IMG/VR virus record: IMGVR_UViG_3300045988_130630 | From: a virus | DNA length: 42,988 bases | Strand: one strand, 5' to 3' | Shown here: positions 1 through 42,988 of the stretch, one piece after another | How positions within the stretch are numbered: position 1 is the first letter of the stretch | Layout: each line of letters starts with the position of its first letter | Notes under the pieces: model-generated | What the model saw: only the letters and a program-made list of their open reading frames with translations | Told to the model about the DNA's origin: nothing | The model's database searches: none | Program-made: the position numbers and the translations under genes

Positions 1-248
1 ATAAGAACCTTATAACCGGCGCGCAGTTTCCGCGCATAGGAGATCTTACCTACATCACCAAGGTGAATTAATAGATCGCTTCGACCGCACTTAGAATTAA
101 TTATTTTAACAATTTCTTCGTCGGAAGGACGATTATGAATTCCCTGATGAAGATCTTCGTCTCCAAAATGAGTATCACTAATAACCCAACAAGTTTGTAG
201 ATTTTTCCATCTATCTAAAAAACTTTCATAGACACCAGGTAAATTCAT
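1..248 (-). CDS. Calcineurin-like metallophosphoesterase, partial (start codon at 248, continues past the left edge)
   Basis: The reverse-complement translates MNLPGVYESFLDRWKNLQTCWVISDTHFGDEDLHQGIHNRP..LLIHLGDVGK. The D-x-H and GD motifs are those of metallophosphatases. A GGAG ribosome-binding site sits 5' of the start. Confidence 0.6.
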   Translation of the reverse strand, partial: MNLPGVYESFLDRWKNLQTCWVISDTHFGDEDLHQGIHNRPSDEEIVKIINSKCGRSDLLIHLGDVGKISYARKLRAGYKVL

Positions 249-260
249 AATTATTACTCC

Positions 261-1190
261 TTAACAAATTCTAAAAGTTGTTGTATCCAATTTCAAATCA
301 TTAATTGATAATTTATCTAAATGAAAATATGGGATTCTAATTAACGGGATGTTATTTTCTTTACACCATTGATTTTTAAAAGCATCATGTTCTTTTGTTT
401 TTTCAAACTTTTCTAATGTATTCCAACCAGTTCCAGATTGATAATGCTATATTCCATCAAATTCAATTAAATAAGAATTATCAATATAAAAATCAAATTT
501 AGCTTTATGGTTAGTATCCTAAAATTTACAATTTTCAAAAGTTTTTTCACAAATATACTAAATATTATGTTCTTTTAATAAAGAGATAATTTTTTCCTAA
601 CCTGCTGATTGTAAACAACCACAAGATTTACTTTGTCCTTTTCTTAAAGTAGTTCCTGATACAATTTTTTGATTGCCACAAGAGCATTGGCATAACCACA
701 TAGCAGTATTATGCTAATTAGATCCACTACGTTTTAACACTGTCCATCGACCAAAAGTTTGTCCTGTTAAATCAATTGTTGTAAGTTCACCGATCTTTTT
801 ATGAATATAACAACCACATGAAATAACGGCGCCACTTACTAAACCATCTTTACGAATACTTTTAATAGTTCCACAATCACACTAACATTTCCAATAAGTA
901 TGCCCTTTTCCTTCTGTTCTATCATATCCTAAAACTGTTAGCATACCGAATTTTTTGCCTGTTAAATCTTTTAACAATTTTAAACGTTTCTAACATCCGC
1001 ATGAAGTGGTATGATTTGAAGTTAAATGAGACGCAGAAACTACTGTTTTATTACCACATTCACATTGGCATAACCAATATGGTCCGTTCCTTGGGTCTTC
1101 AACTCGATATAAAACTGTTAATTTTCCAAAATGCTAATTAGTCAAATCTTTTGCTCGGCCTACTGGAATCTATTTATAAATTTTTTCCAT
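261..1190 (-). CDS. TAG-recoded protein with three Cys-rich Zn-ribbon repeats and a C-terminal Vsr/DUF559-like (PD-(D/E)XK) endonuclease motif; putative homing endonuclease
   Basis: A 309-codon frame is open only if its 9 in-frame TAGs are read through; it has no TAA or TGA until 263. There is a strong ribosome-binding site (AAGGAG) before the ATG at 1190. The protein has three repeats of FG.LTVL...YW.C.C.CGN...SCGC. The C-terminus is KFDFYIDNSYLIEFDGI(TAG)HY, with the TAG at the conserved Gln of EYDGxQH. Confidence 0.6.
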
Positions 1191-1285
1191 AAAATCACTC
1201 CTTTTCTATTATATATATAAATAGAAAAAGATAGAATAATGAAATTTACCCGAAGTCGCCAACCCGATTATTTAACCGGGCCTCC

Positions 1286-1561
1286 TTAAAATGCGTAAGC
1301 ATTAAATTTATACATATAGAACTCGCCATCCATAAGAAGAAGTCTATCAATCTCTTCTCGATGATCGATCTTCCACCAATCAGGAGCAGAAAGAGGAAGA
1401 TCGTAATACTCGATTCGCTGAGTTTCCATAATATCTTCTTCGATTGCGCCTTCGAGGAAAGCAAGATATAACTCTTCCGCTTCTGCCTCAGAGATGTTGG
1501 CGAATGTCCAAGACTTACCAGTCATTTCATCTTCGATTTTATAACAAGTAATTTCTTTCAT
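1286..1561 (-). CDS. hypothetical protein (91 aa)
   Basis: Supplied ORF track, standard genetic code; acidic small protein. Confidence 0.45.
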   Translation of the reverse strand: MKEITCYKIEDEMTGKSWTFANISEAEAEELYLAFLEGAIEEDIMETQRIEYYDLPLSAPDWWKIDHREEIDRLLLMDGEFYMYKFNAYAF

Positions 1562-1572
1562 AGTTATTCTCC

Positions 1573-1893
1573 TTACATTTCAACCGCATCAACGAAATCA
1601 ATGAAAACATCATTTGCGACCTCGTTCATCATATCGAGATAAGAAGAAAATCTCCTTGTCCATTCGCCGGTCATCTCACCGTGGTAAAGATACCAATCAT
1701 AATCGGAATCTTTCTGAATCATTTCGAACTGACGCTCCATAAGACTATCATCGACCATATCTCGACAATATTCCATAAACATTTCCTGCATATCAGCCTC
1801 GGACGCATTCAGGAAATAGAAATTATGGTCTCCGGCCGTATCACAAAGAATACCAATGGAATGAGTTTTAATCTTAGAATTAGAAGTAGTCAT
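1573..1893 (-). CDS. hypothetical protein (106 aa)
   Basis: Supplied ORF track; standard code. Confidence 0.45.
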   Translation of the reverse strand: MTTSNSKIKTHSIGILCDTAGDHNFYFLNASEADMQEMFMEYCRDMVDDSLMERQFEMIQKDSDYDWYLYHGEMTGEWTRRFSSYLDMMNEVANDVFIDFVDAVEM

Positions 1894-1961
1894 AATTTTT
1901 ATTTCCTTTCTTTCTTTACTTTATATATATATTATATATTATTTTTTATAAAAAATCAAAA

Positions 1962-1990
1962 AAGGATTTGCGGTTTGCGCAAATCCTTTA
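1962..1990. terminator. Perfect 9-bp hairpin GGATTTGCG/CGCAAATCC flanked by A and T tracts
   Basis: Inverted repeat read directly from the sequence, lying between convergently arranged gene ends. Confidence 0.5.
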
Positions 1991-1994
1991 AAGA

Positions 1995-2210
1995 TCAGAG
2001 AACGGGAGCATAATTATAATAAATAATCATATCTTCCAATGCATTTTTGTAAAGTCCTGTATCGAATTTATGACAATGGAATCGTTTCTCAACATTCTCT
2101 TCGATCGCGGACATAGCGATTTCAAGAGCGTTAGATCCACTTACATTTGTAGCGCAATAAATTTCATCACAAGGTGCGTCATAAACGAATAAGACAGGCA
2201 TATGTTTCAT
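1995..2210 (-). CDS. hypothetical protein (71 aa)
   Basis: Supplied ORF track; GGAGG ribosome-binding site upstream (plus-strand positions 2213-2222). Confidence 0.45.
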   Translation of the reverse strand: MKHMPVLFVYDAPCDEIYCATNVSGSNALEIAMSAIEENVEKRFHCHKFDTGLYKNALEDMIIYYNYAPVL

Positions 2211-2268
2211 ATATTATTCCTCCATTAATTGATTTTACCCAAAATTTTTGTTATAATATATTTAGAAA

Positions 2269-2514
2269 TTAAAAGATTTCAATCGCGTCTTCAAAAAGAT
2301 TGAGAAATTCATCAGCTACTTCGGAAGTCGCGAGAAGGCCGGTAGAAGAACCGCCATACCAATCAATATAGATGCGCGTGAGTGGACTACCGCCAGCTTC
2401 CGCAATCTCATCTGCATATTGCTTAGAATCAACCACGGTAAAGCTAACACTATTAATATTGTTAGTATTGATAAGATACTTAAAACCGCGGAAGTTGTGT
2501 AAAATTACAATCAT
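2269..2514 (-). CDS. hypothetical protein (81 aa)
   Basis: Supplied ORF track. Confidence 0.4.
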   Translation of the reverse strand: MIVILHNFRGFKYLINTNNINSVSFTVVDSKQYADEIAEAGGSPLTRIYIDWYGGSSTGLLATSEVADEFLNLFEDAIEIF

Positions 2515-2798
2515 CTAAATGCCTCCTCAGAAACAAAATTTTTGAGTTGTCTTATAACTCTCATGCCGTCAGGATCATTGTCGCTGAAAGTGTATTCGAA
2601 GTGAGATTTATCATTCATATAAAATTCAAGTTTTGTTCCTTGGGACTCGATAGAGATATTATTATCATCATCATTATCATTCATAGTGATACGATTAGCG
2701 AGAACCGCAATGATATCATTTGCATTAAGAAAAACGCGGTCGCCATTAGACATTTTTAAATAAATCAATTCACCTTTATTCATTTTACTTCTCCACAA
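2511..2798 (-). CDS. hypothetical protein (95 aa)
   Basis: Supplied ORF track; a 4-nt overlap with the downstream gene indicates translational coupling. Confidence 0.45.
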   Translation of the reverse strand: MWRSKMNKGELIYLKMSNGDRVFLNANDIIAVLANRITMNDNDDDNNISIESQGTKLEFYMNDKSHFEYTFSDNDPDGMRVIRQLKNFVSEEAFR

Positions 2799-3384
2799 TA
2801 TAGTCTTTCGCTACGTCTGTTCCTTCTGGAATATAAAGATAAACTCGTGCTGATTTAGAGCAGATAAAGAACCACTCTCTCCAATCACCATAACGCGGGA
2901 TACGCTTTTCAACGTGCGGAACCTGATTAGAGTAAACAACCACCGTGTCATTTGCCGGATAATTCTTAGTGCTTGTAATGCCATCAGCGCTAAGAGTAAG
3001 ATAAGTATAATAAATACTTTCACCTTCGAAGGCTCGGTAAGTATAGATACAGCCATCATCATCCATACTTGTTAGCTCTTGGGCTTCCGTAATTGTATAA
3101 TCATATTCGGAATAATCCTCTTTAACAGAAGACATCATAACTCCGCCGAACATACTTACGGCAAGATAAAGACAAACGCCGATCCAAAAGGCAGGAATAA
3201 TTTGACGGGGAATGTCAACGCGGTCGCGGTGAGACCAGTTGCGGAAGTGCTTGGCCTTAGGATCGGAAAGAGTGCTGTAATAGCCATAGCTACAATAGGC
3301 AGAATGAATGGCGAAAATCAGAAAAATAATTAAGGTCGGTAGAACAAATCCGCCCACCAGCGTTTTCAAGAAGAAGACAAACAT
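2785..3384 (-). CDS. membrane protein (199 aa; N-terminal and central transmembrane segments)
   Basis: Hydrophobic stretches in the supplied ORF translation. Confidence 0.5.
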   Translation of the reverse strand: MFVFFLKTLVGGFVLPTLIIFLIFAIHSAYCSYGYYSTLSDPKAKHFRNWSHRDRVDIPRQIIPAFWIGVCLYLAVSMFGGVMMSSVKEDYSEYDYTITEAQELTSMDDDGCIYTYRAFEGESIYYTYLTLSADGITSTKNYPANDTVVVYSNQVPHVEKRIPRYGDWREWFFICSKSARVYLYIPEGTDVAKDYIVEK

Positions 3385-3398
3385 ATTTAAAAACTCCT

Positions 3399-3848
3399 TT
3401 AAAGAATAGGTTTGAGGTTATCGCAGTAATTGAAATCTCTCATACAGCCATTTTCCTCAGTGAAACAAGAACAACCATTTTGGCAAGTTTTACGAACAAT
3501 GTCGGGATTACGGACATTCATAACGGCTTGCATATTTCCAACGATTTCTCGCTTTTGGACCATTTTCGGTGTGTCGGGAGAAGCATCAAACGCGCAGTTC
3601 ACATTTTGTTCACAATTTTGGCACGTGCCAAGTTTTGCCCAACATTTATCGCAATAAGTGTTGCCTTGATCGTCGATGATCATTTGCTTATGGAAAATTG
3701 GAGTATGACATGCTTTACAAGTGTAATATTCACCGCAAAGAAAATTATCGCAGATCGCATGATTTGGATCAATTGTGTTGCCTGTGATTTGACATAATCC
3801 GGTCGTTGGCCGGTAATAACCGCAGTTATTACAATAAAAAGTCATCAT
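3399..3848 (-). CDS. cysteine-rich protein with multiple CxxC pairs (149 aa), putative multi-Zn-ribbon protein
   Basis: About 24 Cys residues arranged in CxxC pairs in the ORF translation. Confidence 0.5.
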   Translation of the reverse strand: MMTFYCNNCGYYRPTTGLCQITGNTIDPNHAICDNFLCGEYYTCKACHTPIFHKQMIIDDQGNTYCDKCWAKLGTCQNCEQNVNCAFDASPDTPKMVQKREIVGNMQAVMNVRNPDIVRKTCQNGCSCFTEENGCMRDFNYCDNLKPIL

Positions 3849-4099
3849 AGCATTTTAGCAGAATATGGAGCATCTTCGTCGTCAAATTTTAGAATCTTAT
3901 CGGCGAGTTCGCGATTAACGCGCAAAGGACCATCGTTAAGAGGAGTAAATGCGACAGTGATAAGACCATCGAAGTATTCCTCGGCCCACTGACCGGCTCG
4001 CGCGAGATTTTCTGCGAAGATAAAACCGCACGAAAGTCTATCTATTTTATCGTCTTCATCCCAATAGCGCGCTTCATAATAAACGGGATACTGATCCAT
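3845..4099 (-). CDS. hypothetical protein (84 aa)
   Basis: Supplied ORF track; ATGA overlap with the upstream gene. Confidence 0.45.
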   Translation of the reverse strand: MDQYPVYYEARYWDEDDKIDRLSCGFIFAENLARAGQWAEEYFDGLITVAFTPLNDGPLRVNRELADKILKFDDEDAPYSAKML

Positions 4100-4115
4100 A
4101 TTTATTCTCCTTTCT

Positions 4116-4454
4116 TTAAGAAATTGTAGAGATTAAAAAGATCTCAGGGTCATCGAGCGTCTCGATGGGGATTTTGAGAAACTTTGCGTAAGCTTCCTTC
4201 ATTGTGTCATTAAGGCGATAATACTCTTGTGGAGCGATGAAGATATTGTCAATGCGGACGGCCTCTCCCGAGTCAGAAGCACCGAGAAGATAACCAAAGA
4301 TAGGGTTCTCATCGTCATCATAGTAGCTCGCGCGATGCCAATATCCTGCTTCGGTAAGCTGTTCGATAGCTTCAGCCATATTATCATAGTTCTCAAGAAG
4401 GTTCTTGGGGACTTTATAACCGCACACGAGTTTAGAACCAAAATCAACAGACAT
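4116..4454 (-). CDS. hypothetical protein (112 aa)
   Basis: Supplied ORF track. Confidence 0.45.
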   Translation of the reverse strand: MSVDFGSKLVCGYKVPKNLLENYDNMAEAIEQLTEAGYWHRASYYDDDENPIFGYLLGASDSGEAVRIDNIFIAPQEYYRLNDTMKEAYAKFLKIPIETLDDPEIFLISTIS

Positions 4455-4455
4455 A

Positions 4456-4653
4456 TTACTTGTCCTCCTTAAGAATAGAATTGATAAAAGTGCTATATTC
4501 AGTGGGTCTTACACAATACGCGGTTTTTGTTCCATTATCCCAAAAAACATATATAAGCTTGTTAGATTCAGAATTTTTTACGGCAATTGAATAAATATGA
4601 GTCGTATTAATGATATGAGTTTGACCTAAATAATCAATAAGCTTAGCAAGCAT
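4456..4653 (-). CDS. hypothetical protein (65 aa)
   Basis: Supplied ORF track; AAAGGTG ribosome-binding site upstream. Confidence 0.4.
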   Translation of the reverse strand: MLAKLIDYLGQTHIINTTHIYSIAVKNSESNKLIYVFWDNGTKTAYCVRPTEYSTFINSILKEDK

Positions 4654-4788
4654 TTTTTATCACCTTTAATAGTTTTTCTTTATTTTATATTTATATTATA
4701 TATTAAAATTTAATAAAAATCAATAAAGCGGTTTTGTCGCCTTAGGGTGGCGTAGAGACTGGATTCAATGATCGGCTTATCAAAAATG

Positions 4789-4895
4789 GTCATTTTAAAT
4801 GAAAATGGTCAAAATTTTCTGATAAATGGTCAAAAATTTCTATACTTTTGTCCGTTTTTTTCTATATTTCTGGTCAAAAATTTCTGATGAAGAGA
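4789..4895. repeat. Four direct repeats of about 15 bp, TGGTCAAAA(A)TTT(T)CT (iteron family 1)
   Basis: Read directly from the sequence. Confidence 0.6.
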
Positions 4896-4952
4896 TCGGA
4901 CAGCAAGTATAGAGGCGGATTAGGGCAAAGGAAACCGCATAGGTAAAAATTT

Positions 4953-5172
4953 TAGGTAATTTTTCATAGTTGCTTATAAAAATGTTAAATAAAATAGGTA
5001 ATTTTTCATAGTTGCTTATTTTTATATAGATGTCTAAATTTTAAACAAAATAGGTAAAAATTTTAGGTAATTTTTCATAGTTCCCTATTTTTATTTAGAA
5101 TTTGTAGGTAATTTTTAATAGTTAGCGATCGGTTTAGTTAGAATTTTTAAGAAATTTTTCATAGTTGCCTTT
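4953..5172. repeat. Five direct copies of the 23-bp iteron TAGGTAATTTTTCATAGTTGCTT (iteron family 2); three further copies lie at 5873-5961
   Basis: Copies begin at 4953, 4995, 5065, 5105 and 5150, with partial copies at 4940 and 5051. Downstream copies begin at 5873 and 5906, with a partial copy at 5939. Confidence 0.7.
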
Positions 5173-5246
5173 AAAAATATACTTTGGGTAAAAATTGTTA
5201 AAATTACTATTTTAGATTTGAAGTATATATGAAGGAGGTGGAAGCA

Positions 5247-5879
5247 TTGTCAGTAGAGTAGAAAAGATTTCCTGCTAATGTAGATATGAATATATTAACT
5301 TTTTTAAATAATAAGAAAATAAATGGTGAATTATATGCTTATTTATAGAGTTTATCTGAATATAATGTTATTAGTAAATAGCATAATATTTATAAAACTT
5401 ATGTATTGAAAAAATGGTTGCCAATTCAAAGTAAGATGTGTCAAATGCTTGGTATTAAAAGCCCTAAAACATTAAAAACGCATTTGAATTATTTAATTGA
5501 ACAAGGGTATATTATAGAAGAAGAAGATAGATATATATTACCTGAAATGGAAAATATATATTTTCTTATTCCACTACATACATTAAGATATATAAATGAT
5601 AACTGTAAAGAACATATTATAAAGATATATATTTATTTAGGATAGCGTTATAAATATGCATTAAATAATGGAAGTTAGTATGAATTTACATTAGAGGAAA
5701 TTGGAGAACATAGTGGTATAAAAGTAAAGAATAACAGCAGGGGCTATGAGATTATTAATAATGCTTTAACATTTTTATAGAATTCAGAATTAATTGATTA
5801 TGTTAGTTTTTTTGATGGGCAGATGCAGAAAAAGAAATTAACAAAATTTAGTTTTGAATATAAAAATTAGAATAGGTAA
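5247..5879 (+). CDS. TAG-recoded winged-helix DNA-binding protein, putative replication initiator or origin-binding protein (about 210 aa)
   Basis: TTG start 5 nt after GAAGGAGGTGGA. The frame is open to a TAA at 5877 only if 7 TAGs are read through. The translation contains ..KSPKTLKTHLNYLIEQGYIIEEEDRYILPE.. (a winged helix-turn-helix). The gene is flanked on both sides by the 23-bp iterons. Confidence 0.5.
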
Positions 5880-5992
5880 TTTTTAATAGTTGCCGATGAG
5901 CATTTTAGGTAATTTTTCATAGATGCTTCGACTTAAATTAGGTAAAAAATCATAGATTATCTAAGTAATAAGTAGAGGGTGTTTTCTAAGTA

Positions 5993-6044
5993 GTTTGTAT
6001 GATACAAACGATCGGCATCCGCCTCACTTTGTATCATACAAACG
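5993..6044. terminator. Perfect 17-bp inverted repeat (GTTTGTATGATACAAAC ... GTTTGTATCATACAAAC) with an 18-nt loop, followed by TTTGATTTTT; terminator or operator
   Basis: Read directly; each arm is itself nearly palindromic. Confidence 0.5.
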
Positions 6045-6080
6045 TTTGATTTTTAGATGAAAAGAAAGGTGATAAATAAA

Positions 6081-6365
6081 ATGGTTAATGAAGAAAGAAG
6101 AATAAATTCTTTAGATTATGCTATGTATGAATTTTTAGATCAAATAGGTAAAACAGATTTAGCAAAAGATTTATTAGAAGGGGTTATTTAGTATTATTAT
6201 GAGAGTAATTATTATGGAGATAATGAATTTGTAAAAGAATATTTAAAATGGTTTAGTTAGGGATATTTAGATAGAATAATTAAAGAAAATTATATGGAAT
6301 TAATGATAGATGAAAGTTAGAAAGATATTCGTGAAAAATATAAAGAAGAATTAGATTTAAATTAA
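6081..6365 (+). CDS. TAG-recoded hypothetical protein (94 aa, 3 TAGs)
   Basis: AAAGGTG ribosome-binding site; frame open from the ATG at 6081 to a TAA at 6363 with TAG read through. Confidence 0.5.
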
Positions 6366-6415
6366 AAATATTATTATTGGTAAATTATATCTTAGAGTAA
6401 AAGGAGTAAAAGGTA

Positions 6416-6730
6416 ATGATATATGAAAATATAAGAGGAGGAAAGGGAAATCCTTCAATAGTAAAATTTATGAGAGGAACGCAAGAATAGTTTGATAAGA
6501 TGGATAAAACAAATATGGTAAAACCTGATTTATATTTAAAAGATGACACTATTTATTTTGTTATTCCAGATAATACAAAACCAATTAAGGTAAAGTATGA
6601 TGATAGAAAAGTAGAATGGAATGAATCAGGAGTAGGAAGTTTAGTTAAAAATAATGATAGACCTGAATCAATAGAAGAAAATCCATTTTTACAAGAGTCA
6701 ATTAACTCGGATACTACGTATCCTCGTTGA
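6416..6730 (+). CDS. TAG-recoded hypothetical protein (104 aa, 1 TAG); C-terminus ..SDTTYPR
   Basis: AAAGGAG ribosome-binding site; the ATG at 6416 is in frame with track ORF 6500-6730 through one TAG. Confidence 0.5.
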
Positions 6731-6919
6731 TAAGGGTATTATTGACTTCGGGCATAAATGCCCTCGTTGATAAGGGCTCTACTTGATTTATAATAAATAA
6801 TATATTATAATATATATAATAAAAGAAAAAATGAAATGAAAAATAATACCCCGTAGGCAGGGAGGATCGTAGATCCGAGTCGCCTGCCCGCGTGGCGAAC
6901 GCAAAATGAAAGTAAGGAT

Positions 6920-7309
6920 TTGAAGATTGAAATGAAATTTACAACTGAAGAATTAAAGAAGAATAATGGAGAAAAGGTAGGCGTCTTCCGCAATTGGAAT
7001 GTAATCGCAACTACTAAGAAAGAGTTCTTTAATAGAGAGAATACGCAAGGCGCATACCTTATCTGGGACGACTGCAATAAGTTGGTTTTTAATGGTAAGG
7101 TTGTTGGTCGAATTACCGAGCAAGGTAAGGTGAATTATATCGAGAATGAATATAGATATGTGAAGCCGGTTCTGGAAACTTCGGGCACAAGTGCCCTCGT
7201 TGATAGGGTTGCTCCTGGATCAGAAGATGTGGATCTTAGTAAGCGCACGCTTGCTGATGACATTCTTGATAGTGCGTTTAAAATAAAGTTGGAGGAGCTT
7301 TTAGTGTAA
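6920..7309 (+). CDS. hypothetical protein (129 aa, standard code) carried inside the insertion
   Basis: Supplied ORF track; weak ribosome-binding site; contains an internal repeat copy. Confidence 0.35.
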   Translation: MKIEMKFTTEELKKNNGEKVGVFRNWNVIATTKKEFFNRENTQGAYLIWDDCNKLVFNGKVVGRITEQGKVNYIENEYRYVKPVLETSGTSALVDRVAPGSEDVDLSKRTLADDILDSAFKIKLEELLV

Positions 7310-7319
7310 GGAGGATATT

Positions 7320-7415
7320 ATGAGTGGTATTATTTGGTTTTTAATTGGTGTTGCTGTTGGATATTGCTTATGGAACGCTGGAAGAGATGACTCGGATACT
7401 ACGTATCCTCGTTGA
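7320..7415 (+). CDS. small membrane peptide (31 aa) MSGIIWFLIGVAVGYCLWNAGRDDSDTTYPR
   Basis: Strong TAAGGAGG ribosome-binding site 6 nt upstream; the C-terminal 7 residues are encoded by the duplicated repeat. Confidence 0.4.
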   Translation: MSGIIWFLIGVAVGYCLWNAGRDDSDTTYPR

Positions 7416-7596
7416 GATGGTGAGTTTATATTGGCTTATCCGCTTCTGGATAGTAATTAAATTGATGGGTAAAGAATTGGAAGACGTGGAATAAAATTAT
7501 AAAGATTGGTGGAAACGTTGAAAATTGCGTTTGTGTGGTGCCGATCGGTTTAACTAACTACCAATCACATTTTCCCCGTCTCCGTTCTCCGAACCT

Positions 7597-7634
7597 AAAA
7601 AAAAGAGAGACTTTTTTTAGTCTCTCTTTTTTCA
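7597..7634. terminator. Bidirectional rho-independent terminator (AGAGAGAC/GTCTCTCT hairpin flanked by A8 and T7 runs)
   Basis: Read directly. Confidence 0.6.
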
Positions 7635-7699
7635 TATTAGGCAATTCTTGGTGAAATTGTCAATTCTTAGGATGAAATATACCCCACCTGAATAAGTTT

Positions 7700-8077
7700 T
7701 CACTTGTTAATGAAAGTATTCAAAAAATCGGCAATTACATCATCGTCAGTTCTCTTAACCTTCTTAACCTTTACCTTCTCACTCTTGGGAAAAAGCACAT
7801 CAAGAAGATCGTTAACCCCGGTCATAAGACCATAAACCTCAGCAAAGATATTCTCCACATCGGACGCGGTCAACTCAGAATCCTTGTGGCCATTAAGAGC
7901 GGCATACTCGTTAATCCGATCGGCGATTTCCTGCGCGAGCGCGGTCTTCCGATCGGCCTGCTTGGACTCCTTCTCCACCTGCGCGACCGCAGCGTTCAGA
8001 GACTTAGCCATTTCGTCCGCAATAGCCTGAGCGTCCTCACCATTCTTCAGACGAGCAATAATATCATTCATATCCAT
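7700..8077 (-). CDS. hypothetical protein (125 aa)
   Basis: Supplied ORF track. Its promoter is at 8109-8137. Confidence 0.55.
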   Translation of the reverse strand: MDMNDIIARLKNGEDAQAIADEMAKSLNAAVAQVEKESKQADRKTALAQEIADRINEYAALNGHKDSELTASDVENIFAEVYGLMTGVNDLLDVLFPKSEKVKVKKVKRTDDDVIADFLNTFINK

Positions 8078-8108
8078 ATGAATACCTCTTTTCTTATTTT
8101 CTATATAT

Positions 8109-8137
8109 ATTATATACTATTTTTTTAAAATTGTCAA
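8109..8137 (-). promoter_or_regulatory. sigma70-type promoter (TTGACA, 17-bp spacer, TATAAT) for gene 7700-8077
   Basis: Reverse-complement of 8109-8137 reads TTGACAattttaaaaaaatagtaTATAAT. Confidence 0.55.
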
Positions 8138-8239
8138 GATTTTTTTAAATGAAAACATACGCGTGAAACAATGTAAGGGCGAAGCAATTTTTAATTAATC
8201 ATAAAGGCATATGATCCTACGCGGGCTTAAAAAAGTCTT

Positions 8240-8590
8240 TTTTTATCATTATAACATATTTTTTATAAAAAGTCAATTTTCGGGATTTTTTTGGGCCATA
8301 TGGAGAGGTGCTAGAAGTACGAAAAATTTTGCATATGGGTATACCGATCGGGAAATCGGCCCGCGACGTTCCACCGCGGGCCGGCCAAATAGACTGAGCA
8401 TTCCGGGATTTTAGTCTGAGTCTATTTTAAACACTTTTTTCGCACAAAATTTGCTAAACCTATAATTATTCCGAAATTCCGCCCGGAGCGTCAGTGATCG
8501 GGCGGTCCATTATACCACATTTTCCGATCGGTGTCAATAGGTAAAATGCACAAAAAAAATCAGCAGGTTTTAGTCAACCTGCTGATTGAA
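8240..8590. ncRNA. Non-coding structured region with two GC palindromes (8358-8382, 8479-8505), an imperfect hairpin (8391-8430), a minus-strand promoter (8509-8538) and a terminator (8559-8586); one copy of the convergent-promoter module family
   Basis: No ORF with a ribosome-binding site is present. The palindromes GGCCCGCG..CGCGGGCC and CCGCCCG..CGGGCGG were read directly. Confidence 0.35.
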
Positions 8591-8593
8591 TAT

Positions 8594-9010
8594 TTATGCA
8601 AGAAATGCGTTTACAATTTCATCGAACACCGTGGGGTTAATGTCCACGTTAAAAAAGCGGTCGTTCTTGCGGAACGCTTTGGGGTAGCGTCTAATCAGTT
8701 CCGCACGCAACGCGCTTTCCGCACCCTCGGCGGGATAGTCCCCGCAAGAACGGATTCGATGAATTTCAACGCGCGTGATAGCATACTTTTTTGCATACTC
8801 GCCGATTTCATCACGCAAACGCCCTACAACATCTTTTGCGGAAGTGCCTACTTTGTTAAATTCAAGTTCGTCGTTGTGGTAAAACTTGAAAAAGTAAACC
8901 GCTTGTTCATTTTTCAGATTCTCGCCACAATCAGGCATGAATTCCATAGAAACGGGCGGTCTACCGTCCTTAAATCGGCGTAGCTTAATAGTAATTTCTT
9001 CCATTGGCAC
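8594..9010 (-). CDS. T5orf172 / GIY-YIG-like domain protein (about 137 aa)
   Basis: Contains AVYFFKFYHNDELEFNKVGTSAKDVVGRLRDE, matching the [YF]-h-x-K-h-G-x-T...RL..L core of the T5orf172 family. AGAGAGGA ribosome-binding site. Start is either the ATG at 9004 or the GTG at 9010. Confidence 0.45.
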   Translation of the reverse strand: MPMEEITIKLRRFKDGRPPVSMEFMPDCGENLKNEQAVYFFKFYHNDELEFNKVGTSAKDVVGRLRDEIGEYAKKYAITRVEIHRIRSCGDYPAEGAESALRAELIRRYPKAFRKNDRFFNVDINPTVFDEIVNAFLA

Positions 9011-9025
9011 AAAATCCTCTCTGTT

Positions 9026-9054
9026 GATTGAGGTTTACCATCGTTCTCTCAACC
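9026..9054 (-). promoter_or_regulatory. Conserved 29-bp 5'-leader element GGTTGAGAGAACGATGGTAAACCTCAATC (hairpin GGUUGAG/CUCAAUC), copy 1; copy 2 at 12272-12300
   Basis: The identical 29-mer lies between the promoter and the ribosome-binding site of two different genes (8594-9010 and 11470-12246). Confidence 0.5.
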
Positions 9055-9084
9055 ATTATTTTTTGCACTTTTTGACTTGTTTTG

Positions 9085-9120
9085 GGGTGAAAAACCGCAT
9101 TTTTCAGCGGTTTTTCACCC
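9085..9120. terminator. Terminator with a perfect 14-bp stem (GGGTGAAAAACCGC / GCGGTTTTTCACCC)
   Basis: Read directly. Confidence 0.6.
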
Positions 9121-9127
9121 TTTTTCG

Positions 9128-9535
9128 TCAGTTTTTGGGCTTTCGCTTCTGAATCAGGGTCAATTCGTAGTCATTTTCGCCCACATGGAACGCAATCATG
9201 CGCTCCACATTCGTAATTTCCACGTTTTCGCACGCATTTTCGCTGTTTTCACGCAAAAAAGTAGCGAGTTCCGCGATAATCGAGCGTTTTGTGGGGTTTT
9301 CCTTGCGCTGTCGCTTTTCAAACTTATAAGCGGTCGGCGCTTTGCGTGTTCCGGTCTTAGAATACTTGTTAGCTTCTTTGAGCTTTTCTGCGGACAGGTC
9401 AAAGTCCTTGGCAATTCCATGGTCAATGTCATCATCGTCCATGAGAATTTCTTTTGCTTCCTCGGCAGTACAATCCAACTTTTTCATCAGATTGTCAATC
9501 TTTGCCTGAAAGTCCTTTTCACTCATTTTAGGCAT
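9128..9535 (-). CDS. hypothetical protein (135 aa)
   Basis: Supplied ORF track; AAGGGGG ribosome-binding site; promoter at 9560-9589 (TTGACA, 18-bp spacer, TATAAT). Confidence 0.55.
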   Translation of the reverse strand: MPKMSEKDFQAKIDNLMKKLDCTAEEAKEILMDDDDIDHGIAKDFDLSAEKLKEANKYSKTGTRKAPTAYKFEKRQRKENPTKRSIIAELATFLRENSENACENVEITNVERMIAFHVGENDYELTLIQKRKPKN

Positions 9536-9599
9536 TTTCTTTGCCCCCTTTCAAGTATGATTATAACACCGCCGTTAGCAAATGTCAAGAGAAATTTTT

Positions 9600-9630
9600 G
9601 GGAGCGCCTGATTTTTTTCAGGCGCTCCCC
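9600..9630. terminator. Terminator hairpin GGGAGCGCCTGA / TCAGGCGCTCCC
   Basis: Read directly. Confidence 0.6.
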
Positions 9631-9635
9631 CTGAA

Positions 9636-10013
9636 TCAGTGGGCGAGACGGAAGTAGGACTTGCGCTTGTCCACAATCTTCTCGACGCCGTTCGCTTCAA
9701 TCATCTGACGCAGAAGAGCGGAAACGCGCTGATTGGTGAGGTCGCCCAGACCGTCCACGTTCTTGATGAGTTCGGTCACGGTATACAGCTTGTCAGGATT
9801 CGCGGACAGCTCGGCAAAGATAATGTCCTTGTAGCCGTCGTTGGCAATCTGATTCGCGGTCGGCTTCTTGTCACCGGCGTTCTTGCGGGACAGCAGGTCG
9901 ATTTCGTGGTTGATAAACTCAACCATAGCAGGGTCAGCCTGAACCTCGGACAGTTTGAGCAGAGCCTCGAAACGGTCGCGCTTGGTGAGCTTCTTAACAG
10001 TAGAAGTAGACAT
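9636..10013 (-). CDS. hypothetical protein (125 aa), paralog of 12389-12769
   Basis: About 70% identical to the product of 12389-12769. Both share the identical ribosome-binding-site context AAAGGAATTGATACTATGG and the same promoter type. Confidence 0.6.
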   Translation of the reverse strand: MSTSTVKKLTKRDRFEALLKLSEVQADPAMVEFINHEIDLLSRKNAGDKKPTANQIANDGYKDIIFAELSANPDKLYTVTELIKNVDGLGDLTNQRVSALLRQMIEANGVEKIVDKRKSYFRLAH

Positions 10014-10019
10014 AGTATC

Positions 10020-10700
10020 AATTCCTTTCTTTGGCGGTAGGTCGCTACCCTTTTGATATTATTGAGTATACCACACTTTGGAGTGCTTGTCAAGAGGTTT
10101 CGCAAACTTTTCACACGAATTACTACCCCGACCTGACGGATAATTTATTGTTTGTTGATTCAATCTATTTGTCAGCGGAAAACCGCGTCAAGGATAGTTG
10201 GTTCAATCAAACTCACTTTCGCGTTCAACGTTTGGCTTTACAACGTGGTGTATTCTGTTTACTTCCTATACTTTCTCAAGGTCGCGCGCCCTCGGATTTC
10301 TTGGGCTACTCCCTCTCGACATTTTCTATTGTAGCACACTCGCTGGGATTTGTCAAGAGGTTTTCAAGAAAAAACTCATGAATTTTTTCTTTTATCCCGT
10401 GCGTTCCGCTCCGAAGAGACCTTAACGTAATAGGCGAACGGTCTATTGCTACTTCCAACCGTAGCCCCACACCGACCTGTGGCTCAGGGGTTCCCCTCTT
10501 GACATTATTTATTGTAGCACTTTTCGCACTACTTGTCAAGAGGGAATTTCAAATTTCTTTGAAAACGGGTCAGTTACCGAGTTATCACACCCATCAGCGA
10601 AGCCGTTCGGCAATTCACTGTTCCCTCTTGACATTATCCATTATAGCAGATTGCCCATAGATTACAATTGACAAAATAACCAAATTACGGGAAAAAATTT
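10020..10700 (-). promoter_or_regulatory. Tandem array of four sigma70-type promoters (-35 hexamers at about 10085, 10360, 10525 and 10660 in plus-strand coordinates) with no convincing downstream ORF; three place ATGTC(A/G)AGAGGG 2-5 nt after the -10
   Basis: Reverse-complement reads CCTCTTGACA, 17 bp, TACAAT, then aaATAATGTCAAGAGGG. Repeated three times; the first copy drives gene 9636-10013. Confidence 0.45.
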
Positions 10701-10725
10701 TCTTCATTTTTGTGCAACTTTTCTC

Positions 10726-10754
10726 TTGACAAAATTGGCGGGGCGTGGTATAAT
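10726..10754 (+). promoter_or_regulatory. Plus-strand sigma70-type promoter (TTGACA, 17-bp spacer, TGGTATAAT) of module B, firing into the GC palindrome at 10764-10788
   Basis: Read directly. Confidence 0.5.
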
Positions 10755-10792
10755 GGTGAATTCGGCCCGCTTTGGGCGTTGGCGGGCCGGCC

Positions 10793-10821
10793 ATTTTATC
10801 ACAAAAATCCGCGTTTGTCAA
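10793..10821 (-). promoter_or_regulatory. Minus-strand promoter (TTGACA, 17-bp spacer, TAAAAT) of module B, convergent with the plus-strand promoter
   Basis: Reverse-complement reads TTGACAaacgcggatttttgtgaTAAAAT. Confidence 0.45.
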
Positions 10822-10835
10822 TAGACAAAATAGAC

Positions 10836-10870
10836 AAAAAAAACTACCCATTTTTGGGTAGTTTTTTTAT
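10836..10870. terminator. Bidirectional terminator (CTACCCA/TGGGTAG hairpin with A8 and T7 flanks)
   Basis: Read directly. Confidence 0.6.
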
Positions 10871-11116
10871 TCAATCCAAAAGGTTAATCTCGCCGGGAAT
10901 TTTGAAAGAATCAGCGTCCAGCGTGGAATTGTAGTCCTCGGTAAAGAGTTCAATCATTCCACATTCCATGATGTAATTCTGCACCGCCCGCTGAACATTT
11001 CTCCAAAGGTCAGTCTTTCGGCTTTCCTCACGGGCTTTTCTGGCTTCCTGTATCTGGATAATGAGTTCGTCCAGTTCCTCGTCGGTCATGTAATTAAAAT
11101 TCAAATCCATTTTCAA
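10871..11116 (-). CDS. hypothetical protein (81 aa)
   Basis: Supplied ORF track; ATGA overlap with the upstream gene. Confidence 0.5.
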   Translation of the reverse strand: MKMDLNFNYMTDEELDELIIQIQEARKAREESRKTDLWRNVQRAVQNYIMECGMIELFTEDYNSTLDADSFKIPGEINLLD

Positions 11117-11391
11117 AACTCCCTTTTAATTGCTTTTTCCCACACTTCACGACCGAATTTTCTCTCGCGGTCTAACTTCTTGCCAATGTCTTTTGCGGTC
11201 AGCAGGTCAAGCTCGTCCGCAATCTCGGCTTCAAAGTTTACCCAAAAGTCGTAGGTCTTGATGATGAAAACTTCATCGGCTTCAAAGACGCCGCCGCACT
11301 CGGCGCAGATAATATAGTCATGGTCGATTAAAATGCCCATGTGAGGGTCATTGTCATCAGGGACTACAAAAAGAACTTGTTTAGCGTTCAT
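11113..11391 (-). CDS. hypothetical protein (about 92 aa; start MNAKQVLF, with CxxC)
   Basis: AAAGAGG ribosome-binding site before the ATG at 11391; consensus promoter at 11421-11449. Confidence 0.5.
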   Translation of the reverse strand: MNAKQVLFVVPDDNDPHMGILIDHDYIICAECGGVFEADEVFIIKTYDFWVNFEAEIADELDLLTAKDIGKKLDRERKFGREVWEKAIKREF

Positions 11392-11420
11392 GTGAAACAC
11401 CTCTTTCATTTGATATATTG

Positions 11421-11449
11421 ATTATACCATAGGGAATAGGACTTGTCAA
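11421..11449 (-). promoter_or_regulatory. Consensus sigma70-type promoter with extended -10 (TTGACA, 17-bp spacer, TGGTATAAT)
   Basis: Reverse-complement reads cTTGACAagtcctattccctaTGgTATAAT. Confidence 0.6.
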
Positions 11450-11469
11450 GCCCTATTCCCTATTTTTTT

Positions 11470-12246
11470 TTAGCTCATGTTTACAACGGGATTTTCCTTA
11501 ATGTTTCGCATGAGCGCGCGCTGAAACTCGGTCGGCTTGGGGCGTTCCACCGTGGGAGCTTTGAAAAGGGATTTTTCCATGGGTTTGTGCTGTCGGACGC
11601 AATAGCGCAGAATCTCAACTTCAATGAGAACATCTTCAAGTCCCGTATGCGATTCATCAAAACTGTCCTCGCCGCTGATAAAGCGGTAGAGAATTTCTGC
11701 GGTAAAGCGGAGCTGTCCGTTCTTGGTCTTGTAGCCGTTCTTTTCGCAATAGTCGCGGTAAGTGGGCATCTGACCGATAACCTGTCGCGCCATTTTCAAG
11801 GTGTCCCAGATTTCAAGGTCATAGGGGAAGAAATAACGATACTTGCTTTTCGTGTCCCATCTTTGCGCATTGTTGCAGGCGTTCAAGTCGAACCGCATAT
11901 TATGAGCGCAGACAAAAGAGCAGTTATAACGCTCGACACATTCGCAGAACGCCTGACGAATTTCGTAAAGGTCAGCCATAATGCGCGAACCATTCTTAAT
12001 GTCCTCAATGTAGCGAGGAATCTTGTCGGCGTAGTATGCGGACTGCATGAGGTCGCGCTCGTAGCAGAAAATGTCGCGATTCACAAAGGAATAAGTTTCA
12101 TAAACATTTCCCTTGGAATCAATGACCGCCCAGCCGAAGTCGTAGGGAAGTACATTTGACATATCCAGCTTATCGCCGTCCTGAATGGTGTTTGCGGTTT
12201 CCGTGTCCAGCATAATGCCGTAGTTTTTGCGCCTATCAATACCCAT
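11470..12246 (-). CDS. DEDDh-family (DnaQ-like) 3'-5' exonuclease (258 aa)
   Basis: Exo I motif MLDTETAN, Exo II CAHNMRFDLN and Exo III HTGLEDV. AGGAGACG ribosome-binding site. Promoter TTGACA, 17-bp spacer, TGcTATACT at about 12305-12335. Confidence 0.6.
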   Translation of the reverse strand: MGIDRRKNYGIMLDTETANTIQDGDKLDMSNVLPYDFGWAVIDSKGNVYETYSFVNRDIFCYERDLMQSAYYADKIPRYIEDIKNGSRIMADLYEIRQAFCECVERYNCSFVCAHNMRFDLNACNNAQRWDTKSKYRYFFPYDLEIWDTLKMARQVIGQMPTYRDYCEKNGYKTKNGQLRFTAEILYRFISGEDSFDESHTGLEDVLIEVEILRYCVRQHKPMEKSLFKAPTVERPKPTEFQRALMRNIKENPVVNMS

Positions 12247-12350
12247 CTTATCGTCTCCTATTGGAAAAGTAGATTGAGGTTTACCATCGTTCTCTCAACC
12301 TCTGATAATAGTATAGCACTTTGCTATTGGTTTGTCAACAGTTTTTTTGT

Positions 12351-12380
12351 AGGGCAGGGGATTTTTTTTATCCCCTGCCC
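12351..12380. terminator. Terminator (GGGCAGGGGA / TCCCCTGCCC hairpin around a T8 run)
   Basis: Read directly. Confidence 0.6.
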
Positions 12381-12388
12381 TTTTCCCT

Positions 12389-12769
12389 TTACGCGAGGGA
12401 GAAGTAGGACTTGCGCTTGTCAACCGTCTTGACAACGGTGTTGGCTTCAATCATCTGACGCAGAAGAGCGGAAACGCGCTGATTGGTATACTCCGCGAGT
12501 TCGGGAACGGTCTTGATGAGGTCGGTCACGGTATACAGCTTGTCAGGGTTCGCGGTCATCTCGTCCAGAATGACCTGCTTCACAGCGTCATTCTCCATCT
12601 GCTTGGCCGTGGGCTTCTTGTCGCCCGCGTTCTTCTTGGCGAGCAGTTCAATCTCATGCTCGATGAACGCCACCATATCAGGATTTGCCTGAACCTCATT
12701 CATTTTGAGCAGAGCCTCGAAACGGTCGCGCTTGGTGAGCTTCTTAGTAGTAGAAGTAGAAGTAGCCAT
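12389..12769 (-). CDS. hypothetical protein (126 aa), paralog of 9636-10013
   Basis: See the paralog at 9636-10013. Promoter at about 12825-12855 (TTGACA, 17-bp spacer, TATAAT). Confidence 0.6.
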   Translation of the reverse strand: MATSTSTTKKLTKRDRFEALLKMNEVQANPDMVAFIEHEIELLAKKNAGDKKPTAKQMENDAVKQVILDEMTANPDKLYTVTDLIKTVPELAEYTNQRVSALLRQMIEANTVVKTVDKRKSYFSLA

Positions 12770-13274
12770 AGTATCAATTCCTTTCTGGTTTTTAAGACTG
12801 TCCTTGTCTTTGATGTAGTTATTATATCATAGGCGGAGCAGGTTGTCAATAGTTTTTACAAATTTTTTTTTAGGGGCGGTCGCGAGGTTTATTACTATAC
12901 ATCTTGTTTATGCCTACCTTTATCTATACTCTTAAACCAATTCAATTTACTAAGCCATTAGTTTTTAAGGCGGTGGGCGAGCATTAGAAGTCATCTTGTT
13001 TTTACCTCTCTCATTTGATGTATTCATTATACCATAGGTCGAGCGGTTTGTCAAGGGGTTTTTCAAACTTTTTTTGAAAGTTTGTTCGGCACGCCACGCT
13101 TGGAACATTCCTTGTGTCGGCTTCTGGTATGATGGTCAAAGGAACTGCCTTTCCGTAGGTCTTACTCTTTCCTCCTGACATTATGTAGTATAGCAGATTG
13201 GAACTGATTTGTCTATTAACGAAATAACCAAATTACGGGAAAAAATAAAATTGAAATTTGTGCGAAATTTCTCT

Positions 13275-13302
13275 TGACAAAAATGCTGGCAGGGTGTATA
13301 AT
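13275..13302 (+). promoter_or_regulatory. Plus-strand promoter (TTGACA, 16-bp spacer, TATAAT) of module C, firing into the palindrome CCGGCCG..CGGCCGG (13311-13337)
   Basis: Read directly. Confidence 0.5.
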
Positions 13303-13340
13303 GGTAAATTCCGGCCGTAGCGCGCGGAAACGGCCGGCCA

Positions 13341-13369
13341 ATTATATCACATTTAAGGAACTTTGTCAA
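13341..13369 (-). promoter_or_regulatory. Minus-strand promoter (TTGACA, 17-bp spacer, TATAAT) of module C
   Basis: Reverse-complement reads ctaTTGACAaagttccttaaatgtgaTATAAT. Confidence 0.5.
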
Positions 13370-13382
13370 TAGTCAAAGTAAA

Positions 13383-13420
13383 CAAAAAAAATCTCCCCGT
13401 TTTGGGGAGATTTTCTTTTA
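13383..13420. terminator. Bidirectional terminator (ATCTCCCCG/CGGGGAGAT hairpin with A8 and T-rich flanks)
   Basis: Read directly. Confidence 0.6.
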
Positions 13421-13675
13421 GCCAATTACATTGACTTCGGTTTTGACAGGCGTCACCATCTTGTCGCGCGAGAACTCGCGAACCTGACCCGTTTCAAGAT
13501 TCACCGCGTAGCAATACTGCGAACCTCTCGACCGGACAAACGGCGTGTTGTTGTTGCTGTCAATTTTGAGATACATTCCCATACCGCTACCGTTGGAGCG
13601 CAGAGTGGTGAACGTGCCACCGCTGAGAATGTTAATAATTTGGAGCTGACCCTTAGTGCCAAAATTTACTTTCAT
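13418..13675 (-). CDS. hypothetical protein (85 aa)
   Basis: Supplied ORF track; GGAGAAA ribosome-binding site. Confidence 0.5.
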   Translation of the reverse strand: MKVNFGTKGQLQIINILSGGTFTTLRSNGSGMGMYLKIDSNNNTPFVRSRGSQYCYAVNLETGQVREFSRDKMVTPVKTEVNVIG

Positions 13676-13849
13676 TTTTATTTCTCCTCTCTTAAAGCAG
13701 ATGGGTATTAACCCATTCTGCGGTCACAAGTCCGATTTCCTTAGAGACAACCGTTTCATAGCGGTAATTACCGCCATCAGTTCGTCCGGTCACTTTGGCG
13801 AGAACGCCAAGTGTCAACCAAAAATAAGGCATCATTTTTTTACCCCCTA

Positions 13850-14050
13850 TTACTTACTGCTCGGAAAGATAGCGCCCAGAAGTGCGAGGATAATCCAAAC
13901 CACGAGCGCCAGCTTCCACGAGAACACGATAACAAAAGTGCCGATTGCGGTGATACCGAGGGCGGGAAGAAGCCAGCAGAGAAGCCAGACAAGGCCCGAA
14001 GTAGCAAGGAACGAAAACGCGAGAGACAGCAGAATCAAAAGAACAAACAT
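13850..14050 (-). CDS. small membrane protein with two transmembrane helices (about 66 aa)
   Basis: Start taken at the third Met (MFVLLILLS), which has an AAAGGGGAAAA ribosome-binding site. Promoter at about 14075-14110. Confidence 0.5.
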   Translation of the reverse strand: MFVLLILLSLAFSFLATSGLVWLLCWLLPALGITAIGTFVIVFSWKLALVVWIILALLGAIFPSSK

Positions 14051-14104
14051 TTTATTTTCCCCTTTCATTTGATACATTTATTATACCATTGGAGTAGGGC
14101 TTTG

Positions 14105-14605
14105 TCAAGCCCTTTTCTCCAAAAGTTCCGAAAGTTTTTCGATAATGTTTACTGCGGTCGGGTCAATGGTTTCACCCAAGTGCCAACCATTCCGAACCTT
14201 TTCATTATCGTCAACCAAGATGGACACGTCATAGCGGTCGCGCACGCTGTCGGCCTTAGTCGCGCCATACTGGACGCCGTGAAAGTGGTCATAGTGGAAG
14301 CCCTGTTCTTCAAGCCACGCGCGCTTTGCTTCACGCACGAGGTTTTTGTATTCCTCGCTCGAATCTTTGGAAAGCCAAGTGATGATGTTGATTTCCCAGC
14401 CCTCGGCGCGGAGAAGTTCGCAAACCTCATTCAGTTCAGCCATATTGCACATGGGAACAGCAGTTCGATAGGGCTTAGGATTTTCCGAACGGAGAAGTGC
14501 AAGCCAATCCTTGACGCCGTAGAGGTCAGCAATAGTGCCGTCCATGTCAAAGTTGATGGAACGTCGAGTGGCCACAACGTGGGACTTGATGTAAGTGATT
14601 TTCAT
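14105..14605 (-). CDS. HAD-superfamily 5'(3')-deoxyribonucleotidase-like phosphatase (166 aa)
   Basis: N-terminal FDMDGTIAD (the DxDGT nucleophile motif) and later DD motifs, as in NT5C-type deoxynucleotidases. Confidence 0.55.
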   Translation of the reverse strand: MKITYIKSHVVATRRSINFDMDGTIADLYGVKDWLALLRSENPKPYRTAVPMCNMAELNEVCELLRAEGWEINIITWLSKDSSEEYKNLVREAKRAWLEEQGFHYDHFHGVQYGATKADSVRDRYDVSILVDDNEKVRNGWHLGETIDPTAVNIIEKLSELLEKRA

Positions 14606-14673
14606 AGGTATTACCCCTTTCCTTTACTGTATCTGTATTATACCATACATCTGCGCGGTTGTCAAGAGAAATT

Positions 14674-14964
14674 TTAGCAATTTCCCGCTTTATTTATCCA
14701 TTCTTTCCATTTATCTTTGGCAAACTTTTTATATTCTTCTTGCCAAATACCACCTGCAATGGCTTCTTTTACTGCGTCATCAATAGAAAGATATTGGTTG
14801 GGAAAAACAAAGTCATCACAAAAGAACCGAGTTCGACCAAAGAATTTGCGGTTAGGGCGGATAACTTCATCAACAGAGATATAGATTAGCCCATATGATT
14901 CATCGTTGTATACCTTAGCCTCAAAGGTTCTTCCCTCATATTCATAAGTTTTCGGCTTACTCAT
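14674..14964 (-). CDS. hypothetical protein (96 aa)
   Basis: Supplied ORF track; promoter at about 14990-15025. Confidence 0.5.
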   Translation of the reverse strand: MSKPKTYEYEGRTFEAKVYNDESYGLIYISVDEVIRPNRKFFGRTRFFCDDFVFPNQYLSIDDAVKEAIAGGIWQEEYKKFAKDKWKEWINKAGNC

Positions 14965-15051
14965 AGCGTTTGTCCTCCTTTACTATGCTTGTATTATACC
15001 ACTATTGGATTTGCTTGTCAAGTGTTTTTTTCAAAATTTTCGCGGTCTTTC

Positions 15052-15237
15052 TCAATACACGAAAGATAAGAAATTAAGCAAAATCAGCACAGGAATAGCG
15101 TAGACGATATTGAAAGAGTCCCACCCGAGACTTTCACAGGAATAGGCAAAAATAAAGCCAAAAACGAGGCCGAAAATGCCGATTAAAATAATCATTCTAA
15201 ATCCTCCATATGACCGTAGTGTTCGTTGATATGCCAT
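15052..15237 (-). CDS. small membrane protein (61 aa)
   Basis: Supplied ORF track; hydrophobic sequence. Confidence 0.45.
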   Translation of the reverse strand: MAYQRTLRSYGGFRMIILIGIFGLVFGFIFAYSCESLGWDSFNIVYAIPVLILLNFLSFVY

Positions 15238-15455
15238 TCAAGATAGGTATTAGTCGCAATCTGAATTTCTCTATCTAACCAGTCGTAAAAGTCCTCGGGG
15301 TCGCGGGCCATGCGTTCGTCAATAATATCAGCAAGAGAAACGCGATGGGCGATAAACTCTGAAATATCAAGAGAATCCATAGAAGAAAGAAGTTCTTCCA
15401 CACACTCTTCGCGAGTGGAGAACTTTTCAGTAGAAAAATCGTGAGTGTAATACAT
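15192..15455 (-). CDS. hypothetical acidic protein (about 88 aa, start MYYTHDF)
   Basis: The track ORF 15192-15641 was truncated to the Met that has a ribosome-binding site (AAAGGGGATACAAACAATG). Its upstream part runs across repeat module D. Confidence 0.45.
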   Translation of the reverse strand: MYYTHDFSTEKFSTREECVEELLSSMDSLDISEFIAHRVSLADIIDERMARDPEDFYDWLDREIQIATNTYLEWHINEHYGHMEDLE

Positions 15456-15574
15456 TGTTTGTATCCCCTTTCCTTTACGGTAATTATAGTATAGCAGATT
15501 ATTACATTCTTGTCTATTGGTAAAATAACCAAATTCGGGAAAATAATTAGTTAGACTTTTGGTTAAATTTCCTA

Positions 15575-15603
15575 TTGACAAATTGCTGGGATGGTGGTAT
15601 AAT
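15575..15603 (+). promoter_or_regulatory. Plus-strand promoter (TTGACA, 17-bp spacer, TGGTATAAT) of module D, firing into the palindrome at 15611-15637
   Basis: Read directly. Confidence 0.5.
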
Positions 15604-15639
15604 TGGAATTCCGGCCGTGGCATGCGCAAACGGCCGGCC

Positions 15640-15669
15640 ATTTTATCACACTATTGGGTTTTTGTCAAT
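15640..15669 (-). promoter_or_regulatory. Minus-strand promoter (TTGACA / TAAAAT) of module D
   Basis: Read directly. Confidence 0.45.
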
Positions 15670-15686
15670 AGGCAAAATAAATAAAA

Positions 15687-15720
15687 TTTTGAGACGAGAT
15701 TTGGTTATCTCGTCTCAAAA
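15687..15720. terminator. Bidirectional terminator (GAGACGAGAT/ATCTCGTCTC)
   Basis: Read directly. Confidence 0.6.
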
Positions 15721-15725
15721 TATTT

Positions 15726-16178
15726 TTAACGCTCGGACGCAATGCTGAGGTAGCGGGCAATCATGTTCATTTCGCAACTCATGTCATGCCAATCGCAGAC
15801 CACATAGCCCACAAGGTCGCCATCTGCGTGAATCGGATAAACACCATAAGTGTTATTGAAAGCGAACGGCTTATTTTCAAATTCCCACTGGGTCGGGACG
15901 TAAGCTGGAAAGTTTTCCATGCCCCGCAGTTTTACGGTGGTGTCATAGATTGCGATGGGGCGCAAGCCGGACTTTGACGCCATCGTGATAGCGGTTCGCA
16001 TACAATCTTCGGTCAAAGAGCCAAGCACCGAATACCTCTTGAAGCAAACGCAGTCGTTATCTTCAATGAAGATTTCGAGCGGGTCGCCCTCGCGAATCTT
16101 CAAAGTCCGACGAATTTCTTTCGGAACGACCACACGTCCAAGGTCATCAATTCTGCGAATAATACCAGTAGCTTTCAT
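15726..16178 (-). CDS. AbrB/SpoVT(MazE)-family DNA-binding domain protein (150 aa)
   Basis: N-terminal MKATGIIRRIDDLGRVVVPKEIRRTLKIREGDPLEIF matches the swapped-hairpin AbrB N-domain consensus (K.TGIVRK.D.LGRVVIP.E.R..L.I...D.LEI). Confidence 0.65.
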   Translation of the reverse strand: MKATGIIRRIDDLGRVVVPKEIRRTLKIREGDPLEIFIEDNDCVCFKRYSVLGSLTEDCMRTAITMASKSGLRPIAIYDTTVKLRGMENFPAYVPTQWEFENKPFAFNNTYGVYPIHADGDLVGYVVCDWHDMSCEMNMIARYLSIASER

Positions 16179-16242
16179 TTTAATTTTCCCCTTTCACTTG
16201 ATACGTTAAGTATAGCAGAACAAAAGGCTTTTGTCAAGTCCT

Positions 16243-16716
16243 TTATTCAAGATTTTTGCTTTCTGCGACAAAATATTTTGCTTCGTATTGATTGGCAATA
16301 GCCTTGACTTTTGCGCTTTCCTTTTGGGTCGCGCAGTAAAAATTGAAAAGCGTATGTTTATCGCTCAATTCAATGTAAGAGTGCGGAACATCATGCAAAT
16401 CAAAATCAATGGTGTTAGTGTATTTTGTCGGGACAGTCAGTTCGACTTTCCATAATCGGTCTTTGCGGGCTTTCTCTTCAATCCACTTGACAAAGTAAAC
16501 GCCCACGAAATTACAAACGGCAGTAATAGCCATTTTCAACCAGATAGGCATACCGTCCGCGGAAGTCAGCACAATCACATAGGAATAAAAACCATAAGTG
16601 ATAGCGTTGATAAGAGATGCGCTGACTTTTCCACCATTGACAGTTAAAATGCTTTTGATGGTTGACAGAATCACATTCACCGCCGTGCAAAGCGCGAATA
16701 GAAGAATTGTATTCAT
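16243..16716 (-). CDS. membrane protein (157 aa; three N-terminal transmembrane helices plus a cytoplasmic domain)
   Basis: Supplied ORF track. Confidence 0.5.
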   Translation of the reverse strand: MNTILLFALCTAVNVILSTIKSILTVNGGKVSASLINAITYGFYSYVIVLTSADGMPIWLKMAITAVCNFVGVYFVKWIEEKARKDRLWKVELTVPTKYTNTIDFDLHDVPHSYIELSDKHTLFNFYCATQKESAKVKAIANQYEAKYFVAESKNLE

Positions 16717-16961
16717 TCTATCACCTCAATGTCGCAATAAATACAGTCGGTAATATCGACGTATTCCTCAAAACTCATTCTTTTATCATCGCGGTGGGTA
16801 AAGTCGATGTAGGCATCTCTACCGCGAAGATTATTTTCTTCATTGTATGCGTGAGTGGCATTATCAAAAGCCTTAATAGCGTCAGCTTCATTATAAACCA
16901 CCACTTCTTTGACTTCCGGAGCATCATACCAAATAGTATATTTCTTTTTCATTATTATCAC
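16713..16961 (-). CDS. hypothetical protein (82 aa)
   Basis: Supplied ORF track; ATGA overlap. Confidence 0.5.
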   Translation of the reverse strand: MIIMKKKYTIWYDAPEVKEVVVYNEADAIKAFDNATHAYNEENNLRGRDAYIDFTHRDDKRMSFEEYVDITDCIYCDIEVIE

Positions 16962-17176
16962 CCTTTCCTTTTTCTATTATAATAATATCATAATATAATA
17001 GAAATGTCAATAGAGAGTTTTTAATTTACTCTTTTAATTTTTCTAATAGGTCATCAGCACAGTCATAGCTGATGCCTCTGCGGTCGCATTGGTCAGACAA
17101 AGGGCAACAAGCGCAGTCATTAAAGGTTTCCGTCCAAGCGCGCAACCAGTCAATCAAGCGCAAGACGTTAACTTCC

Positions 17177-17521
17177 TCATACATTGTCGTCATTCTCCTT
17201 TACTCGGACAAAAAAGACCTTGTTATAAATTTTCTCTGCTTTAAGGTCAATCCAAAAATATACATTACCGCATACTCGATAGATTTTGCAAGTCTCTCCA
17301 CTAACCTTTTTGACTTCTTCAAACTTCTCTTGCGTAGTGGGGTGAAAAATCGTCAGTTTGAGAAATATGCAATAGAAAGATAAAGGAACGAAGCCGATAA
17401 TCAGAGCAATCCATGCAAGAACGTCAGTCAAGGTGTTTTCCCATTCACACCACTCATCGGTAATTGTAGCGAACGCGATACCCACGCAAAACGCGAGAAT
17501 CAACCAATACCATGCCACCAT
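17177..17521 (-). CDS. membrane protein (114 aa, two transmembrane helices)
   Basis: Supplied ORF track; AAGGGGG ribosome-binding site; promoter at about 17545-17590. Confidence 0.5.
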   Translation of the reverse strand: MVAWYWLILAFCVGIAFATITDEWCEWENTLTDVLAWIALIIGFVPLSFYCIFLKLTIFHPTTQEKFEEVKKVSGETCKIYRVCGNVYFWIDLKAEKIYNKVFFVRVKENDDNV

Positions 17522-17671
17522 TATTTTATTCCCCCTTTATTTGTTGTATACATCTTACCACATTATAGGATTTTTGTCTATTGGCATTTTACACAAAAAT
17601 TCGTGCGAAAATTTGTTGAACTTACCTCTTGACAAAAAACTCGGCGCGCCACAATCGTCCGCGCGCCGACG

Positions 17672-17700
17672 ATTTTATCACATTCAAGGAACTTTGTCAA
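17672..17700 (-). promoter_or_regulatory. Minus-strand promoter of module E (TTGACA, 17-bp spacer, TAAAAT); the palindrome CGGCGCGCC..GGCGCGCCG lies at 17642-17668
   Basis: Read directly. In this copy the plus-strand -35 element (17629-17634) has no -10. Confidence 0.45.
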
Positions 17701-17712
17701 TAGTGAAAGTAA

Positions 17713-17748
17713 ACAAAAAAAATCACCCAATTTGGGTGATTTTTCATT
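17713..17748. terminator. Bidirectional terminator (ATCACCCAA/TTGGGTGAT)
   Basis: Read directly. Confidence 0.6.
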
Positions 17749-17924
17749 TAGTTTCCTACGGCTTCGAGGTCGACGAGAATGGGAACGAGCTTGTCTTCAA
17801 GAAGCGCGACACGCTCAATCATTTCATTTGCTGCTGTTCCGCCCGACGGGTATCTCTTCTGAATGCCGTATCGAGCCATTCTGCACACCGTTTCAACAAC
17901 CTCGCTCAGTTTCTCATTCTTCAT
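17748..17924 (-). CDS. hypothetical protein (about 58 aa, start MKNEKL)
   Basis: GGAGATAAG ribosome-binding site. Confidence 0.4.
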   Translation of the reverse strand: MKNEKLSEVVETVCRMARYGIQKRYPSGGTAANEMIERVALLEDKLVPILVDLEAVGN

Positions 17925-18035
17925 TTTTCTTATCTCCATTCAATTTATTTTTTGGAAAGGGTGGCGGTTGTTTCAGGCACAACCGCCAAAGCCATAGGAA
18001 AGGGGGAGAAAAACACGAACAAAAGTTCGGTTTTG

Positions 18036-18284
18036 TCAAGGGATAATCAGTTCCGCGTCATAGACAGGCCGAACCATGCAGGGCGCGCCAAAACAGTCGA
18101 GATTGTAAGTGTCTAAATTGAGAGCGTTCCATTCTTCTGCACCGGTATCTTCATCAACCACAGTCGCGATTTTGATGTAATAGACGTTTCCAGAAGCAGG
18201 GTCTTGAAAAATCATACCCTCGGGGAGGTCTTCAAATGCAACCATTTTGTTGCTATGCTTAACAGTAATTTTCATTTCGTTCAC
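18036..18284 (-). CDS. hypothetical protein (82 aa)
   Basis: Supplied ORF track. Confidence 0.5.
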   Translation of the reverse strand: MNEMKITVKHSNKMVAFEDLPEGMIFQDPASGNVYYIKIATVVDEDTGAEEWNALNLDTYNLDCFGAPCMVRPVYDAELIIP

Positions 18285-18634
18285 CCTTTATAATAGTATT
18301 TGTAAGCCCATTCAATGATTTCATGGCTTGTGGTAGTCCATTCCTCTTTGGGACTATCGAACTTTTCCGCATACTTTTTGATGTAGTTATTATACTCCAT
18401 GCGCGCGGTGTCGTATGCTCCAATAGCCACAATTAAAGCGTGTTTCGCTTCTTCGGCGTCGGAGGCTGCTTTCTTGCGGTCGGGGCAGTCAGGATAAAGG
18501 TTAATCACCCCTACGCGCGTAATGGCTTGCCTTGTCTTTTCATAAAGGCGGTCGCGCTCTTCCCAAACCTTATAAATCAAATCGTCTGCGCGATTTTCAT
18601 AAGGGTTGAAAGGCTTCTTTTTCTTACCGAACAT
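18281..18634 (-). CDS. hypothetical protein (about 117 aa, start MFGKKKK)
   Basis: Track ORF truncated to the Met that has a ribosome-binding site. Confidence 0.45.
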   Translation of the reverse strand: MFGKKKKPFNPYENRADDLIYKVWEERDRLYEKTRQAITRVGVINLYPDCPDRKKAASDAEEAKHALIVAIGAYDTARMEYNNYIKKYAEKFDSPKEEWTTTSHEIIEWAYKYYYKG

Positions 18635-18964
18635 TTTTCTTTTTCTCCTTTTCCTGTTTATTCCACATTCTATCAAAGAACGCATTTGCGAGAACATGCT
18701 TGTAAAGGTTATCAGGCATGGGGCGCTCACCGTGCTTGTTTCTCCAAATCGCGGTGATTTTATCAATATCCGCGATATAGGCGGTAATGAGTGTGCCATC
18801 GGAAGCGCTACGAACGAGAAGAACGCCGGTTGTAGTGATAGTGTAGAGAATATCGTTCTCAACGCTGTCGATATATGGTTCGCCGATTCCTACATTATCG
18901 TAGATGAAGAGCAGGCGGTCAATACGGTCTTGCGTGGCGTGTTTTGACATTTTGATAAGCATTT
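18624..18964 (-). CDS. hypothetical protein (about 113 aa, start MLIKMSKH)
   Basis: AAAGAGG ribosome-binding site; promoter at about 18985-19030. Confidence 0.45.
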
Positions 18965-19034
18965 GTTTTACCTCTTTCTTTTTCTCTTGGATTGATTGTA
19001 TTATACCATATGGGGAGGGGCTTGTCAAGCCCCT

Positions 19035-19184
19035 TTAATATAATTGTTCCCCATCGTGGTAGCGCTCATATTCCGCTTCAAGGAAGTCGAGAATAGTTTC
19101 AAAGTCGTCTGCATCTGCGGGGTCTGCAAAGACCTTTTCAAGGACTTCGTTAGTGTGCCAATTGTAAACTCGAATAATATCCAT
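19035..19184 (-). CDS. small acidic protein (49 aa) MDIIRVYNWHTNEVLEKVFADPADADDFETILDFLEAEYERYHDGEQLY
   Basis: Not in the ORF track because it is shorter than 60 aa. GAAAGAGG ribosome-binding site; consensus promoter at 19215-19243. Confidence 0.5.
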   Translation of the reverse strand: MDIIRVYNWHTNEVLEKVFADPADADDFETILDFLEAEYERYHDGEQLY

Positions 19185-19214
19185 TTTACTTACCTCTTTC
19201 TTGATTGTATATGT

Positions 19215-19243
19215 ATTATATCATGCGGAAGGGCTTTTGTCAA
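19215..19243 (-). promoter_or_regulatory. Consensus sigma70-type promoter (TTGACA, 17-bp spacer, TATAAT)
   Basis: Reverse-complement read directly. Confidence 0.6.
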
Positions 19244-19257
19244 GCCCTTTTTATCAG

Positions 19258-19461
19258 AAATGATAATTTCTGATGATGGCGTCGAACTTGGGAGCATATA
19301 CGGTTTCCCACTGTTCTTCAAGAGTCTGGTCATTCGTGCGATATAATTCCCACGAGACTGCACCATAAGCGTTATGCTTGAAAAACTCGGCATCGCAGGG
19401 CATCTGCTCGGCATAGAGAAGCTGGGTCTTGATAAAAGAGTGAATGTTGTAGTTAGTCATT
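19258..19461 (-). CDS. hypothetical protein (about 68 aa, start MTNYNIHSF)
   Basis: Track ORF truncated. Promoter TAGACA, 17-bp spacer, TATATT at about 19480-19530. Confidence 0.45.
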
Positions 19462-19586
19462 TTATTTACCTCATCTTTCTGTTCCCTTGGAACAATTATA
19501 ATATAACACACCCTTAGAGATTTGTCTATTGACGGATCGCACAAAATTGGGAAAAATAATTTGTGCAAATTTTCGCAACTTTTTGC

Positions 19587-19615
19587 TTGATAAATTGCTG
19601 ACCCTGTGATATAAT
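19587..19615 (+). promoter_or_regulatory. Plus-strand promoter (TTGATA, 17-bp spacer, TATAAT) of module F, firing into the palindrome CCGGGCGCG..CGCGCCCGG (19623-19649)
   Basis: Read directly. Confidence 0.5.
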
Positions 19616-19832
19616 GGAAATTCCGGGCGCGTGGGCCGTGCGCGCCCGGCCGAACGACCATTGTTAAAATTTTAACAAAAATAAAATAGAAAGGGCGCGG
19701 TAATTATCGGCTACCGCGCAAACCATAGTATGAAAAATTTGTTTACTACTTCAAGAGGCTTACCATTTCCTCTTGACATGATTATAATACCACAACGGGG
19801 CGAGTTTGTCAATAGTTTTTTGAAAAAAATTT

Positions 19833-19860
19833 TCAGGCGAGATAATTAAATCTCGCCTGA
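19833..19860. terminator. Terminator hairpin TCAGGCGAGAT/ATCTCGCCTGA
   Basis: Read directly. Confidence 0.55.
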
Positions 19861-19863
19861 AAA

Positions 19864-20070
19864 TTATTCGTCCCAAATAGCTCCCGCAATCCAAAAGTAT
19901 TCATAGCGGAGTTTCGACTGAAACGCAAATAAAGCATCTGCGATTTCTCCACCGATTTCGCGGTCATCTGCCACGGGAAGCGTCTGACTTTCTTTCGCAA
20001 TTCTTTGAGCCAACTTTTCAAGGGCGTCTGCCTGTTCTCTCAAAGCCTGCGGGATAGGTTTTTCATTCAT
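19864..20070 (-). CDS. hypothetical protein (about 68 aa, start MNEKPIPQ)
   Basis: AAGGGGGAAA ribosome-binding site. Confidence 0.45.
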   Translation of the reverse strand: MNEKPIPQALREQADALEKLAQRIAKESQTLPVADDREIGGEIADALFAFQSKLRYEYFWIAGAIWDE

Positions 20071-20419
20071 TATTTGTTTCCCCCTTTGCAAAATTAGATG
20101 TTAGCTCTAACGTATGTCCGCATTTATCACAATACCAATAGTAAAAAACTGTTCCATGCCGACCGTGAGAAGCATTTACAAATTCCATTTCATTTCCGCA
20201 GATGGAGCAATAGCCGTCATTCCATGCCTTTTTATCGGCATTGTGTTCTGCAATTATCATGCCCACCATACCATAGCCAAGGGCGCATGAAATGAGAAGA
20301 CCAGCCAACAGTCTGGCTATTGGGTGAGACTTTTCCATGTTGCACCAACAGATAAGGCAAATGAACATTGCCAGAACTGCGCTGATGATTCCGCCACAAA
20401 TTAAGAATTCTGCTCCCAT
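20063..20419 (-). CDS. membrane protein with a C-terminal CxxC...CxxC zinc ribbon (about 118 aa)
   Basis: Track ORF with the start taken at MGAEFLICGG. Confidence 0.5.
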   Translation of the reverse strand: MGAEFLICGGIISAVLAMFICLICWCNMEKSHPIARLLAGLLISCALGYGMVGMIIAEHNADKKAWNDGYCSICGNEMEFVNASHGRHGTVFYYWYCDKCGHTLELTSNFAKGETNNE

Positions 20420-20422
20420 TTT

Positions 20423-20494
20423 TATTTCCCCTCTCCGCATTTAACGCATTGAGCGTGTGTTCCGCACTTCCCATCACAATAAGGACATTCCATT
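20423..20494 (-). CDS. 23-aa zinc-ribbon micro-protein MECPYCDGKCGTHAQCVKCGEGK
   Basis: AGGGGAATAAAAAAATG ribosome-binding site and start. Its stop overlaps the start of the downstream membrane Zn-ribbon gene. Confidence 0.35.
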
Positions 20495-20570
20495 TTTTTA
20501 TTCCCCTTTCCTTTGATACATTAAGTATAGCAGAAAAAGGGCTTTTTGTCAAGCCCTTTTTCTTATTTTT

Positions 20571-20927
20571 TTATTCTTTTTCTCGAATGGAATAATAAAC
20601 CTTACTCCCTCGCGGCCTGCGTTTGAGTTTATGGTCGAGGTATAACTGCATACAATACCAAGTGAATTTGCCGTTGGCATACTCATAGCCATACTTTTTG
20701 AATGCCATAAACTGCATTTCAGTCGGCGTGATAGGTCTGCCCGCCTCGTTCAGCAGTTCAAAGACGAGTTTAATCATCTGCTGATTTTTCCATTCGCGTT
20801 CCTCGCGGTCGGCTTTTAAGTCTCTTTCATATTTGTCGCAAGCGTGTTCCGCGATACTCAGATCAATGGGCGAGAGAGTGCCCGACGCGATAGCCTTTTT
20901 CAAAACTTCATAGATATCCTTGTTCAT
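20571..20927 (-). CDS. hypothetical protein (118 aa)
   Basis: Supplied ORF track; promoter at about 20950-20990. Confidence 0.5.
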   Translation of the reverse strand: MNKDIYEVLKKAIASGTLSPIDLSIAEHACDKYERDLKADREEREWKNQQMIKLVFELLNEAGRPITPTEMQFMAFKKYGYEYANGKFTWYCMQLYLDHKLKRRPRGSKVYYSIREKE

Positions 20928-21026
20928 TGTAGTTTCCCCTTTCCTTTATTGTGCTTTTATTATAGCATCTGTTTTTGGATTTGTCAAGGGCTTTTTGGAA
21001 AAAGAGGGAAAAATTTCCCTCTTTAT

Positions 21027-21299
21027 TTATCCCCAATAGACCGAAAGAACGCCGTCAATGTAGCTGGCTTTATAACCATAATTCTGCATGATATTTTTGC
21101 AAGCCTGCTTGACGCCCTTTTCATTTAATGAAGCAAGATTGCACTCATAAACTGTTTCTCCCGTTCCTGCCACACGCTCAATTTCCGGCATGATATGGTC
21201 TTCGATAAACGCACATGCGAGGGCATTATTTTTAGCTTGGATTTCTCTGCGGACTTCTTCGGCCTTGCGCGTCATTTCATAAGCATATTTAATTTCCAT
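21027..21299 (-). CDS. hypothetical protein (90 aa)
   Basis: Supplied ORF track. Confidence 0.5.
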   Translation of the reverse strand: MEIKYAYEMTRKAEEVRREIQAKNNALACAFIEDHIMPEIERVAGTGETVYECNLASLNEKGVKQACKNIMQNYGYKASYIDGVLSVYWG

Positions 21300-21364
21300 G
21301 TTGTTTTCTCCCTTTCCTTTGATGCTTTTATTATAGCATATAGGGCTTGTTTTGTCAAGCCTTT

Positions 21365-21493
21365 TTAAGAAATTTCAAAAATTTCTTCGTAGCCATCGTC
21401 CCATGCCTGTCGGCATTTCGTGTTATCTTCATTAGTGTATTCATCATAGCCGAAGCCCATGGATTCAACACGTCCTACAAAAATCCATTTCAT
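21365..21493 (-). CDS. small protein (42 aa) MKWIFVGRVESMGFGYDEYTNEDNTKCRQAWDDGYEEIFEIS
   Basis: AAAGGGGATAATTAAATG ribosome-binding site and start; consensus promoter at 21526-21554. Confidence 0.45.
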   Translation of the reverse strand: MKWIFVGRVESMGFGYDEYTNEDNTKCRQAWDDGYEEIFEIS

Positions 21494-21525
21494 TTAATTA
21501 TCCCCTTTCCTCAACTTCTGATACT

Positions 21526-21554
21526 ATTATACCCCACAGGGTGAGAAATGTCAA
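21526..21554 (-). promoter_or_regulatory. Consensus sigma70-type promoter (TTGACA, 17-bp spacer, GGTATAAT)
   Basis: Read directly. Confidence 0.6.
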
Positions 21555-21562
21555 TAGTTTTT

Positions 21563-22363
21563 TTAATTATTTTCTGTAATGTATTCCCATCTTAACCGTT
21601 CTCCTGTATCCGGGTCTTTACCGGCTGTTTTTAATTGTCCGCGCAAACAACGACCAATAGCATCTTTGTATGTATTGTAGTATGCTTCGGCTTCTCTTAC
21701 TGATAGAAACTCTTTGCCATTATTCAAGCATCTAATTCGTTTACCGCTCTTTAATTTGTTTGCCTGTGGCCCCAATGCCAAATTTTTCTTTGTTTCTTCT
21801 GGGTGCCGTTCTCTCCATTCAATCAATGCTTGTTTGCCTTGTTCTCTGTATTGTTGCGCTTTTTCTGGATGTGCAGCAATCCATTGTTTTAATACTTCTG
21901 GATTGCCTGTATTACATTCAGGATGTTCTTTTTGCCACTCATGGCATTTTTTTATATTTTGTTTACCCAATTTAGATACAATTTCTTTATGTTCATTCTA
22001 CCATTTTTTTACAGCATCTATCCGGCGTTGTTGAAATTCTTGTGCTTCTTTTGGGTGTTCTTGTAAGTATAGGTGGAAATACTCAAAACCACCACCATCA
22101 CCGCCACAGGCTAAATTGTAAAATTCTTCACTATTGACAGCGTTGTATTTTTCAATGTATTGCTTTTCTAATTCGTTGGCTTCTTCTTTTGTCTCGCAAG
22201 TTGCTAATGTAATTTTAGAAAAATTTTCTCGTCCATACTTTTTTATTGCTTCTCGTAAAATTTTCCCACTACCTAAATAATAATCATTCTTTTTAGATAA
22301 TTTGTGCTATCCTAAATATTTTTTATCATTGACTAAATTAGTAGTCAAATAAATTTCATACAT
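21563..22363 (-). CDS. TAG-recoded GIY-YIG homing endonuclease with a C-terminal NUMOD-like helix-turn-helix (266 aa), in an AT-rich island inside the GC-rich early block
   Basis: N-terminal MYEIYLTTNLVNDKKYLG(TAG)HKL, where the TAG encodes the Gln of the YIGQ motif. Further features are ..E..E..YI..Y and a C-terminal ..KRIRCLNNGKEFLSVREAEAYY...IGRCLRG..KTAG...W.YI. There are two in-frame TAGs and no other stop until 21565. GAAAGGA ribosome-binding site. The supplied track ORF 21563-21970 is the C-terminal part. Confidence 0.65.
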
Positions 22364-22402
22364 AATAAAAAATTCCTTTCTGCTTCATTCTATTATAATT
22401 AA

Positions 22403-22448
22403 AAATTGCGGCGTTTGGTTTAATAGTCTTTGACCAAACGCCGCAATT
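22403..22448. terminator. Terminator with a 17-bp stem (AAATTGCGGCGTTTGGT / ACCAAACGCCGCAATTT) followed by T8
   Basis: Read directly. Confidence 0.6.
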
Positions 22449-22452
22449 TTTT

Positions 22453-22761
22453 TTAACAATAAACCAAACTCAAATTTGACCACTTCAAAATGGAAATTTG
22501 ATTGTGTTCGCGCCCAATCTGTAAGGCTTCTTTCTTAGTGTTGACCCGCTTAGACTTATCAACGAACCAAGTATTATTGCTATACCACACACCGCAGTTT
22601 CCGCCGAAGTCCTTAACCGCATTGATAGCTTCGCGGGCGGTCTTGCACTCAACGCCGTCGGTAGCAACCTGCCAGCCGGACTTGTAGTTGATTTTCTTGC
22701 CATATTTGAGGGTCATGCCGTCGTTTTCAGCGAGTTTGAGAATAGAACGAATGTTAATCAT
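22453..22761 (-). CDS. hypothetical protein (102 aa)
   Basis: AAAGGG ribosome-binding site; promoter at about 22805-22850. Confidence 0.5.
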   Translation of the reverse strand: MINIRSILKLAENDGMTLKYGKKINYKSGWQVATDGVECKTAREAINAVKDFGGNCGVWYSNNTWFVDKSKRVNTKKEALQIGREHNQISILKWSNLSLVYC

Positions 22762-22933
22762 GTTGTAAATCCCTTTCCGGTTTGGTAGGTTTTCCTTCCC
22801 TTACTGTGATTATAGTATAGCACCGATTCGGGATTCTGTCTATTGACGCTTTGCACAAACTTTTGCCATAAAAATTGTTGAACTTGCCTATTGACAAAAA
22901 CTCGGCGCGCCAGGTCCGTTCGCGCGCCGGCCG

Positions 22934-22962
22934 ATTATACCACAAAGTTTTGAAATTGTCAA
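22934..22962 (-). promoter_or_regulatory. Minus-strand promoter of module G (TTGACA, 17-bp spacer, TATAAT); the palindrome CGGCGCGCC..GGCGCGCCGG lies at 22903-22930
   Basis: Read directly. Confidence 0.5.
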
Positions 22963-22974
22963 TAGGTAAAATGC

Positions 22975-23010
22975 ACAAAAAAATCTCCCCATTTTTGGGG
23001 AGATTTTTAA
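22975..23010. terminator. Bidirectional terminator (ATCTCCCCA/TGGGGAGAT); same hairpin family as 13391-13411
   Basis: Read directly. Confidence 0.6.
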
Positions 23011-23026
23011 TTTAAAAAATTTAATT

Positions 23027-23266
23027 TTAGCCATCGACATAAACGATAAGGACATCATCTTTGGCTTTCAGACCGCTGACCGGCAATCCCAGCACCCATT
23101 CTTCGCTTGCGTCCAGCACATCACCATTCAGAGTCATACGACCTTTGCGGTCTTTGAGGTAGCGCCCGCAAGTGTTTTCATTTATCACTTCGATGCCGTT
23201 CCCCTCATAGAACATCAGTGCGCCTTTTACCAGACCAATCACATTTTTAACCATGCCCAAAGTCAT
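23027..23266 (-). CDS. hypothetical protein (79 aa)
   Basis: Supplied ORF track. Confidence 0.5.
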   Translation of the reverse strand: MTLGMVKNVIGLVKGALMFYEGNGIEVINENTCGRYLKDRKGRMTLNGDVLDASEEWVLGLPVSGLKAKDDVLIVYVDG

Positions 23267-23382
23267 TTTGTCAACCTCTTTCGTCTTTAATGTCGTTCCC
23301 CTTGGAACAATTATAGTATAGCATAGGGTATAACAAAAGTCAACTTAAATTTTGGGATTGCCAATAGGTAAAATGTATAAAA

Positions 23383-23415
23383 AACTCGGCAGGATTTTGT
23401 ATGTCCTGCCGAGTT
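23383..23415. terminator. Terminator (AACTCGGCAGGA/TCCTGCCGAGTT followed by a T-run)
   Basis: Read directly. Confidence 0.55.
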
Positions 23416-23418
23416 TTT

Positions 23419-23613
23419 TTATTCTTCCCAACTCTCGATGACTTCGCCGGTCATTGCATCGATGATGTCAACCGAGAGGACGTTGTCTGCGTCCATGAAC
23501 TTCTGTCCGAGGGCGTATGCATTTTCCTGCCCCGCGACAGACACTTCATAGCGGTAATGCCCCATGTCGCCCGCCTTGTAATTGTAGTAGTTGACAGAAA
23601 CGATAAATAACAT
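23419..23613 (-). CDS. hypothetical protein (64 aa)
   Basis: Supplied ORF track; promoter at about 23640-23680. Confidence 0.5.
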   Translation of the reverse strand: MLFIVSVNYYNYKAGDMGHYRYEVSVAGQENAYALGQKFMDADNVLSVDIIDAMTGEVIESWEE

Positions 23614-23716
23614 TTTTTTTATCCCCTTTCCTTTTATGCTTTTATTATACCATAGATTCAGGATTTGTCAATAGTTTTTTGAAAAAAGTTTGAAAAAAAT
23701 AAGGGCGTTTCCGCCC

Positions 23717-23971
23717 TTATTCTTCATAAACGATAATGTTGTTGCCTTGCTTTTTAACGCGGGAATCTTCACAAAAGTGATAGGTAAAATCTGCGGAGAG
23801 ATGTTTGAGAAATTCGCGTCTCCATTCGCGGGACTTCGGCTCTAATTCAAAGAGAATGTAGAGCGTTTCCTCTAACCGGTCGAGGAAGTTTTCAGTGTCC
23901 GCGACGTTGAATTTGCCCGCGAGCTTTGGTTCAAGAGAAGCGCCAGTAGTGAGAATGTTGTAAGTAGTCAT
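23717..23971 (-). CDS. hypothetical protein (84 aa)
   Basis: Supplied ORF track. A terminator lies at 23697-23722 and a promoter at about 23995-24035. Confidence 0.5.
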   Translation of the reverse strand: MTTYNILTTGASLEPKLAGKFNVADTENFLDRLEETLYILFELEPKSREWRREFLKHLSADFTYHFCEDSRVKKQGNNIIVYEE

Positions 23972-24074
23972 GGTTTTTATCCCCTTTCTTATTGTATCTA
24001 CATTATAACATCTGCTTTTGGATTTGTCAAGAGTTTTTTATAAAAAAAATAAGGGCTTTTTTCAGCCCTTATTC

Positions 24075-24236
24075 TTAGCACTTGACCCACGTGTTGACTA
24101 ATTTCCGCTCAATGGTCGCGGGCTTCGTCAGAGTGTTCGCATACGCCTGTGCTTCTTTCTTAGTCTTAAAGTAAGTCGGCAAGTAGTAGCCAAGGCGAGC
24201 GCTGTAATTATCTTCGGTGTAAACTCTGTATTTCAT
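24075..24236 (-). CDS. hypothetical protein (about 53 aa, start MKYRVYTEDNY)
   Basis: AAAGGAAAGGGG ribosome-binding site. Confidence 0.4.
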   Translation of the reverse strand: MKYRVYTEDNYSARLGYYLPTYFKTKKEAQAYANTLTKPATIERKLVNTWVKC

Positions 24237-24328
24237 TCTTTGTTTTCCCCTTTCCTTTACTATAATTATAATACCACACACCGCGAAGAATGTCAAGTGT
24301 TTTTTTCAAAAAAAAGAGAAGTTTTTCA

Positions 24329-24448
24329 ACTTCTCTTTCTGCGACGAATTGCTTTCTTTACGCGGTGCTCCACGTATTCGATGAGCGCGCCCGCGCCGAT
24401 AACACCAACATAGATAGCGAGAAGAACAAGACCATCGTGAGTAGACAT
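24329..24448 (-). CDS. 39-aa membrane peptide MSTHDGLVLLAIYVGVIGAGALIEYVEHRVKKAIRRRKRS
   Basis: GAGGTAAATCAAATG ribosome-binding site and start; a hydrophobic helix with a basic tail. Not in the ORF track because it is shorter than 60 aa. Confidence 0.4.
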
Positions 24449-24633
24449 TTGATTTACCTCTTTCTTTCTTTTGATGATACTATTATAGCATTTCGGGATA
24501 GAAATGTCAAGTGAATTTTGGCAAAAAATGGAAAAAATTTTGCTTTAACGCTTTACTGTGGTAAAGTTCGGGCTGGGACGCCCTACACGCGCCCAACGGC
24601 GCAAGAGAAAGAGCGGGAAGCCCGCTCCCGCCC

Positions 24634-24843
24634 TTAATACATTTCGCTACTGGGTTCAACTGTAAAATACTCAACGTTCTGCAAGTCGAGCTTGCCATAG
24701 AACTTATCATTATACATTGTAGCACCTGTCGCAAGTAAGTCGTTCATCTTACCTGCGATTTCCATGGCGCGCTGTTCCTCGAACGCCTGCTGGAAGAGAT
24801 AGCCCTGACCGCCCTTAGTGTAATAAACAATGCCATAAATCAT
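24634..24843 (-). CDS. hypothetical protein (69 aa)
   Basis: Supplied ORF track. Confidence 0.5.
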   Translation of the reverse strand: MIYGIVYYTKGGQGYLFQQAFEEQRAMEIAGKMNDLLATGATMYNDKFYGKLDLQNVEYFTVEPSSEMY

Positions 24844-24973
24844 TTTTCATTCCCCTTTCCTTTTGTGATTATAGAATACCACATTCTAACTGATTTGTCA
24901 AGACCTTTTTGAGAAAAATCTTCGTTAATTTTTTAACAATCTGCGCCGTAGGAAAGGAAGCATTACTGCTCCC

Positions 24974-25264
24974 TTATTCTGTGTAAAGACTTATCAATTC
25001 ATTTATCTTTTCAATGGCTTCATCAATGTCATCGAGGTAATTGTCTGCTAACATACTTGCATGGCTGGCTTCCTCGTAGGCTTCATACGCGTCGTTGAGT
25101 TCCTGCGTGCCAAACTTACCCAAGCTCTCAAAGGCGTTGACAATGTTCCATGTCTTAGCCATTTCCCCTCGCTTAACCTGGCAGTCATTGAACGCTGGCT
25201 TGCTCTCGTTCATTAAACGTTCCTTTTCAGCTTTGAGGGTGTTGTAAAAATCCTGATTAGTCAT
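24974..25264 (-). CDS. hypothetical protein (96 aa)
   Basis: Supplied ORF track. Confidence 0.5.
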   Translation of the reverse strand: MTNQDFYNTLKAEKERLMNESKPAFNDCQVKRGEMAKTWNIVNAFESLGKFGTQELNDAYEAYEEASHASMLADNYLDDIDEAIEKINELISLYTE

Positions 25265-25394
25265 TTGACTATTCCCCTTTCTTTATTGTATCTACATTGT
25301 AGCACATCATCGCGCATTTGTCAAGAGTTTTTTTACTCTTCTCTGCTTGTTAATTTTTTAACAATCTTCGCCGATCCGCAAGAAAGAGAGAGAC

Positions 25395-25757
25395 TTAGTA
25401 AGCCTCTCTCCATACCTTAATGATTGTATCATCTTCCACAGTATCAGTGTCATTGTCGTTAATCCACAAGAGCAAGAAGTCGTTGTCATCAATGTTAAGT
25501 GCTTCCACGTCCCACAGATTGTCTTGCTCGTCAATGAGCGTCAGGGTATCGCCCTCGCGTGCGTAGACCTCTGCGCCGACGAAACGAATGCTTCCGCGTT
25601 CCGTGCCTGCACCGCACCAATTCTCAATGACCGAGAGGTCGTAGGACTGGGGCGCCTCTTCACAGGCTTCCGCCGTTGTGTGGTCGTGGAATCCGAAGAA
25701 AGACACAGAGAGAATGATAGCAATGGCCATGGTGATGATTTTGGAAACGTTTTTCAT
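25395..25757 (-). CDS. secreted acidic protein with an N-terminal signal peptide (120 aa)
   Basis: Hydrophobic N-terminus KIITMAIAIILSVSFFGF; AAAGAGG ribosome-binding site; promoter at about 25780-25815. Confidence 0.5.
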   Translation of the reverse strand: MKNVSKIITMAIAIILSVSFFGFHDHTTAEACEEAPQSYDLSVIENWCGAGTERGSIRFVGAEVYAREGDTLTLIDEQDNLWDVEALNIDDNDFLLLWINDNDTDTVEDDTIIKVWREAY

Positions 25758-26132
25758 TTTGATTTACCTCTTTCTTTTTGATGATACAAGTATAGCACAT
25801 GACTACTGGATTGTCAATAGTCATTTTGCACAAATGTGATGGCGTAGTTTCGGGTATTTTGACGATTGTGCATTATGACGAAGTTTTGGCGAAAAATTTG
25901 TGCAAACTGCTGATTTTTATAAAACTCGGCTCGCCACTACCGCCAGCGAGCCGAGCAACGTTTACCGGGGTGTTTGTGCGGGATGGCATCTTGCGTTCCG
26001 CAAAAGAGCGAGAGTAAGGCTGGTATACTCTCAGAGAATAAACGAGTTAGAACCTTATGGATGGGGGTGTATTTCGGGAAAAAATTTTTTTTGATTTGTG
26101 TTTTTTCTTTTGCGTGGTCAAAACGCAATCTA

Positions 26133-26243
26133 AATCAATTTTCAATTTCAGATTACGAAGAATAATTTAAATTTACTATAATCAATTTTCAATTTCAGAT
26201 TACGATTTAAAACAACAAATCAATTTTCGATTTCAAATCACGA
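26133..26243. repeat. Three direct repeats of 26 bp AATCAATTTTC(A/G)ATTTCA(G/A)AT(T/C)ACGA, starting at 26133, 26180 and 26218
   Basis: Read directly. Confidence 0.6.
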
Positions 26244-26334
26244 CTTCTTCTTTCTACCTCTTTTAGGTTTTTCACCCCACATAAGAGTGTATAATCCAGA
26301 AGTAGCAGAATACGTAGCTTTTTGCTGATACTTT

Positions 26335-27100
26335 TTAGCAACTGCCTTCAATGGGCTTAGTGGTTTCCGCATTTAATTTTTCCTCCATATATTCGATTAA
26401 TTTATCTTTATATTTACAACTATCAATATATCTATTAATAATATCTGTATCATATTTTTCCATTAGATGCTCTAATACATATTTGTATTTATTCAATTGA
26501 TATTCCCTTTGCTCTTCTTTGGTGCTTAATTGAGCCTTTTCCGCGTCTGATAAAGGTTTATAAGTAATTGTTCTTGACCCATTATCTTTTTGCTCAATAC
26601 GTATTGTTTTAAATAATTTCCAATCTCTTACGAAAGGATCTTTATCTCTGGTAGCATTAAAATATTCTTGTTCCAATCTAAATACTACTGCATCTATCCC
26701 TCTTACTTCAAAAGGCTGGTTCCACCCCATCTTCGATATCCTCCCATTCAAATGTTCCATCATCTAATTCATATACAAATGCTTGTTTATAAAATGATGA
26801 AACAATTCCATCATTTGTAATTCCTTTTGGACTATTTTTTGCATCATGAAAACAATTATAAACAATTAATCCTTGCGTTTCATATCGCGAAAAATCTACT
26901 GCTCTTCCCTCAAAATCATAATTATAAAATATATTTAACAATAGCATACACTCATATTGCGCGATTGGCCATTTATTCAATTCTTTTTGCTAATTTGCCA
27001 TTTTTTGGTATAATACCCAAAAAGCTTTTCTATATAACCATAAAAAAAGGAGTGATGCTACTAACGCACAACTCAATAATATAATAAAAATAGTTTCCAT
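26335..27100 (-). CDS. AT-rich gene pair or fusion. Frame A (26708-27100, N-terminal transmembrane segment, one TAG read-through) and frame B (26335-26763) overlap at a UUU_UGA site, suggesting a possible +1 frameshift fusion of about 255 aa
   Basis: AAAAGGAG ribosome-binding site before the ATG at 27100. Frame A ends ..GCC TTT TGA, and a +1 slip UUU to UUU continues in frame B (GAA GTA AGA GGG..). Frame B has no ribosome-binding site of its own. Confidence 0.4.
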
Positions 27101-27239
27101 AAATACTCCTTTTCTTTTTCTTATAATAATAATAAAATAAAAATAAAGAAATGTCAAGTCGTAGAGTGTGATTGGGCAAAAGTTATTTGTTTTGTTAAAA
27201 AAATTTTTAAATATAAAAAGAAAAAATTTTAAATGAAAC

Positions 27240-27268
27240 TTGACAAAAAAAATTTTTTCGAGTATAAT
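27240..27268 (+). promoter_or_regulatory. sigma70-type promoter (TTGACA, 17-bp spacer, TATAAT) at the head of the plus-strand late/structural operon
   Basis: TTGACA at 27240-27245 and TATAAT at 27263-27268, 24 nt before the GGAGG ribosome-binding site of gene 27293. Confidence 0.55.
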
Positions 27269-27292
27269 ATAAATATAGACTGGAGGTAAAAA

Positions 27293-28348
27293 ATGATAAA
27301 ACTTGATTATTCTTTACAAACTCCAGAAGAAAGAAATCAATTAGTCGAACAAATTTTGGCTGATAATCCAGATCCGCCTGAAAAGTATTTAGAAATTTTA
27401 GCAGACTATTTGGTTCTTTGTATGGAGAAACAAGAAAAAAAGGAGAAAAAATTATTAACTGATAATCGTATGGCTACAGTTAATAAACGTGAGACTTCTT
27501 TTGAAGGTCTTGTTTCCCAACTCGAAAATGGCGAAGATGGAATTTATAATTTAATTACAGATAATAGAAATACAATATTTCAACCACATATTACAATTAC
27601 AAAAAAAGATTTAGAAGAGATACCAAGTTTAAATTAGTTAAGAGAAGCCATTAATGTTTGGGAGGCTAAATTAAAAGTAACAGAAGGCAAAGACGCTTTT
27701 GTTATTAAAAAGGCTCTTATTGAAATGCGTAAAGATTAGTATGTTATGAAAAATGCTTATCGTCGTCCAATAGTGCCTACAAAATTAACCAGATCAAAGT
27801 CTTATATTCCATTAGATGATAAAACATTTATTTTTGATGATGATGGTTTTCCCATTCCTGATGGAATTAGTTTATTAAGACCTGAAATATGTTCTGCGGT
27901 TTTATGTAATTATTCCCGATTAAAGCAAGATAGTTGGGGTGAATATGATAAAGACTTATGGTATTTAATGGAGGATTTTGATAAGCTTTGTGATAAAGCT
28001 TTAGCTAATTATCCTCTTTATGATAGAATCGTTGAATATAAAATTGATGGTTTACAAAATATTGACATTCAAGAGAAAATACAAATGGAATTTGGTATTA
28101 AACATAGCCTTGAATATATTTCAAGTTTATGGCGTAATAAAATTCCAAAATTAATTGCTTCGACTGCGGAAGATGAATATTTAGATAATTATTATTTAAA
28201 TGTTGAAAAAGGTAAATATAAAAAATGTAGTCGTTGTGGTAAAATAAAATTAGCTCATAATAAATATTTTAGTAAAAATAAAACAAGTAAAGATGGCTTT
28301 TATAGTATTTGTAAAAGTTGTCGAAATTCTAAGGCCAAAAAATCTTAA
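27293..28348 (+). CDS. TAG-recoded protein (351 aa, 2 TAGs) with a C-terminal CxxC..CxxC motif
   Basis: Track ORFs 27293-27637 and 27746-28348 are in the same frame and are joined by two TAG codons with no other stop. Confidence 0.55.
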
Positions 28349-28397
28349 TATTGTCCTTTTGTTTATAATAAATAATTGAAAGGAGAATATTTTATTT

Positions 28398-29585
28398 ATG
28401 GCTGAAACATATTATTGCGAAAAATGTAATCGCACAATGAATGGCACGGAATTTTATTCATCTAATAATTTAGAAAAATATCCTAATGATGGTAAATTCC
28501 CTATGTGCAAAAAATGTATGACAATGCACGTCGATAACTGGAATCCAGATACTTATTTATGGATTTTACAAGAGGCGGATGTTCCTTATGTTCCAGATGA
28601 ATGGAATAAATTAATGGAAAAATATGGACGCGATCCACAGTCTATGACCGGTATGACGATTCTTGGACGTTATTTGTCAAAAATGAAACTCAAATAGTTT
28701 AAAGATTATCGTTGGAAAGATACAGAATTTTTACAATAGATGGCAAATAATAAATTAGAGCAAACTATGAAACGTCAAGGGTATGATGCTCAATAGATTG
28801 CAACCGCTATTGAAAAAAGTTCTATTGCTATTCCAGAAGGAGAATTAAAAGAGCCGGTTTATGCTCCACCGCCTGATGCCCCTACGGAAGATTATTTCGC
28901 ACAATAGAGTGGTGAAGTGGAACAAGAATTAGATTTAACTGATGAAGACCGCACTTATTTAAGACTTAAATGGGGCAAAACTTATAAACCTGAAGAATGG
29001 GTTAAGCTTGAATAGTTGTATGAAGAAATGATGGCTTCTTATGATATTCAAGGTGCCGGACATAAAGATACGCTAAAACTAATATGTAAGACATCTTTAA
29101 AGGCAAATCAATTGATCGATATTGGTGATATTGAAGGTTTCCAAAAGATGAGCAAAGTATATGATAGCTTAATGAAGTCTGGTAAATTTACTGCTGCCCA
29201 AAATAAAGCAGAGTCAGGCGAATTTGTTGATTCAATTGGCGAATTAATTGAATTATGTGAAAAAGAAGGATATATTGAAAGATATTATGTTGAATAGCCA
29301 CATGATAAAGTGGACTTGACTATTCAAGATATGCAACGTTATACTCGCACTCTTATTGAAGATGAAACTAATATCAGCACAATGGTAGAAAAAGCTTTAC
29401 GCGAAAATGCTAAAGAAGATGAAGAGAAAGCAAAGAACGCGGAAAGCGATATTGTTGATGATGCTGATTTAAGTATTGAAGAACTTGAAAAAACTATTAA
29501 AGATAGTGATTACGCAGATTTTGAGGAATTTAAAGAATAGGAATCTGCGCAAGATAATGAGTTCTTATAGGGTTTAGATAAATAA
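28398..29585 (+). CDS. TAG-recoded protein (395 aa, 8 TAGs), N-terminal Zn ribbon; possibly the terminase small subunit by position
   Basis: Track ORFs 28398, 29016 and 29310 are in the same frame, joined only by TAGs, and terminate at the TAA at 29583. Its stop overlaps the terminase start (TAATG). Confidence 0.5.
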
Positions 29586-31324
29586 TGGCATTACAAGATT
29601 TACTGTAGTTAAGTGATAGCCGTAGAAAAATAGGTCTATCACCGGAGCGAGTAGAAGCGGTAATGCCCACTATCCGTAAATACGTTGCCTTTTGGAGAGA
29701 ATATCCTGATTTATTTGTAGATTTTATGGTGCGAGGAAGACGCACTGAAATAAAAGATGGAGAATTTAATTTTTATTTTTATTAGAGAGTATTTCTCCGT
29801 TCTGTTATGCGTTATTAGTATGTTTATGCGGTTTTTCCTCGTGCTTATTCTAAATCATTTTTGTCTGTTATGGCATTGATGATTAGATGTATTTTATACC
29901 CTGGCGCACATTTGTTCGTTACTTCTGGAGGTAAAGAGCAAGGTGCTAGTATTCTTCATGATAAAGTTCAAGAAATATGTGAACTTATTCCCAGCTTTAA
30001 TCGAGAAATTGATTGGAGTCGAGGAAAAACTCTTGAAGGAAAAGATAAAGTTAGATATGTATTTAAAAATGGTTCAGTTTTGGATAACCTTGCAGCGCGT
30101 GAAAGCACTCGTGGTCAACGTCGTCATGGTGGATTAATGGAAGAATGTGTTGGTATTGATGATGCCATTCTTCGTGAAGTTATTATTCCTGTTATGGCAA
30201 TTTCCCGTAGAGCTAAAGATGGCACTACTAATGAACAAGAGCCATTAAATAAATCACAAATTTATATTACTACTGCTGGTTATAAGGGCACATTCCCTTA
30301 TGATAGACTTATTGGTTTCTTAGTTCGTATGGTAACTTAGCCCGATCGTTGTATGGTATTAGGCGGAACATGGCGAACTCCTGTTGCAGTAGGATTACAA
30401 AGTAAAACATTTATTACTGACCAAAAGAATGAAGGAACTTATAATGAGGCTTCATTCGAACGTGAATACGAATCTAAGTGGTCAGGAACTGTTGAGGATG
30501 CTTTCTTTAATGGAGAGCATTTTGATAGAAATAGAAAACTATTATAGCCTGAATACGAAGCTTCTGGACGTGCGGGCGCGCAAGCTTATTATGTGCTTTC
30601 TGTAGATGTAGGTCGTAAAGGATGCGATTCAGTAGTTTGTGTATTTAAAGTAACACCACAAGCCCAAGGTCCAGCTATTAAATCTTTAGTAAATATGTAT
30701 ACTATGTCAGATGATCATTTTGAAGATCAGGCTATTAAATTAAAGAAATTATTTTATAAATATAAAGCTAAAACTTTGGTTATAGATGGTAATGGTTTAG
30801 GTATTGGACTTTTGGATTATATGGTAAAATCTCAAAATGATGAAGATGGTGAATTTTTACCTGATTTTGGTGTTGAGAATGATGATGATGGATATTATAA
30901 AAAATATCGCACACCAAATACTCAATTTGATGCTATGTATGTTATTAAAGCAAATGCTCCAATAAATACTGAATGTCATGCTAATGCTCAGACTCAATTA
31001 CAAGCGGGTAAGGTAAAATTCTTAATAGATGAGAGAACAGCTAAAGAAAAATTATTAGCTACTCAAAAAGGTTCAAAAATGACTCCTGAACAAAGGGCAG
31101 ATTATTTAAAACCATTTACTTTAACCTCCATATTAAAAGAAGAAATGATGAATTTACGCGAAGAAAATGAAGGTATTAATATTATTTTAAAATAGGCAAA
31201 TCGCGGAATTCGTAAAGATAAATTTTCGGCTTTCGAATATGGATTATATTATTTAAAACTTGAAGAAGATAAAAAGAAAAAACGTAAAAAGTTTAATGCG
31301 GCTGATTGGTGCTTTTTAAATTAA
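29585..31324 (+). CDS. terL: Terminase large subunit (579 aa, 5 in-frame TAGs)
   Basis: Track ORFs 29861, 30353 and 30593 are in frame. The ATPase region contains HLFVTSGGKEQGAS. The nuclease region LSVDVGRKGCDSVVCVFKV...LVIDGNGLGIGL has the RNase-H-like D..G..D and DxxG motifs typical of TerL. Confidence 0.65.
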
Positions 31325-31336
31325 GGAGGGTGGAAA

Positions 31337-31693
31337 GTGCGTGCTTCAAGAGGAGAAATTAAAATTGAAGAAATCTTAGAAGAAGCAGGACTACCTTTTA
31401 AAATGGAATACATCTTTCCAGATTTAAAAAGCCCAAGCGGGCGTCCGCTTCGTTTTGATTTTGTTATATTTGATGATGATGGAAAAATTGATTTCATTAT
31501 TGAGTATTAGGGAAAATAGCATTATGAAGCCAGTTCTAAATTTGGCGGAAAGCGCGGTTTATACCAGTAGCAATATAATGATAATCAAAAAAGACGTTTT
31601 TGCGCTTTACATGATTTTAGATTAATAGAGATTCCATATACCGACGAAAACCTTATTTCTTATGATTATATAATGAAATTAGCAGGTTATTAA
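31337..31693 (+). CDS. TAG-recoded small Vsr/DUF559-like (PD-(D/E)XK) endonuclease, putative free-standing homing endonuclease between terminase and portal (118 aa, 3 TAGs)
   Basis: AAGGAGGG ribosome-binding site then GTG. Contains ..RPLRFDFVIFDDDGKIDFIIEY(TAG)GK(TAG)HY.., i.e. the IEYDGxQH motif with the conserved Gln encoded by TAG. Confidence 0.55.
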
Positions 31694-31706
31694 AGGAGGT
31701 GGAACT

Positions 31707-33356
31707 TTGGATACGCAAGATCGTAATGAATAGATTCATGCTAAAGGTTTTGATATTTATAATGGTCGTTATGAATATAATTACAATGATACTATGGATT
31801 ATGCTAATAGAAAAATAAAAGTTGGCACAAAAACTTTAGATGATGCTATTTTAAAACTTGGTGATTATAGTAAGATTAGATACCCAGGTCAAAATCGTAT
31901 TATCACGAAACCTGATGTGCTTCGCGCGCTCGCAGAAAGAGATCTAAATGCTTTGCGATACATTTCTAATTTTTATTATGATATAAGTGGTGTATATCAA
32001 CGAGTTTGTAATTATGTTGCTTTTTTATATCGTTATGATTGGTATATTGCAGCCGAAACTTATGATGACAATGTAAAAGAAGAAAAAGTTTTAAAAGATT
32101 TTTATAAAATGTTGAATTATTTTGATAATAGCTATATTAAAAAGGTTTGCGGAGATATTGCTTTACAAGTTGTTAAAAATGGATGCTATTATGGATATAT
32201 AGTTCCTTCTGAGAAAAATCTAATTTTACAAGAATTACCAGTTAGATATTGTAGAACACGTTATAGTGTAAATAATACCCCAGTTGTTGAATTTGATATG
32301 CGATTTTTTGATACTTTTAGAGATATGAATTATCGTTTAAAAGTATTAAAATTATTCCCAGAAGAATTTGCTAAAGGTTATGTTCTATATAAACAAGGAA
32401 AGCTTGCTTTAGAAGAGGCAGTTGGATGCTAGCATACTGGTAGTTGGTATGTTCTTGAACCAGAAAATTGTGTTAAATTTAATATTAATAATAGTGATGT
32501 TCCTATTTTTGTAAATTCGATTCCTACTATTATGGATTTAGATGCAGCGCAAGATCTTGATCGCAAGAAACAAATGTAGAAGTTACTTAAAATTTTAGTC
32601 CAAAAGCTCCCAATGGATAAAAATGGTGATTTGATATTTGATGTTGATGAAGCCAGAGATATTCATAATAATGCCGTTTAGATGTTATAGAGGGCTATTG
32701 GAGTAGATGTTTTAACTACATTTACTGATGTAGATTCTATTGATATGTCTGATAAAAATACTACTACAACGACAGATGATTTAGCTAAAGTTGAACGTAG
32801 TGTTTATAATTCATTAGGTATTTCATAGAATTTATTTAATACTGATGGCAATATGGCTTTAGAAAAATCAGTATTAAATGATGAATCTACAATAAGAAGT
32901 TTAATTTTATAGTTTAATATATTCTTTAATAGAATTATTGAAAAAAAGAGTAGTAATAAGAAATATAATTTTAGATTTTATTTATTAGAAACTACTTAGA
33001 ATAATTATCAAACACTTTCTAAAATGTATAAAGAACAAGCACAAATGGGACAATCAAAACTATTGTCTTAGATTGCTCTTGGACATTCGTAGAGTTTTAT
33101 TCTTAATGCAGCTCATTTTGAAAATGAGATTTTACATTTAAGTGAAATTATGATTCCTCCTCTTATGAGTTCTACTATGGGTAGTGAAGATATTTTGGGT
33201 TTAAAAGGTTCATCATCTAATAATAAAACTCAAAATAATTCAGGAAGTTCAGGTTCTGGAACTGCTAAAGCTTCTAATGGCGAGGCAGGACGTCCAGAAA
33301 AACCTGATGACTAGAAAAGTGAAAAAACTATTCAAAATAAAGAAGCAATGAAATAA
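31707..33356 (+). CDS. Portal protein (about 549 aa, about 9 in-frame TAGs)
   Basis: AAAGGAGG ribosome-binding site then TTG at 31707, in frame with track ORF 31794-32432 and open to the TAA at 33354. Its size and position immediately after terminase support the call. Confidence 0.5.
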
Positions 33357-33365
33357 GGAGGATTT

Positions 33366-34946
33366 ATGAAACATACAAGTATTAAATTAAATACACCTTG
33401 TGAGTTTATAAATATAACTCCTGTAAATCCTTTAATTTCTAAATGCCAAATTAAGGTTTGTTATGTAGATGATAAACCTAATCGTAACAAAAGCGTAATT
33501 ACTAAAGATGTAGCGACTGAGATGGCTAATAGCCTTCCTGGTAGTCCTATTGTTGGCTTTTTTAATGAGAATGCTGAAGATTTTGAAGAACATAATAGGA
33601 TAATTGAATTATCTAACGGCGAATTTAGAATGAGAGATAATACTCGCCCTTATGGTTTTGTTGATCTTGGAGCTAAAGTTTGGTTTTAGAAATTTTTGGA
33701 TGATGGTGTTGCCGAACGTGAGTATTTAATGACTGAAGGTTATTTGTGGACTGGTTAGTATCCTGAATGTAAACGTGTGGTTGATAAAGGGAATAATCAT
33801 TCTATGGAGCTTGATGAAAAAACATTAAATGCTACGTGGGCAAAAGATAGCAATGGAAAACCTTAGTTTTTTATTATAAATAAGGCAATTATTTCTAAAC
33901 TTTGTATTTTGGGAGAAGAAAATGAACCTTGTTTCGAAGGCTCCCAAATCAATGTGAATTTTTCATTCGATGATGGTTTTAAGAACACTTTGTTCTCCAT
34001 GATGAATGAACTTAAAGAATTTATGAAAGAAGGAGGAGCCAAAGTGTTTACACAATACGCTGTTAATATTGGCGACAATTTGTGGAATTCTCTTTATTCT
34101 TATATTGAGAATAAGTATCCTGTCGAACCAAAGAATTATTGTTCTATTTATCGCATTGAAGGTGTCTGCGAAGATGGTGAACAAAAGTTTGCTGTTTTGA
34201 AGAATAAGCAGGATGAAAAATACTATCGTATGGATTTTTCTCTTGACGCAGAGAATTTCGTTCCTTCTGATACTTTGATTGAAGTAACTGATTATGCTCC
34301 TGCGGCTGAGCCTCAGTTTGCTCTTAATGCTGTAGAAGAATTTGAAAATGAGTATGCTTCAAAAAAGAAAGCAGAAGAGGACAAAAATAATAAATCAAAT
34401 AATCCTGACGGTGAAAATAAATCAGAGGGCAATGATAATAAAAAGAACCCTGATAATGGAGAGCCCTCTAATAAGTCTGATAAAGGCAACAACGGTGAGA
34501 ATGATGACGATGATAAAAAGAAAAAGAAAAATTATTCTCTTGAAGATGTTGTTGAATATACTGAACTTAAAGCTCAGTATGATGAATTATAGACTAAATT
34601 TGCAGCTCTTGAAACTGAAAATAATAGCTTGAAAGAGCAAATTGCTCCACTTGCTGAATTTAAAAATGCTGCTGAGAAGAAAGATAAAGAAGATATGATT
34701 GCTAAATTCTATATGCTTTCTGATGAAGATAAGGCTGATGTTGTTGAAAATATTGATAAATATTCTCTTGATGATATTGAAGCTAAATTATCTGTTATTT
34801 GTGTTCGCAACAAGGTGAGTTTCGACCTTGACGAAAATAATAAGCCCAATGGTGCTACTACTTTTAATTTGAACAATAATGGTTCAGAAGATGATGATAT
34901 GCCCGCTTGGGTGAAGGCGGCTTTTGCTACCGCCAACAAAAATTAA
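33366..34946 (+). CDS. TAG-recoded head-morphogenesis protein (526 aa, 4 TAGs) with an acidic, low-complexity, coiled-coil C-terminal half; putative scaffold or prohead protein
   Basis: Track ORFs 33366, 33909 and 34629 are in frame. It contains a KKKAEEDKNNKSNNPDGENKSEGNDNKKN stretch and ETENNSLKEQI heptads. Confidence 0.45.
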
Positions 34947-34963
34947 TAAGGAGGACATACTAA

Positions 34964-35890
34964 ATGTTTAAAGACTTTTTGAATAGTCATTTAGGTATCA
35001 AGGGTATCCCTAAGTCTCAGGCAAAGTATGTTGAGTTTGGTTACGGTCAGGTCGAGCCTAATCACCTTTCCGCGCAAAGAAATGCTCAAATCTATGCTCA
35101 ACTTCCTGCCAATAAAGAGATTGAGATTCTTGAAAACGGTCAGTTTGTAAAGTATGACTATGCTGCTAATGGTAACGGTATCGGCGAAGTCAACTTTACT
35201 GGCGAAGGTGAATGGATGCTCGTTTATAATGAGATTAAGCTTTATCGTGATCATCCAGATGGAACCAAGCAGTGGGATTGCGAATTTGCTATGATTAAAG
35301 ATGACTATCAGGCTCGTGTTTATAGCCCTTATGATTGGGAGCATACCGAGGTTGAATATGGTGGTCGTTTCTGGAATGGTGTTGATGAAAAGGGTCAAAC
35401 TTATAAGTTAATCGAGCAGACTGTTTCCGCTGATCAGGGCTTAAAGACTGTTACTATTGCTGGTCGTGTTTATGACGTTGTTGATAATAAGTTTACTTAT
35501 GATGGTAATGAATATACTCTTGATAGTAATCATCAGGTTGCTAAAGTTCCTGTAAAGTATTACTATGATAAGGTTCTTACTGATGTCCCTGACATGTATG
35601 AAATGAATTGGACTAATAATCCATATCATAAGTTAGGCATCTATCATGAGAAGTTCATGGAATCTGGCACTTCTATGGTTCCTCGTGTATTTAAGACCAT
35701 GATTGGTGATCTTTATACTACTAATATGATTAATGAAGATACTCTTGTTGTTGGAGATAAGCTTTCTCCTTCTGCTGATACAAAGGGTATTCTTAGCAAA
35801 ACTGGCGACGATTCAATGACCTGGCAGGTTGTTAAAGTTTATACTATGCCTGATGGTCAAAAGGGCGTTAAGGTAATGCGTATTAAGTAA
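34964..35890 (+). CDS. structural protein (308 aa, no TAG), capsid-associated
   Basis: Supplied ORF track; AAGGAGG ribosome-binding site; no TAG codon; lies between the scaffold-like and capsid-like genes. Confidence 0.5.
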   Translation: MFKDFLNSHLGIKGIPKSQAKYVEFGYGQVEPNHLSAQRNAQIYAQLPANKEIEILENGQFVKYDYAANGNGIGEVNFTGEGEWMLVYNEIKLYRDHPDGTKQWDCEFAMIKDDYQARVYSPYDWEHTEVEYGGRFWNGVDEKGQTYKLIEQTVSADQGLKTVTIAGRVYDVVDNKFTYDGNEYTLDSNHQVAKVPVKYYYDKVLTDVPDMYEMNWTNNPYHKLGIYHEKFMESGTSMVPRVFKTMIGDLYTTNMINEDTLVVGDKLSPSADTKGILSKTGDDSMTWQVVKVYTMPDGQKGVKVMRIK

Positions 35891-35907
35891 GAAAGGAGAA
35901 AAGGATA

Positions 35908-37017
35908 ATGTTAGATAAAAATAATTTAATTGCTCTTATGAAGCAAGTTGCTAAGGCTGATCCTTCTGCTCCTGTTGCTTATAGTTATGAGGGAAAAAAT
36001 CTTAGTTATGAAGCCTTGAATGAAACTCTTCGTAATGAAATGAATGAGTTGGCTGGCACTTACGCTCTTTATCGTGAAAATAAGAATCTTATTTTCTCTA
36101 TGATTGAGCAGACTCTTGATGAGGTTCTTCCTAAGAAAGTTATTCAGCAATATGATCAGTTTGCTGAGGTTAAGACTTTCGCTCAGGGTGATAAACCTAT
36201 CTTCCGTCGTCCTCTTAATAATCGTGCTCGTGCTAAGCAGTTTGTAACTCGCGTTGGTCTTGCTGGTATTTATGAAGTCTTCAAGCTCGGACCTAAAGAG
36301 AATGAAGCCTTCGAGGTACGTACTAGCGCTATCGGCGGAGCTGCTCAGATCGGCTTCGAAGAGTTCCTCGATGGTCGTGTTGATTTCGGTGAAGTAACCA
36401 AGATCATCATGGATGGTATGGATGAACTTATTTATAAAGAAGTCGCTGCCGCTCTTAGATCTTCTATCAATCAGCTTCCTCCTGCTAACCGCGTTGCGGC
36501 TGCCGGATTTGATGAAGCTGCTATGGATCGTTTGATCACCATTGCTTCTGCTTATGGTACTCCTACTATTTATTGTACTTATGAGTTTGCTGTTAAGATG
36601 ATTCCTCATGAGGCTTGGAGATATACTGAAGCTATGAAGAATGAGCTTTGGAATAATGGTCGTCTTGCTACCTATAAGGGCACTAAGGTTATTATTCTTG
36701 AGCAGGGCTTTGAAGATGAAACCAATACTCGTAAGGTTATTGATCCTGGTTATGCTTGGGTTATTCCTACGGGCGCTGATGGTAAGCCTGTAAAGATTGC
36801 TTTCGAAGGTGGCACTATTGTTGACGAGTTCAACAATTATGATCGTTCTCGTGAGATTTAGGTTTACAAGAAGGTTGGCGTAGTTTGCATGCTCGCTAAT
36901 AACATCTGTGCTTATGTTGATACTTCACTTCTCGGTCAGATGTATACTTGGAATTATGATGGAGTTACTGGCAAGGTTATCACTTATGATGGTCGCCTTA
37001 GTGGTGCTACTGTTTAA
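35908..37017 (+). CDS. putative major capsid protein (369 aa, one TAG near the C-terminus)
   Basis: Track ORF 35908-36861 extended through one TAG to the TAA at 37015. AAAGGAGAAAAGG ribosome-binding site. Immediately followed by a strong terminator. Position after the scaffold-like gene. Confidence 0.45.
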
Positions 37018-37034
37018 TTTAATATAAATTATTC

Positions 37035-37080
37035 CATGGGGAGAAGGGATTAAACTCCCTCTCCCCATATTTTTGTTTTA
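37035..37080 (+). terminator. Rho-independent terminator (GGGGAGAAGGG..CCCTCTCCCC followed by ATATTTTTGTTTT) after the capsid gene
   Basis: Read directly. Confidence 0.6.
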
Positions 37081-37103
37081 TGAGTAAAAGGAGAAATTGA
37101 ATA

Positions 37104-37697
37104 ATGATTAATAATGAAGATATTTATAATGTAAAAAATAGAAGCACTAGTGTAGTTGTTTATACTATTCCTGATACTAATTTGCGTCGTGAATTTGCGC
37201 CCGGTGAAACTAAGCGTATTCCATTTGGTGAGCTAGAAAAATTAACTTATCAAGCAGGCGGCCGCGAATTAATTGCTAATTTTTTACAAATTTTAGAGCC
37301 AGAAGTAACTCATACTCTTAATGTTCATACTGAACCTGAATACAATATGTCAGAGCAACAAGTTGCTGATTTAATTCTTAATGGCTCATTAGATGCTTTC
37401 TTAGATGCTCTTGATTTTGCTCCTATTGGAATTATTGACTTAATCAAGAATTTATCTGTTAGCCTTCCTATTACTGATATTAATAAGCGTAGAGCTTTGA
37501 AGGAAAAAACTGGGTTTGATGTTGATAAAGCTATTGCTAATGATATCGCTAGTAAAGAAGAAGATACTATCGTAGAAAAAGAACCTGCAACTAAGCGCCG
37601 TGTAGTAAGAGAAGAACCTACTACTCAAGGTCGTCGTACAAGCGGTTCTGGATATAAAGTAATTAATAAAACCGAGGAAACTTCCTCCAAGAAATAA
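37104..37697 (+). CDS. hypothetical structural protein (197 aa, no TAG)
   Basis: Supplied ORF track; AAAGGAGAAA ribosome-binding site. Confidence 0.5.
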   Translation: MINNEDIYNVKNRSTSVVVYTIPDTNLRREFAPGETKRIPFGELEKLTYQAGGRELIANFLQILEPEVTHTLNVHTEPEYNMSEQQVADLILNGSLDAFLDALDFAPIGIIDLIKNLSVSLPITDINKRRALKEKTGFDVDKAIANDIASKEEDTIVEKEPATKRRVVREEPTTQGRRTSGSGYKVINKTEETSSKK

Positions 37698-37716
37698 TTT
37701 ATAGGAGGGCGATTAA

Positions 37717-38289
37717 GTGGGAACATTATTCTCAACTGTTTATAATCGCTTTCTAAACAAGGTTACTGATGATATGTATCTGGAATTGACCCCTGAAGAT
37801 ACTCTAAGAGATTTATAGAATCTTATAATAGATGCTATTCCTGGATTTGAATTTCCGCGAAAAAATCTTTTAGATTATAATTTAGATGTTGCTACTATTA
37901 ATGAATCTGAGGCTATGCCAAATGATTTTATTGTAGGAACAGTATGGGGAGAACTTCCAGAACCGGGTGAAGAACCTCAAGTTTTAGTTGATAGATCCAG
38001 CTTTAATTGTGATCTAACTGAAGAAGAAATTAATATTTTAGCTATTTTAATGATGTGCGGTTGGACGCAAAGACAAGTCACTTCAATTGAGAACACTCGA
38101 ATGAAATACAGTGGCTCTGATTTTAAATTTACTTCTTAGGCAAATCATTTATCAAAGTTATTAAACTTATTAGGTGAATGCCAAAGACAATCTCACCATA
38201 TGTAGCGTTTATATAAACGTAGACGTTTAAATAATAAAGGTGAATATGAATCTAATTGGGATGTGTTTAAAAGTCGATATGATTACTAA
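37717..38289 (+). CDS. TAG-recoded hypothetical protein (190 aa, 3 TAGs), possibly a head-tail connector
   Basis: AGGAGGG ribosome-binding site then GTG; in frame with track ORF 37915-38139; open to the TAA at 38287. Confidence 0.4.
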
Positions 38290-38587
38290 ATATAATTTTG
38301 ATATTCCAATAGAGAGTATAAAAGTAAATTGTTTGCGCTTAACCAATCAATTATGGAAATTAATTCCAATGCGCGAAAATAATGAAGATTGGCATAAATA
38401 GCTAGAAACTGTTATAAATGAAATTGTGGGGTTTAGTGTGATTTTTAGCGCTGAACCCCTTTATTTATAGTTATTAAACAAACTTGAGGGATTGTAGAAT
38501 CAAGATACTGATTTTAATTTTTATCGTAAGACTGTATTTGAAACGATTAGTCTTTTATAGGAGATAAATTATGGCATCAGGGTTTGA
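38279..38587 (+). CDS. TAG-recoded hypothetical protein (about 102 aa, 4 TAGs); start uncertain
   Basis: Frame open from the ATG at 38279 to the TGA at 38585 with TAG read through. Confidence 0.3.
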
Positions 38588-39635
38588 TTATAGTAGTAAG
38601 CAACCTTTTAGATTACAACAAGGTCGCTTAGGAATTTATGATAAGCCACCCTTTGAAGGTAGCCCTGTTGAAGGCGTTAATTATACAGCGGTTCGGCTCG
38701 GTTAGATGGGCGGAAACCGCCAACAAGAGCGTATGATTTTATCTAAGCGCAGAAGTTTAGATAGAGCAGTATGGAATTCATATCAAGCCGCGGAAATTAT
38801 TAAATAGGATGCGGAATATAAAAAACCTATTAGGTGTTTGATTAATCCTAATAAATTAAAATAGGATTATGATGACAAGATTTTGTCTGTTGGAAATGAA
38901 TATTAGTTTAAACCGGGAGATATTTTTGAATGGTGTGGAACTAATACCTATTGGATTTGTTATCTTTAGGATTTGACTGAATTAGCTTATTTTAGAGGAG
39001 ATATTAGGAAATGCTCTTATAAGATAAATTGGGTAGATGAGGGAGAGAAGAAATCTACTTATGCAGCAATTCGCGGTCCTGTAGAAACGAAAATTGATTA
39101 TATTCAGAAACATGAAATTAGTATAGATAATCCCAATTATTCATTAAATATTTTAATGCCAAAAAATAAAGATACGTTAAGATATTTTAAACGTTATACT
39201 AAATTTTATTTAGATAGTTAGGATGAGGGAGATAATTTAATTTGTTGGCGTGTTGAAGCTGTAGATTCTATAAGTATGCCTGGCATTTTAGAAATCAATG
39301 CGACTGAATATTATACTAATGAGTAGGAAGACAATTTAGACGATAAGACTGTTGGTTCTTTAATTACAGAACCAATTGATCCAAATCCTACGACAACTGA
39401 TATTATAGGGGAAACATTTATTTTTCCAAAGAGAACTTATACTTATTATTTTGATGGTGAAGTTGTTTTAGAATGGAAAATAAAAAATAATAAAAAGTTG
39501 CCGGTTTCTTTAAAAATTATTAAAGAAGCAAAAAAGCCAACAGTTGAAATAAGTTGGACTTCTGGATATAGCGGATAGTTCGATTTATGTTATGGAGACT
39601 ATAAGAAAACGATTGTAGTTCAATCATTGTTTTAA
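38571..39635 (+). CDS. TAG-recoded hypothetical structural protein (354 aa, 9 TAGs)
   Basis: ATG at 38571 after a GGAG ribosome-binding site; in frame with track ORF 38973-39221; open to the TAA at 39633. Confidence 0.45.
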
Positions 39636-39650
39636 GGAGTAAAAGGTGTT

Positions 39651-40232
39651 ATGAAAATTAATGGTGTAAATTTACCTAAATCAAGTTTTTTTTCTGTTGA
39701 AAAAGATTTAGAAATTATTGTAAAACATCTCTGTAAAAATGAGAGATTAAAGCGCTTATTGTATTATACAACAAAAGATGCTATTGATAAGCCAGATTTA
39801 AATGATGAACAAATGATTCAATTATTTAATAAAAATATTAAGTTAATTCCTAAGCTTTATGTTGATGGAAGTGTATTAAATTATTTAATTATTAATTTTG
39901 ATAATTTTACACAAAGCGGAAATCCTGAGTTTAGAGATAATATTGTTGAATTCGATATTATTTGTCATTTTGATCAATGGCATTTAAAAGATTATCAATT
40001 GCGCCCTTATCGTATCGCCGCAGAAATTGACAGCATGATAGATAAAACACATTTAACTGGTATTGGCAAATTAGAATTTCTTGGTGCGAATCAAATTATT
40101 TTAACTGATGAATATGCTGGTTTATGCCTTATGTATCAGGCAGTTCATGGCGAAGAAGATAAAAAATTTATGCCGAATCCTAATGACGAGGAAAGATTTA
40201 TAGAAGATTTTAAAAAAAGAACTGAAAAATAA
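39651..40232 (+). CDS. hypothetical protein (193 aa, no TAG)
   Basis: Supplied ORF track; AAGGAG ribosome-binding site. Confidence 0.5.
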   Translation: MKINGVNLPKSSFFSVEKDLEIIVKHLCKNERLKRLLYYTTKDAIDKPDLNDEQMIQLFNKNIKLIPKLYVDGSVLNYLIINFDNFTQSGNPEFRDNIVEFDIICHFDQWHLKDYQLRPYRIAAEIDSMIDKTHLTGIGKLEFLGANQIILTDEYAGLCLMYQAVHGEEDKKFMPNPNDEERFIEDFKKRTEK

Positions 40233-40957
40233 TGGATATTAGACTTGGGTTAATGACAGGTATTGATTTGCCAATACCTGAATTAGAAGTCACTATTCAT
40301 TAGCCATCTATAAAAGAGATTTCTTTTATAGGTGAAAAAGATCTTTTCTTGGGGATTTAGTGCTTATGTATTGATAAAAACATAATAGAGAATTCGGGCG
40401 AAAGTCTTTTAAGAGAAACAAATAATTTTTAGATATTTATGACAATGATGAAAGAAAAAGAGATGGCCGATAAAAAACAAGCATCTATATAGGTTCTTAC
40501 ATTATTGTTTCCAAAGCAAAATGTTTTATTTACCCCGAGGTCAATTGTTTTACAAGGTGACCCACAAATAATGATTGACGAAAGCAATTTTAATATATTA
40601 TAGGAATATATTAAAGAAATATTTTGTTTTAAATCTAATGCTTCGCAAGAAATGGGATTCAATCCTGGAAATGCGGCCGCGAAAAAGATAGCCGATAAAT
40701 TAATGCGAGGTAGACAACGTGTCGCTGAATTAAATGGCACGGCTAATGCTAGTATATTTAGTTAGTATCTTTCAATGCTTACTATAGGTCTTGATTCAAT
40801 GTCTTTACAGGATTTAATGGATTTAACAATGTTCCAACTCTATGACCTTGTTGAAAGATATCAACTTTATATTAATTGGGATATTGATATCCGGTCTAGA
40901 TTAGCGGGCGCGAAGCCTGATAATAAGCCGGATAACTGGATGAAAAATATCCATTAA
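40232..40957 (+). CDS. TAG-recoded hypothetical protein (241 aa, 7 TAGs)
   Basis: ATG overlaps the upstream stop (TAATG); in frame with track ORF 40775-40957. Confidence 0.45.
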
Positions 40958-40981
40958 ATTTTTTAAGGAGGAAAAAAACCT

Positions 40982-41965
40982 ATGAAATTTGGTGTACGCG
41001 AAATTTGCGATGTCGTTTTAAAGGCAAAGGCTAATCAAAAGATTGGTAATAAGCAATTTTATAAGAATGAGCCAGTTATTTATTTCGACACTTTAAAGAC
41101 TTCCAGTATGGAAGGCGCTGCTACCACCGTATACGCACAAGGTGGACGTGGTAATACTAACTTAGTCGCATGGGAAGGCGAGCGTACTGTTACCTTCACA
41201 ATGGAAGATGCTCTTATTTCTCCTGAAGGTTTCATGATTCTTTCCGGTGCTGGTCTTGTTGAGGCTTCTGCTAAAAATAAGATTAAGCAACATATTACTC
41301 AAACTGTTGATAAGACTAAAGACATTGTCCCTGCTAATACTGAAAAAGACATTAAAACTGATGGATTGATTATTCCTGTCTCTTATGCCCCTTATCTTGA
41401 TAATGAACATAAAGATGACGATTATGTTTATGTTTTCTTCATGAAGGATGGCGAAATTATTTCTGAGCCTTATTTAGCACATGAAGGAGTTACCACTGGA
41501 GACGCTGGTTTTAGTGTTACCGTAAAGGGATTTGCTCGTTCTACTGGAGCGGCTTATACCACTAACGATTTAGAGAATGATTATGCTAAATGCGATTCTG
41601 TAATGGTTGATTATTACACTGAGCGTGAATCTGGCGCTAAGCAGATTGAAATTACTGCTGATAAGTTCGGTGGTAACTACTATCTTGAAGCTTCTACCTT
41701 ATTCCGTAATCAAGATGGTGTAGATATGCCTGCTGAATTTATTATTCCTAACTGCAAGATTCAATCCAACTTTAACTTTACAATGGCTTCTTCTGGTGAT
41801 CCTTCTACTTTCACCTTTACTATGGATGCATTCCCTGATTATACTCGTTTCGATCATAGTAAGAAAGTTTTGGCTGCTATTCAGATTATTGAAGAAGACG
41901 AAACTGTTGACAACGATATTCGTAGAAAGACCGCTGCTGATAGCACCATTGCTGTTGGAGGCTAA
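40982..41965 (+). CDS. putative major tail (tube) protein (327 aa, no TAG)
   Basis: Strong AAGGAGGAAAAAAACC ribosome-binding site; no TAG; followed by a small gene and a strong terminator. Position downstream of the head genes. Confidence 0.4.
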   Translation: MKFGVREICDVVLKAKANQKIGNKQFYKNEPVIYFDTLKTSSMEGAATTVYAQGGRGNTNLVAWEGERTVTFTMEDALISPEGFMILSGAGLVEASAKNKIKQHITQTVDKTKDIVPANTEKDIKTDGLIIPVSYAPYLDNEHKDDDYVYVFFMKDGEIISEPYLAHEGVTTGDAGFSVTVKGFARSTGAAYTTNDLENDYAKCDSVMVDYYTERESGAKQIEITADKFGGNYYLEASTLFRNQDGVDMPAEFIIPNCKIQSNFNFTMASSGDPSTFTFTMDAFPDYTRFDHSKKVLAAIQIIEEDETVDNDIRRKTAADSTIAVGG

Positions 41966-41970
41966 TTAAT

Positions 41971-42153
41971 ATGGTTGTAAAAGGTCCAGTAAAATATACT
42001 CCACCAAAACAGCCTAAAAAAGAATCTACTAAAAAGCAGCCAAAAGTAGAAAAGGCTGTAAAGAAAGAGCTTATCGAGCCTATTGAGGAAGTAGTTCTTC
42101 AAGAGGAAGATGAGGTAAGTAAGATTTTATCTGAATTAGATAAAAAAGATTAA
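41971..42153 (+). CDS. small basic/acidic protein (60 aa, no TAG)
   Basis: Supplied ORF track. Confidence 0.4.
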   Translation: MVVKGPVKYTPPKQPKKESTKKQPKVEKAVKKELIEPIEEVVLQEEDEVSKILSELDKKD

Positions 42154-42154
42154 T

Positions 42155-42195
42155 TAATGGGAGAGAATAGAAATATTCTCTCCCATTTTTTTGTT
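42155..42195 (+). terminator. Rho-independent terminator (GGGAGAGAATA..TATTCTCTCCC followed by ATTTTTTTGTT)
   Basis: Read directly. Confidence 0.6.
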
Positions 42196-42217
42196 ATGTG
42201 AAAAAGGAGGATTAAAT

Positions 42218-42988
42218 TTGGTAATTAAAAATAATTATAGTAATAATAGTCAAGAAAGTTAGAAAATTGCTGAGGATTTTATTTATTGGACTGAAGATAT
42301 GATAAAAGAGCAGTTATAGTAGGAACATTTTAAAGAATTATATGAAAAAATAAGAAAATCATCAGAAATATTAATTAAACATTTTACTATTTTTGATAAT
42401 ATTTAGAAAAAGCATAATAGTAAAATAAATAAATCAATGACTATGACTTTAAATTTATTAGAATAGAAAAAAATATTAATCTATTAGGAATTTTTTAATT
42501 TATAGAATTTAATTAATGAGTTTTTAAGTCAAGAAATAAAAATTACTGCTGTTTATGTTGATCCAATTACAGGCCAAAGAGAGATTAGATTAATGGATAA
42601 TGATATAAAAAATATTCAAGCAGTTGAAAAAACATCTGTATAGGGTTATAATTATGCTAAATTAGAATATGATATGAATTAGCATTATGAAAATTTAAAA
42701 AATGCTTTGCCAGATGATGATAATAAAGGACTATAGAATACAGCAATGCAAGTGGAATTAAGATATAATAAATATAAAAAGAGAATATTATGGTATAAAA
42801 ATTAGTGGAAAGGATATACAATGTCTACTCGTGGTCCTATTAATGAAGCATTTGTATCTTTTTATATAAATAATATTAAATTTAATTCAGATCTTGAAAC
42901 AAATATTGATTATTTTATGTTAGATCCTACTATGGGTGCAATTAATGCTGATAATATGAATGGATTTTTAATTGGAGACGTGTCTGGG
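42218..42988 (+). CDS. TAG-recoded protein, partial (at least 257 codons with 13 in-frame TAGs; continues past the window end)
   Basis: AAAGGAGG ribosome-binding site then TTG at 42218. There is no TAA or TGA in 771 nt of 25%-GC sequence in this frame, which is open only if TAG is read through. Confidence 0.45.

What the first reader, a model, noticed from the sequence alone, without database searches (positions are those of the whole stretch)
15726..16178. AbrB/SpoVT-type transition-state-regulator domain encoded by the phage
The N-terminal 50 aa are a near-consensus AbrB swapped-hairpin DNA-binding domain fused to a roughly 100-aa domain of unknown function. The gene sits in the middle of the early block with its own promoter.

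A phage-borne AbrB-like protein could reprogram host stationary-phase or sporulation regulons, or regulate the repeated palindromes and promoters described above.
Basis: partly seen in the sequence, partly recalled or inferred. Interest (0 to 1): 0.55.

Follow-up and report, generated by a model that had tools for sequence, protein, structure and literature searches.

The report
Phage-encoded short SpoVT-like DNA-binding regulator
A large gut phage carries, among its early genes, a shortened copy of the bacterial sporulation regulator SpoVT under its own strong promoter; it probably lets the phage interfere with host sporulation or stationary-phase gene control, which surveys have already proposed for such genes and nobody has tested.

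Summary
Window 15726-16178, minus strand, is a 150-aa gene. Its first ~50 residues pass the curated cut-offs of the AbrB/MazE models (PF04014, TIGR01439). It has its own sigma-A-type promoter and an intrinsic terminator, and it sits inside a ~19-kb block of about 40 consensus early promoters.

Two refinements:
- The N-domain is SpoVT-type rather than AbrB-type: 76% identity to the SpoVT N-domain against 54% to AbrB.

There is no toxin partner, so the PHROG label "antitoxin" is misleading.

The gene is a conserved single-gene early cassette, under strong purifying selection (dN/dS 0.09). It occurs in a lineage of ~100-200 kb gut phages. In this window the late genes read TAG as a sense codon. 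More distant relatives lie in other large presumably phage contigs and on a conjugative element. No relatives were found in reference bacterial genomes.

Most likely it is a tetrameric DNA-binding mimic of host SpoVT made at the wrong time and place; its targets are unknown.

Phage abrB/spoVT homologs are already reported from surveys, so this is a new member of a known kind. Interest is moderate.

The parts
16232..16237 (-). -35 hexamer TTGACA of the gene's own sigma-A-type promoter. It lies in the loop of a short hairpin just after the stop codon of the upstream gene.
   Evidence: The same promoter is found 59-61 nt (81 nt in one locus) upstream of the ATG in 19 of 20 IMG/VR relatives.
16209..16217 (-). 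Extended -10 element TGc-TATACT, 17-nt spacer from the -35. The transcription start is predicted near 16202.
   Evidence: 11 of 12 matches, TG present; sequence.
16188..16195 (-). Shine-Dalgarno-like GAAAGGGG, 9 nt upstream of the ATG.
   Evidence: The same motif precedes most genes of the block.
16029..16178 (-). Codons 1-50: swapped-hairpin AbrB/SpoVT-type DNA-binding domain. Arg8, Arg9, Arg15, Arg23 and Arg24 are conserved.
   Evidence: PF04014 and TIGR01439 above cut-off. SpoVT N-domain 2ro5 E=2.8e-20 against AbrB 1.2e-12. 76% against 54% identity. The Arg residues are kept in at least 141 of 145 family members. dN/dS 0.045.
15729..16016 (-). Codons 55-150: trimmed GAF-like domain (helix, five strands, C-terminal helix). 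It is collinear with SpoVT_C but about 26 residues shorter. Family motifs: AIYD, FP..VP..W, VYPI...GY.
15726..15728 (-). TAA stop codon.
   Evidence: All 20 IMG/VR relatives also stop with TAA.
15686..15721 (-). Intrinsic terminator (15-bp stem, loop of 6, T-run), palindromic and so readable on both strands. It makes the gene a single-gene transcription unit.
   Evidence: I2. A terminator follows the stop in the relatives as well.

Best explanation
The gene encodes a 'mini-SpoVT', a transcription factor of the AbrB/SpoVT superfamily.

What it is (shown or well supported):
- The N-terminal swapped-hairpin domain is nearly the same as that of the bacterial forespore regulator SpoVT and keeps the DNA-contacting arginines.
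- The C-terminal domain is a stripped-down version of the SpoVT GAF domain.

How it most likely works (inferred):
- The N-domains pair into DNA-binding dimers. The GAF-like domains pair these into tetramers, as in SpoVT.
- The trimmed GAF has lost much of the side that forms a ligand pocket in other GAF domains. It would then act mainly as an oligomerisation module, and the protein would be signal-independent.
- The phage transcribes it as a single-gene unit from a consensus sigma-A early promoter, so it appears minutes after infection in the vegetative or mother cell. Host SpoVT, by contrast, is made only late, in the forespore, under sigma-G.
- The best-supported function is molecular mimicry. 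The protein would occupy host SpoVT/AbrB-type sites, or co-assemble with host family members, to disturb the stationary-phase and sporulation programme in favour of lytic growth.
For: Shown:
- Domain identity.
- SpoVT is the best structural match for the whole protein and for the C-domain.
- The C-domain profile aligns collinearly with a SpoVT_C profile, P=1.5e-4.
- Residues 1-40 are 85% identical to Bacillus SpoVT. They stay 70-93% identical in distant family members whose C-domains are only 27-51% identical to the window's.
- Arg8, 9, 15, 23 and 24 are conserved.
- Strong purifying selection on both domains: dN/dS 0.093 at dS of about 1.
- Own consensus sigma-A promoter plus terminator, conserved in 19 of 20 viral relatives although the downstream neighbours differ.
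- Location in a standard-code block of about 40 early promoters and small ORFan genes.
- 226 clusters at 90% identity. The close relatives and the distant ones whose surroundings could be judged lie on large phage-like contigs (about 100-200 kb) or on a conjugative element; two distant relatives sit on contigs too short to judge. None is in the 185,579 reference bacterial genomes.

From the literature:
- Phage spoVT and abrB homologs are enriched in gut phages of spore-formers (PMC10294663; bioRxiv 10.1101/2021.07.15.452460).
- AbrB and Abh bind as homo- and heteromers (PMC3025583).
Against: - No binding site, target gene or host is identified. The host is only inferred to be a Firmicute, possibly of the Clostridia. 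The grounds are the promoter and RBS style, virion proteins related to phages of Enterococcus, Lactococcus, Bacillus and Clostridium, and a related TAG-recoded phage, phAss-1, whose predicted host is in the Eubacteriales.
- Whether the host sporulates is unknown.
- In a non-sporulating cell the sigma-G regulon is silent, so a pure SpoVT mimic would have little to act on.
- High N-domain conservation could reflect fold and dimerisation constraints rather than shared targets.
- Tetramer formation and loss of ligand binding are inferred from a monomer model only.
- One relative (L002) lacks its own promoter.
Confidence: 0.45

Rival explanations
1. It is the phage's own transcriptional regulator. 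The protein binds phage DNA, for example the early promoters or the repeated promoter/GC-hairpin modules, one of which lies directly downstream of the gene. It would shut off or time early transcription (early-to-middle switch, or autoregulation), with no direct host target.
For: - AbrB-fold proteins are common small regulators in phages and archaeal viruses.
- The gene sits among about 40 near-identical early promoters that must be turned off at some point.
- A promoter/GC-hairpin module follows the gene in the window, in many close relatives, and in a different sequence version in 67-68%-identical relatives L023, L025 and L026. A comparable hairpin follows the distant homolog in L004.
- The only perfect AbrB-type TGGNA-W4-TGGNA site in the window (15595-15608) lies in that module.
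Against: - No sequence element beyond -35, TG and -10 is shared by the 44 promoters.
- The hairpin stems differ in sequence between copies, which fits an RNA or DNA structure better than a sequence-specific operator.
- AbrB/Abh motifs are not enriched: 1 found against 3.2 expected, and 4 against 7.2.
- A regulator retargeted to phage operators would be expected to drift in its DNA-reading surface, yet the N-domain stays SpoVT-like across distant phage and conjugative-element members.
- The modules occur about six times in the block, so adjacency may be chance or inherited synteny.
Confidence: 0.3
2. It is a dominant-negative poison. Through its near-identical swapped-hairpin N-domain the protein forms mixed dimers or tetramers with host SpoVT, AbrB or Abh-like proteins and inactivates them, rather than acting as a regulator itself.
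For: - The N-domain is 85% identical to SpoVT over residues 1-40.
- The fold dimerises by strand swapping (established for 1yfb, 2ro5 and 2w1t).
- AbrB/Abh heteromers exist in vivo (PMC3025583).
- The C-domain has diverged and been trimmed, so mixed oligomers would be structurally aberrant.
Against: - The DNA-contacting arginines are strictly conserved. A pure poison would not need them.
- The C-domain is itself under purifying selection (dN/dS 0.116).
- Nothing here tests protein-protein interaction.
Confidence: 0.12
3. It is an antitoxin, or an antitoxin mimic, of a MazE/AbrB-fold type II toxin-antitoxin system. This is the label of the best PHROG family.
For: phrog_4681 'antitoxin from a toxin-antitoxin system', E=7e-19. 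The Pfam family name is MazE_antitoxin.
Against: - The gene is a single-gene unit with its own promoter and terminator.
- None of 44 neighbouring genes has any recorded Pfam hit, and the immediate neighbours have no Pfam or PADLOC hit.
- The neighbours vary between relatives.
- The C-terminal part is a folded GAF-like domain, not the extended toxin-binding tail of MazE-type antitoxins.
- The N-domain matches SpoVT far better than MazE models: 95.7 bits against 19.8.
Confidence: 0.03

Closest known systems
Bacillus subtilis SpoVT (PDB 2w1t, 2w1r, 2ro5; TIGR02851; Pfam PF04014 + PF15714)
   Same: - Same two-domain architecture: an AbrB-type swapped-hairpin N-domain followed by a GAF-type C-domain.
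- 76% identity over the N-domain.
- Best sequence and fold match for the whole protein.
- The C-domains are collinear.
   Different: - 150 aa against 178 aa. The C-domain lacks about 26 residues and is only about 21% identical.
- PF15714 is not detected, and the TIGR02851 score is 95.7 against a cut-off of 235.9.
- It is driven by a sigma-A consensus early phage promoter instead of a sigma-G forespore promoter.
- It is encoded by phages and a conjugative element, not by the chromosome.
AbrB and Abh transition-state regulators (PDB 1yfb, 1z0r, 2k1n, 2fy9)
   Same: N-terminal swapped-hairpin DNA-binding fold with conserved arginines.
   Different: - Only 43-55% identical in the N-domain.
- AbrB and Abh have a short (~40 aa) C-terminal multimerisation domain, not a GAF-like domain.
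Phage-encoded sporulation regulators found in surveys: spoVT (K04769), abrB (K06284), truncated spo0A and sigF/sigG homologs (Schwartz et al. 2023, PMC10294663; Bernard et al. 2021 bioRxiv). Also UniProt A0A8S5PY96, 'Stage V sporulation protein T [Siphoviridae sp. ct2vX3]', 137 aa.
   Same: - The same idea: a phage carries a cut-down copy of a host sporulation transcription factor.
- A short viral 'SpoVT' already sits in BFVD as the best viral fold match: 30% identity over 144 columns.
- The sensor part is truncated, as with phage spo0A copies that lack the receiver domain.
   Different: - Those reports are catalogue-level. They give no domain analysis of the C-terminal part, no promoter or cassette analysis, and no experiments on spoVT or abrB homologs.
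- Bernard et al. describe abrB linked to quorum-sensing systems in temperate phages. This gene is a stand-alone early cassette in a phage lineage for which no chromosomal (prophage) copy was found.
MazE/AbrB-fold type II antitoxins (PF04014 members; phrog_4681)
   Same: They share the N-terminal fold and therefore the family hit.
   Different: No toxin partner, a single-gene unit, and a folded GAF-like C-terminus.
SPO1-type host-takeover modules (Bacillus phage SPO1 genes 37-60; from general knowledge, not tested here)
   Same: A dense array of small genes, each with strong sigma-A early promoters, strong ribosome-binding sites and terminators.
   Different: No sequence relationship was shown. 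SPO1's module is not known to contain a SpoVT-like gene.

Membership tests
AbrB/MazE/SpoVT superfamily (PF04014, TIGR01439) | The N-terminal swapped-hairpin (looped-hinge helix) domain scores above the curated cut-off. | tested here: met
   PF04014 37.3 bits against 24.7; TIGR01439 42 bits against 28.3. PDB N-domains E 1e-12 to 3e-20.
AbrB/MazE/SpoVT superfamily (PF04014, TIGR01439) | The DNA-contacting arginines are conserved (AbrB R8, R15, R23, R24; established from AbrB mutagenesis and NMR work). | tested here: met
   R8, R9, R15, R23 and R24 are invariant in A2 and present in at least 141 of 145 family members.
SpoVT proper (TIGR02851 equivalog) | The full-length score reaches the equivalog cut-off. 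| tested here: not met
   95.7 bits against a cut-off of 235.9; only residues 2-66 match.
SpoVT proper (TIGR02851 equivalog) | A C-terminal SpoVT_C (PF15714) GAF domain. | tested here: inconclusive
   - PF15714 is not detected even at E<=1, although true SpoVTs carry it.
- Profile-profile P=1.5e-4, collinear, about 26 residues shorter.
SpoVT proper (TIGR02851 equivalog) | Forespore-specific, sigma-G-dependent expression from a chromosomal locus. | tested here: not met
   The promoter is a TTGACA-17-TGnTATACT sigma-A consensus inside a phage early block. There are no copies in the reference bacterial genomes.
AbrB/Abh transition-state regulators | A short C-terminal multimerisation domain (total length about 92-96 aa) and the AbrB-type N-domain sequence. 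| tested here: not met
   150 aa with a GAF-like C-domain. The N-domain is 54-55% identical to AbrB and 76% to SpoVT.
Type II antitoxin (MazE-like) | Co-transcribed adjacent toxin gene. | tested here: not met
   Own promoter and terminator. The neighbours have no Pfam or PADLOC hits and vary between relatives.
GAF domain superfamily | The GAF fold (antiparallel sheet flanked by helices). | tested here: met
GAF domain superfamily | A small-molecule binding pocket. | not testable with these tools
   Only the secondary structure of the model is available. The segments missing relative to SpoVT lie between strands 2 and 4. The model coordinates could not be inspected.

The most novel reading that the evidence does not exclude
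The mini-SpoVT would be a signal-blind mimic or poison of the host's forespore regulator. A whole lineage of TAG-recoded gut phages, with no chromosomal copy found, would fire it within minutes of infection. Either by occupying SpoVT/AbrB-type sites or by co-assembling with the host proteins through the almost identical swapped-hairpin domain, it would derail spore maturation or the entry into stationary phase, so that the infected cell cannot escape into dormancy. That would be the first mechanistic example of a phage using a late-sporulation transcription factor as a host-takeover weapon.
Probability: 0.25. Interest if true: 0.65.

Novelty: new member of a known kind. Interest (0 to 1): 0.4.

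Why it matters
Spore formation governs the persistence and transmission of many gut Firmicutes, and it is also a refuge from phages. Surveys have shown that gut phages carry cut-down sporulation regulators, but no spoVT or abrB homolog has been studied.

This gene is a clean candidate for such a study:
- It is small and strongly conserved, and it is transcribed on its own from a consensus early promoter.
- It is present across a widespread lineage of large, amber-recoded gut phages.
- Its DNA-binding domain is close enough to Bacillus SpoVT to be tested directly in model spore-formers.

It also shows that the automatic label 'antitoxin' for this PHROG family is wrong for these members.

Tried and rejected
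- **First structure model:** the first AlphaFold model, from 32 close homologs (A1), was unusable at pLDDT 50. A more diverse 15-sequence alignment (A2) gave pLDDT 88.
- **Prophage or bacterial copies:** the searches for the C-domain in 185,579 reference genomes found nothing. An 11-sequence alignment was too divergent for the locus scan.
- **AbrB/Abh binding motifs:** TNCCA-W4-TGGNA and TGGNA-W4-TGGNA are not enriched in the window. The test is weak, because the SpoVT motif is unknown and TGGTA is part of the extended -10 element.
- **Shared operator:** none was found around the 44 promoters.
- **Other scans:** PADLOC found no defence-system hit, Rfam no family, ARAGORN no tRNA or suppressor tRNA in the window, and tblastn no paralog of the gene in the window.
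- **Antitoxin reading:** rejected; see the rival explanations.
- **Metal or redox site:** Cys43, 45, 128 and 135 are 77-97% conserved in the close lineage but absent from distant members.
- **Host identity:** it could not be established.

Full report
**1. The observation**

Window 15726-16178 holds a 150-aa ORF on the minus strand, with an ATG start and a TAA stop.
- Residues 7-41 match Pfam PF04014 (MazE_antitoxin / SpoVT-AbrB) at E=2.7e-9, 37.3 bits against a gathering score of 24.7.
- They also match NCBIfam TIGR01439 (AbrB-family domain) at 42 bits against 28.3.
- Against solved structures the best hits are B. subtilis SpoVT (2w1t E=4e-22; N-domain 2ro5 2.8e-20), then AbrB (1.2e-12) and Abh (3.9e-9).

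**2. Anatomy of the transcription unit**

On the minus strand the gene is preceded by:
- TTGACA (16237-16232), a 17-nt spacer and TGc-TATACT (16214-16209);
- a GAAAGGGG ribosome-binding site 9 nt before the ATG.

It is followed, 4 nt after the stop, by a 15-bp-stem hairpin with a T-run (15721-15686). It is a single-gene unit.

The surrounding minus-strand block, about 8000-27200, carries some 40 such promoters with the Gram-positive style TRTGnTATAAT extended -10 element, plus many terminators.
- The scan of 8000-27500 finds 101 promoter-like sites on both strands against 41.7 +/- 6.4 in shuffles.
- The genes are short, and none of 44 neighbouring genes has a Pfam hit on record.

This looks like a host-takeover or early block. 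That is an inference from its architecture; no expression data exist.

**3. What the element is**

The window is part of a 193,261-bp metagenomic contig, ENA ERZ27261577 k99_39008.
- Proteins in the plus-strand part of the window match PHROG virion-protein families.
- They also match structural proteins of large siphoviruses of Enterococcus, Lactococcus, Brevibacillus, Bacillus and Clostridium, and of the human-gut phage phAss-1.

Read with TAG as a sense codon, the plus strand 27290-41965 turns from fragments into 13 tightly packed long ORFs.
- These ORFs hold 50 in-frame TAGs, all end in TAA, and CAG is depleted where TAG is used.
- None of 40 early-block genes uses TAG as a stop.

So this is an amber-recoded phage whose early block, including the gene in question, is readable in the standard code.
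- phAss-1 relatives are predicted to infect Clostridia/Eubacteriales (PMC10607447).
- Recoding of late genes is a known phenomenon (bioRxiv 10.1101/2021.08.26.457843).

The host of this phage was not identified.

**4. The C-terminal domain**

A search of 1.84 billion representative proteins with residues 52-150 alone found only about a dozen 50%-identity clusters, of 146-155 aa. The full-length ones retrieved all have the same SpoVT-like N-terminus. There was also one 181-aa protein and a few spurious repeat proteins.

- A 15-sequence alignment of these (A2) gave a confident AlphaFold model: pLDDT 88.3, pTM 0.79.
- Foldseek against the PDB puts full-length SpoVT first (2w1t_A, E=2e-10), followed by many GAF domains.
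- At sequence level the family profile aligns to SpoVT residues 1-156 at E=1e-30, against 4.5e-28 for the N-domain alone.
- A profile of the C-domains aligns collinearly with a profile of 19 true SpoVT C-domains at P=1.5e-4. The phage domain is about 26 residues shorter.
- The Pfam model of that domain, PF15714, which true SpoVTs carry, does not detect the phage protein. The SpoVT equivalog model scores 95.7 bits against a cut-off of 235.9.

Conclusion: this is a SpoVT-derived or SpoVT-like protein with a trimmed GAF domain. It is not an ortholog of SpoVT.

**5. Distribution and selection**

- The C-domain defines 226 clusters at 90% identity. The 120 best hits listed all belong to the same lineage, are mostly 149-150 aa (a few are shorter fragments), and often lie on contigs of 181-197 kb.
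- Twenty IMG/VR viral contigs of 97-197 kb carry the gene.
- Distant members also lie in blocks of small ORFan genes on contigs of 130 kb and 19 kb. Two others sit on contigs too short to judge. The 181-aa relative lies on a conjugative element next to a TraG/VirD4 coupling protein.
- No relative of the C-domain exists in one genome each of 185,579 bacterial and archaeal species. This argues against chromosomal (prophage) copies in sequenced species.
- In 19 of 20 viral relatives the gene again has its own TTGACA-16-to-18-nt-TAnnnT promoter, 59-81 nt upstream of the ATG. A terminator hairpin follows the stop in most of them, although the downstream genes differ. One relative, L002, lacks the promoter.
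- Against an 83%-identical homolog, dN/dS is 0.093 at dS of about 1. The N-domain is at 0.045 and the C-domain at 0.116.
- Residues 1-40 are 85% identical to Bacillus SpoVT. They stay 70-93% identical in distant members whose C-domains are only 27-51% identical to the window's.
- The arginines that contact DNA in AbrB-type domains are conserved.

**6. Mechanism**

Shown: the protein has an intact SpoVT-type DNA-binding domain and a GAF-like second domain, and both are under purifying selection. It is transcribed on its own from a consensus sigma-A promoter in the early block, and it has no toxin partner.

Inferred:
- It assembles like SpoVT, with N-domain dimers joined through the C-domains, and binds DNA.
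- The trimmed GAF serves mainly for oligomerisation, so the protein is independent of whatever signal SpoVT senses.
- Because the DNA-reading domain is kept SpoVT-like across very divergent phage and conjugative-element copies, its targets or partners are host-type. The protein would then be a mimic expressed at the wrong time and place, disturbing sporulation or stationary-phase regulation. I give this about 0.45.

Rivals:
- A regulator of the phage's own early promoters or of the repeated promoter/GC-hairpin modules, one of which lies directly downstream (about 0.3). No shared operator was found, and AbrB/Abh motifs are not enriched.
- Dominant-negative co-assembly with host family members (about 0.12).
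- An antitoxin (about 0.03), contradicted by the single-gene unit, the lack of a toxin and the folded C-domain.

**7. Comparison with what is known, and novelty**

- Schwartz et al. 2023 (PMC10294663) list spoVT (K04769) and abrB (K06284) among sporulation regulators enriched in gut phages of spore-formers. They note that phage spo0A copies lack the sensor domain.
- Bernard et al. 2021 report many AbrB-model hits in the Gut Phage Database.
- BFVD already holds a 137-aa 'Stage V sporulation protein T' from an uncultured siphovirus as the best viral fold match.

The kind is therefore known at catalogue level. What is added here is the domain dissection (trimmed GAF), the conserved early single-gene cassette, the restriction to mobile elements, the recoded-phage context, and the correction of the 'antitoxin' label (phrog_4681).

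Verdict: real, correctly read by the first stage, a new member of a known kind, of moderate interest, and a good experimental handle.

Noticed in passing
window 27290-41965 (+), compared with 8000-27200 (-): The late, structural block is amber-recoded. With TAG read through, 13 tightly packed ORFs of 190-580 aa appear. They hold 50 in-frame TAGs, all stop with TAA, and CAG is depleted. The early block uses the standard code: 0 of 40 genes stop with TAG. No suppressor tRNA lies in the window.
   Followed up: partly
window 8509-8537, 10726-10821, 13274-13369, 15575-15668, 17672-17700, 22934-22962: A repeated intergenic module:
- A minus-strand consensus promoter is followed at once by a GC-rich hairpin. 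The stem sequence differs between copies while the structure is kept.
- In three copies a perfect plus-strand promoter faces it, so the two convergent promoters lie 93-95 bp apart.
- A conserved 'ttttcccgaatttggttatt' stretch and a second promoter, TAGACA-17-TATACT, then follow (13215, 15516, 19528, 22842).
- No Rfam match.

Possible roles: tiny RNAs, 5' stabiliser hairpins, or transcriptional interference devices.
   Followed up: partly
window 15595-15608 (+): The only perfect AbrB-type TGGNA-W4-TGGNA site in the window (TGGTATAATTGGAA) lies in the plus-strand promoter of the module just downstream of the mini-SpoVT gene. Overall the motif is not enriched, so this may be chance.
   Followed up: partly
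window 8000-26000 compared with 1-8000 and 26000-42988: G+C changes in a step. The standard-code early block is at 0.40-0.45. The flanking, partly recoded regions are at 0.29-0.39. Unexplained.
   Followed up: no
window 16232-16245 and 20532-20563; also L002, L003 and L011-L027 downstream of the gene: Hairpins just after the upstream gene's stop codon, terminator-like, carry the -35 TTGACA of the next promoter in their loop or stem. These look like compact terminator-promoter junctions and recur throughout the block and in relatives.
   Followed up: no
residues C43, C45, C128, C135 of the protein (window 15774-16052, -): Four cysteines are conserved in 77-97% of 145 close family members but absent from distant members. 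They may form a lineage-specific disulfide, metal or redox site. Distances in the model could not be measured.
   Followed up: partly
window 14105-14605 (-) and 11470-12246 (-): Two of the few early-block genes with any annotation:
- 14105-14605 is a HAD-type phosphatase resembling the polynucleotide-kinase phosphatase domain or a 5'-3' deoxyribonucleotidase. PF25109 is below its cut-off; phrog_415 and phrog_2643 match at about 5e-8.
- 11470-12246 is a 258-aa protein of phrog_20187 (E=2e-41), with weak similarity to a DNA polymerase exonuclease subunit.
   Followed up: no
L006/L007 6001-6546: A 181-aa relative (P0156) has a longer C-domain, intermediate between the mini form and SpoVT. It sits on a conjugative element next to TraG/VirD4, LPD28 and a phage-type lysozyme, on contigs of up to 238 kb. 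The family is therefore shared between phages and conjugative elements.
   Followed up: partly

Follow-up and report, generated by a model that had tools for sequence, protein, structure and literature searches.

The locus described here lies within a 42,988-nucleotide stretch of viral DNA (IMG/VR record IMGVR_UViG_3300045988_130630), hereafter the window, in which a free-standing GIY-YIG homing endonuclease gene (HEG) occupies positions 21563..22363 of the minus strand. The HEG has 266 codons and 34.2% GC, begins with ATG at 22363-22361, ends with TAA at 21565-21563, and is otherwise free of in-frame TAA and TGA. The in-frame TAGs are exactly two, as many as the preliminary description had said must be read through: codon 19 (22307..22309, minus strand), right behind the YIG motif, and codon 122 (21998..22000, minus strand), in the context KKW-Q-NEH. 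Standard ORF calling gives 21563..21970, i.e., the C-terminal 135 aa that had been noted earlier as the only part seen in the ORF track. Termination at codon 19 would yield only an 18-residue peptide. On the same strand, the HEG is preceded by its constant upstream partner, a TAG-free gene of 102 aa (22453..22761), and followed by a gene of 42 aa (21493..21365), which is served by a perfect TTGACA-17-TATAAT promoter (21526..21554, minus strand) located downstream of the HEG and outside the mobile tract described below.

The HEG proved to be the outlier within a standard-code block that it had been said to be, differing in composition and coding from surroundings that are TAG-free and carry host-type promoters. 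It was the only one of 45 candidate genes (4302 codons) in this block to have a convincing in-frame TAG; the surrounding ~44 genes need no TAG decoding. Counts of the Gln codons CAA/CAG/TAG were 13/1/2 in the HEG, 19/65/0 in the block, and 109/30/55 in the structural genes of the window, the latter 55 TAGs being found among 4740 codons of 15 ORFs that include TerL and portal. Both GC content and Gln codon usage of the HEG resembled those of this TAG-rich structural block, with a TAG share of Gln codons of 12% versus 28%. The gene is indeed AT-rich, as reported before, but its neighbors are not at ~50% GC: the 2 kb on either side average ~41% and the whole block 42.8%, and the 5′ part of the adjacent gene alone reaches 50.6%. 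The block, which has at least 13 perfect TTGACA-17-TATAAT promoters, many of them within hairpins, is probably early. The terms “early” and “late” are used here as labels derived from promoters and gene content. A second nuclease gene in the window, of the HNH type (261..1190) and with 9 TAGs, is likewise located beside TAG-free genes. Megablast of positions 19500-24500 against 50,697 GenBank phage records gave no match.

Translated with TAG as Gln, the HEG product matched PF01541 (GIY-YIG) at 23.4 bits (cut-off, 22.6) and phrog_314 “homing endonuclease” at 2.7e-39, bearing out its initial assignment to the GIY-YIG endonucleases by the very profile that had been suggested as a check. The PF01541 score fell to 22.0 bits, just under the cut-off, when X was placed at the TAG positions, and SegE_GIY-YIG (PF19835) reached 24 bits against a cut-off of 25 with the TAG=Q protein; both profiles matched 26 of 27 family members. 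The catalytic domain spans approximately residues 1-90 (22094..22363, minus strand) and contains the motifs EIY...YLG(Q). Residues Y5, Y16, E66, and N83 were invariant in 33 family members, among which no counterpart of I-TevI Arg27 was found; Y29-x-GSG and K42 were invariant instead. An AF2 model of P0001, a protein 94% identical to that of the window, had a pLDDT of 85.7, and its best PDB matches were to the I-TevI catalytic domain (1mk0/1ln0; prob 1.00, TM-target 0.62-0.68, rmsd ~3 Å). Toward the other end, repeated “W..EHPEE” helices precede a predicted DNA-binding region (approximately residues 205-262; 21578..21751, minus strand) with a helix-turn-helix like that of I-HmuI/I-TevI. A NUMOD-like C terminus, as originally proposed, is consistent with the fold match of this region of the P0001 model to I-HmuI (1u3e; Foldseek prob 1.00 over 72 columns), the match of the family profile to the I-TevI DNA-binding domain (1i3j; E = 0.034), PF22083 matches in 5 of 27 family members, and an NCBI record that calls the truncated 135-aa piece a “NUMOD1 domain protein”; the window's HEG protein itself, however, gave no NUMOD Pfam match when searched to E up to 1. 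Judged by profiles and modeled fold, the product is a GIY-YIG homing endonuclease of the I-TevI/Seg type.

Homologue DNA was taken from Logan and ENA contigs, because the relatives of the HEG in IMG/VR, scanned both with the single protein and with an alignment, were no closer than 38% (best full-length identity). At the protein level, Gln stood opposite codon 19 in 24 of 26 database homologues; at the DNA level, 9 of 12 homologues had TAG there and the remaining 3 had CAG or CAA. The column of codon 122 held TAG in 4, CAA/CAG in 5, and another codon in 3. All 12 genes were free of frameshifts and of in-frame TAA/TGA, and 11 of them had 1 to 6 in-frame TAGs (L152 has none) at positions that were mostly lineage specific and often alternated with CAA or CAG. 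These alignments indicate that TAG in the HEG stands for Gln, and with two such ambers in frame, the full-length nuclease needs TAG decoding. Gln19 had been described as part of the catalytic motif; it does follow YIG and is conserved in the family, yet it is not known to be a catalytic residue. I-TevI carries a Ser there. In comparisons with L057 and L058, dN/dS was 0.07-0.12 in codons 1-18, 20-121, and 123-266, i.e., purifying selection continues after each in-frame TAG; the one exception (0.29 for codons 1-18 versus L058) was based on 5 substitutions. Synonymous divergence within the family is high, with dS already ~1 at 82% aa identity. By these substitution patterns, the HEG is a functional gene under purifying selection throughout. 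The exact TAG=Q product was present in a public protein collection as P0080, on 4 contigs of which the longest is 193 kb, and the HEG family is found in gut phages of a Firmicutes-type lineage with TAG recoded to Gln.

The signals around the HEG are few. A Shine-Dalgarno-like AAAGGA (22374..22379, minus strand) lies 10 nt before the ATG, with an RBS in the same place at all homologous loci, and no promoter-like site with at least 9 of 12 matches was found from the upstream hairpin to the ATG, both in line with the earlier statement that the gene has its own RBS and no consensus promoter. A bare TATAAT box (TATAATAGAA; 22392..22397, minus strand), without a -35 element or TG motif, might serve as a promoter that is weak or phage specific, or be a mere AT-rich spacer. 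The 10-mer TATAATAGAA recurs at 1204-1213, upstream of the second, TAG-rich nuclease gene; in the homologues, the stretch matching the TATAATAGAA region is degenerate AT-rich sequence that follows the hairpin. A search for a shared “late promoter” motif found none in common among the upstream regions of the structural genes.

A terminator had been placed immediately downstream of the HEG in the preliminary description, but the strong hairpin of this locus is upstream on the coding strand (22401..22451, minus strand). It has a 19-bp stem, a 13-nt loop, and flanking A and U tracts, folds at -31.8 kcal/mol (z = -8.8), follows directly on the stop of the 102-aa gene ahead of the HEG, and does not cover the HEG RBS; it resembles an intrinsic terminator serving that 102-aa gene. 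The hairpin is kept, with compensatory changes, in the HEG-carrying loci L057, L058, L059, L063, and L068 and is missing from HEG-less loci, i.e., it travels with the HEG. Autorepression in the style of I-TevI was considered and rejected, as the HEG upstream region aligned with the HEG-less 102-aa allele no better than shuffles did.

The HEG was missing from all 35 related IMG/VR loci (tblastn), and in three of them (L001, L002, and L034) clean empty sites could be aligned on both flanks, with 75 bp in place of the window's 896 bp. The claim that the HEG is an insertion was thereby upheld: a GIY-YIG profile match and empty sites, whose absence had been named as grounds for abandoning it, were both found. 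The adjoining 102-aa gene is chimeric: over nt 1-177 it is 93-100% identical to HEG-less L003/L004, whereas nt 178-309 are 37-60% identical to L003/L004 (last 9 nt excepted) and 77-97% identical to HEG-carrying L057. A variable-site alignment and the protein alleles place the left crossover at 22584..22590 (minus strand), from which point the HEG-type YSNNTWFVD stands for the LANGIYYVD of the closest HEG-less relatives. The right junction (21549..21557, minus strand) falls between the HEG stop and the -35 hexamer of the next promoter (CTATTGACA): likeness to HEG-carrying loci stops at 21549-21558, and likeness to the empty-site loci L001, L002, and L034 begins at 21557. Between these limits lies a ~1.03-kb tract (22584..21550) comprising the 3′ third of the 102-aa gene, the conserved hairpin, and the HEG, which is AT-rich, has the codon usage of structural genes, and matches HEG-carrying genomes only. 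The backbone around it is ~90-95% identical to HEG-less relatives; similarity to HEG-carrying genomes is limited to 22765..21549 (~90%), the flanks being unrelated at the nucleotide level.

This association with the 102-aa gene extends well beyond the window. The HEG stands behind a homologue of that gene in every close-family locus examined (HEG 47-94% identical to that of the window), including ~50 collection blocks for one variant alone, and only L149 (HEG 43% identical) departs from this order. At the crossover, HEG-carrying loci have alleles such as NNTWF, DGIWF, and GIKYY, and HEG-less loci have G(I/V)(Y/W)Y, with the exception of L001, in which a HEG-type 102-aa allele occurs without the HEG. 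The chimeric 102-aa gene fits the pattern that a co-conversion tract would leave, with the nuclease as its putative cause, and this gene is the probable carrier of the homing site. The tract 22584..21550 would then be a homing footprint: the nuclease may cut the HEG-less 102-aa allele, probably close to where ...GIYY... is encoded at the crossover, and repair would copy the HEG together with the flanking 3′ end of its 102-aa target gene.

Several other origins for this arrangement were weighed. Read with table 11, the HEG frame is broken twice, and the 135-aa C-terminal ORF alone is called, a fragment that also stands in public annotations; the gene could on that basis be a decaying pseudogene, i.e., a standard-code endonuclease gene hit by two nonsense mutations. 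It is not one, however, because dN/dS is 0.07-0.12 before, between, and after the TAGs; moreover, the 12 homologues lack frameshifts, TAA, and TGA, TAGs occupy Gln positions in many independent lineages, and the same genome reads TAG as sense 55 times in its structural genes. We regard the pseudogene reading as effectively refuted by dN/dS, homologue frames, and TAG=Gln usage and as very improbable. Many GIY-YIG enzymes, I-TevI among them, are encoded in introns, as is the recoded example from the Agate phages discussed below, and the HEG might accordingly be sought inside a group I intron interrupting another gene. Yet it lies between two complete genes, and the 102-aa ORF, which has its own stop, can be aligned over its full length with HEG-less homologues. 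Rfam at gathering thresholds found no family in the 43-kb window, and positions 21000-23000 searched to E up to 1 returned generic hairpin noise, with no intron and no riboswitch. The intergenic site, the intact flanking ORFs, and the lack of an Rfam intron led us to reject an intron-encoded HEG as barely conceivable. Ordinary modular recombination through repeated promoter/terminator cassettes of a hyperplastic early region, with the nuclease not the driver and perhaps domesticated or excluding competing phages, has more in its favor: perfect promoters, many inside hairpins, are abundant in the block, relatives vary gene by gene at cassettes (the 42-aa gene, too, is missing from L003-type loci), the genes behind the 102-aa gene differ between relatives, and the right junction (21557-21549) is on a repeated promoter consensus, which could support such recombination. 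Arbiol et al. are said to have described in 2010 comparable promoter/stem-loop cassettes (PeSL) that mediate modular shuffling in T4-type phages; like these, near-identical strong promoters, many with hairpins, split the small genes of the block at mosaic boundaries between relatives. This is a resemblance only. The left junction of the HEG tract (22590-22584) is within coding sequence and not at a cassette. Also speaking against cassette shuffling, the HEG accompanies one and the same 102-aa gene in backbones that share no other nucleotide similarity, and HEG-carrying 102-aa alleles are changed just at the crossover region; such linkage to one gene and such an altered target allele are what a free-standing endonuclease and its target typically show (PMC2988022). 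We consider modular recombination a rather improbable source of the tract.

What the two ambers mean for expression was considered separately. Because the first amber is so early in the frame and so unusually conserved, codon 19 may act as a translational gate that would couple nuclease synthesis to the phage code switch. TAG at this codon was kept in ~7 of 10 lineages (47-66% aa identity), while another conserved Gln column had TAG in 1 of 9 and was almost always CAA. With lineages treated as independent and shared ancestry ignored, the binomial P for codon 19 was 6e-4 at the family's 19% TAG share; a hand estimate at the 28% share of the structural genes, again treating lineages as independent, was ~7e-3. 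ARAGORN found no tRNA gene in the 43-kb window and no tRNA(CUA) in 37 related loci. The decoding factor may be outside the window, since the genome is ~193 kb, and it would presumably be a phage suppressor tRNA(CUA) encoded there. Synthesis of the nuclease would then be delayed relative to its neighbors even if transcription reaches the HEG by reading through the upstream hairpin. With no suppressor tRNA in the window, the late-only expression put forward in the preliminary description is inferred. Nor is an amber gate obligatory for the HEG family, because TAG is entirely missing from L152 and L065 comes with a consensus promoter of its own; L068 and L149, in turn, have CAG at codon 19.

The TAGs of a functional mobile nuclease could, alternatively, reflect neutral codon drift in recoded phages, with timing set by transcription alone. 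Such drift would account for the way in which HEG composition and Gln usage mirror the structural block (at a TAG share of 12%, below the 28% there), for the free turnover of every TAG position but codon 19, for the intact genes of L152, L068, and L149 despite the lack of any TAG or of TAG at codon 19, and for the HNH gene at 261..1190, whose 9 TAGs look like plain codon usage. It accounts less well for the retention of TAG19 across lineages whose synonymous sites are otherwise saturated and for the near-constant CAA of the other conserved Gln column; furthermore, an amber at codon 19 mechanically ties synthesis to suppression, whatever its origin. We consider purely neutral TAGs unlikely, albeit with an appreciable chance of being correct. 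The strongest form of the gating proposal, in which the codon 19 amber is a selected and positionally conserved gate tying selfish nucleases to the code switch and the HNH gene is another instance, is offered tentatively, as a possibility toward which we do not lean. The account as a whole, of a functional GIY-YIG HEG in a tract imported by homing whose amber-gated synthesis would be tied to the code switch, seems to us likely.

Many of these features have counterparts among known homing endonucleases. Like T4 SegA-G and I-TevI, the HEG product begins with a GIY-YIG domain, which a long helical linker joins to a C-terminal, here predicted, helix-turn-helix DNA-binding domain. Insertion between conserved genes, presence/absence polymorphism among relatives, and co-conversion of flanking target sequence are documented for T4 homing endonucleases (PMC2988022), and all three are seen here, with the crossover ~130-180 bp from the insertion point. 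The differences are that the HEG is only 26-34% identical to annotated Seg-like genes, that it resides in a Firmicutes-type gut phage lineage rather than a T4-like one, and that its frame depends on amber decoding. The T4 enzymes are kept to late times by translational control (PMC2988022). They are delayed by RBS-sequestering hairpins and late promoters, whereas any delay here would stem from the genetic code. The same regulatory logic was proposed for Agate phages, in which a TGA-recoded endonuclease is encoded by a group I intron in an early gene (Borges et al., bioRxiv 10.1101/2021.08.26.457843). In both cases, a homing endonuclease is found within the early, standard-code part of a recoded phage; the Agate gene, however, is intron encoded, reads TGA as Trp, and belongs to another phage clade, while the HEG is free-standing, reads TAG as Gln, and is backed at the DNA level by an empty site, a co-conversion tract, and a first amber conserved in position. 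The Agate work reportedly appeared later in Nature Microbiology (2022). The regulatory idea is thus already published, and the HEG does not represent a new type of system.

Among annotated code-15 relatives, the TerL closest to that of the window (45% identity) is found in phAss-1 (“Phassvirus”), one of the code-15 human gut phages with a tRNA-Sup-CTA (PMC10607447), which shares the TAG-to-Gln reassignment and is also the closest relative described as having a suppressor. Its tRNA-Sup-CTA sits within an array of ~30 tRNA genes, unlike the tRNA-free window, and a LAGLIDADG enzyme is listed for it with no homologue of the HEG reported (PMC10607447). With TerL only 45% identical, phAss-1 is too distant for its suppressor to say anything about timing here.

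A nuclease gene has, then, been copied into a gut phage, in a gene block that is amber-free and probably early, and its translation depends on TAG being read as glutamine. With its empty site, donor-type tract, crossover, and conserved first amber, the HEG is a well-documented natural case of a mobile nuclease that depends on stop-codon reassignment, and it extends the single published mention (Agate; TGA, intron encoded) to a TAG-recoded, free-standing gene. It also offers a simple experimental handle on code-switch timing. If the gate is real, genomic parasites, and not only phage lysis and structural genes, would exploit code switching as a timing and safety device, and TAG19 versus CAG19 would form a tractable system for timing the code switch during infection. 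One practical consequence is already visible in public databases, where code-11 gene calling has left truncated pieces of the HEG family such as the 135-aa “NUMOD1 domain protein.”

The homing endonuclease gene under study is a 266-codon reading frame on the minus strand, from an ATG at 22363 to a TAA at 21565-21563, broken only by two TAGs, at codon 19 (22309-22307) and codon 122 (22000-21998), with no TAA or TGA in frame along its 266 codons. These are the two read-throughs called for in the preliminary description, which had also pointed out that the ORF track caught only the C-terminal 135 aa; mechanical ORF calling under the standard code indeed returned only the last 135 codons. The public annotation of the gene is truncated in the same way, as code 11 calling led to the deposition of the C-terminal 135 aa only: this piece is NCBI DAM27274.1, named “NUMOD1 domain protein,” and in IMG it is a 135-aa hypothetical protein on a 103-kb contig. 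P0080 (the exact TAG=Gln product) and P0001 (94% identical to it) belong to a 90% cluster whose 100 sequences come from many gut samples.

Homologues of the gene had been translated in the database with TAG read as Gln (code 15), and for 11 of the 12 looked up the fetched DNA failed to give the protein under table 11, the single exception being P0018 (locus L152). At the DNA level, 11/12 homologues contained 1 to 6 in-frame TAGs apiece and 0/12 an in-frame TAA or TGA; the TAG positions among these 12 were lineage specific, often swapping with CAA or CAG. Compared with the homologues at L057 and L058, codons 1 to 18, 20 to 121, and 123 to 266 gave dN/dS values of 0.07 to 0.12 (the lone exception was 0.29 for the 18-codon segment versus L058, with just 5 substitutions), and the protein is therefore under selection past both TAGs. 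The recoding originally proposed was thus upheld, and the reading of the gene as a pseudogene was excluded by these low dN/dS values past the TAGs and by the 55 in-frame TAGs per 4740 codons in the structural block of the same stretch.

By mechanism and membership, the gene encodes a free-standing GIY-YIG homing endonuclease of the I-TevI/Seg kind. The Pfam GIY-YIG profile, run on the TAG=Gln translation, reached its gathering score (23.4 versus 22.6 bits), in agreement with the initial identification; SegE_GIY-YIG fell just short of threshold (24 versus 25), and PHROG 314 “homing endonuclease” matched at 2.7e-39. Homology searches recovered full-length relatives from 94% down to about 33% identity, the nearest annotated ones being “Seg-like” genes (26 to 34% identical). 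Within the family, 26/27 members matched GIY-YIG models, and Y5, Y16, E66, and N83 were invariant. An AlphaFold model of P0001 (pLDDT 85.7) had as its best PDB match the I-TevI catalytic domain (1mk0/1ln0; probability 1.00, TM-target up to 0.68) and, for its C terminus, I-HmuI (1u3e; probability 1.00), while the family profile at residues about 178 to 241 led to the I-TevI DNA-binding domain (1i3j; E = 0.034). NUMOD Pfam models gave no direct match to the protein, so the “NUMOD-like” C-terminal region put forward earlier is backed only indirectly, by the 1u3e fold and the 1i3j profile. The Gln at codon 19, just after the YIG motif, had been called the catalytic-motif Gln; it was conserved in 24/26 homologues, yet to our knowledge, judging by I-TevI, it is not among the recognized catalytic residues. 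Rfam searches found neither a group I intron nor any other family, and the flanking ORFs are complete, which argues that the gene is free-standing.

The gene is an outlier within its surroundings, a minus-strand block of about 45 candidate genes (7700-26300; 7700-26000 when set against 27293-42988). Perfect TTGACA-17-TATAAT promoters number at least 13 in this block; all but one have a TG extended -10, and several, e.g., GGGCTTGACAAAACAAGCCC, bear the -35 element within a hairpin loop. These terminator/promoter cassettes, which recall the PeSL cassettes of T4-type phages, fall on boundaries of the gene-by-gene mosaicism seen among relatives. The endonuclease gene is the only one in the block with an in-frame TAG, if one doubtful 60-codon ORF starting with TTG is set aside, and TAG is essentially unused as a stop codon there (at most one doubtful exception, 10276-10458), so that the block can be decoded with either code. 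Gln codons (CAA/CAG/TAG) numbered 19/65/0 in the minus-strand block, 109/30/55 in the structural genes, and 13/1/2 in the endonuclease gene, i.e., CAG made up 77% in the minus-strand block versus CAA 56% and TAG 28% in 27293-42988, and GC content was 42.8% versus 32.4%. The endonuclease gene itself has 34.2% GC versus 41% in the 2 kb on either side; the AT-rich island of the preliminary description thus exists, but it stands out less than the “33 versus 50%” given there. Its composition, codon choice, and code make the gene one of “late” type, yet it lies amid “early”-type genes, where we infer “early” and “late” from promoters and gene content.

The structural block opens at 27293 and includes a sigma factor, a YonG_N-like gene, TerL, and portal. 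The sigma factor gene (27293-28348, plus strand; phrog_5767, 9e-55), the first of this TAG-containing block, is preceded by a host-type consensus promoter at about 27233-27268. Its reading frame contains 2 TAGs, beginning with codon 115, and TAG decoding would thus be required to make even this putative late sigma factor. Elsewhere, three direct copies of a ~26-bp unit (AATCAATTTTCAATTTCAGATTACGA and variants) at about 26133-26246 sit in AT-rich DNA at the margin of the minus-strand block and could be iterons or operators. A very AT-rich plus-strand island (4800-7300; 23 to 30% GC) holds TAG-rich ORFs without assigned function, among them 5229-5879, which contains 7 TAGs and matched no PHROG.

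For expression signals, the ribosome-binding site noted before was found as AAAGGA 10 nt before the ATG, and the lack of a consensus promoter held: the 90 bp upstream had no sigma-70-like site (≥9/12 matches), the sole promoter-like trace being a bare TATAAT (22397-22392). A strong hairpin with a 19-bp stem (22451-22401, minus strand; -31.8 kcal/mol, z = -8.8) sits between the endonuclease gene and the stop codon (22455-22453) of the TAG-free 102-aa gene before it (22761-22453, minus strand), and so lies upstream on the coding strand, not directly downstream as the terminator had been placed. The endonuclease stop codon is immediately followed by a perfect TTGACA-17-TATAAT promoter (21554-21526), which serves the next small gene.

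Comparison with related genomes, as had been suggested, revealed empty sites. Neither blastn nor tblastn found the endonuclease gene in any of 35 related IMG/VR loci picked via the 102-aa protein; in three of these (L001, L002, and L034) both flanks align, with 75 unrelated bp in place of the 896 bp of hairpin and endonuclease gene, and in most others the next promoter follows the 102-aa gene within 8 to 50 nt. On carrier contigs, taken from Logan and ENA, the endonuclease gene always directly follows a homologue of the 102-aa gene, except at L149, where a more distant homologue (43% identical) lies behind a 150-aa gene. A ribosome-binding site lies between the two genes on these contigs, as does, except at L065, the same hairpin bearing compensatory changes. 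Only over 22765-21549 is the window similar to carriers at the nucleotide level, reaching about 90% with the nearest contig; the flanks of the carriers do not align.

The 102-aa gene of the window is a chimera. Its nt 1 to 177 are 93 to 100% identical to L003/L004, which lack the endonuclease gene, versus 63 to 87% (mostly 80 to 87%) to the carrier L057; from nt 178 on, identity is 77 to 97% to L057 versus 37 to 60% to L003/L004 (89% over the last 9 nt, including the stop codon). The crossover (22590-22584, minus strand) changes the protein from ...CGVW-LANGIYYVD, the form of genomes without the endonuclease gene, to the carrier-type ...CGVW-YSNNTWFVD, and the right junction (21557-21549) coincides with the -35 hexamer of the promoter that follows, delimiting an imported tract of about 1.03 kb (22584-21550). 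GC content is 35.9% in the imported part of the 102-aa gene versus 50.6% in the 5' part. Empty sites and chimera together bear out the mobile insertion first proposed. A free-standing endonuclease that cuts inside a neighboring gene gives homing with co-conversion (PMC2988022), and the tract matches the pattern expected of such a cut; the enzyme itself probably caused it. L001 (IMGVR_UViG_3300045988_156660, 6001-6390) has the YSNNTWFVD allele of the 102-aa gene without the endonuclease gene, an allele that may be resistant or left behind after loss.

The first amber codon is conserved in position. Codon 19 was TAG in 9/12 homologues, or about 7/10 lineages at 47 to 66% aa identity, and was otherwise CAG (L068 and L149) or CAA (L152); at position 200, the other conserved Gln column, TAG occurred in just 1/9, and all remaining TAG positions were lineage specific. 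At the 19% share that TAG has among the family's Gln-type codons, the binomial P for at least 7/10 lineages was 6e-4, and at the 28% of the window's structural genes about 7e-3 (hand estimate); both are optimistic given shared ancestry, yet dS has reached about 1 by 82% aa identity. The pattern points to selection for an early amber without proving it; a ribosome terminating at this codon would release an 18-residue peptide. Such a gate is not universal: the L152 homologue (436-1266) has no TAG, and at L065 (9941-10813; 4 TAGs) the gene's own TTGACT-17-TGgTATAAT promoter replaces the hairpin.

Production of the nuclease only late is plausible. No tRNA gene was found in the window and no tRNA(CUA) in 37 related loci; the exact product occurs on a 193-kb contig, so the TAG decoder may be encoded in another part of the genome. 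Judged by TerL, the phage belongs with Firmicutes-type phages (47% identity to Enterococcus phages VRE9_4, H1, and EF1, 46% to Geobacillus E3, and 45% to the code 15 gut phage phAss-1). phAss-1 has a tRNA-Sup-CTA within a large tRNA array, which would bear on the present phage as an analogy only. The idea of a code-gated nuclease has a direct precedent in Agate phages, in which a TGA-recoded group I intron endonuclease lies in an early gene and its in-frame stops were argued to hold it back until late (Borges et al., bioRxiv 10.1101/2021.08.26.457843); T4 achieves the same delay with hairpins sequestering the ribosome-binding site and late promoters (PMC2988022). In contrast to the Agate case, the gene described here is TAG recoded and free-standing, and the locus adds an explicit empty site, donor tract, and crossover, as well as the positionally conserved first amber.

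A second nuclease gene is in the same situation: a 309-codon HNH endonuclease gene (261-1190, minus strand; phrog_374, 4.6e-61) with 9 in-frame TAGs adjoins TAG-free minus-strand genes (1286-4454). Just upstream of its ribosome-binding site, at 1204-1213, is the 10-mer TATAATAGAA, which likewise precedes the GIY-YIG gene.

Follow-up and report, generated by a model that had tools for sequence, protein, structure and literature searches.

Gut phages that recode TAG were surveyed by Borges et al. 2021/2022 and fall into the Garnet, Topaz, Sapphire, crAss-like and Lak clades (10.1101/2021.08.26.457843). The model in which a code switch delays the late proteins was put forward by Borges et al. 2021 (10.1101/2021.08.26.457843), and metaproteomics by Peters et al. 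2022 (PMC9523058) provides a further precedent. A closer system is phAss-1 (OQ749652), the phage of the proposed Phassvirus group, from which a dedicated aminoacyl-tRNA synthetase is absent (Babkin et al. 2023, PMC10607447). Both the phenomenon and the model of an early/late switch have been published before (Borges 2021; Babkin 2023), and the phage described here is a further case.

The window analysed here comprises the 42,988 nucleotides of the record IMGVR_UViG_3300045988_130630. Taken jointly with the mechanism proposed below, it is very probable that the window represents the leftmost 43 kb of an approximately 148-kb SPbeta/phAss-1-related siphovirus of the human gut, which reads TAG as glutamine (genetic code 15). 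The style of its promoters and ribosome-binding sites suggests a Bacillota host. With recoded packaging, head and tail genes and early genes devoid of TAG, the window is a clean, real case of the phenomenon already described for gut phages. The labels early and late are assigned here from promoters, gene content and strand. The same architecture recurs in more than 20 independent contigs, and code-15 lengths are already found in the public gene calls for the identical ENA contig. No nucleotide similarity between the window and the GenBank phage records was detected by megablast.

Organization of the recoded late operon

If only TAA and TGA are treated as stops, the plus strand is tiled without gaps by stop-to-stop ORFs from 27290 to 42988. 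The following features were assigned on the plus strand of this region:

27240..27268, plus: perfect sigma-A/sigma-70 consensus promoter TTGACA-17-TATAAT at the head of the recoded operon, with a GGAGG ribosome-binding site and an ATG at 27293 downstream
27293..28348, plus: first gene of the operon, 351 aa, 2 sense TAG, PHROG 5767 'sigma factor' (label unconfirmed), with no Pfam, NCBIfam, PDB or fold match
28398..29585, plus: 395-aa protein (phrog_3314), 8 sense TAG, orthologue of Enterococcus phage H1 gene H1_77
29585..31324, plus: large terminase, 579 aa, 6 sense TAG, with profile and orthologue matches
31337..31693, plus: small homing-endonuclease-like nuclease, 118 aa, 3 sense TAG (IIEY-TAG-GK-TAG-HY)
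31794..33356, plus: portal protein, 520 aa, 10 sense TAG, start possibly at 31707
33366..34946, plus: YonD_N-family head-assembly or scaffold-like protein, 526 aa, 4 sense TAG
34964..35890, plus: head-region protein, 308 aa, no TAG, higher GC3 (0.32)
35908..37017, plus: YonB-family protein, 369 aa, 1 sense TAG, GC 0.41, probably the major head protein judging from its position
37104..40957, plus: six head-tail joining and tail genes, namely
37104-37697, plus: head-tail/tail gene, no TAG
37774-38289, plus: head-tail/tail gene, 3 TAG
38246-38587, plus: head-tail/tail gene, 4 TAG
38571-39635, plus: head-tail/tail gene, 8 TAG
39651-40232, plus: YomW, no TAG
40232-40957, plus: YomV, 6 TAG
40982..41965, plus: YomU-family tail tube protein, 327 aa, no TAG
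42156..42187, plus: terminator-like strong 14-bp hairpin and T-run, behind the tail tube gene and an ORF of 60 aa
42299..42988, plus: 5' portion of a gene of 314 aa, with 10 of its 14 sense TAG inside the window

Farther downstream, beyond the window, is the tape-measure gene, with at least 80 sense TAG.

Uninterrupted reading of the 16 adjoining plus-strand genes between 27293 and the end of the window requires read-through of TAG. These genes contain 65 in-frame TAG in 4991 codons (68 if counted stop to stop) and no in-frame TAA or TGA, and 980 TAA or TGA trinucleotides are found in the other two frames of the region. Fifteen of the genes terminate with TAA and one with TGA. This agrees with an earlier sequence-only reading of the window, according to which these genes are continuous only with TAG translated and are still terminated by TAA and TGA. 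Its range of 1-13 TAG per gene has to be replaced by 0-11, with four genes having none (34964-35890, 37104-37697, 39651-40232 and 40982-41965). The comparison of translation tables 11 and 15 that this reading had proposed showed an increase of the greedy ORF coverage of the late region from 74% to 93%, and the longest ORF of the window grew from 332 to 580 aa. None of the approximately 67 curated genes in the window ends in TAG. The ORFs that do end in TAG sit in repeated promoter/terminator modules, and their translations are junk.

The terminase and portal searches likewise proposed gave PHROG profile matches that run across the TAGs, as do those of the virion proteins, and gene-for-gene synteny with the standard-code phages H1, E3 and KKP_3916 extends across them too. 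Among relatives, the variable sites located after the first TAG of each gene are distributed over codon positions 1, 2 and 3 as 86:54:457, and those located before it or in TAG-free genes as 40:23:285. The third-position bias thus persists after TAG, and the post-TAG sequence is therefore under protein-level selection.

Recoded genes outside the late operon

Sense TAG is not restricted to the late operon and also occurs in the following genes:

261..1190, minus: homing endonuclease, 309 aa, 9 sense TAG (LIEFDGI-TAG-HY), GC 0.29
5229..7309, plus: island made up of four orphan genes, low in GC and containing sense TAG, namely
5229-5879, plus: orphan gene, 7 sense TAG
6057-6365, plus: orphan gene, 3 sense TAG
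6416-6730, plus: orphan gene, 1 sense TAG
6836-7309, plus: orphan gene, 1 sense TAG
21563..22363, minus: GIY-YIG homing endonuclease, 266 aa, 2 sense TAG (K-Y-L-G-TAG-H)
26708..27100, minus: membrane-anchored protein, 130 aa, a single sense TAG (position 26990), first gene on the minus strand from the divergent promoter region

The codon at 26990 is TAG in the window and CAG in one relative. The GIY-YIG gene is missing from three close relatives and is therefore mobile. Besides the late operon and the two homing endonucleases, for which the sequence-only reading had already given recoding, it has to be extended to 26708-27100 and to the plus-strand island, which that reading did not include.

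Assignment of TAG to glutamine

The reading of TAG as glutamine is strongly supported by the residues of orthologues, by the interchange of TAG with CAG and CAA and by the tRNA(CUA) of a relative, and the earlier proposal of this assignment holds on the same three independent lines. In alignments with standard-code orthologues, the check suggested at that time, glutamine is the commonest residue opposite TAG (20 of 101 sites against a background of 4.2%, p = 7e-9). The residue profile opposite TAG resembles that of canonical Gln codons, which are themselves conserved at 22%, and the maximum-likelihood assignment of TAG is glutamine, 21 nats ahead of lysine. Among relatives of 95-98% identity, 15 of the 16 polymorphic late TAG sites alternate only with CAA or CAG, and one polymorphic minus-strand TAG site alternates with a Gln codon too.

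The placement of TAG at an invariant glutamine of three nuclease genes had also been claimed. The motifs quoted for 261-1190 (IEFDGI-TAG-HY) and 31337-31693 (IIEY-TAG-GK-TAG-HY) are exact, and that given as YIG-TAG-H for 21563-22363 is actually K-Y-L-G-TAG-H. The orthologue of the small nuclease in Enterococcus phage H1 has asparagine at the first TAG of the motif and glutamine at the second. The invariant glutamine is therefore retained only for the QH position.

The window contains no tRNA gene detectable by ARAGORN, consistent with the earlier statement that no tRNA(CUA) is visible there. A relative's IMG/VR contig, 3300045988_126669, matches 8 kb of the window with 96% identity and carries, outside the window, a tRNA(CUA) at L081:7965-8054 (L081 and L016 belong to this one contig). 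This tRNA is the orthologue of phAss-1 Sup-tRNA #1, with compensatory substitutions in its acceptor stem and D stem, and a perfect sigma-A promoter lies 2 kb upstream. Of its 90 nt, 21 form the variable arm, an unusual length for tRNA-Gln, and that it carries glutamine is inferred solely from the codon-substitution evidence. The tRNA array of the relative sits among TAG-containing genes, which we counted against the switch reading discussed below with respect to tRNA timing.

This long, type-II-like variable arm is what could speak for another residue, such as serine, leucine or tyrosine, and the ARAGORN label could speak for pyrrolysine, although 'Pyl' is the name that the program gives to any CUA anticodon. 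We regard such an assignment as very improbable, since glutamine is better in likelihood than lysine by 21 nats, serine by 35 and leucine, tyrosine or tryptophan by more than 100, since the polymorphic TAG sites exchange with CAA or CAG only at all but one position, and since tRNAscan-SE is reported to call the isotype of the phAss-1 suppressor tRNA as Gln (Babkin et al. 2023, PMC10607447). Pseudogenes, assembly errors or leaky read-through without reassignment have a negligible probability and are refuted by the evidence from frames, homologues and selection. Nothing specific favours them except that the genes look fragmented under code 11. The frames are broken by TAG alone, the architecture recurs in the independent contigs, one gene has 6838 full-length homologues and the third-position bias continues past the TAGs. 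Leaky read-through of a tape-measure gene with at least 80 TAG would give essentially no product.

TAG-free early genes

The small genes of the minus strand are arranged in two blocks:

7700..26763, minus: about 36 small TAG-free genes compatible with the standard code, most preceded by a near-consensus TTGACA-N17-(TG)TATAAT promoter
1286-4653, minus: second block of nine TAG-free small genes

The 4695 codons of the 45 early genes include no TAG, and none of these genes ends in TAG. The claim that the minus-strand genes are free of TAG thus stands for these 45 and fails for 26708-27100, besides the known nuclease genes. Host-type promoters with at most one mismatch number 35 on the minus strand, where chance would give about 3 on the two strands together. 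None of the 108 Gln codons of the early genes is TAG, whereas TAG makes up 33% of the Gln codons in late-type genes (Fisher p = 4e-16). The leucine codons TTG and CTG served as a control and predict 46% TAG among the xAG Gln codons of the early genes, and 0 of 68 was observed (p = 4e-19). The early genes tolerate T at synonymous first positions and have no TAG, which indicates that TAG is actively excluded from them. They are written in a GC3-rich codon dialect. TAG is found only in the low-GC3 dialect (GC3 ~0.2), so that its presence is confounded with codon dialect.

Possible role of the recoding

In the proposed mechanism, the phage tRNA(CUA) would decode TAG, and this would permit translation of the packaging, head, tail, tape-measure, homing-endonuclease and some other genes, in which TAG accounts for about one third of the Gln codons. 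The approximately 45 early genes lack TAG and stand behind about 35 near-consensus sigma-A promoters; they should therefore be readable by the unmodified host apparatus straight after infection. Full-length products of the TAG-containing genes would appear only once the suppressor tRNA has accumulated, with the result that the production of virions and endonucleases would be delayed. We lean slightly towards such a delay. Since TAG is never a stop, the whole genome would stay valid with suppression switched on. The recoded operon has a perfect host-type promoter of its own, and its transcription may therefore not be late.

It is possible, if rather doubtful, that TAG encodes glutamine and its distribution has no regulatory role. 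AT-biased mutation would then convert CAG into TAG where codon selection is weak, and early and highly expressed genes would simply retain host-optimal codons. The confinement of TAG to the low-GC3 dialect fits this explanation, as do the late genes poor in TAG, 34964-35890, 35908-37017 and 40982-41965, in which GC3 is highest and CAG is used. TAG positions are also labile, with 16 polymorphic at 95-98% identity and no terminase TAG position in common with phAss-1 or MT836163. The TAG share in late-type genes tends to decrease with GC3, a trend that is not significant (rho = -0.32, p = 0.14). Against this explanation stand the active exclusion revealed by the leucine control and the report of Borges et al. 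2021 (10.1101/2021.08.26.457843) that lysis and structural genes are convergently biased towards recoding. A switch requires the exclusion, and constraint would produce it equally well; what chiefly separates the two readings is whether the delay is adaptive. A host that itself uses code 15, matched by the phage without any switch, is highly improbable. It would account for the absence of TAG stops anywhere in the window, but the 45 early genes avoid sense TAG wholly despite their 108 Gln codons, the phage lineage has its own tRNA(CUA), and standard-code Firmicutes or Bacteroidetes hosts are predicted for such phages (Borges et al. 2021, 10.1101/2021.08.26.457843).

Comparison with known phages

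The window phage shares with the code-15 phages of Borges et al. sense TAG in structural and late genes, early genes compatible with the standard code, recoded homing endonucleases amid the early genes, TAA-dominated stops and low GC. A phage suppressor tRNA, a further feature of those phages, was seen in the 96%-identical relative. The window phage differs from them in its SPbeta-like structural module, whose Pfam families are YonB, YomU, YomV, YomW and YonD of SPbeta, in its very sharp split into two codon dialects and in the consensus host promoter before the recoded operon. It was not placed in any named Borges clade. The parallel with crAss-like and Lak phages drawn by the sequence-only reading did not hold, as the structural genes are SPbeta-like and the terminase is nearest to those of Enterococcus, Geobacillus, Alicyclobacillus and Bacillus phages and phAss-1, and not to those of crAss-like or Lak phages.

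The late operon is syntenic gene for gene, including the small nuclease after the terminase, with that of Enterococcus phages H1, VRE9_4 and EF1, Geobacillus virus E3 and Alicyclobacillus phage KKP_3916. In phage H1 a small opposite-strand gene block also adjoins the late operon. In contrast to the window, this group has no sense TAG and a flat GC profile, and the GC3 of phage H1 is 0.22 for the small genes on the opposite strand and 0.17 for the late ones.

Like phAss-1 (Babkin et al. 2023, PMC10607447), the window phage comes from the human gut, is siphovirus-like and belongs to a size range of about 136-148 kb. Common to both are the reading of TAG as glutamine in several genes, among them terminase, portal and tape measure, a recoded module 10-15 GC points below the rest of the genome and standard-code Enterococcus phages among the relatives. 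A large tRNA array and a long-variable-arm tRNA(CUA) orthologous to that of phAss-1 are seen in the relative of the window phage. The terminases are only 44.7% identical and have no TAG positions in common, and there is no megablast match. Membership in Phassvirus was rejected on the basis of the missing megablast match and the low terminase identity. The orthologous suppressor tRNA and the similar overall layout place both phages in the same broad group and not in the same genus; judged by these sequence comparisons, the window phage is a lineage separate from phAss-1 at the level of genus or higher.

Genome context and gene layout

The window has a GC content of 36.7% and matches positions 559-43546 of ENA ERZ28663575 scaffold_39 (148,233 bp) at 100% identity. 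The terminal 43 kb of ERZ27261577 k99_39008 are likewise identical to it, and 13 IMG/VR contigs (97-197 kb) as well as several ENA/Logan contigs share 95-98% identity with it. No match to the late region was found among the GenBank phages by megablast. A search of the whole window against Rfam at gathering thresholds returned nothing, so no introns or riboswitches are annotated near the endonuclease genes. The genes are arranged in three blocks:

1286-4653 and 7700-27100, minus strand: small genes, regarded here as early genes
~5229-7309, plus strand: island
27293 to past the window end, plus strand: structural (late) operon

Reading frames of the late operon

The late operon is intact only if TAG is read through. 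When TAA and TGA alone are taken as stops, 16 open reading frames cover 27290-42988 end to end. With the chosen starts, these genes contain 65 in-frame TAG in 4991 codons and not a single in-frame TAA or TGA, versus 980 TAA/TGA trinucleotides in the other two frames; 15 of the genes end with TAA and one with TGA. The sequence-only reading had suggested comparing genetic code 15, in which TAG is read as glutamine, with code 11, and the ORF coverage of the late region indeed rises from 74% with code 11 to 93% with code 15. PHROG profiles match the products across the TAG codons. This applies to the terminase (E = 6e-20 to 5e-62), the portal protein (E = 3e-82, residues 48-517) and virion proteins. 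The claim, made from the sequence alone, of in-frame TAG codons across the operon is thereby borne out. Contrary to what was assumed there, TAG is missing from four late genes, and the probable major head gene carries a single one.

The stored Pfam matches in the operon are to the SPbeta families YonD_N, YonB, YomW, YomV and YomU, and the gene order of the operon corresponds one to one to that of three standard-code phages, Enterococcus phage H1, Geobacillus virus E3 and Alicyclobacillus phage KKP_3916. Among close relatives, variable sites past the first TAG of each gene are distributed over the three codon positions as 86:54:457, and those before the first TAG or in TAG-free genes as 40:23:285. 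This position bias indicates that the sequence past the TAG codons is still under protein-level selection, which rules out reading these frames as pseudogenes or assembly artefacts. Just beyond the right end of the window lies the tape-measure gene (~2767 aa; 12982-20984 of the related locus L020), whose first 2667 codons include at least 80 in-frame TAG, versus 109 CAA/CAG. Stored public gene calls already give the code-15 lengths of the terminase (579 aa), portal protein (520 aa) and tape measure (2767 aa). Annotation with the standard code would shatter every packaging, head and tail gene of this gut phage lineage, which is abundant, and table 15 is needed for gene calling.

Assignment of TAG to glutamine

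The alignments show that TAG is a sense codon equivalent to glutamine. In standard-code orthologues, Gln is the most common residue opposite TAG (20 of 101 aligned sites, 19.8%, versus a background of 4.2%; binomial p = 7e-9), followed by E, K and R. The profile opposite TAG agrees with that opposite the canonical CAA/CAG codons, which are 22% self-conserved. Substitution profiles estimated from the same orthologue alignments favour Gln most strongly, with a lead of 21 nats over Lys and of more than 100 over Leu, Tyr or Trp. The expectation that Gln would fit best at the TAG positions was thus correct. Sixteen late-gene sites are polymorphic for TAG among the 95-98% identical genomes; 15 of them exchange only with CAG and/or CAA, and one with CAT. 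None of the terminase TAG positions is common to phAss-1 (OQ749652), a TAG-recoded gut phage, or to MT836163. This interchange and the lack of shared positions show TAG to be freely exchangeable as a synonymous codon for Gln.

Exclusion of TAG from the early genes

TAG is kept out of the early genes, which are rich in promoters. The curated set of 45 minus-strand genes contains no TAG in 4695 codons, 108 of which encode Gln, as had been noticed from the sequence alone; the stops are 29 TAA, 16 TGA and no TAG. The first-position choice between the Leu codons TTG and CTG, in which T has a share of 46%, served as a control. It predicts TAG at ~31 of the 68 xAG Gln codons, and none was observed (p = 4e-19). 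This shows that the absence of TAG is not merely compositional.

The early status of these genes is supported by 35 minus-strand promoters at 8137-27157 (TTGACA-N17-TATAAT with at most one mismatch), where about 3 would be expected by chance on both strands together; 33 of the 35 have an extended -10 TG. The promoters sit in repeated modules consisting of a bidirectional terminator, the promoter, a GC-rich 5′ hairpin, which covaries, and a GGGG-type ribosome-binding site. This Gram-positive style of promoter module hints at a Bacillota host. A tblastn search of all early-region ORFs against five relatives matched only an exonuclease-like gene (11470-12246) and the endonuclease, so the coding strand was decided from other evidence. 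The minus strand scores positively for protein-likeness, its translations are protein-like, a few of them have PHROG matches (exonuclease-like, AbrB-type, polynucleotide-kinase or deoxyribonucleotidase-like proteins), and the promoters have the same orientation. Long code-15 ORFs on the plus strand of 8500-26000 were taken for antisense shadows and discarded.

Perfect-consensus promoters are also present on the plus strand at 10726, 13274 and 15575, within the repeated modules. They face minus-strand early promoters, have a terminator hairpin ~110 nt downstream and may be the source of short transcripts that run antisense or convergently across the early promoters and 5′ UTRs. The early genes 9636-10013 and 12389-12769 (minus strand) are paralogous (74% identity over 300 nt), and both proteins start with M(S/A)TST..KKLTKRDRFEALLK.

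Sense TAG codons outside the late operon

The sequence-only reading had confined TAG to the late operon and nuclease genes. This holds for the nucleases, and TAG is also found in one further minus-strand gene and in the plus-strand island:

261-1190, minus strand: homing endonuclease with 9 sense TAG
21563-22363, minus strand: GIY-YIG homing endonuclease with 2 sense TAG
26708-27100, minus strand: gene with a sense TAG at 26990, where one relative has CAG
5229-7309, plus strand: four orphan genes, 12 TAG between them, in agreement with public gene calls

The GIY-YIG gene with its flanks (~1.1 kb, 21361-22585) is missing from three relatives, which points to recent mobility. Its motif, given earlier as YIG-TAG-H, is actually YLG-TAG-H. 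Both TAG codons of the nuclease motif EY-TAG-GK-TAG-HY had been placed at invariant glutamines; in the alignment with phage H1 the second corresponds to Gln and the first to Asn.

Seven copies of an iteron of ~44 nt (core TAGGTAATTTTTCATAGTTGC) at 4940-5178 and 5860-5936 flank the gene 5229-5879, which contains 7 TAG and has weak, sub-threshold helix-turn-helix matches. Together, the iterons and this gene could form an origin of replication with its initiator, or else an operator module.

Suppressor tRNA

No tRNA genes were found in the window, in line with the earlier statement that it lacks a suppressor tRNA. The lineage nevertheless carries a tRNA(CUA), as seen on the contig of a relative. 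phAss-1 carries three tRNA(CUA) genes, and an anticodon-arm-plus-T-loop pattern drawn from them was used to scan IMG/VR. The pattern matched contig 3300045988_126669, another locus of which (L016) is 96.4% identical to window 24637-32683. At the matched locus, L081, ARAGORN predicts ten tRNAs, one of them a 90-nt tRNA(CUA) (L081:7965-8054). Its anticodon, variable and T arms are near-identical to those of phAss-1 suppressor tRNA #1 (OQ749652 62445-62532), and the changes in the acceptor and D stems are compensatory; this pattern speaks for a conserved and functional tRNA(CUA). The tRNA has a U1-U72 mismatch, G73 and a 21-nt variable arm, which forms a small hairpin of its own and is conserved in both lineages; a Gln-inserting tRNA, as this one appears to be, does not usually have such a long arm. 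Sequence comparison with other phage tRNAs was uninformative as to its isotype.

The tRNA(CUA) gene is preceded, at a distance of 2 kb, by a perfect sigma-A consensus promoter. TAG-free and TAG-containing ORFs are interspersed with the tRNA array, so its time of expression cannot be read from the context, and its co-orientation with the early genes was dropped as a sign of early expression. By eye, the TAG-containing ORFs L081:4181-4777, 5113-5973 and 9235-10728 look like genes for an HNH endonuclease akin to that of 261-1190, a cell-wall-hydrolase-like protein with a SPOR domain and a surface protein rich in repeats, respectively.

First gene of the late operon

A perfect sigma-A consensus promoter at 27240-27268 (plus strand), of the same class as the 35 early promoters, directly precedes the first recoded gene, 27293-28348. 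No other strong promoter was found over the 15 kb from this promoter to the terminator at 42156-42187. The gene has 6838 homologues in public data at E ≤ 1e-5, the top 120 of them with 75-100% identity, which shows that the lineage is very common in public metagenomes. Its labels conflict: PHROG gives "sigma factor" and one JGI record "antirestriction protein". An invariant CxxC...CxxC motif lies at the C-terminal end. Sequence searches of Pfam, NCBIfam and PDB gave no match, nor did Foldseek against PDB at E < 0.25 with a mediocre AlphaFold2 model (pLDDT 62.8). The "sigma factor" label is unconfirmed.

Codon dialects and timing of late expression

Comparison of 7000-26000 with 1-1000, 5000-7000 and 27000-42988 revealed two codon dialects. 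The TAG-free early genes have a GC content of 0.40-0.54 and GC3 of ~0.5, versus 0.21-0.34 and ~0.2 in the TAG-containing genes. TTA accounts for 12% of Leu codons in the former and 57% in the latter, and CTC plus CTG for 42% and 4%. Gln is encoded by CAG at 63% of positions in early genes; in late-type genes it is encoded by CAA (55%), TAG (33%) and CAG (13%). A like split exists in phAss-1, where the recoded module is low in GC (0.33-0.40 versus 0.42-0.56 in the remainder), whereas the standard-code phages H1, E3 and KKP_3916 have a flat GC profile. This difference suggests that the dialect split may co-evolve with recoding.

We infer that the host uses the standard code and that a naive host would read the early genes. 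Full-length late proteins and homing endonucleases would not be made until the suppressor tRNA has become available, as in the model of Borges et al. (10.1101/2021.08.26.457843). The operon promoter, the GC split and the long-arm Gln suppressor tRNA leave room for translation-centred timing, in which the low-GC3 dialect would rely on the tRNAs of the phage's own array, this one among them; that the timing of virion production is set mainly at translation rather than transcription is, however, an idea we consider rather unlikely. The distribution of TAG may instead reflect constraint and AT-biased drift and not an adaptive timer, and TAG does occur solely in the low-GC3 dialect. As TAG content is confounded with low GC3 inside the window, the adaptive timer and constraint plus drift are not separable there.

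Comparison with known recoded phages

One genome offers a clean contrast between ~45 TAG-free genes behind consensus host promoters and an adjoining 15-kb operon in which one third of the Gln codons are TAG, and the close relatives provide direct population-level evidence for the synonymy of TAG, CAG and CAA. This makes the lineage well suited for testing the "code switch as timer" hypothesis by experiment.

The phage adds no new principle. Recoding of TAG, its reading as Gln, suppressor tRNAs, the asymmetry between early and late genes and the link to low GC have all been published (Borges et al. 2021, 10.1101/2021.08.26.457843; PMC9523058; PMC10607447). Borges et al. also report an early gene that houses a recoded intron endonuclease (10.1101/2021.08.26.457843), Peters et al. 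2022 (PMC9523058) gave proteomic proof for crAss-like phages, and recoding in the phAss-1 group was reported by Babkin et al. 2023 (PMC10607447). The phage itself is neither crAss-like nor Lak-like, the groups named in the sequence-only reading. It represents a lineage, without nucleotide match among GenBank phage records, of the broad assemblage formed by SPbeta, Enterococcus phages and phAss-1. The last, filed by NCBI in the "Caudoviricetes code 15 clade", is the closest code-15 phage in GenBank, and its terminase shares 44.7% identity with that of the window.

What the first reader, a model, noticed from the sequence alone, without database searches (positions are those of the whole stretch)
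34964..41965. The most highly expressed structural genes are TAG-free islands inside the recoded operon
Five genes carry zero TAG: 34964-35890, 37104-37697, 39651-40232, 40982-41965 and 41971-42153. The capsid-like gene 35908-37017 has a single TAG at its extreme C-terminus. Their neighbours carry 4-13 TAGs each.

These are the genes followed by strong terminators and fronted by strong ribosome-binding sites, i.e. probably the most abundant virion proteins. This suggests selection against dependence on suppressor efficiency for bulk proteins. Alternatively, some of these genes may be expressed before the suppressor is active.
Basis: seen in the sequence. Interest (0 to 1): 0.6.

Follow-up and report, generated by a model that had tools for sequence, protein, structure and literature searches.

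The report
TAG-free bulk virion genes, recoded phage
In a phage that reads the stop codon TAG as glutamine in its late genes, the capsid gene, the gene just upstream of it and the tail-tube gene avoid TAG almost completely across 26 related species. The same three genes carry a strong "high-expression" codon bias, so the reassigned codon looks costly to use in mass-produced proteins.

Summary
In the late operon (27293-42988, + strand), five ORFs have no in-frame TAG and the capsid gene has one. Their neighbours carry 2-10. Random placement of the 65 TAGs among Gln codons gives four or more TAG-free genes of at least 150 codons in 6 of 100,000 trials.

Eighty related loci (30 species-level clusters, 26 recoded) refine the picture:
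- TAG makes up 1-2% of Gln codons in 34964, 35908 (HK97-fold major capsid protein) and 40982 (tail-tube homologue).
- It makes up 9% in 37104, 18% in 33366, and 24-51% in every other late gene.
- 39651 (40% in relatives) and the 60-codon ORF 41971 are not part of the conserved pattern.

The few TAGs in the three core genes are all unshared singletons. Depletion is specific to the reading frame.

An unsupervised codon-usage axis computed without Gln codons separates the same genes and tracks TAG share (rho = -0.90). Conserved terminators follow only the capsid and tail-tube genes.

Best reading: translational selection on bulk virion proteins excludes the suppressor-dependent codon. It is a modest refinement of known late-gene recoding, and has been noted anecdotally for a crAss-like capsid gene.

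The parts
34964..35890 (+). 308-aa head-module gene between the protease/scaffold-like gene and the capsid gene. TAG-free and the most codon-biased gene of the operon. Function unknown; a decoration/cement or scaffold protein is inferred.
   Evidence: 0 TAG, 14 Gln codons. Across 26 recoded representatives there are 5 TAG against 362 CAA/CAG, and 22 of 26 have none. All 5 TAG columns are singletons. Codon PC1 is +1.21. Matches phrog_35301, function unknown. The AlphaFold model was poor (pLDDT 47) and gave no significant fold match.
35908..37017 (+). Major capsid protein (HK97 fold). One TAG at codon 318 (36859-36861), a strain-specific change at a conserved CAG.
   Evidence: The model of an 87%-identical orthologue (pLDDT 70.7) gave 284 Foldseek PDB hits at E<=1e-3; all 50 listed are phage or GTA capsids, encapsulins or virus-like particles. 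Sub-threshold match to NCBIfam NF042927, E = 4e-4. Syntenic with the annotated MCP of Bacillus phage PJN02. 5 TAG against 355 CAA/CAG in recoded representatives. At the window's TAG column the other sequences have 20 CAG and 4 CAA.
37036..37081 (+). Intrinsic-terminator-like hairpin plus T-run directly after the capsid gene.
   Evidence: The 86-nt intergenic region folds at -26.1 kcal/mol into a GC-rich hairpin followed by ATATTTTTGTTTT. An equivalent hairpin plus T-run lies downstream of the capsid gene in 26 of 30 cluster representatives, and after almost no other gene family.
37104..37697 (+). 197-aa gene downstream of the capsid terminator. TAG-free here and moderately TAG-poor in relatives. 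Function unknown.
   Evidence: 0 TAG but only 5 Gln codons (p = 0.07-0.15). TAG share is 9% in recoded representatives, and 16 of 26 have none. 13 of 15 TAG columns are singletons. Codon PC1 is +0.07, which is intermediate. Matches phrog_30998, function unknown.
39651..40232 (+). Virion structural protein (phrog_6123). TAG-free only in this strain group, so not part of the conserved pattern.
   Evidence: 0 TAG in 7 Gln codons (p = 0.07). Orthologues have a 40% TAG share. L015 (95% identical) has 2 TAG and L016 (94%) has 3. Codon PC1 is -0.47.
40982..41965 (+). Tail-tube (major tail) protein homologue. TAG-free and codon-biased.
   Evidence: Matches phrog_2729, virion structural protein, E = 2e-55. 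BLASTP E = 5e-29 to the ORF annotated 'tail tube protein' in phage PJN02, in the same position upstream of the tape-measure region. Weak PDB hit to tail-tube chains, 8k98, E = 0.04. 4 TAG against 184 CAA/CAG in recoded representatives. Codon PC1 is +0.98.
41971..42153 (+). 60-codon Lys-rich ORF between the tail-tube gene and a terminator. Its zero TAG count is uninformative.
   Evidence: 3 Gln codons, p = 0.33-0.45. Found only in 13 close relatives.
42156..42194 (+). Strong intrinsic terminator (14-bp stem plus T-run) closing the tail-tube unit.
   Evidence: A terminator-like site lies within 110 nt of the tail-tube stop codon in 15 of 22 representatives.
27293..34946 (+). TAG-bearing late genes upstream: sigma-like (2 TAG), phrog_3314 at the small-terminase position (8), large terminase (6), HNH fragment (3), portal (10), protease/scaffold-like (4).
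   Evidence: TAG share of Gln codons in relatives is 18-36%.
37774..39635 (+). TAG-bearing head-tail joining genes (3, 4 and 8 TAG).
   Evidence: TAG share in relatives is 34-46%.
40232..40957 (+). TAG-rich gene (6 TAG) wedged between two TAG-free genes. Highest TAG share of the operon in relatives.
   Evidence: TAG share is 51%.
42299..42988 (+). TAG-rich gene running off the window end (10 TAG in 230 codons).

Best explanation
The window is part of a large siphovirus-type phage of the phAss-1 / 'Caudoviricetes code 15' group. It decodes TAG as glutamine in late genes through a phage-encoded tRNA(CUA).

In low-copy late genes, TAG behaves almost like a neutral synonym of CAA and makes up 24-51% of Gln codons. 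The genes whose products are needed in hundreds of copies per virion are under translational selection on every codon family. These are the HK97-fold capsid protein, the gene just upstream of it (34964), and the tail-tube protein. The genes 37104 and 33366 (protease/scaffold-like) are affected to a lesser degree.

TAG is the worst available Gln codon, because it depends on one suppressor tRNA competing with host release factor 1. Each TAG therefore costs speed and yields truncated subunits. New CAG-to-TAG mutations keep arising in these genes but are purged.

Shown here: the TAG distribution, its conservation across relatives, the singleton pattern, frame specificity, the linked codon bias, the capsid fold, the terminators, and the tRNA(CUA) in close relatives. 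Inferred: high expression of the four genes, incomplete or slow suppression, and fitness cost as the cause.

The TAG-free state of 39651 and 41971 in this window is chance or strain history, not part of the phenomenon.
For: - Recoding is real. Full-length terminase, portal and other genes appear only when TAG is read through. Where TAG columns have a dominant residue in other sequences, it is Gln in 67 of 113. TAG never ends a gene: 55 TAA and 23 TGA stops.
- Across 26 recoded species-level clusters, the core genes have 0-5 TAG per 1000 codons against 9-23 in the other late genes. The difference holds in 26 of 26 clusters, Wilcoxon p = 3e-8.
- 34964, 37104 and 40982 are as diverged as their neighbours (median identity 53-63%), so protein conservation does not explain the pattern.
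- TAG columns in 34964, the capsid gene and the tail-tube gene are all singletons (5/5, 6/6, 4/4). Other late genes have 3-11 columns where at least 25% of species share a TAG. Within one species the rare TAGs sit at different codons.
- In-frame TAG is about 12-fold below out-of-frame TAG in core genes only.
- PCA of codon usage without Gln codons: PC1 (71% of variance) is +1.21, +1.12 and +0.98 for the three core genes, about +0.08 for 37104 and 33366, and negative for the rest. Spearman correlation with TAG share is -0.90 (p = 4e-6), and -0.76 (p = 0.006) without the core genes. The favoured codons (TTC, AAC, CGT, GCT, GGT, CTT, AAG) and the avoided ones (ATA, AGA, TTA) are of the type usually preferred or avoided in highly expressed bacterial genes.
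- The same genes stand out in unrecoded relatives, in phAss-1 (capsid gene: 0 TAG, 0 CAA, 15 CAG) and in cultured Enterococcus and Bacillus phages.
- Conserved terminators follow only the capsid gene (26/30) and the tail-tube gene (15/22).
- Contigs of close relatives encode a tRNA with a CUA anticodon.
Against: - There is no transcript, proteome or suppression-efficiency measurement; expression level is inferred from codon bias, protein role and terminators.
- The host is unknown, so 'host-optimal codons' was not checked against host ribosomal-protein genes.
- The functions of 34964 and 37104 are unknown.
- The species clusters share ancestry, so the p-values overstate independence. The singleton pattern and the 26/26 consistency are less sensitive to this.
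- Borges et al. report a crAss-like 'tail tube' family that is enriched in TAG, so the rule cannot simply be 'tail-tube genes avoid TAG' in every recoded phage.
Confidence: 0.7

Rival explanations
1. Timing. The TAG-free late genes are kept readable in the standard code so they can be translated before the suppressor tRNA accumulates. This would give capsid and tail-tube subunits a head start, while the TAG-containing genes stay locked.
For: Early minus-strand genes are also TAG-free: 3 TAG among 142 Gln-type codons in 56 genes. So 'TAG-free means suppressor-independent' applies elsewhere in this genome. Each core gene has its own Shine-Dalgarno site.
Against: The core genes sit inside the late operon, 17 nt after TAG-containing genes, with no promoter-like gaps. 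The portal and the protease/scaffold-like gene 33366, their likely assembly partners, all carry TAG. Timing does not predict the strong bias in Lys, Arg, Ile, Ala, Pro, Thr and Leu codons, nor the graded relation between that bias and TAG share. The same codon bias exists in unrecoded relatives, where no timing lock is possible.
Confidence: 0.12
2. Enrichment rather than depletion. TAG is positively selected as a translational lock in the other late genes. The TAG-free genes are simply unselected and reflect the ancestral unrecoded state.
For: Borges et al. propose recoded stops as a regulator of late and lysis genes, and find a few families significantly enriched. Homing endonuclease genes carry TAG even within the otherwise TAG-free minus-strand block.
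Against: Core genes are rich in CAG (50-66% of CAA+CAG). CAG is one transition away from TAG, so core genes have more mutational opportunity than their neighbours, yet TAG share is 1-2%. TAGs do arise in them but stay as singletons. In-frame TAG is 12-fold below out-of-frame TAG. In the other late genes the TAG share (24-51%) is no higher than the rough parity with CAA expected for two equally AT-rich synonyms, so no positive selection is required. That last point is inference.
Confidence: 0.08
3. History or chance. The TAG-free genes were recently acquired by recombination from unrecoded relatives, or are TAG-free by sampling noise.
For: This probably holds for 39651, which is TAG-free only in the closest strains, with clear allele swapping of 39651-40982 within the species cluster. 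It also probably holds for the 60-codon ORF 41971. Unrecoded relatives exist in the same clade (4 of 30 clusters).
Against: For 34964, 35908 and 40982 the pattern recurs in 26 of 26 recoded clusters spanning 50-100% protein identity, and in phAss-1. In-window permutation gives p = 6e-5. Identity of the window's genes to unrecoded relatives is no higher for 40982 or 39651 than for neighbouring genes.
Confidence: 0.05

Closest known systems
Stop-codon recoding of late genes in phages (Ivanova 2014; Yutin 2021, PMC7886860; Borges et al., preprint 10.1101/2021.08.26.457843; Peters 2022, PMC9523058)
   Same: TAG is read as Gln. In-frame TAG is confined to the structural/late block, while early genes are readable in either code. 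TAG is absent as a terminator. A suppressor tRNA(CUA) is present in the lineage, and unrecoded close relatives exist.
   Different: Those studies treat the late block as uniformly recoded and tested only for gene families enriched in the recoded codon. Here the block contains conserved TAG-free genes that coincide with the bulk virion proteins. The crAss-like 'tail tube' family is reported as TAG-enriched, the opposite of the siphovirus tail-tube gene here.
phAss-1 / proposed Phassvirus, 'Caudoviricetes code 15 clade' (PMC10607447; OQ749652)
   Same: The capsid protein is 50% identical, with the same head-to-tail gene order, TAG recoding, and tRNA-Sup(CTA) genes including one with a long variable arm. 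The phAss-1 capsid orthologue has 0 TAG and 15 CAG, while the 38571 and 40232 orthologues have 7 and 6 TAG.
   Different: The paper lists which ORFs are 'destroyed' by TAG but does not analyse the distribution against expression. The window's lineage is a different, much more abundant group, with thousands of database homologues.
Translational selection on codon usage in phage structural/capsid genes (Lucks et al. 2008, PMC2266997)
   Same: Capsid and major tail genes have a codon usage distinct from the rest of the genome, of the type associated with high expression.
   Different: Here the bias extends to a reassigned stop codon, so it also reports on the cost of suppression. Host preference could not be checked because the host is unknown.
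Remark on an amber-reassigned Crassvirales genome (bioRxiv 10.64898/2026.08.21.746148)
   Same: The authors note that the major capsid gene 'shows no alternative codon usage' and invoke pressure for efficient translation.
   Different: That is a single-genome remark with no comparative or statistical support, in an unrelated phage order. It makes no link to other bulk proteins, codon-bias axes or terminators.

Membership tests
Code-15 (TAG to Gln) recoded phage with late-gene recoding | Conserved full-length genes are interrupted by in-frame TAG under the standard code and restored when TAG is read through | tested here: met
   Terminase, portal and other genes reach full profile coverage only with TAG as sense. 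Total length of open stretches of at least 100 codons rises from 38.6 kb (table 11) to 57.1 kb when TAG is sense.
Code-15 (TAG to Gln) recoded phage with late-gene recoding | TAG aligns with Gln in homologues | tested here: met
   Gln is the dominant residue at 67 of 113 TAG columns that have a dominant residue; Tyr at 3. Unrecoded relatives have CAA or CAG most often at these columns.
Code-15 (TAG to Gln) recoded phage with late-gene recoding | TAG is not used as a terminator, and early genes are free of in-frame TAG | tested here: met
   78 complete called genes end in TAA (55) or TGA (23). 56 early genes hold 3 TAG, 2 of them in a homing endonuclease.
Code-15 (TAG to Gln) recoded phage with late-gene recoding | A suppressor tRNA with a CUA anticodon is available | tested here: inconclusive
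   There is no tRNA in the window or in 30 capsid-centred loci. Contigs of three same-species relatives and one other recoded relative encode a 90-nt tRNA(CUA). The window's own genome beyond 43 kb was not available.
Code-15 (TAG to Gln) recoded phage with late-gene recoding | Peptides showing Gln at TAG positions | not testable with these tools
   Needs proteomics, as in Peters et al. 2022.
Translational selection on highly expressed genes | Synonymous codon usage of the candidate genes differs from other genes of the same operon across many amino acids | tested here: met
   Chi-square p < 0.01 for 14 of 19 codon families (including Gln), for example AAG 0.67 vs 0.21, ATA 0 vs 0.24, CGT 0.72 vs 0.33. 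PC1 carries 71% of the between-gene variance.
Translational selection on highly expressed genes | Favoured codons match those of the host's highly expressed genes or tRNA pool | not tested
   The host is unknown. One homologue is labelled as a Clostridiales MAG. Only the general pattern (NNC over NNT; avoidance of ATA, AGA and CGA) is consistent with established knowledge.
Translational selection on highly expressed genes | Measured high expression or abundance | not testable with these tools
   No transcriptome or proteome was available. Abundance is inferred from capsid and tail-tube roles and from the flanking terminators.
HK97-fold major capsid protein (for 35908) | HK97 fold | tested here: met
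   The model of the 87%-identical orthologue P0208 (pLDDT 70.7, pTM 0.61) gives 284 PDB matches at E<=1e-3; all 50 listed are phage or GTA capsids, encapsulins or virus-like particles. The window protein itself could not be submitted because of its TAG.
HK97-fold major capsid protein (for 35908) | Position in the head module after the portal and protease/scaffold genes | tested here: met
   The gene order matches PJN02 and VRE9_4.
Siphovirus tail-tube protein (for 40982) | Sequence homology to a characterised or annotated tail-tube protein | tested here: inconclusive
   BLASTP E = 5e-29 to the ORF annotated 'tail tube protein' in PJN02, which is the depositor's annotation only. PDB phmmer hit to tail-tube chains at E = 0.04; a profile search found none.
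Siphovirus tail-tube protein (for 40982) | Tail-tube fold | not tested
Intrinsic (Rho-independent) terminator (37036-37081, 42156-42194) | GC-rich hairpin followed by a U-run on the transcribed strand | tested here: met
   Conserved after the capsid gene in 26 of 30 representatives and after the tail-tube gene in 15 of 22. Termination activity is not testable here.

The most novel reading that the evidence does not exclude
The late proteome is written in two codon dialects that set virion stoichiometry. Bulk subunits use codons read by the host's abundant tRNAs and are independent of phage tRNAs. Low-copy proteins use TAG plus A-ending codons (ATA, AGA, TTA, CCA, CAA) whose readers are the phage's own tRNAs: Sup-CUA, Ile-UAU, Arg-UCU, Leu-UAA, Pro-UGG and Gln-UUG, all seen in relatives' tRNA clusters. 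The phage tRNA module, suppressor included, would then act as a throttle on minor components rather than only as an on/off timer.
Probability: 0.2. Interest if true: 0.65.

Novelty: new variant of a known kind. Interest (0 to 1): 0.5.

Why it matters
The result gives comparative evidence that a reassigned stop codon is not a fully equivalent sense codon in these phages. It is tolerated where few protein copies are needed and purged where hundreds are. That implies incomplete or slow suppression during infection.

It qualifies the 'code switch as late-gene lock' model, because the most abundant late proteins are not themselves locked.

There is also a practical consequence. A TAG-free capsid or major-tail gene does not show that a phage uses the standard code. 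Standard-code gene callers will annotate exactly these marker genes correctly while fragmenting their neighbours.

Tried and rejected
- Megablast of the late operon against GenBank phages found no match.
- Pfam found nothing for any structural protein.
- NCBIfam gave only a sub-threshold capsid hit.
- PDB sequence and profile searches for 34964, 35908, 37104 and 40982 found nothing usable, apart from a weak tail-tube hit.
- The AlphaFold model of 34964 from a shallow alignment was poor (pLDDT 47). Its fold search gave only non-significant hits, including small capsid-decoration chains that I do not rely on.
- A search for virion proteomics of the cultured relatives (Enterococcus VRE9/EF1, Bacillus PJN02 and BcoS-136) found nothing useful.
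- Shine-Dalgarno strength was rejected as a discriminator.
- Protein conservation was rejected as the cause of TAG avoidance, because 34964, 37104 and 40982 are as diverged as their neighbours.
- TAG = Tyr was considered because the suppressor in relatives has a long variable arm and sits next to tRNA-Tyr. It was rejected on alignment evidence: Gln dominates at 67 columns, Tyr at 3.

Full report
**What the window is.** The 42,988-bp window has 36.7% G+C and no tRNA gene. Reading TAG as a sense codon raises the total length of open stretches of at least 100 codons from 38.6 to 57.1 kb. It also restores a contiguous plus-strand operon from 27293 to the window end. PHROG matches and synteny give this gene order:
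- sigma-factor-like gene (27293)
- phrog_3314 protein at the small-terminase position (28398)
- large terminase (29585)
- HNH fragment (31403)
- portal (31794)
- protease/scaffold-like protein (33366)
- unknown (34964)
- capsid protein (35908)
- unknown (37104)
- three head-tail genes (37774, 38246, 38571)
- virion protein (39651)
- unknown (40232)
- tail-tube homologue (40982)
- a 60-codon ORF (41971)
- a gene cut by the window end (42299)

These assignments rest. The order is the same in Bacillus phage PJN02 and Enterococcus phage VRE9_4, where a long tape-measure gene follows. The nearest named phage is phAss-1, filed under 'Caudoviricetes code 15 clade', with 50% capsid identity.

Most of the rest of the window is a minus-strand block of small genes. 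These are TAG-free in frame and never end in TAG. Across the window, 55 genes end in TAA, 23 in TGA and none in TAG.

**Check of the observation.** The capsid gene has one, at codon 318 of 369. The other late genes have 2-10. The late operon holds 65 TAGs in 5030 codons, which is 31% of all Gln-type codons. A chi-square test against gene length gives p = 1e-5, and against Gln-codon number p = 0.03. To avoid post-hoc selection, I dealt the TAGs at random among all Gln codons. Four or more TAG-free genes of at least 150 codons appeared in 6 of 100,000 trials. The depletion is frame-specific: 0.8 in-frame against 12-15 out-of-frame TAG per 1000 codons in the four core genes, and 17 against 17-21 in the other late genes. 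Taken singly, though, 41971, 39651 and 37104 are too short or too poor in Gln to be significant.

**Comparative test.** A capsid-protein scan of IMG/VR returned 80 loci on contigs of up to about 200 kb. They fall into 30 species-level clusters. Twenty-six are recoded and four have essentially no in-frame TAG. In the recoded representatives, the TAG share of Gln codons is:
- 1% in 34964
- 1% in the capsid gene
- 2% in the tail-tube gene
- 9% in 37104
- 18% in 33366
- 24-51% in all other late genes, including 40% in 39651

The core set is lower than the rest in 26 of 26 clusters (Wilcoxon p = 3e-8). Shared ancestry inflates this p-value, but two observations are robust to it. First, every TAG column in 34964, the capsid gene and the tail-tube gene is a singleton among 21-27 species-level sequences. 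Other late genes have 3-11 columns where at least a quarter of species share TAG. Second, within the window's own species the rare TAGs in core genes lie at different codons in different strains. The window's capsid TAG sits where 20 relatives have CAG and 4 have CAA. This is the signature of recurrent mutation removed by selection.

Protein conservation is not the cause. 34964, 37104 and 40982 are as diverged (median identity 53-63%) as their TAG-rich neighbours. 39651 is TAG-free only in the closest strains: relatives 94-95% identical carry 2-3 TAGs.

**Link to expression.** The four core genes differ from the other late genes in almost every codon family:

| Codon | Core genes | Other late genes |
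|---|---|---|
| AAG | 0.67 | 0.21 |
| ATA | 0.00 | 0.24 |
| CGT | 0.72 | 0.33 |
| GCT | 0.80 | 0.51 |
| CCT | 0.86 | 0.47 |
| TTC | 0.47 | 0.15 |
| CAG | 0.50 | 0.07 |

I ran a principal-component analysis of codon fractions pooled over the recoded representatives, leaving Gln codons out so that it is blind to TAG. One dominant axis carries 71% of the variance. On it 34964, the capsid gene and the tail-tube gene score +1.0 to +1.2, 37104 and 33366 score about +0.08, and all others are negative. Its Spearman correlation with TAG share is -0.90 (p = 4e-6). Without the four core genes it is still -0.76 (p = 0.006). The relation is therefore graded, not just a contrast between two classes.

The same genes separate in the unrecoded relatives. 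In phAss-1 the capsid orthologue has 0 TAG, 0 CAA and 15 CAG, while the orthologues of 38571 and 40232 have 7 and 6 TAG. In the cultured, standard-code Enterococcus and Bacillus phages, the capsid and tail-tube orthologues have the highest CGT and TTC shares. The favoured codons are of the kind generally preferred in highly expressed bacterial genes, and the avoided ones (ATA, AGA, TTA) are the kind generally avoided. That is established knowledge; the host is unknown, so it was not tested directly.

A strict hairpin plus T-run search downstream of each gene family found terminator-like sites after the capsid gene in 26 of 30 representatives and after the tail-tube gene in 15 of 22. There was one hit in total for the other 13 families. 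In the window these sites are at 37036-37081 and 42156-42194. Shine-Dalgarno strength does not discriminate.

**Identities.**
- **35908:** an AlphaFold model of an 87%-identical orthologue (pLDDT 70.7) matches HK97-fold capsids and encapsulins only.
- **40982:** the tail-tube call rests on homology to an annotated tail-tube gene (E = 5e-29), on position, and on a weak PDB hit.
- **34964:** remains unknown. Its model was poor. From its place between the protease/scaffold-like gene and the capsid gene, its beta-rich variable middle region and its capsid-level codon bias, I infer a capsid accessory (decoration/cement) or scaffold protein.
- **37104:** unknown.

**Mechanism.** TAG aligns chiefly with Gln. 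Contigs of three same-species relatives, and of a fourth recoded relative, carry a 90-nt tRNA with a CUA anticodon inside a tRNA cluster. The most economical reading is that decoding of TAG depends on this one phage tRNA in competition with host release factor 1. Every TAG then lowers yield and creates truncated chains, and the cost scales with the number of copies made. In low-copy genes TAG drifts towards parity with CAA. In bulk genes it is purged together with other slow codons. I give this 0.7.

The timing alternative is that these genes are translated before the suppressor is available. It is not excluded, but it does not explain the general codon bias or its presence in unrecoded relatives, and the assembly partners of these proteins all contain TAG. 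Positive selection for TAG in the neighbours alone is contradicted by the 12-fold in-frame deficit and by the CAG-richness of the core genes. Chance or recombination history explains only 39651 and 41971.

**Relation to the literature.** Late-gene recoding, dual-readable early genes, suppressor tRNAs and unrecoded sister lineages are all known. Borges et al. tested only for families enriched in the recoded codon. They report a crAss-like 'tail tube' family as enriched, the opposite of the siphovirus tail-tube gene here. The phAss-1 paper names terminase and tape measure as recoded among its four marker proteins, which implies a TAG-free capsid gene without comment. A 2026 preprint remarks that one amber-reassigned crAss-like capsid gene lacks TAG and invokes efficient translation. 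Codon adaptation of phage structural genes is long established (Lucks et al. 2008, found). The present result is therefore a quantified, comparative refinement of known phenomena, not a new kind of system.

Noticed in passing
window 261-1190 (-), 21563-22363 (-), 31403-31693 (+): Homing-endonuclease genes carry TAG wherever they sit. An HNH gene has 9 TAG. A gene matching homing-endonuclease families, one of them GIY-YIG-type, has 2 TAG inside the otherwise TAG-free minus-strand block. An HNH fragment between terminase and portal has 3. This echoes the recoded intron endonuclease reported by Borges et al.
   Followed up: partly
window 27129-27268 and 27293-28348: A perfect sigma-70 consensus promoter (TTGACA-17-TATAAT, 27240-27268) precedes the sigma-factor-like gene, which itself holds 2 TAG (0-7 in recoded relatives). 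A divergent near-consensus promoter (27157-27129) faces the minus-strand block. This suggests a cascade in which host RNA polymerase transcribes a suppressor-dependent sigma factor, which then drives the late operon. The TAG-free bulk genes would then be locked indirectly.
   Followed up: no
window 7500-26000 versus 27000-42988: The minus-strand block of small genes has 41-45% G+C (GC3 0.47). The late operon has 29-38% (GC3 0.20). This is an unusually large compositional split within one phage genome.
   Followed up: no
L109:7965-8054, L113:9078-9167, L135:3369-3458, L102:7777-7866: The tRNA(CUA) of close relatives is 90 nt long with a long variable arm, like one of the phAss-1 suppressors, and lies near tRNA-Tyr(GUA). 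Alignments nevertheless say TAG = Gln. How a class-II-like tRNA would be charged with Gln is unexplained.
   Followed up: partly
L109, L113, L135, L102 (tRNA clusters): The phage tRNA sets include Ile-UAU, Arg-UCU, Leu-UAA, Leu-UAG, Pro-UGG, Gln-UUG and Val-UAC. Most of these read A-ending codons that the low-copy late genes prefer and the bulk genes avoid. Leu-AAG is an exception. ARAGORN also calls a tRNA-SeC(tca) at L113:7726-7805.
   Followed up: partly
L026-L039, L059, L061-L065: Four species-level clusters with 81-88% identical capsid proteins have essentially no in-frame TAG. Code 15 has therefore been gained or lost at short evolutionary distance within this clade.
   Followed up: partly
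window 39651-41965 versus L004, L007, L010, L012: Within one species cluster, the 39651-40232-40982 segment exists as two alleles, 97-100% against 70-84% protein identity. They have different TAG counts (0/6/0 against 4/9/0). This indicates module exchange in the tail region.
   Followed up: partly
window 34964-35890 homologues (P0001-P0120); capsid homologues P0121-P0240: The 34964 family is very large: 7,998 of the 8,000 scored database candidates had E<=1e-5, and one source labels a member as a Clostridiales MAG. So this phage group is very common in sequenced samples. All capsid homologues carry the precomputed Pfam accession PF27364, which the local Pfam scan did not report.
   Followed up: no
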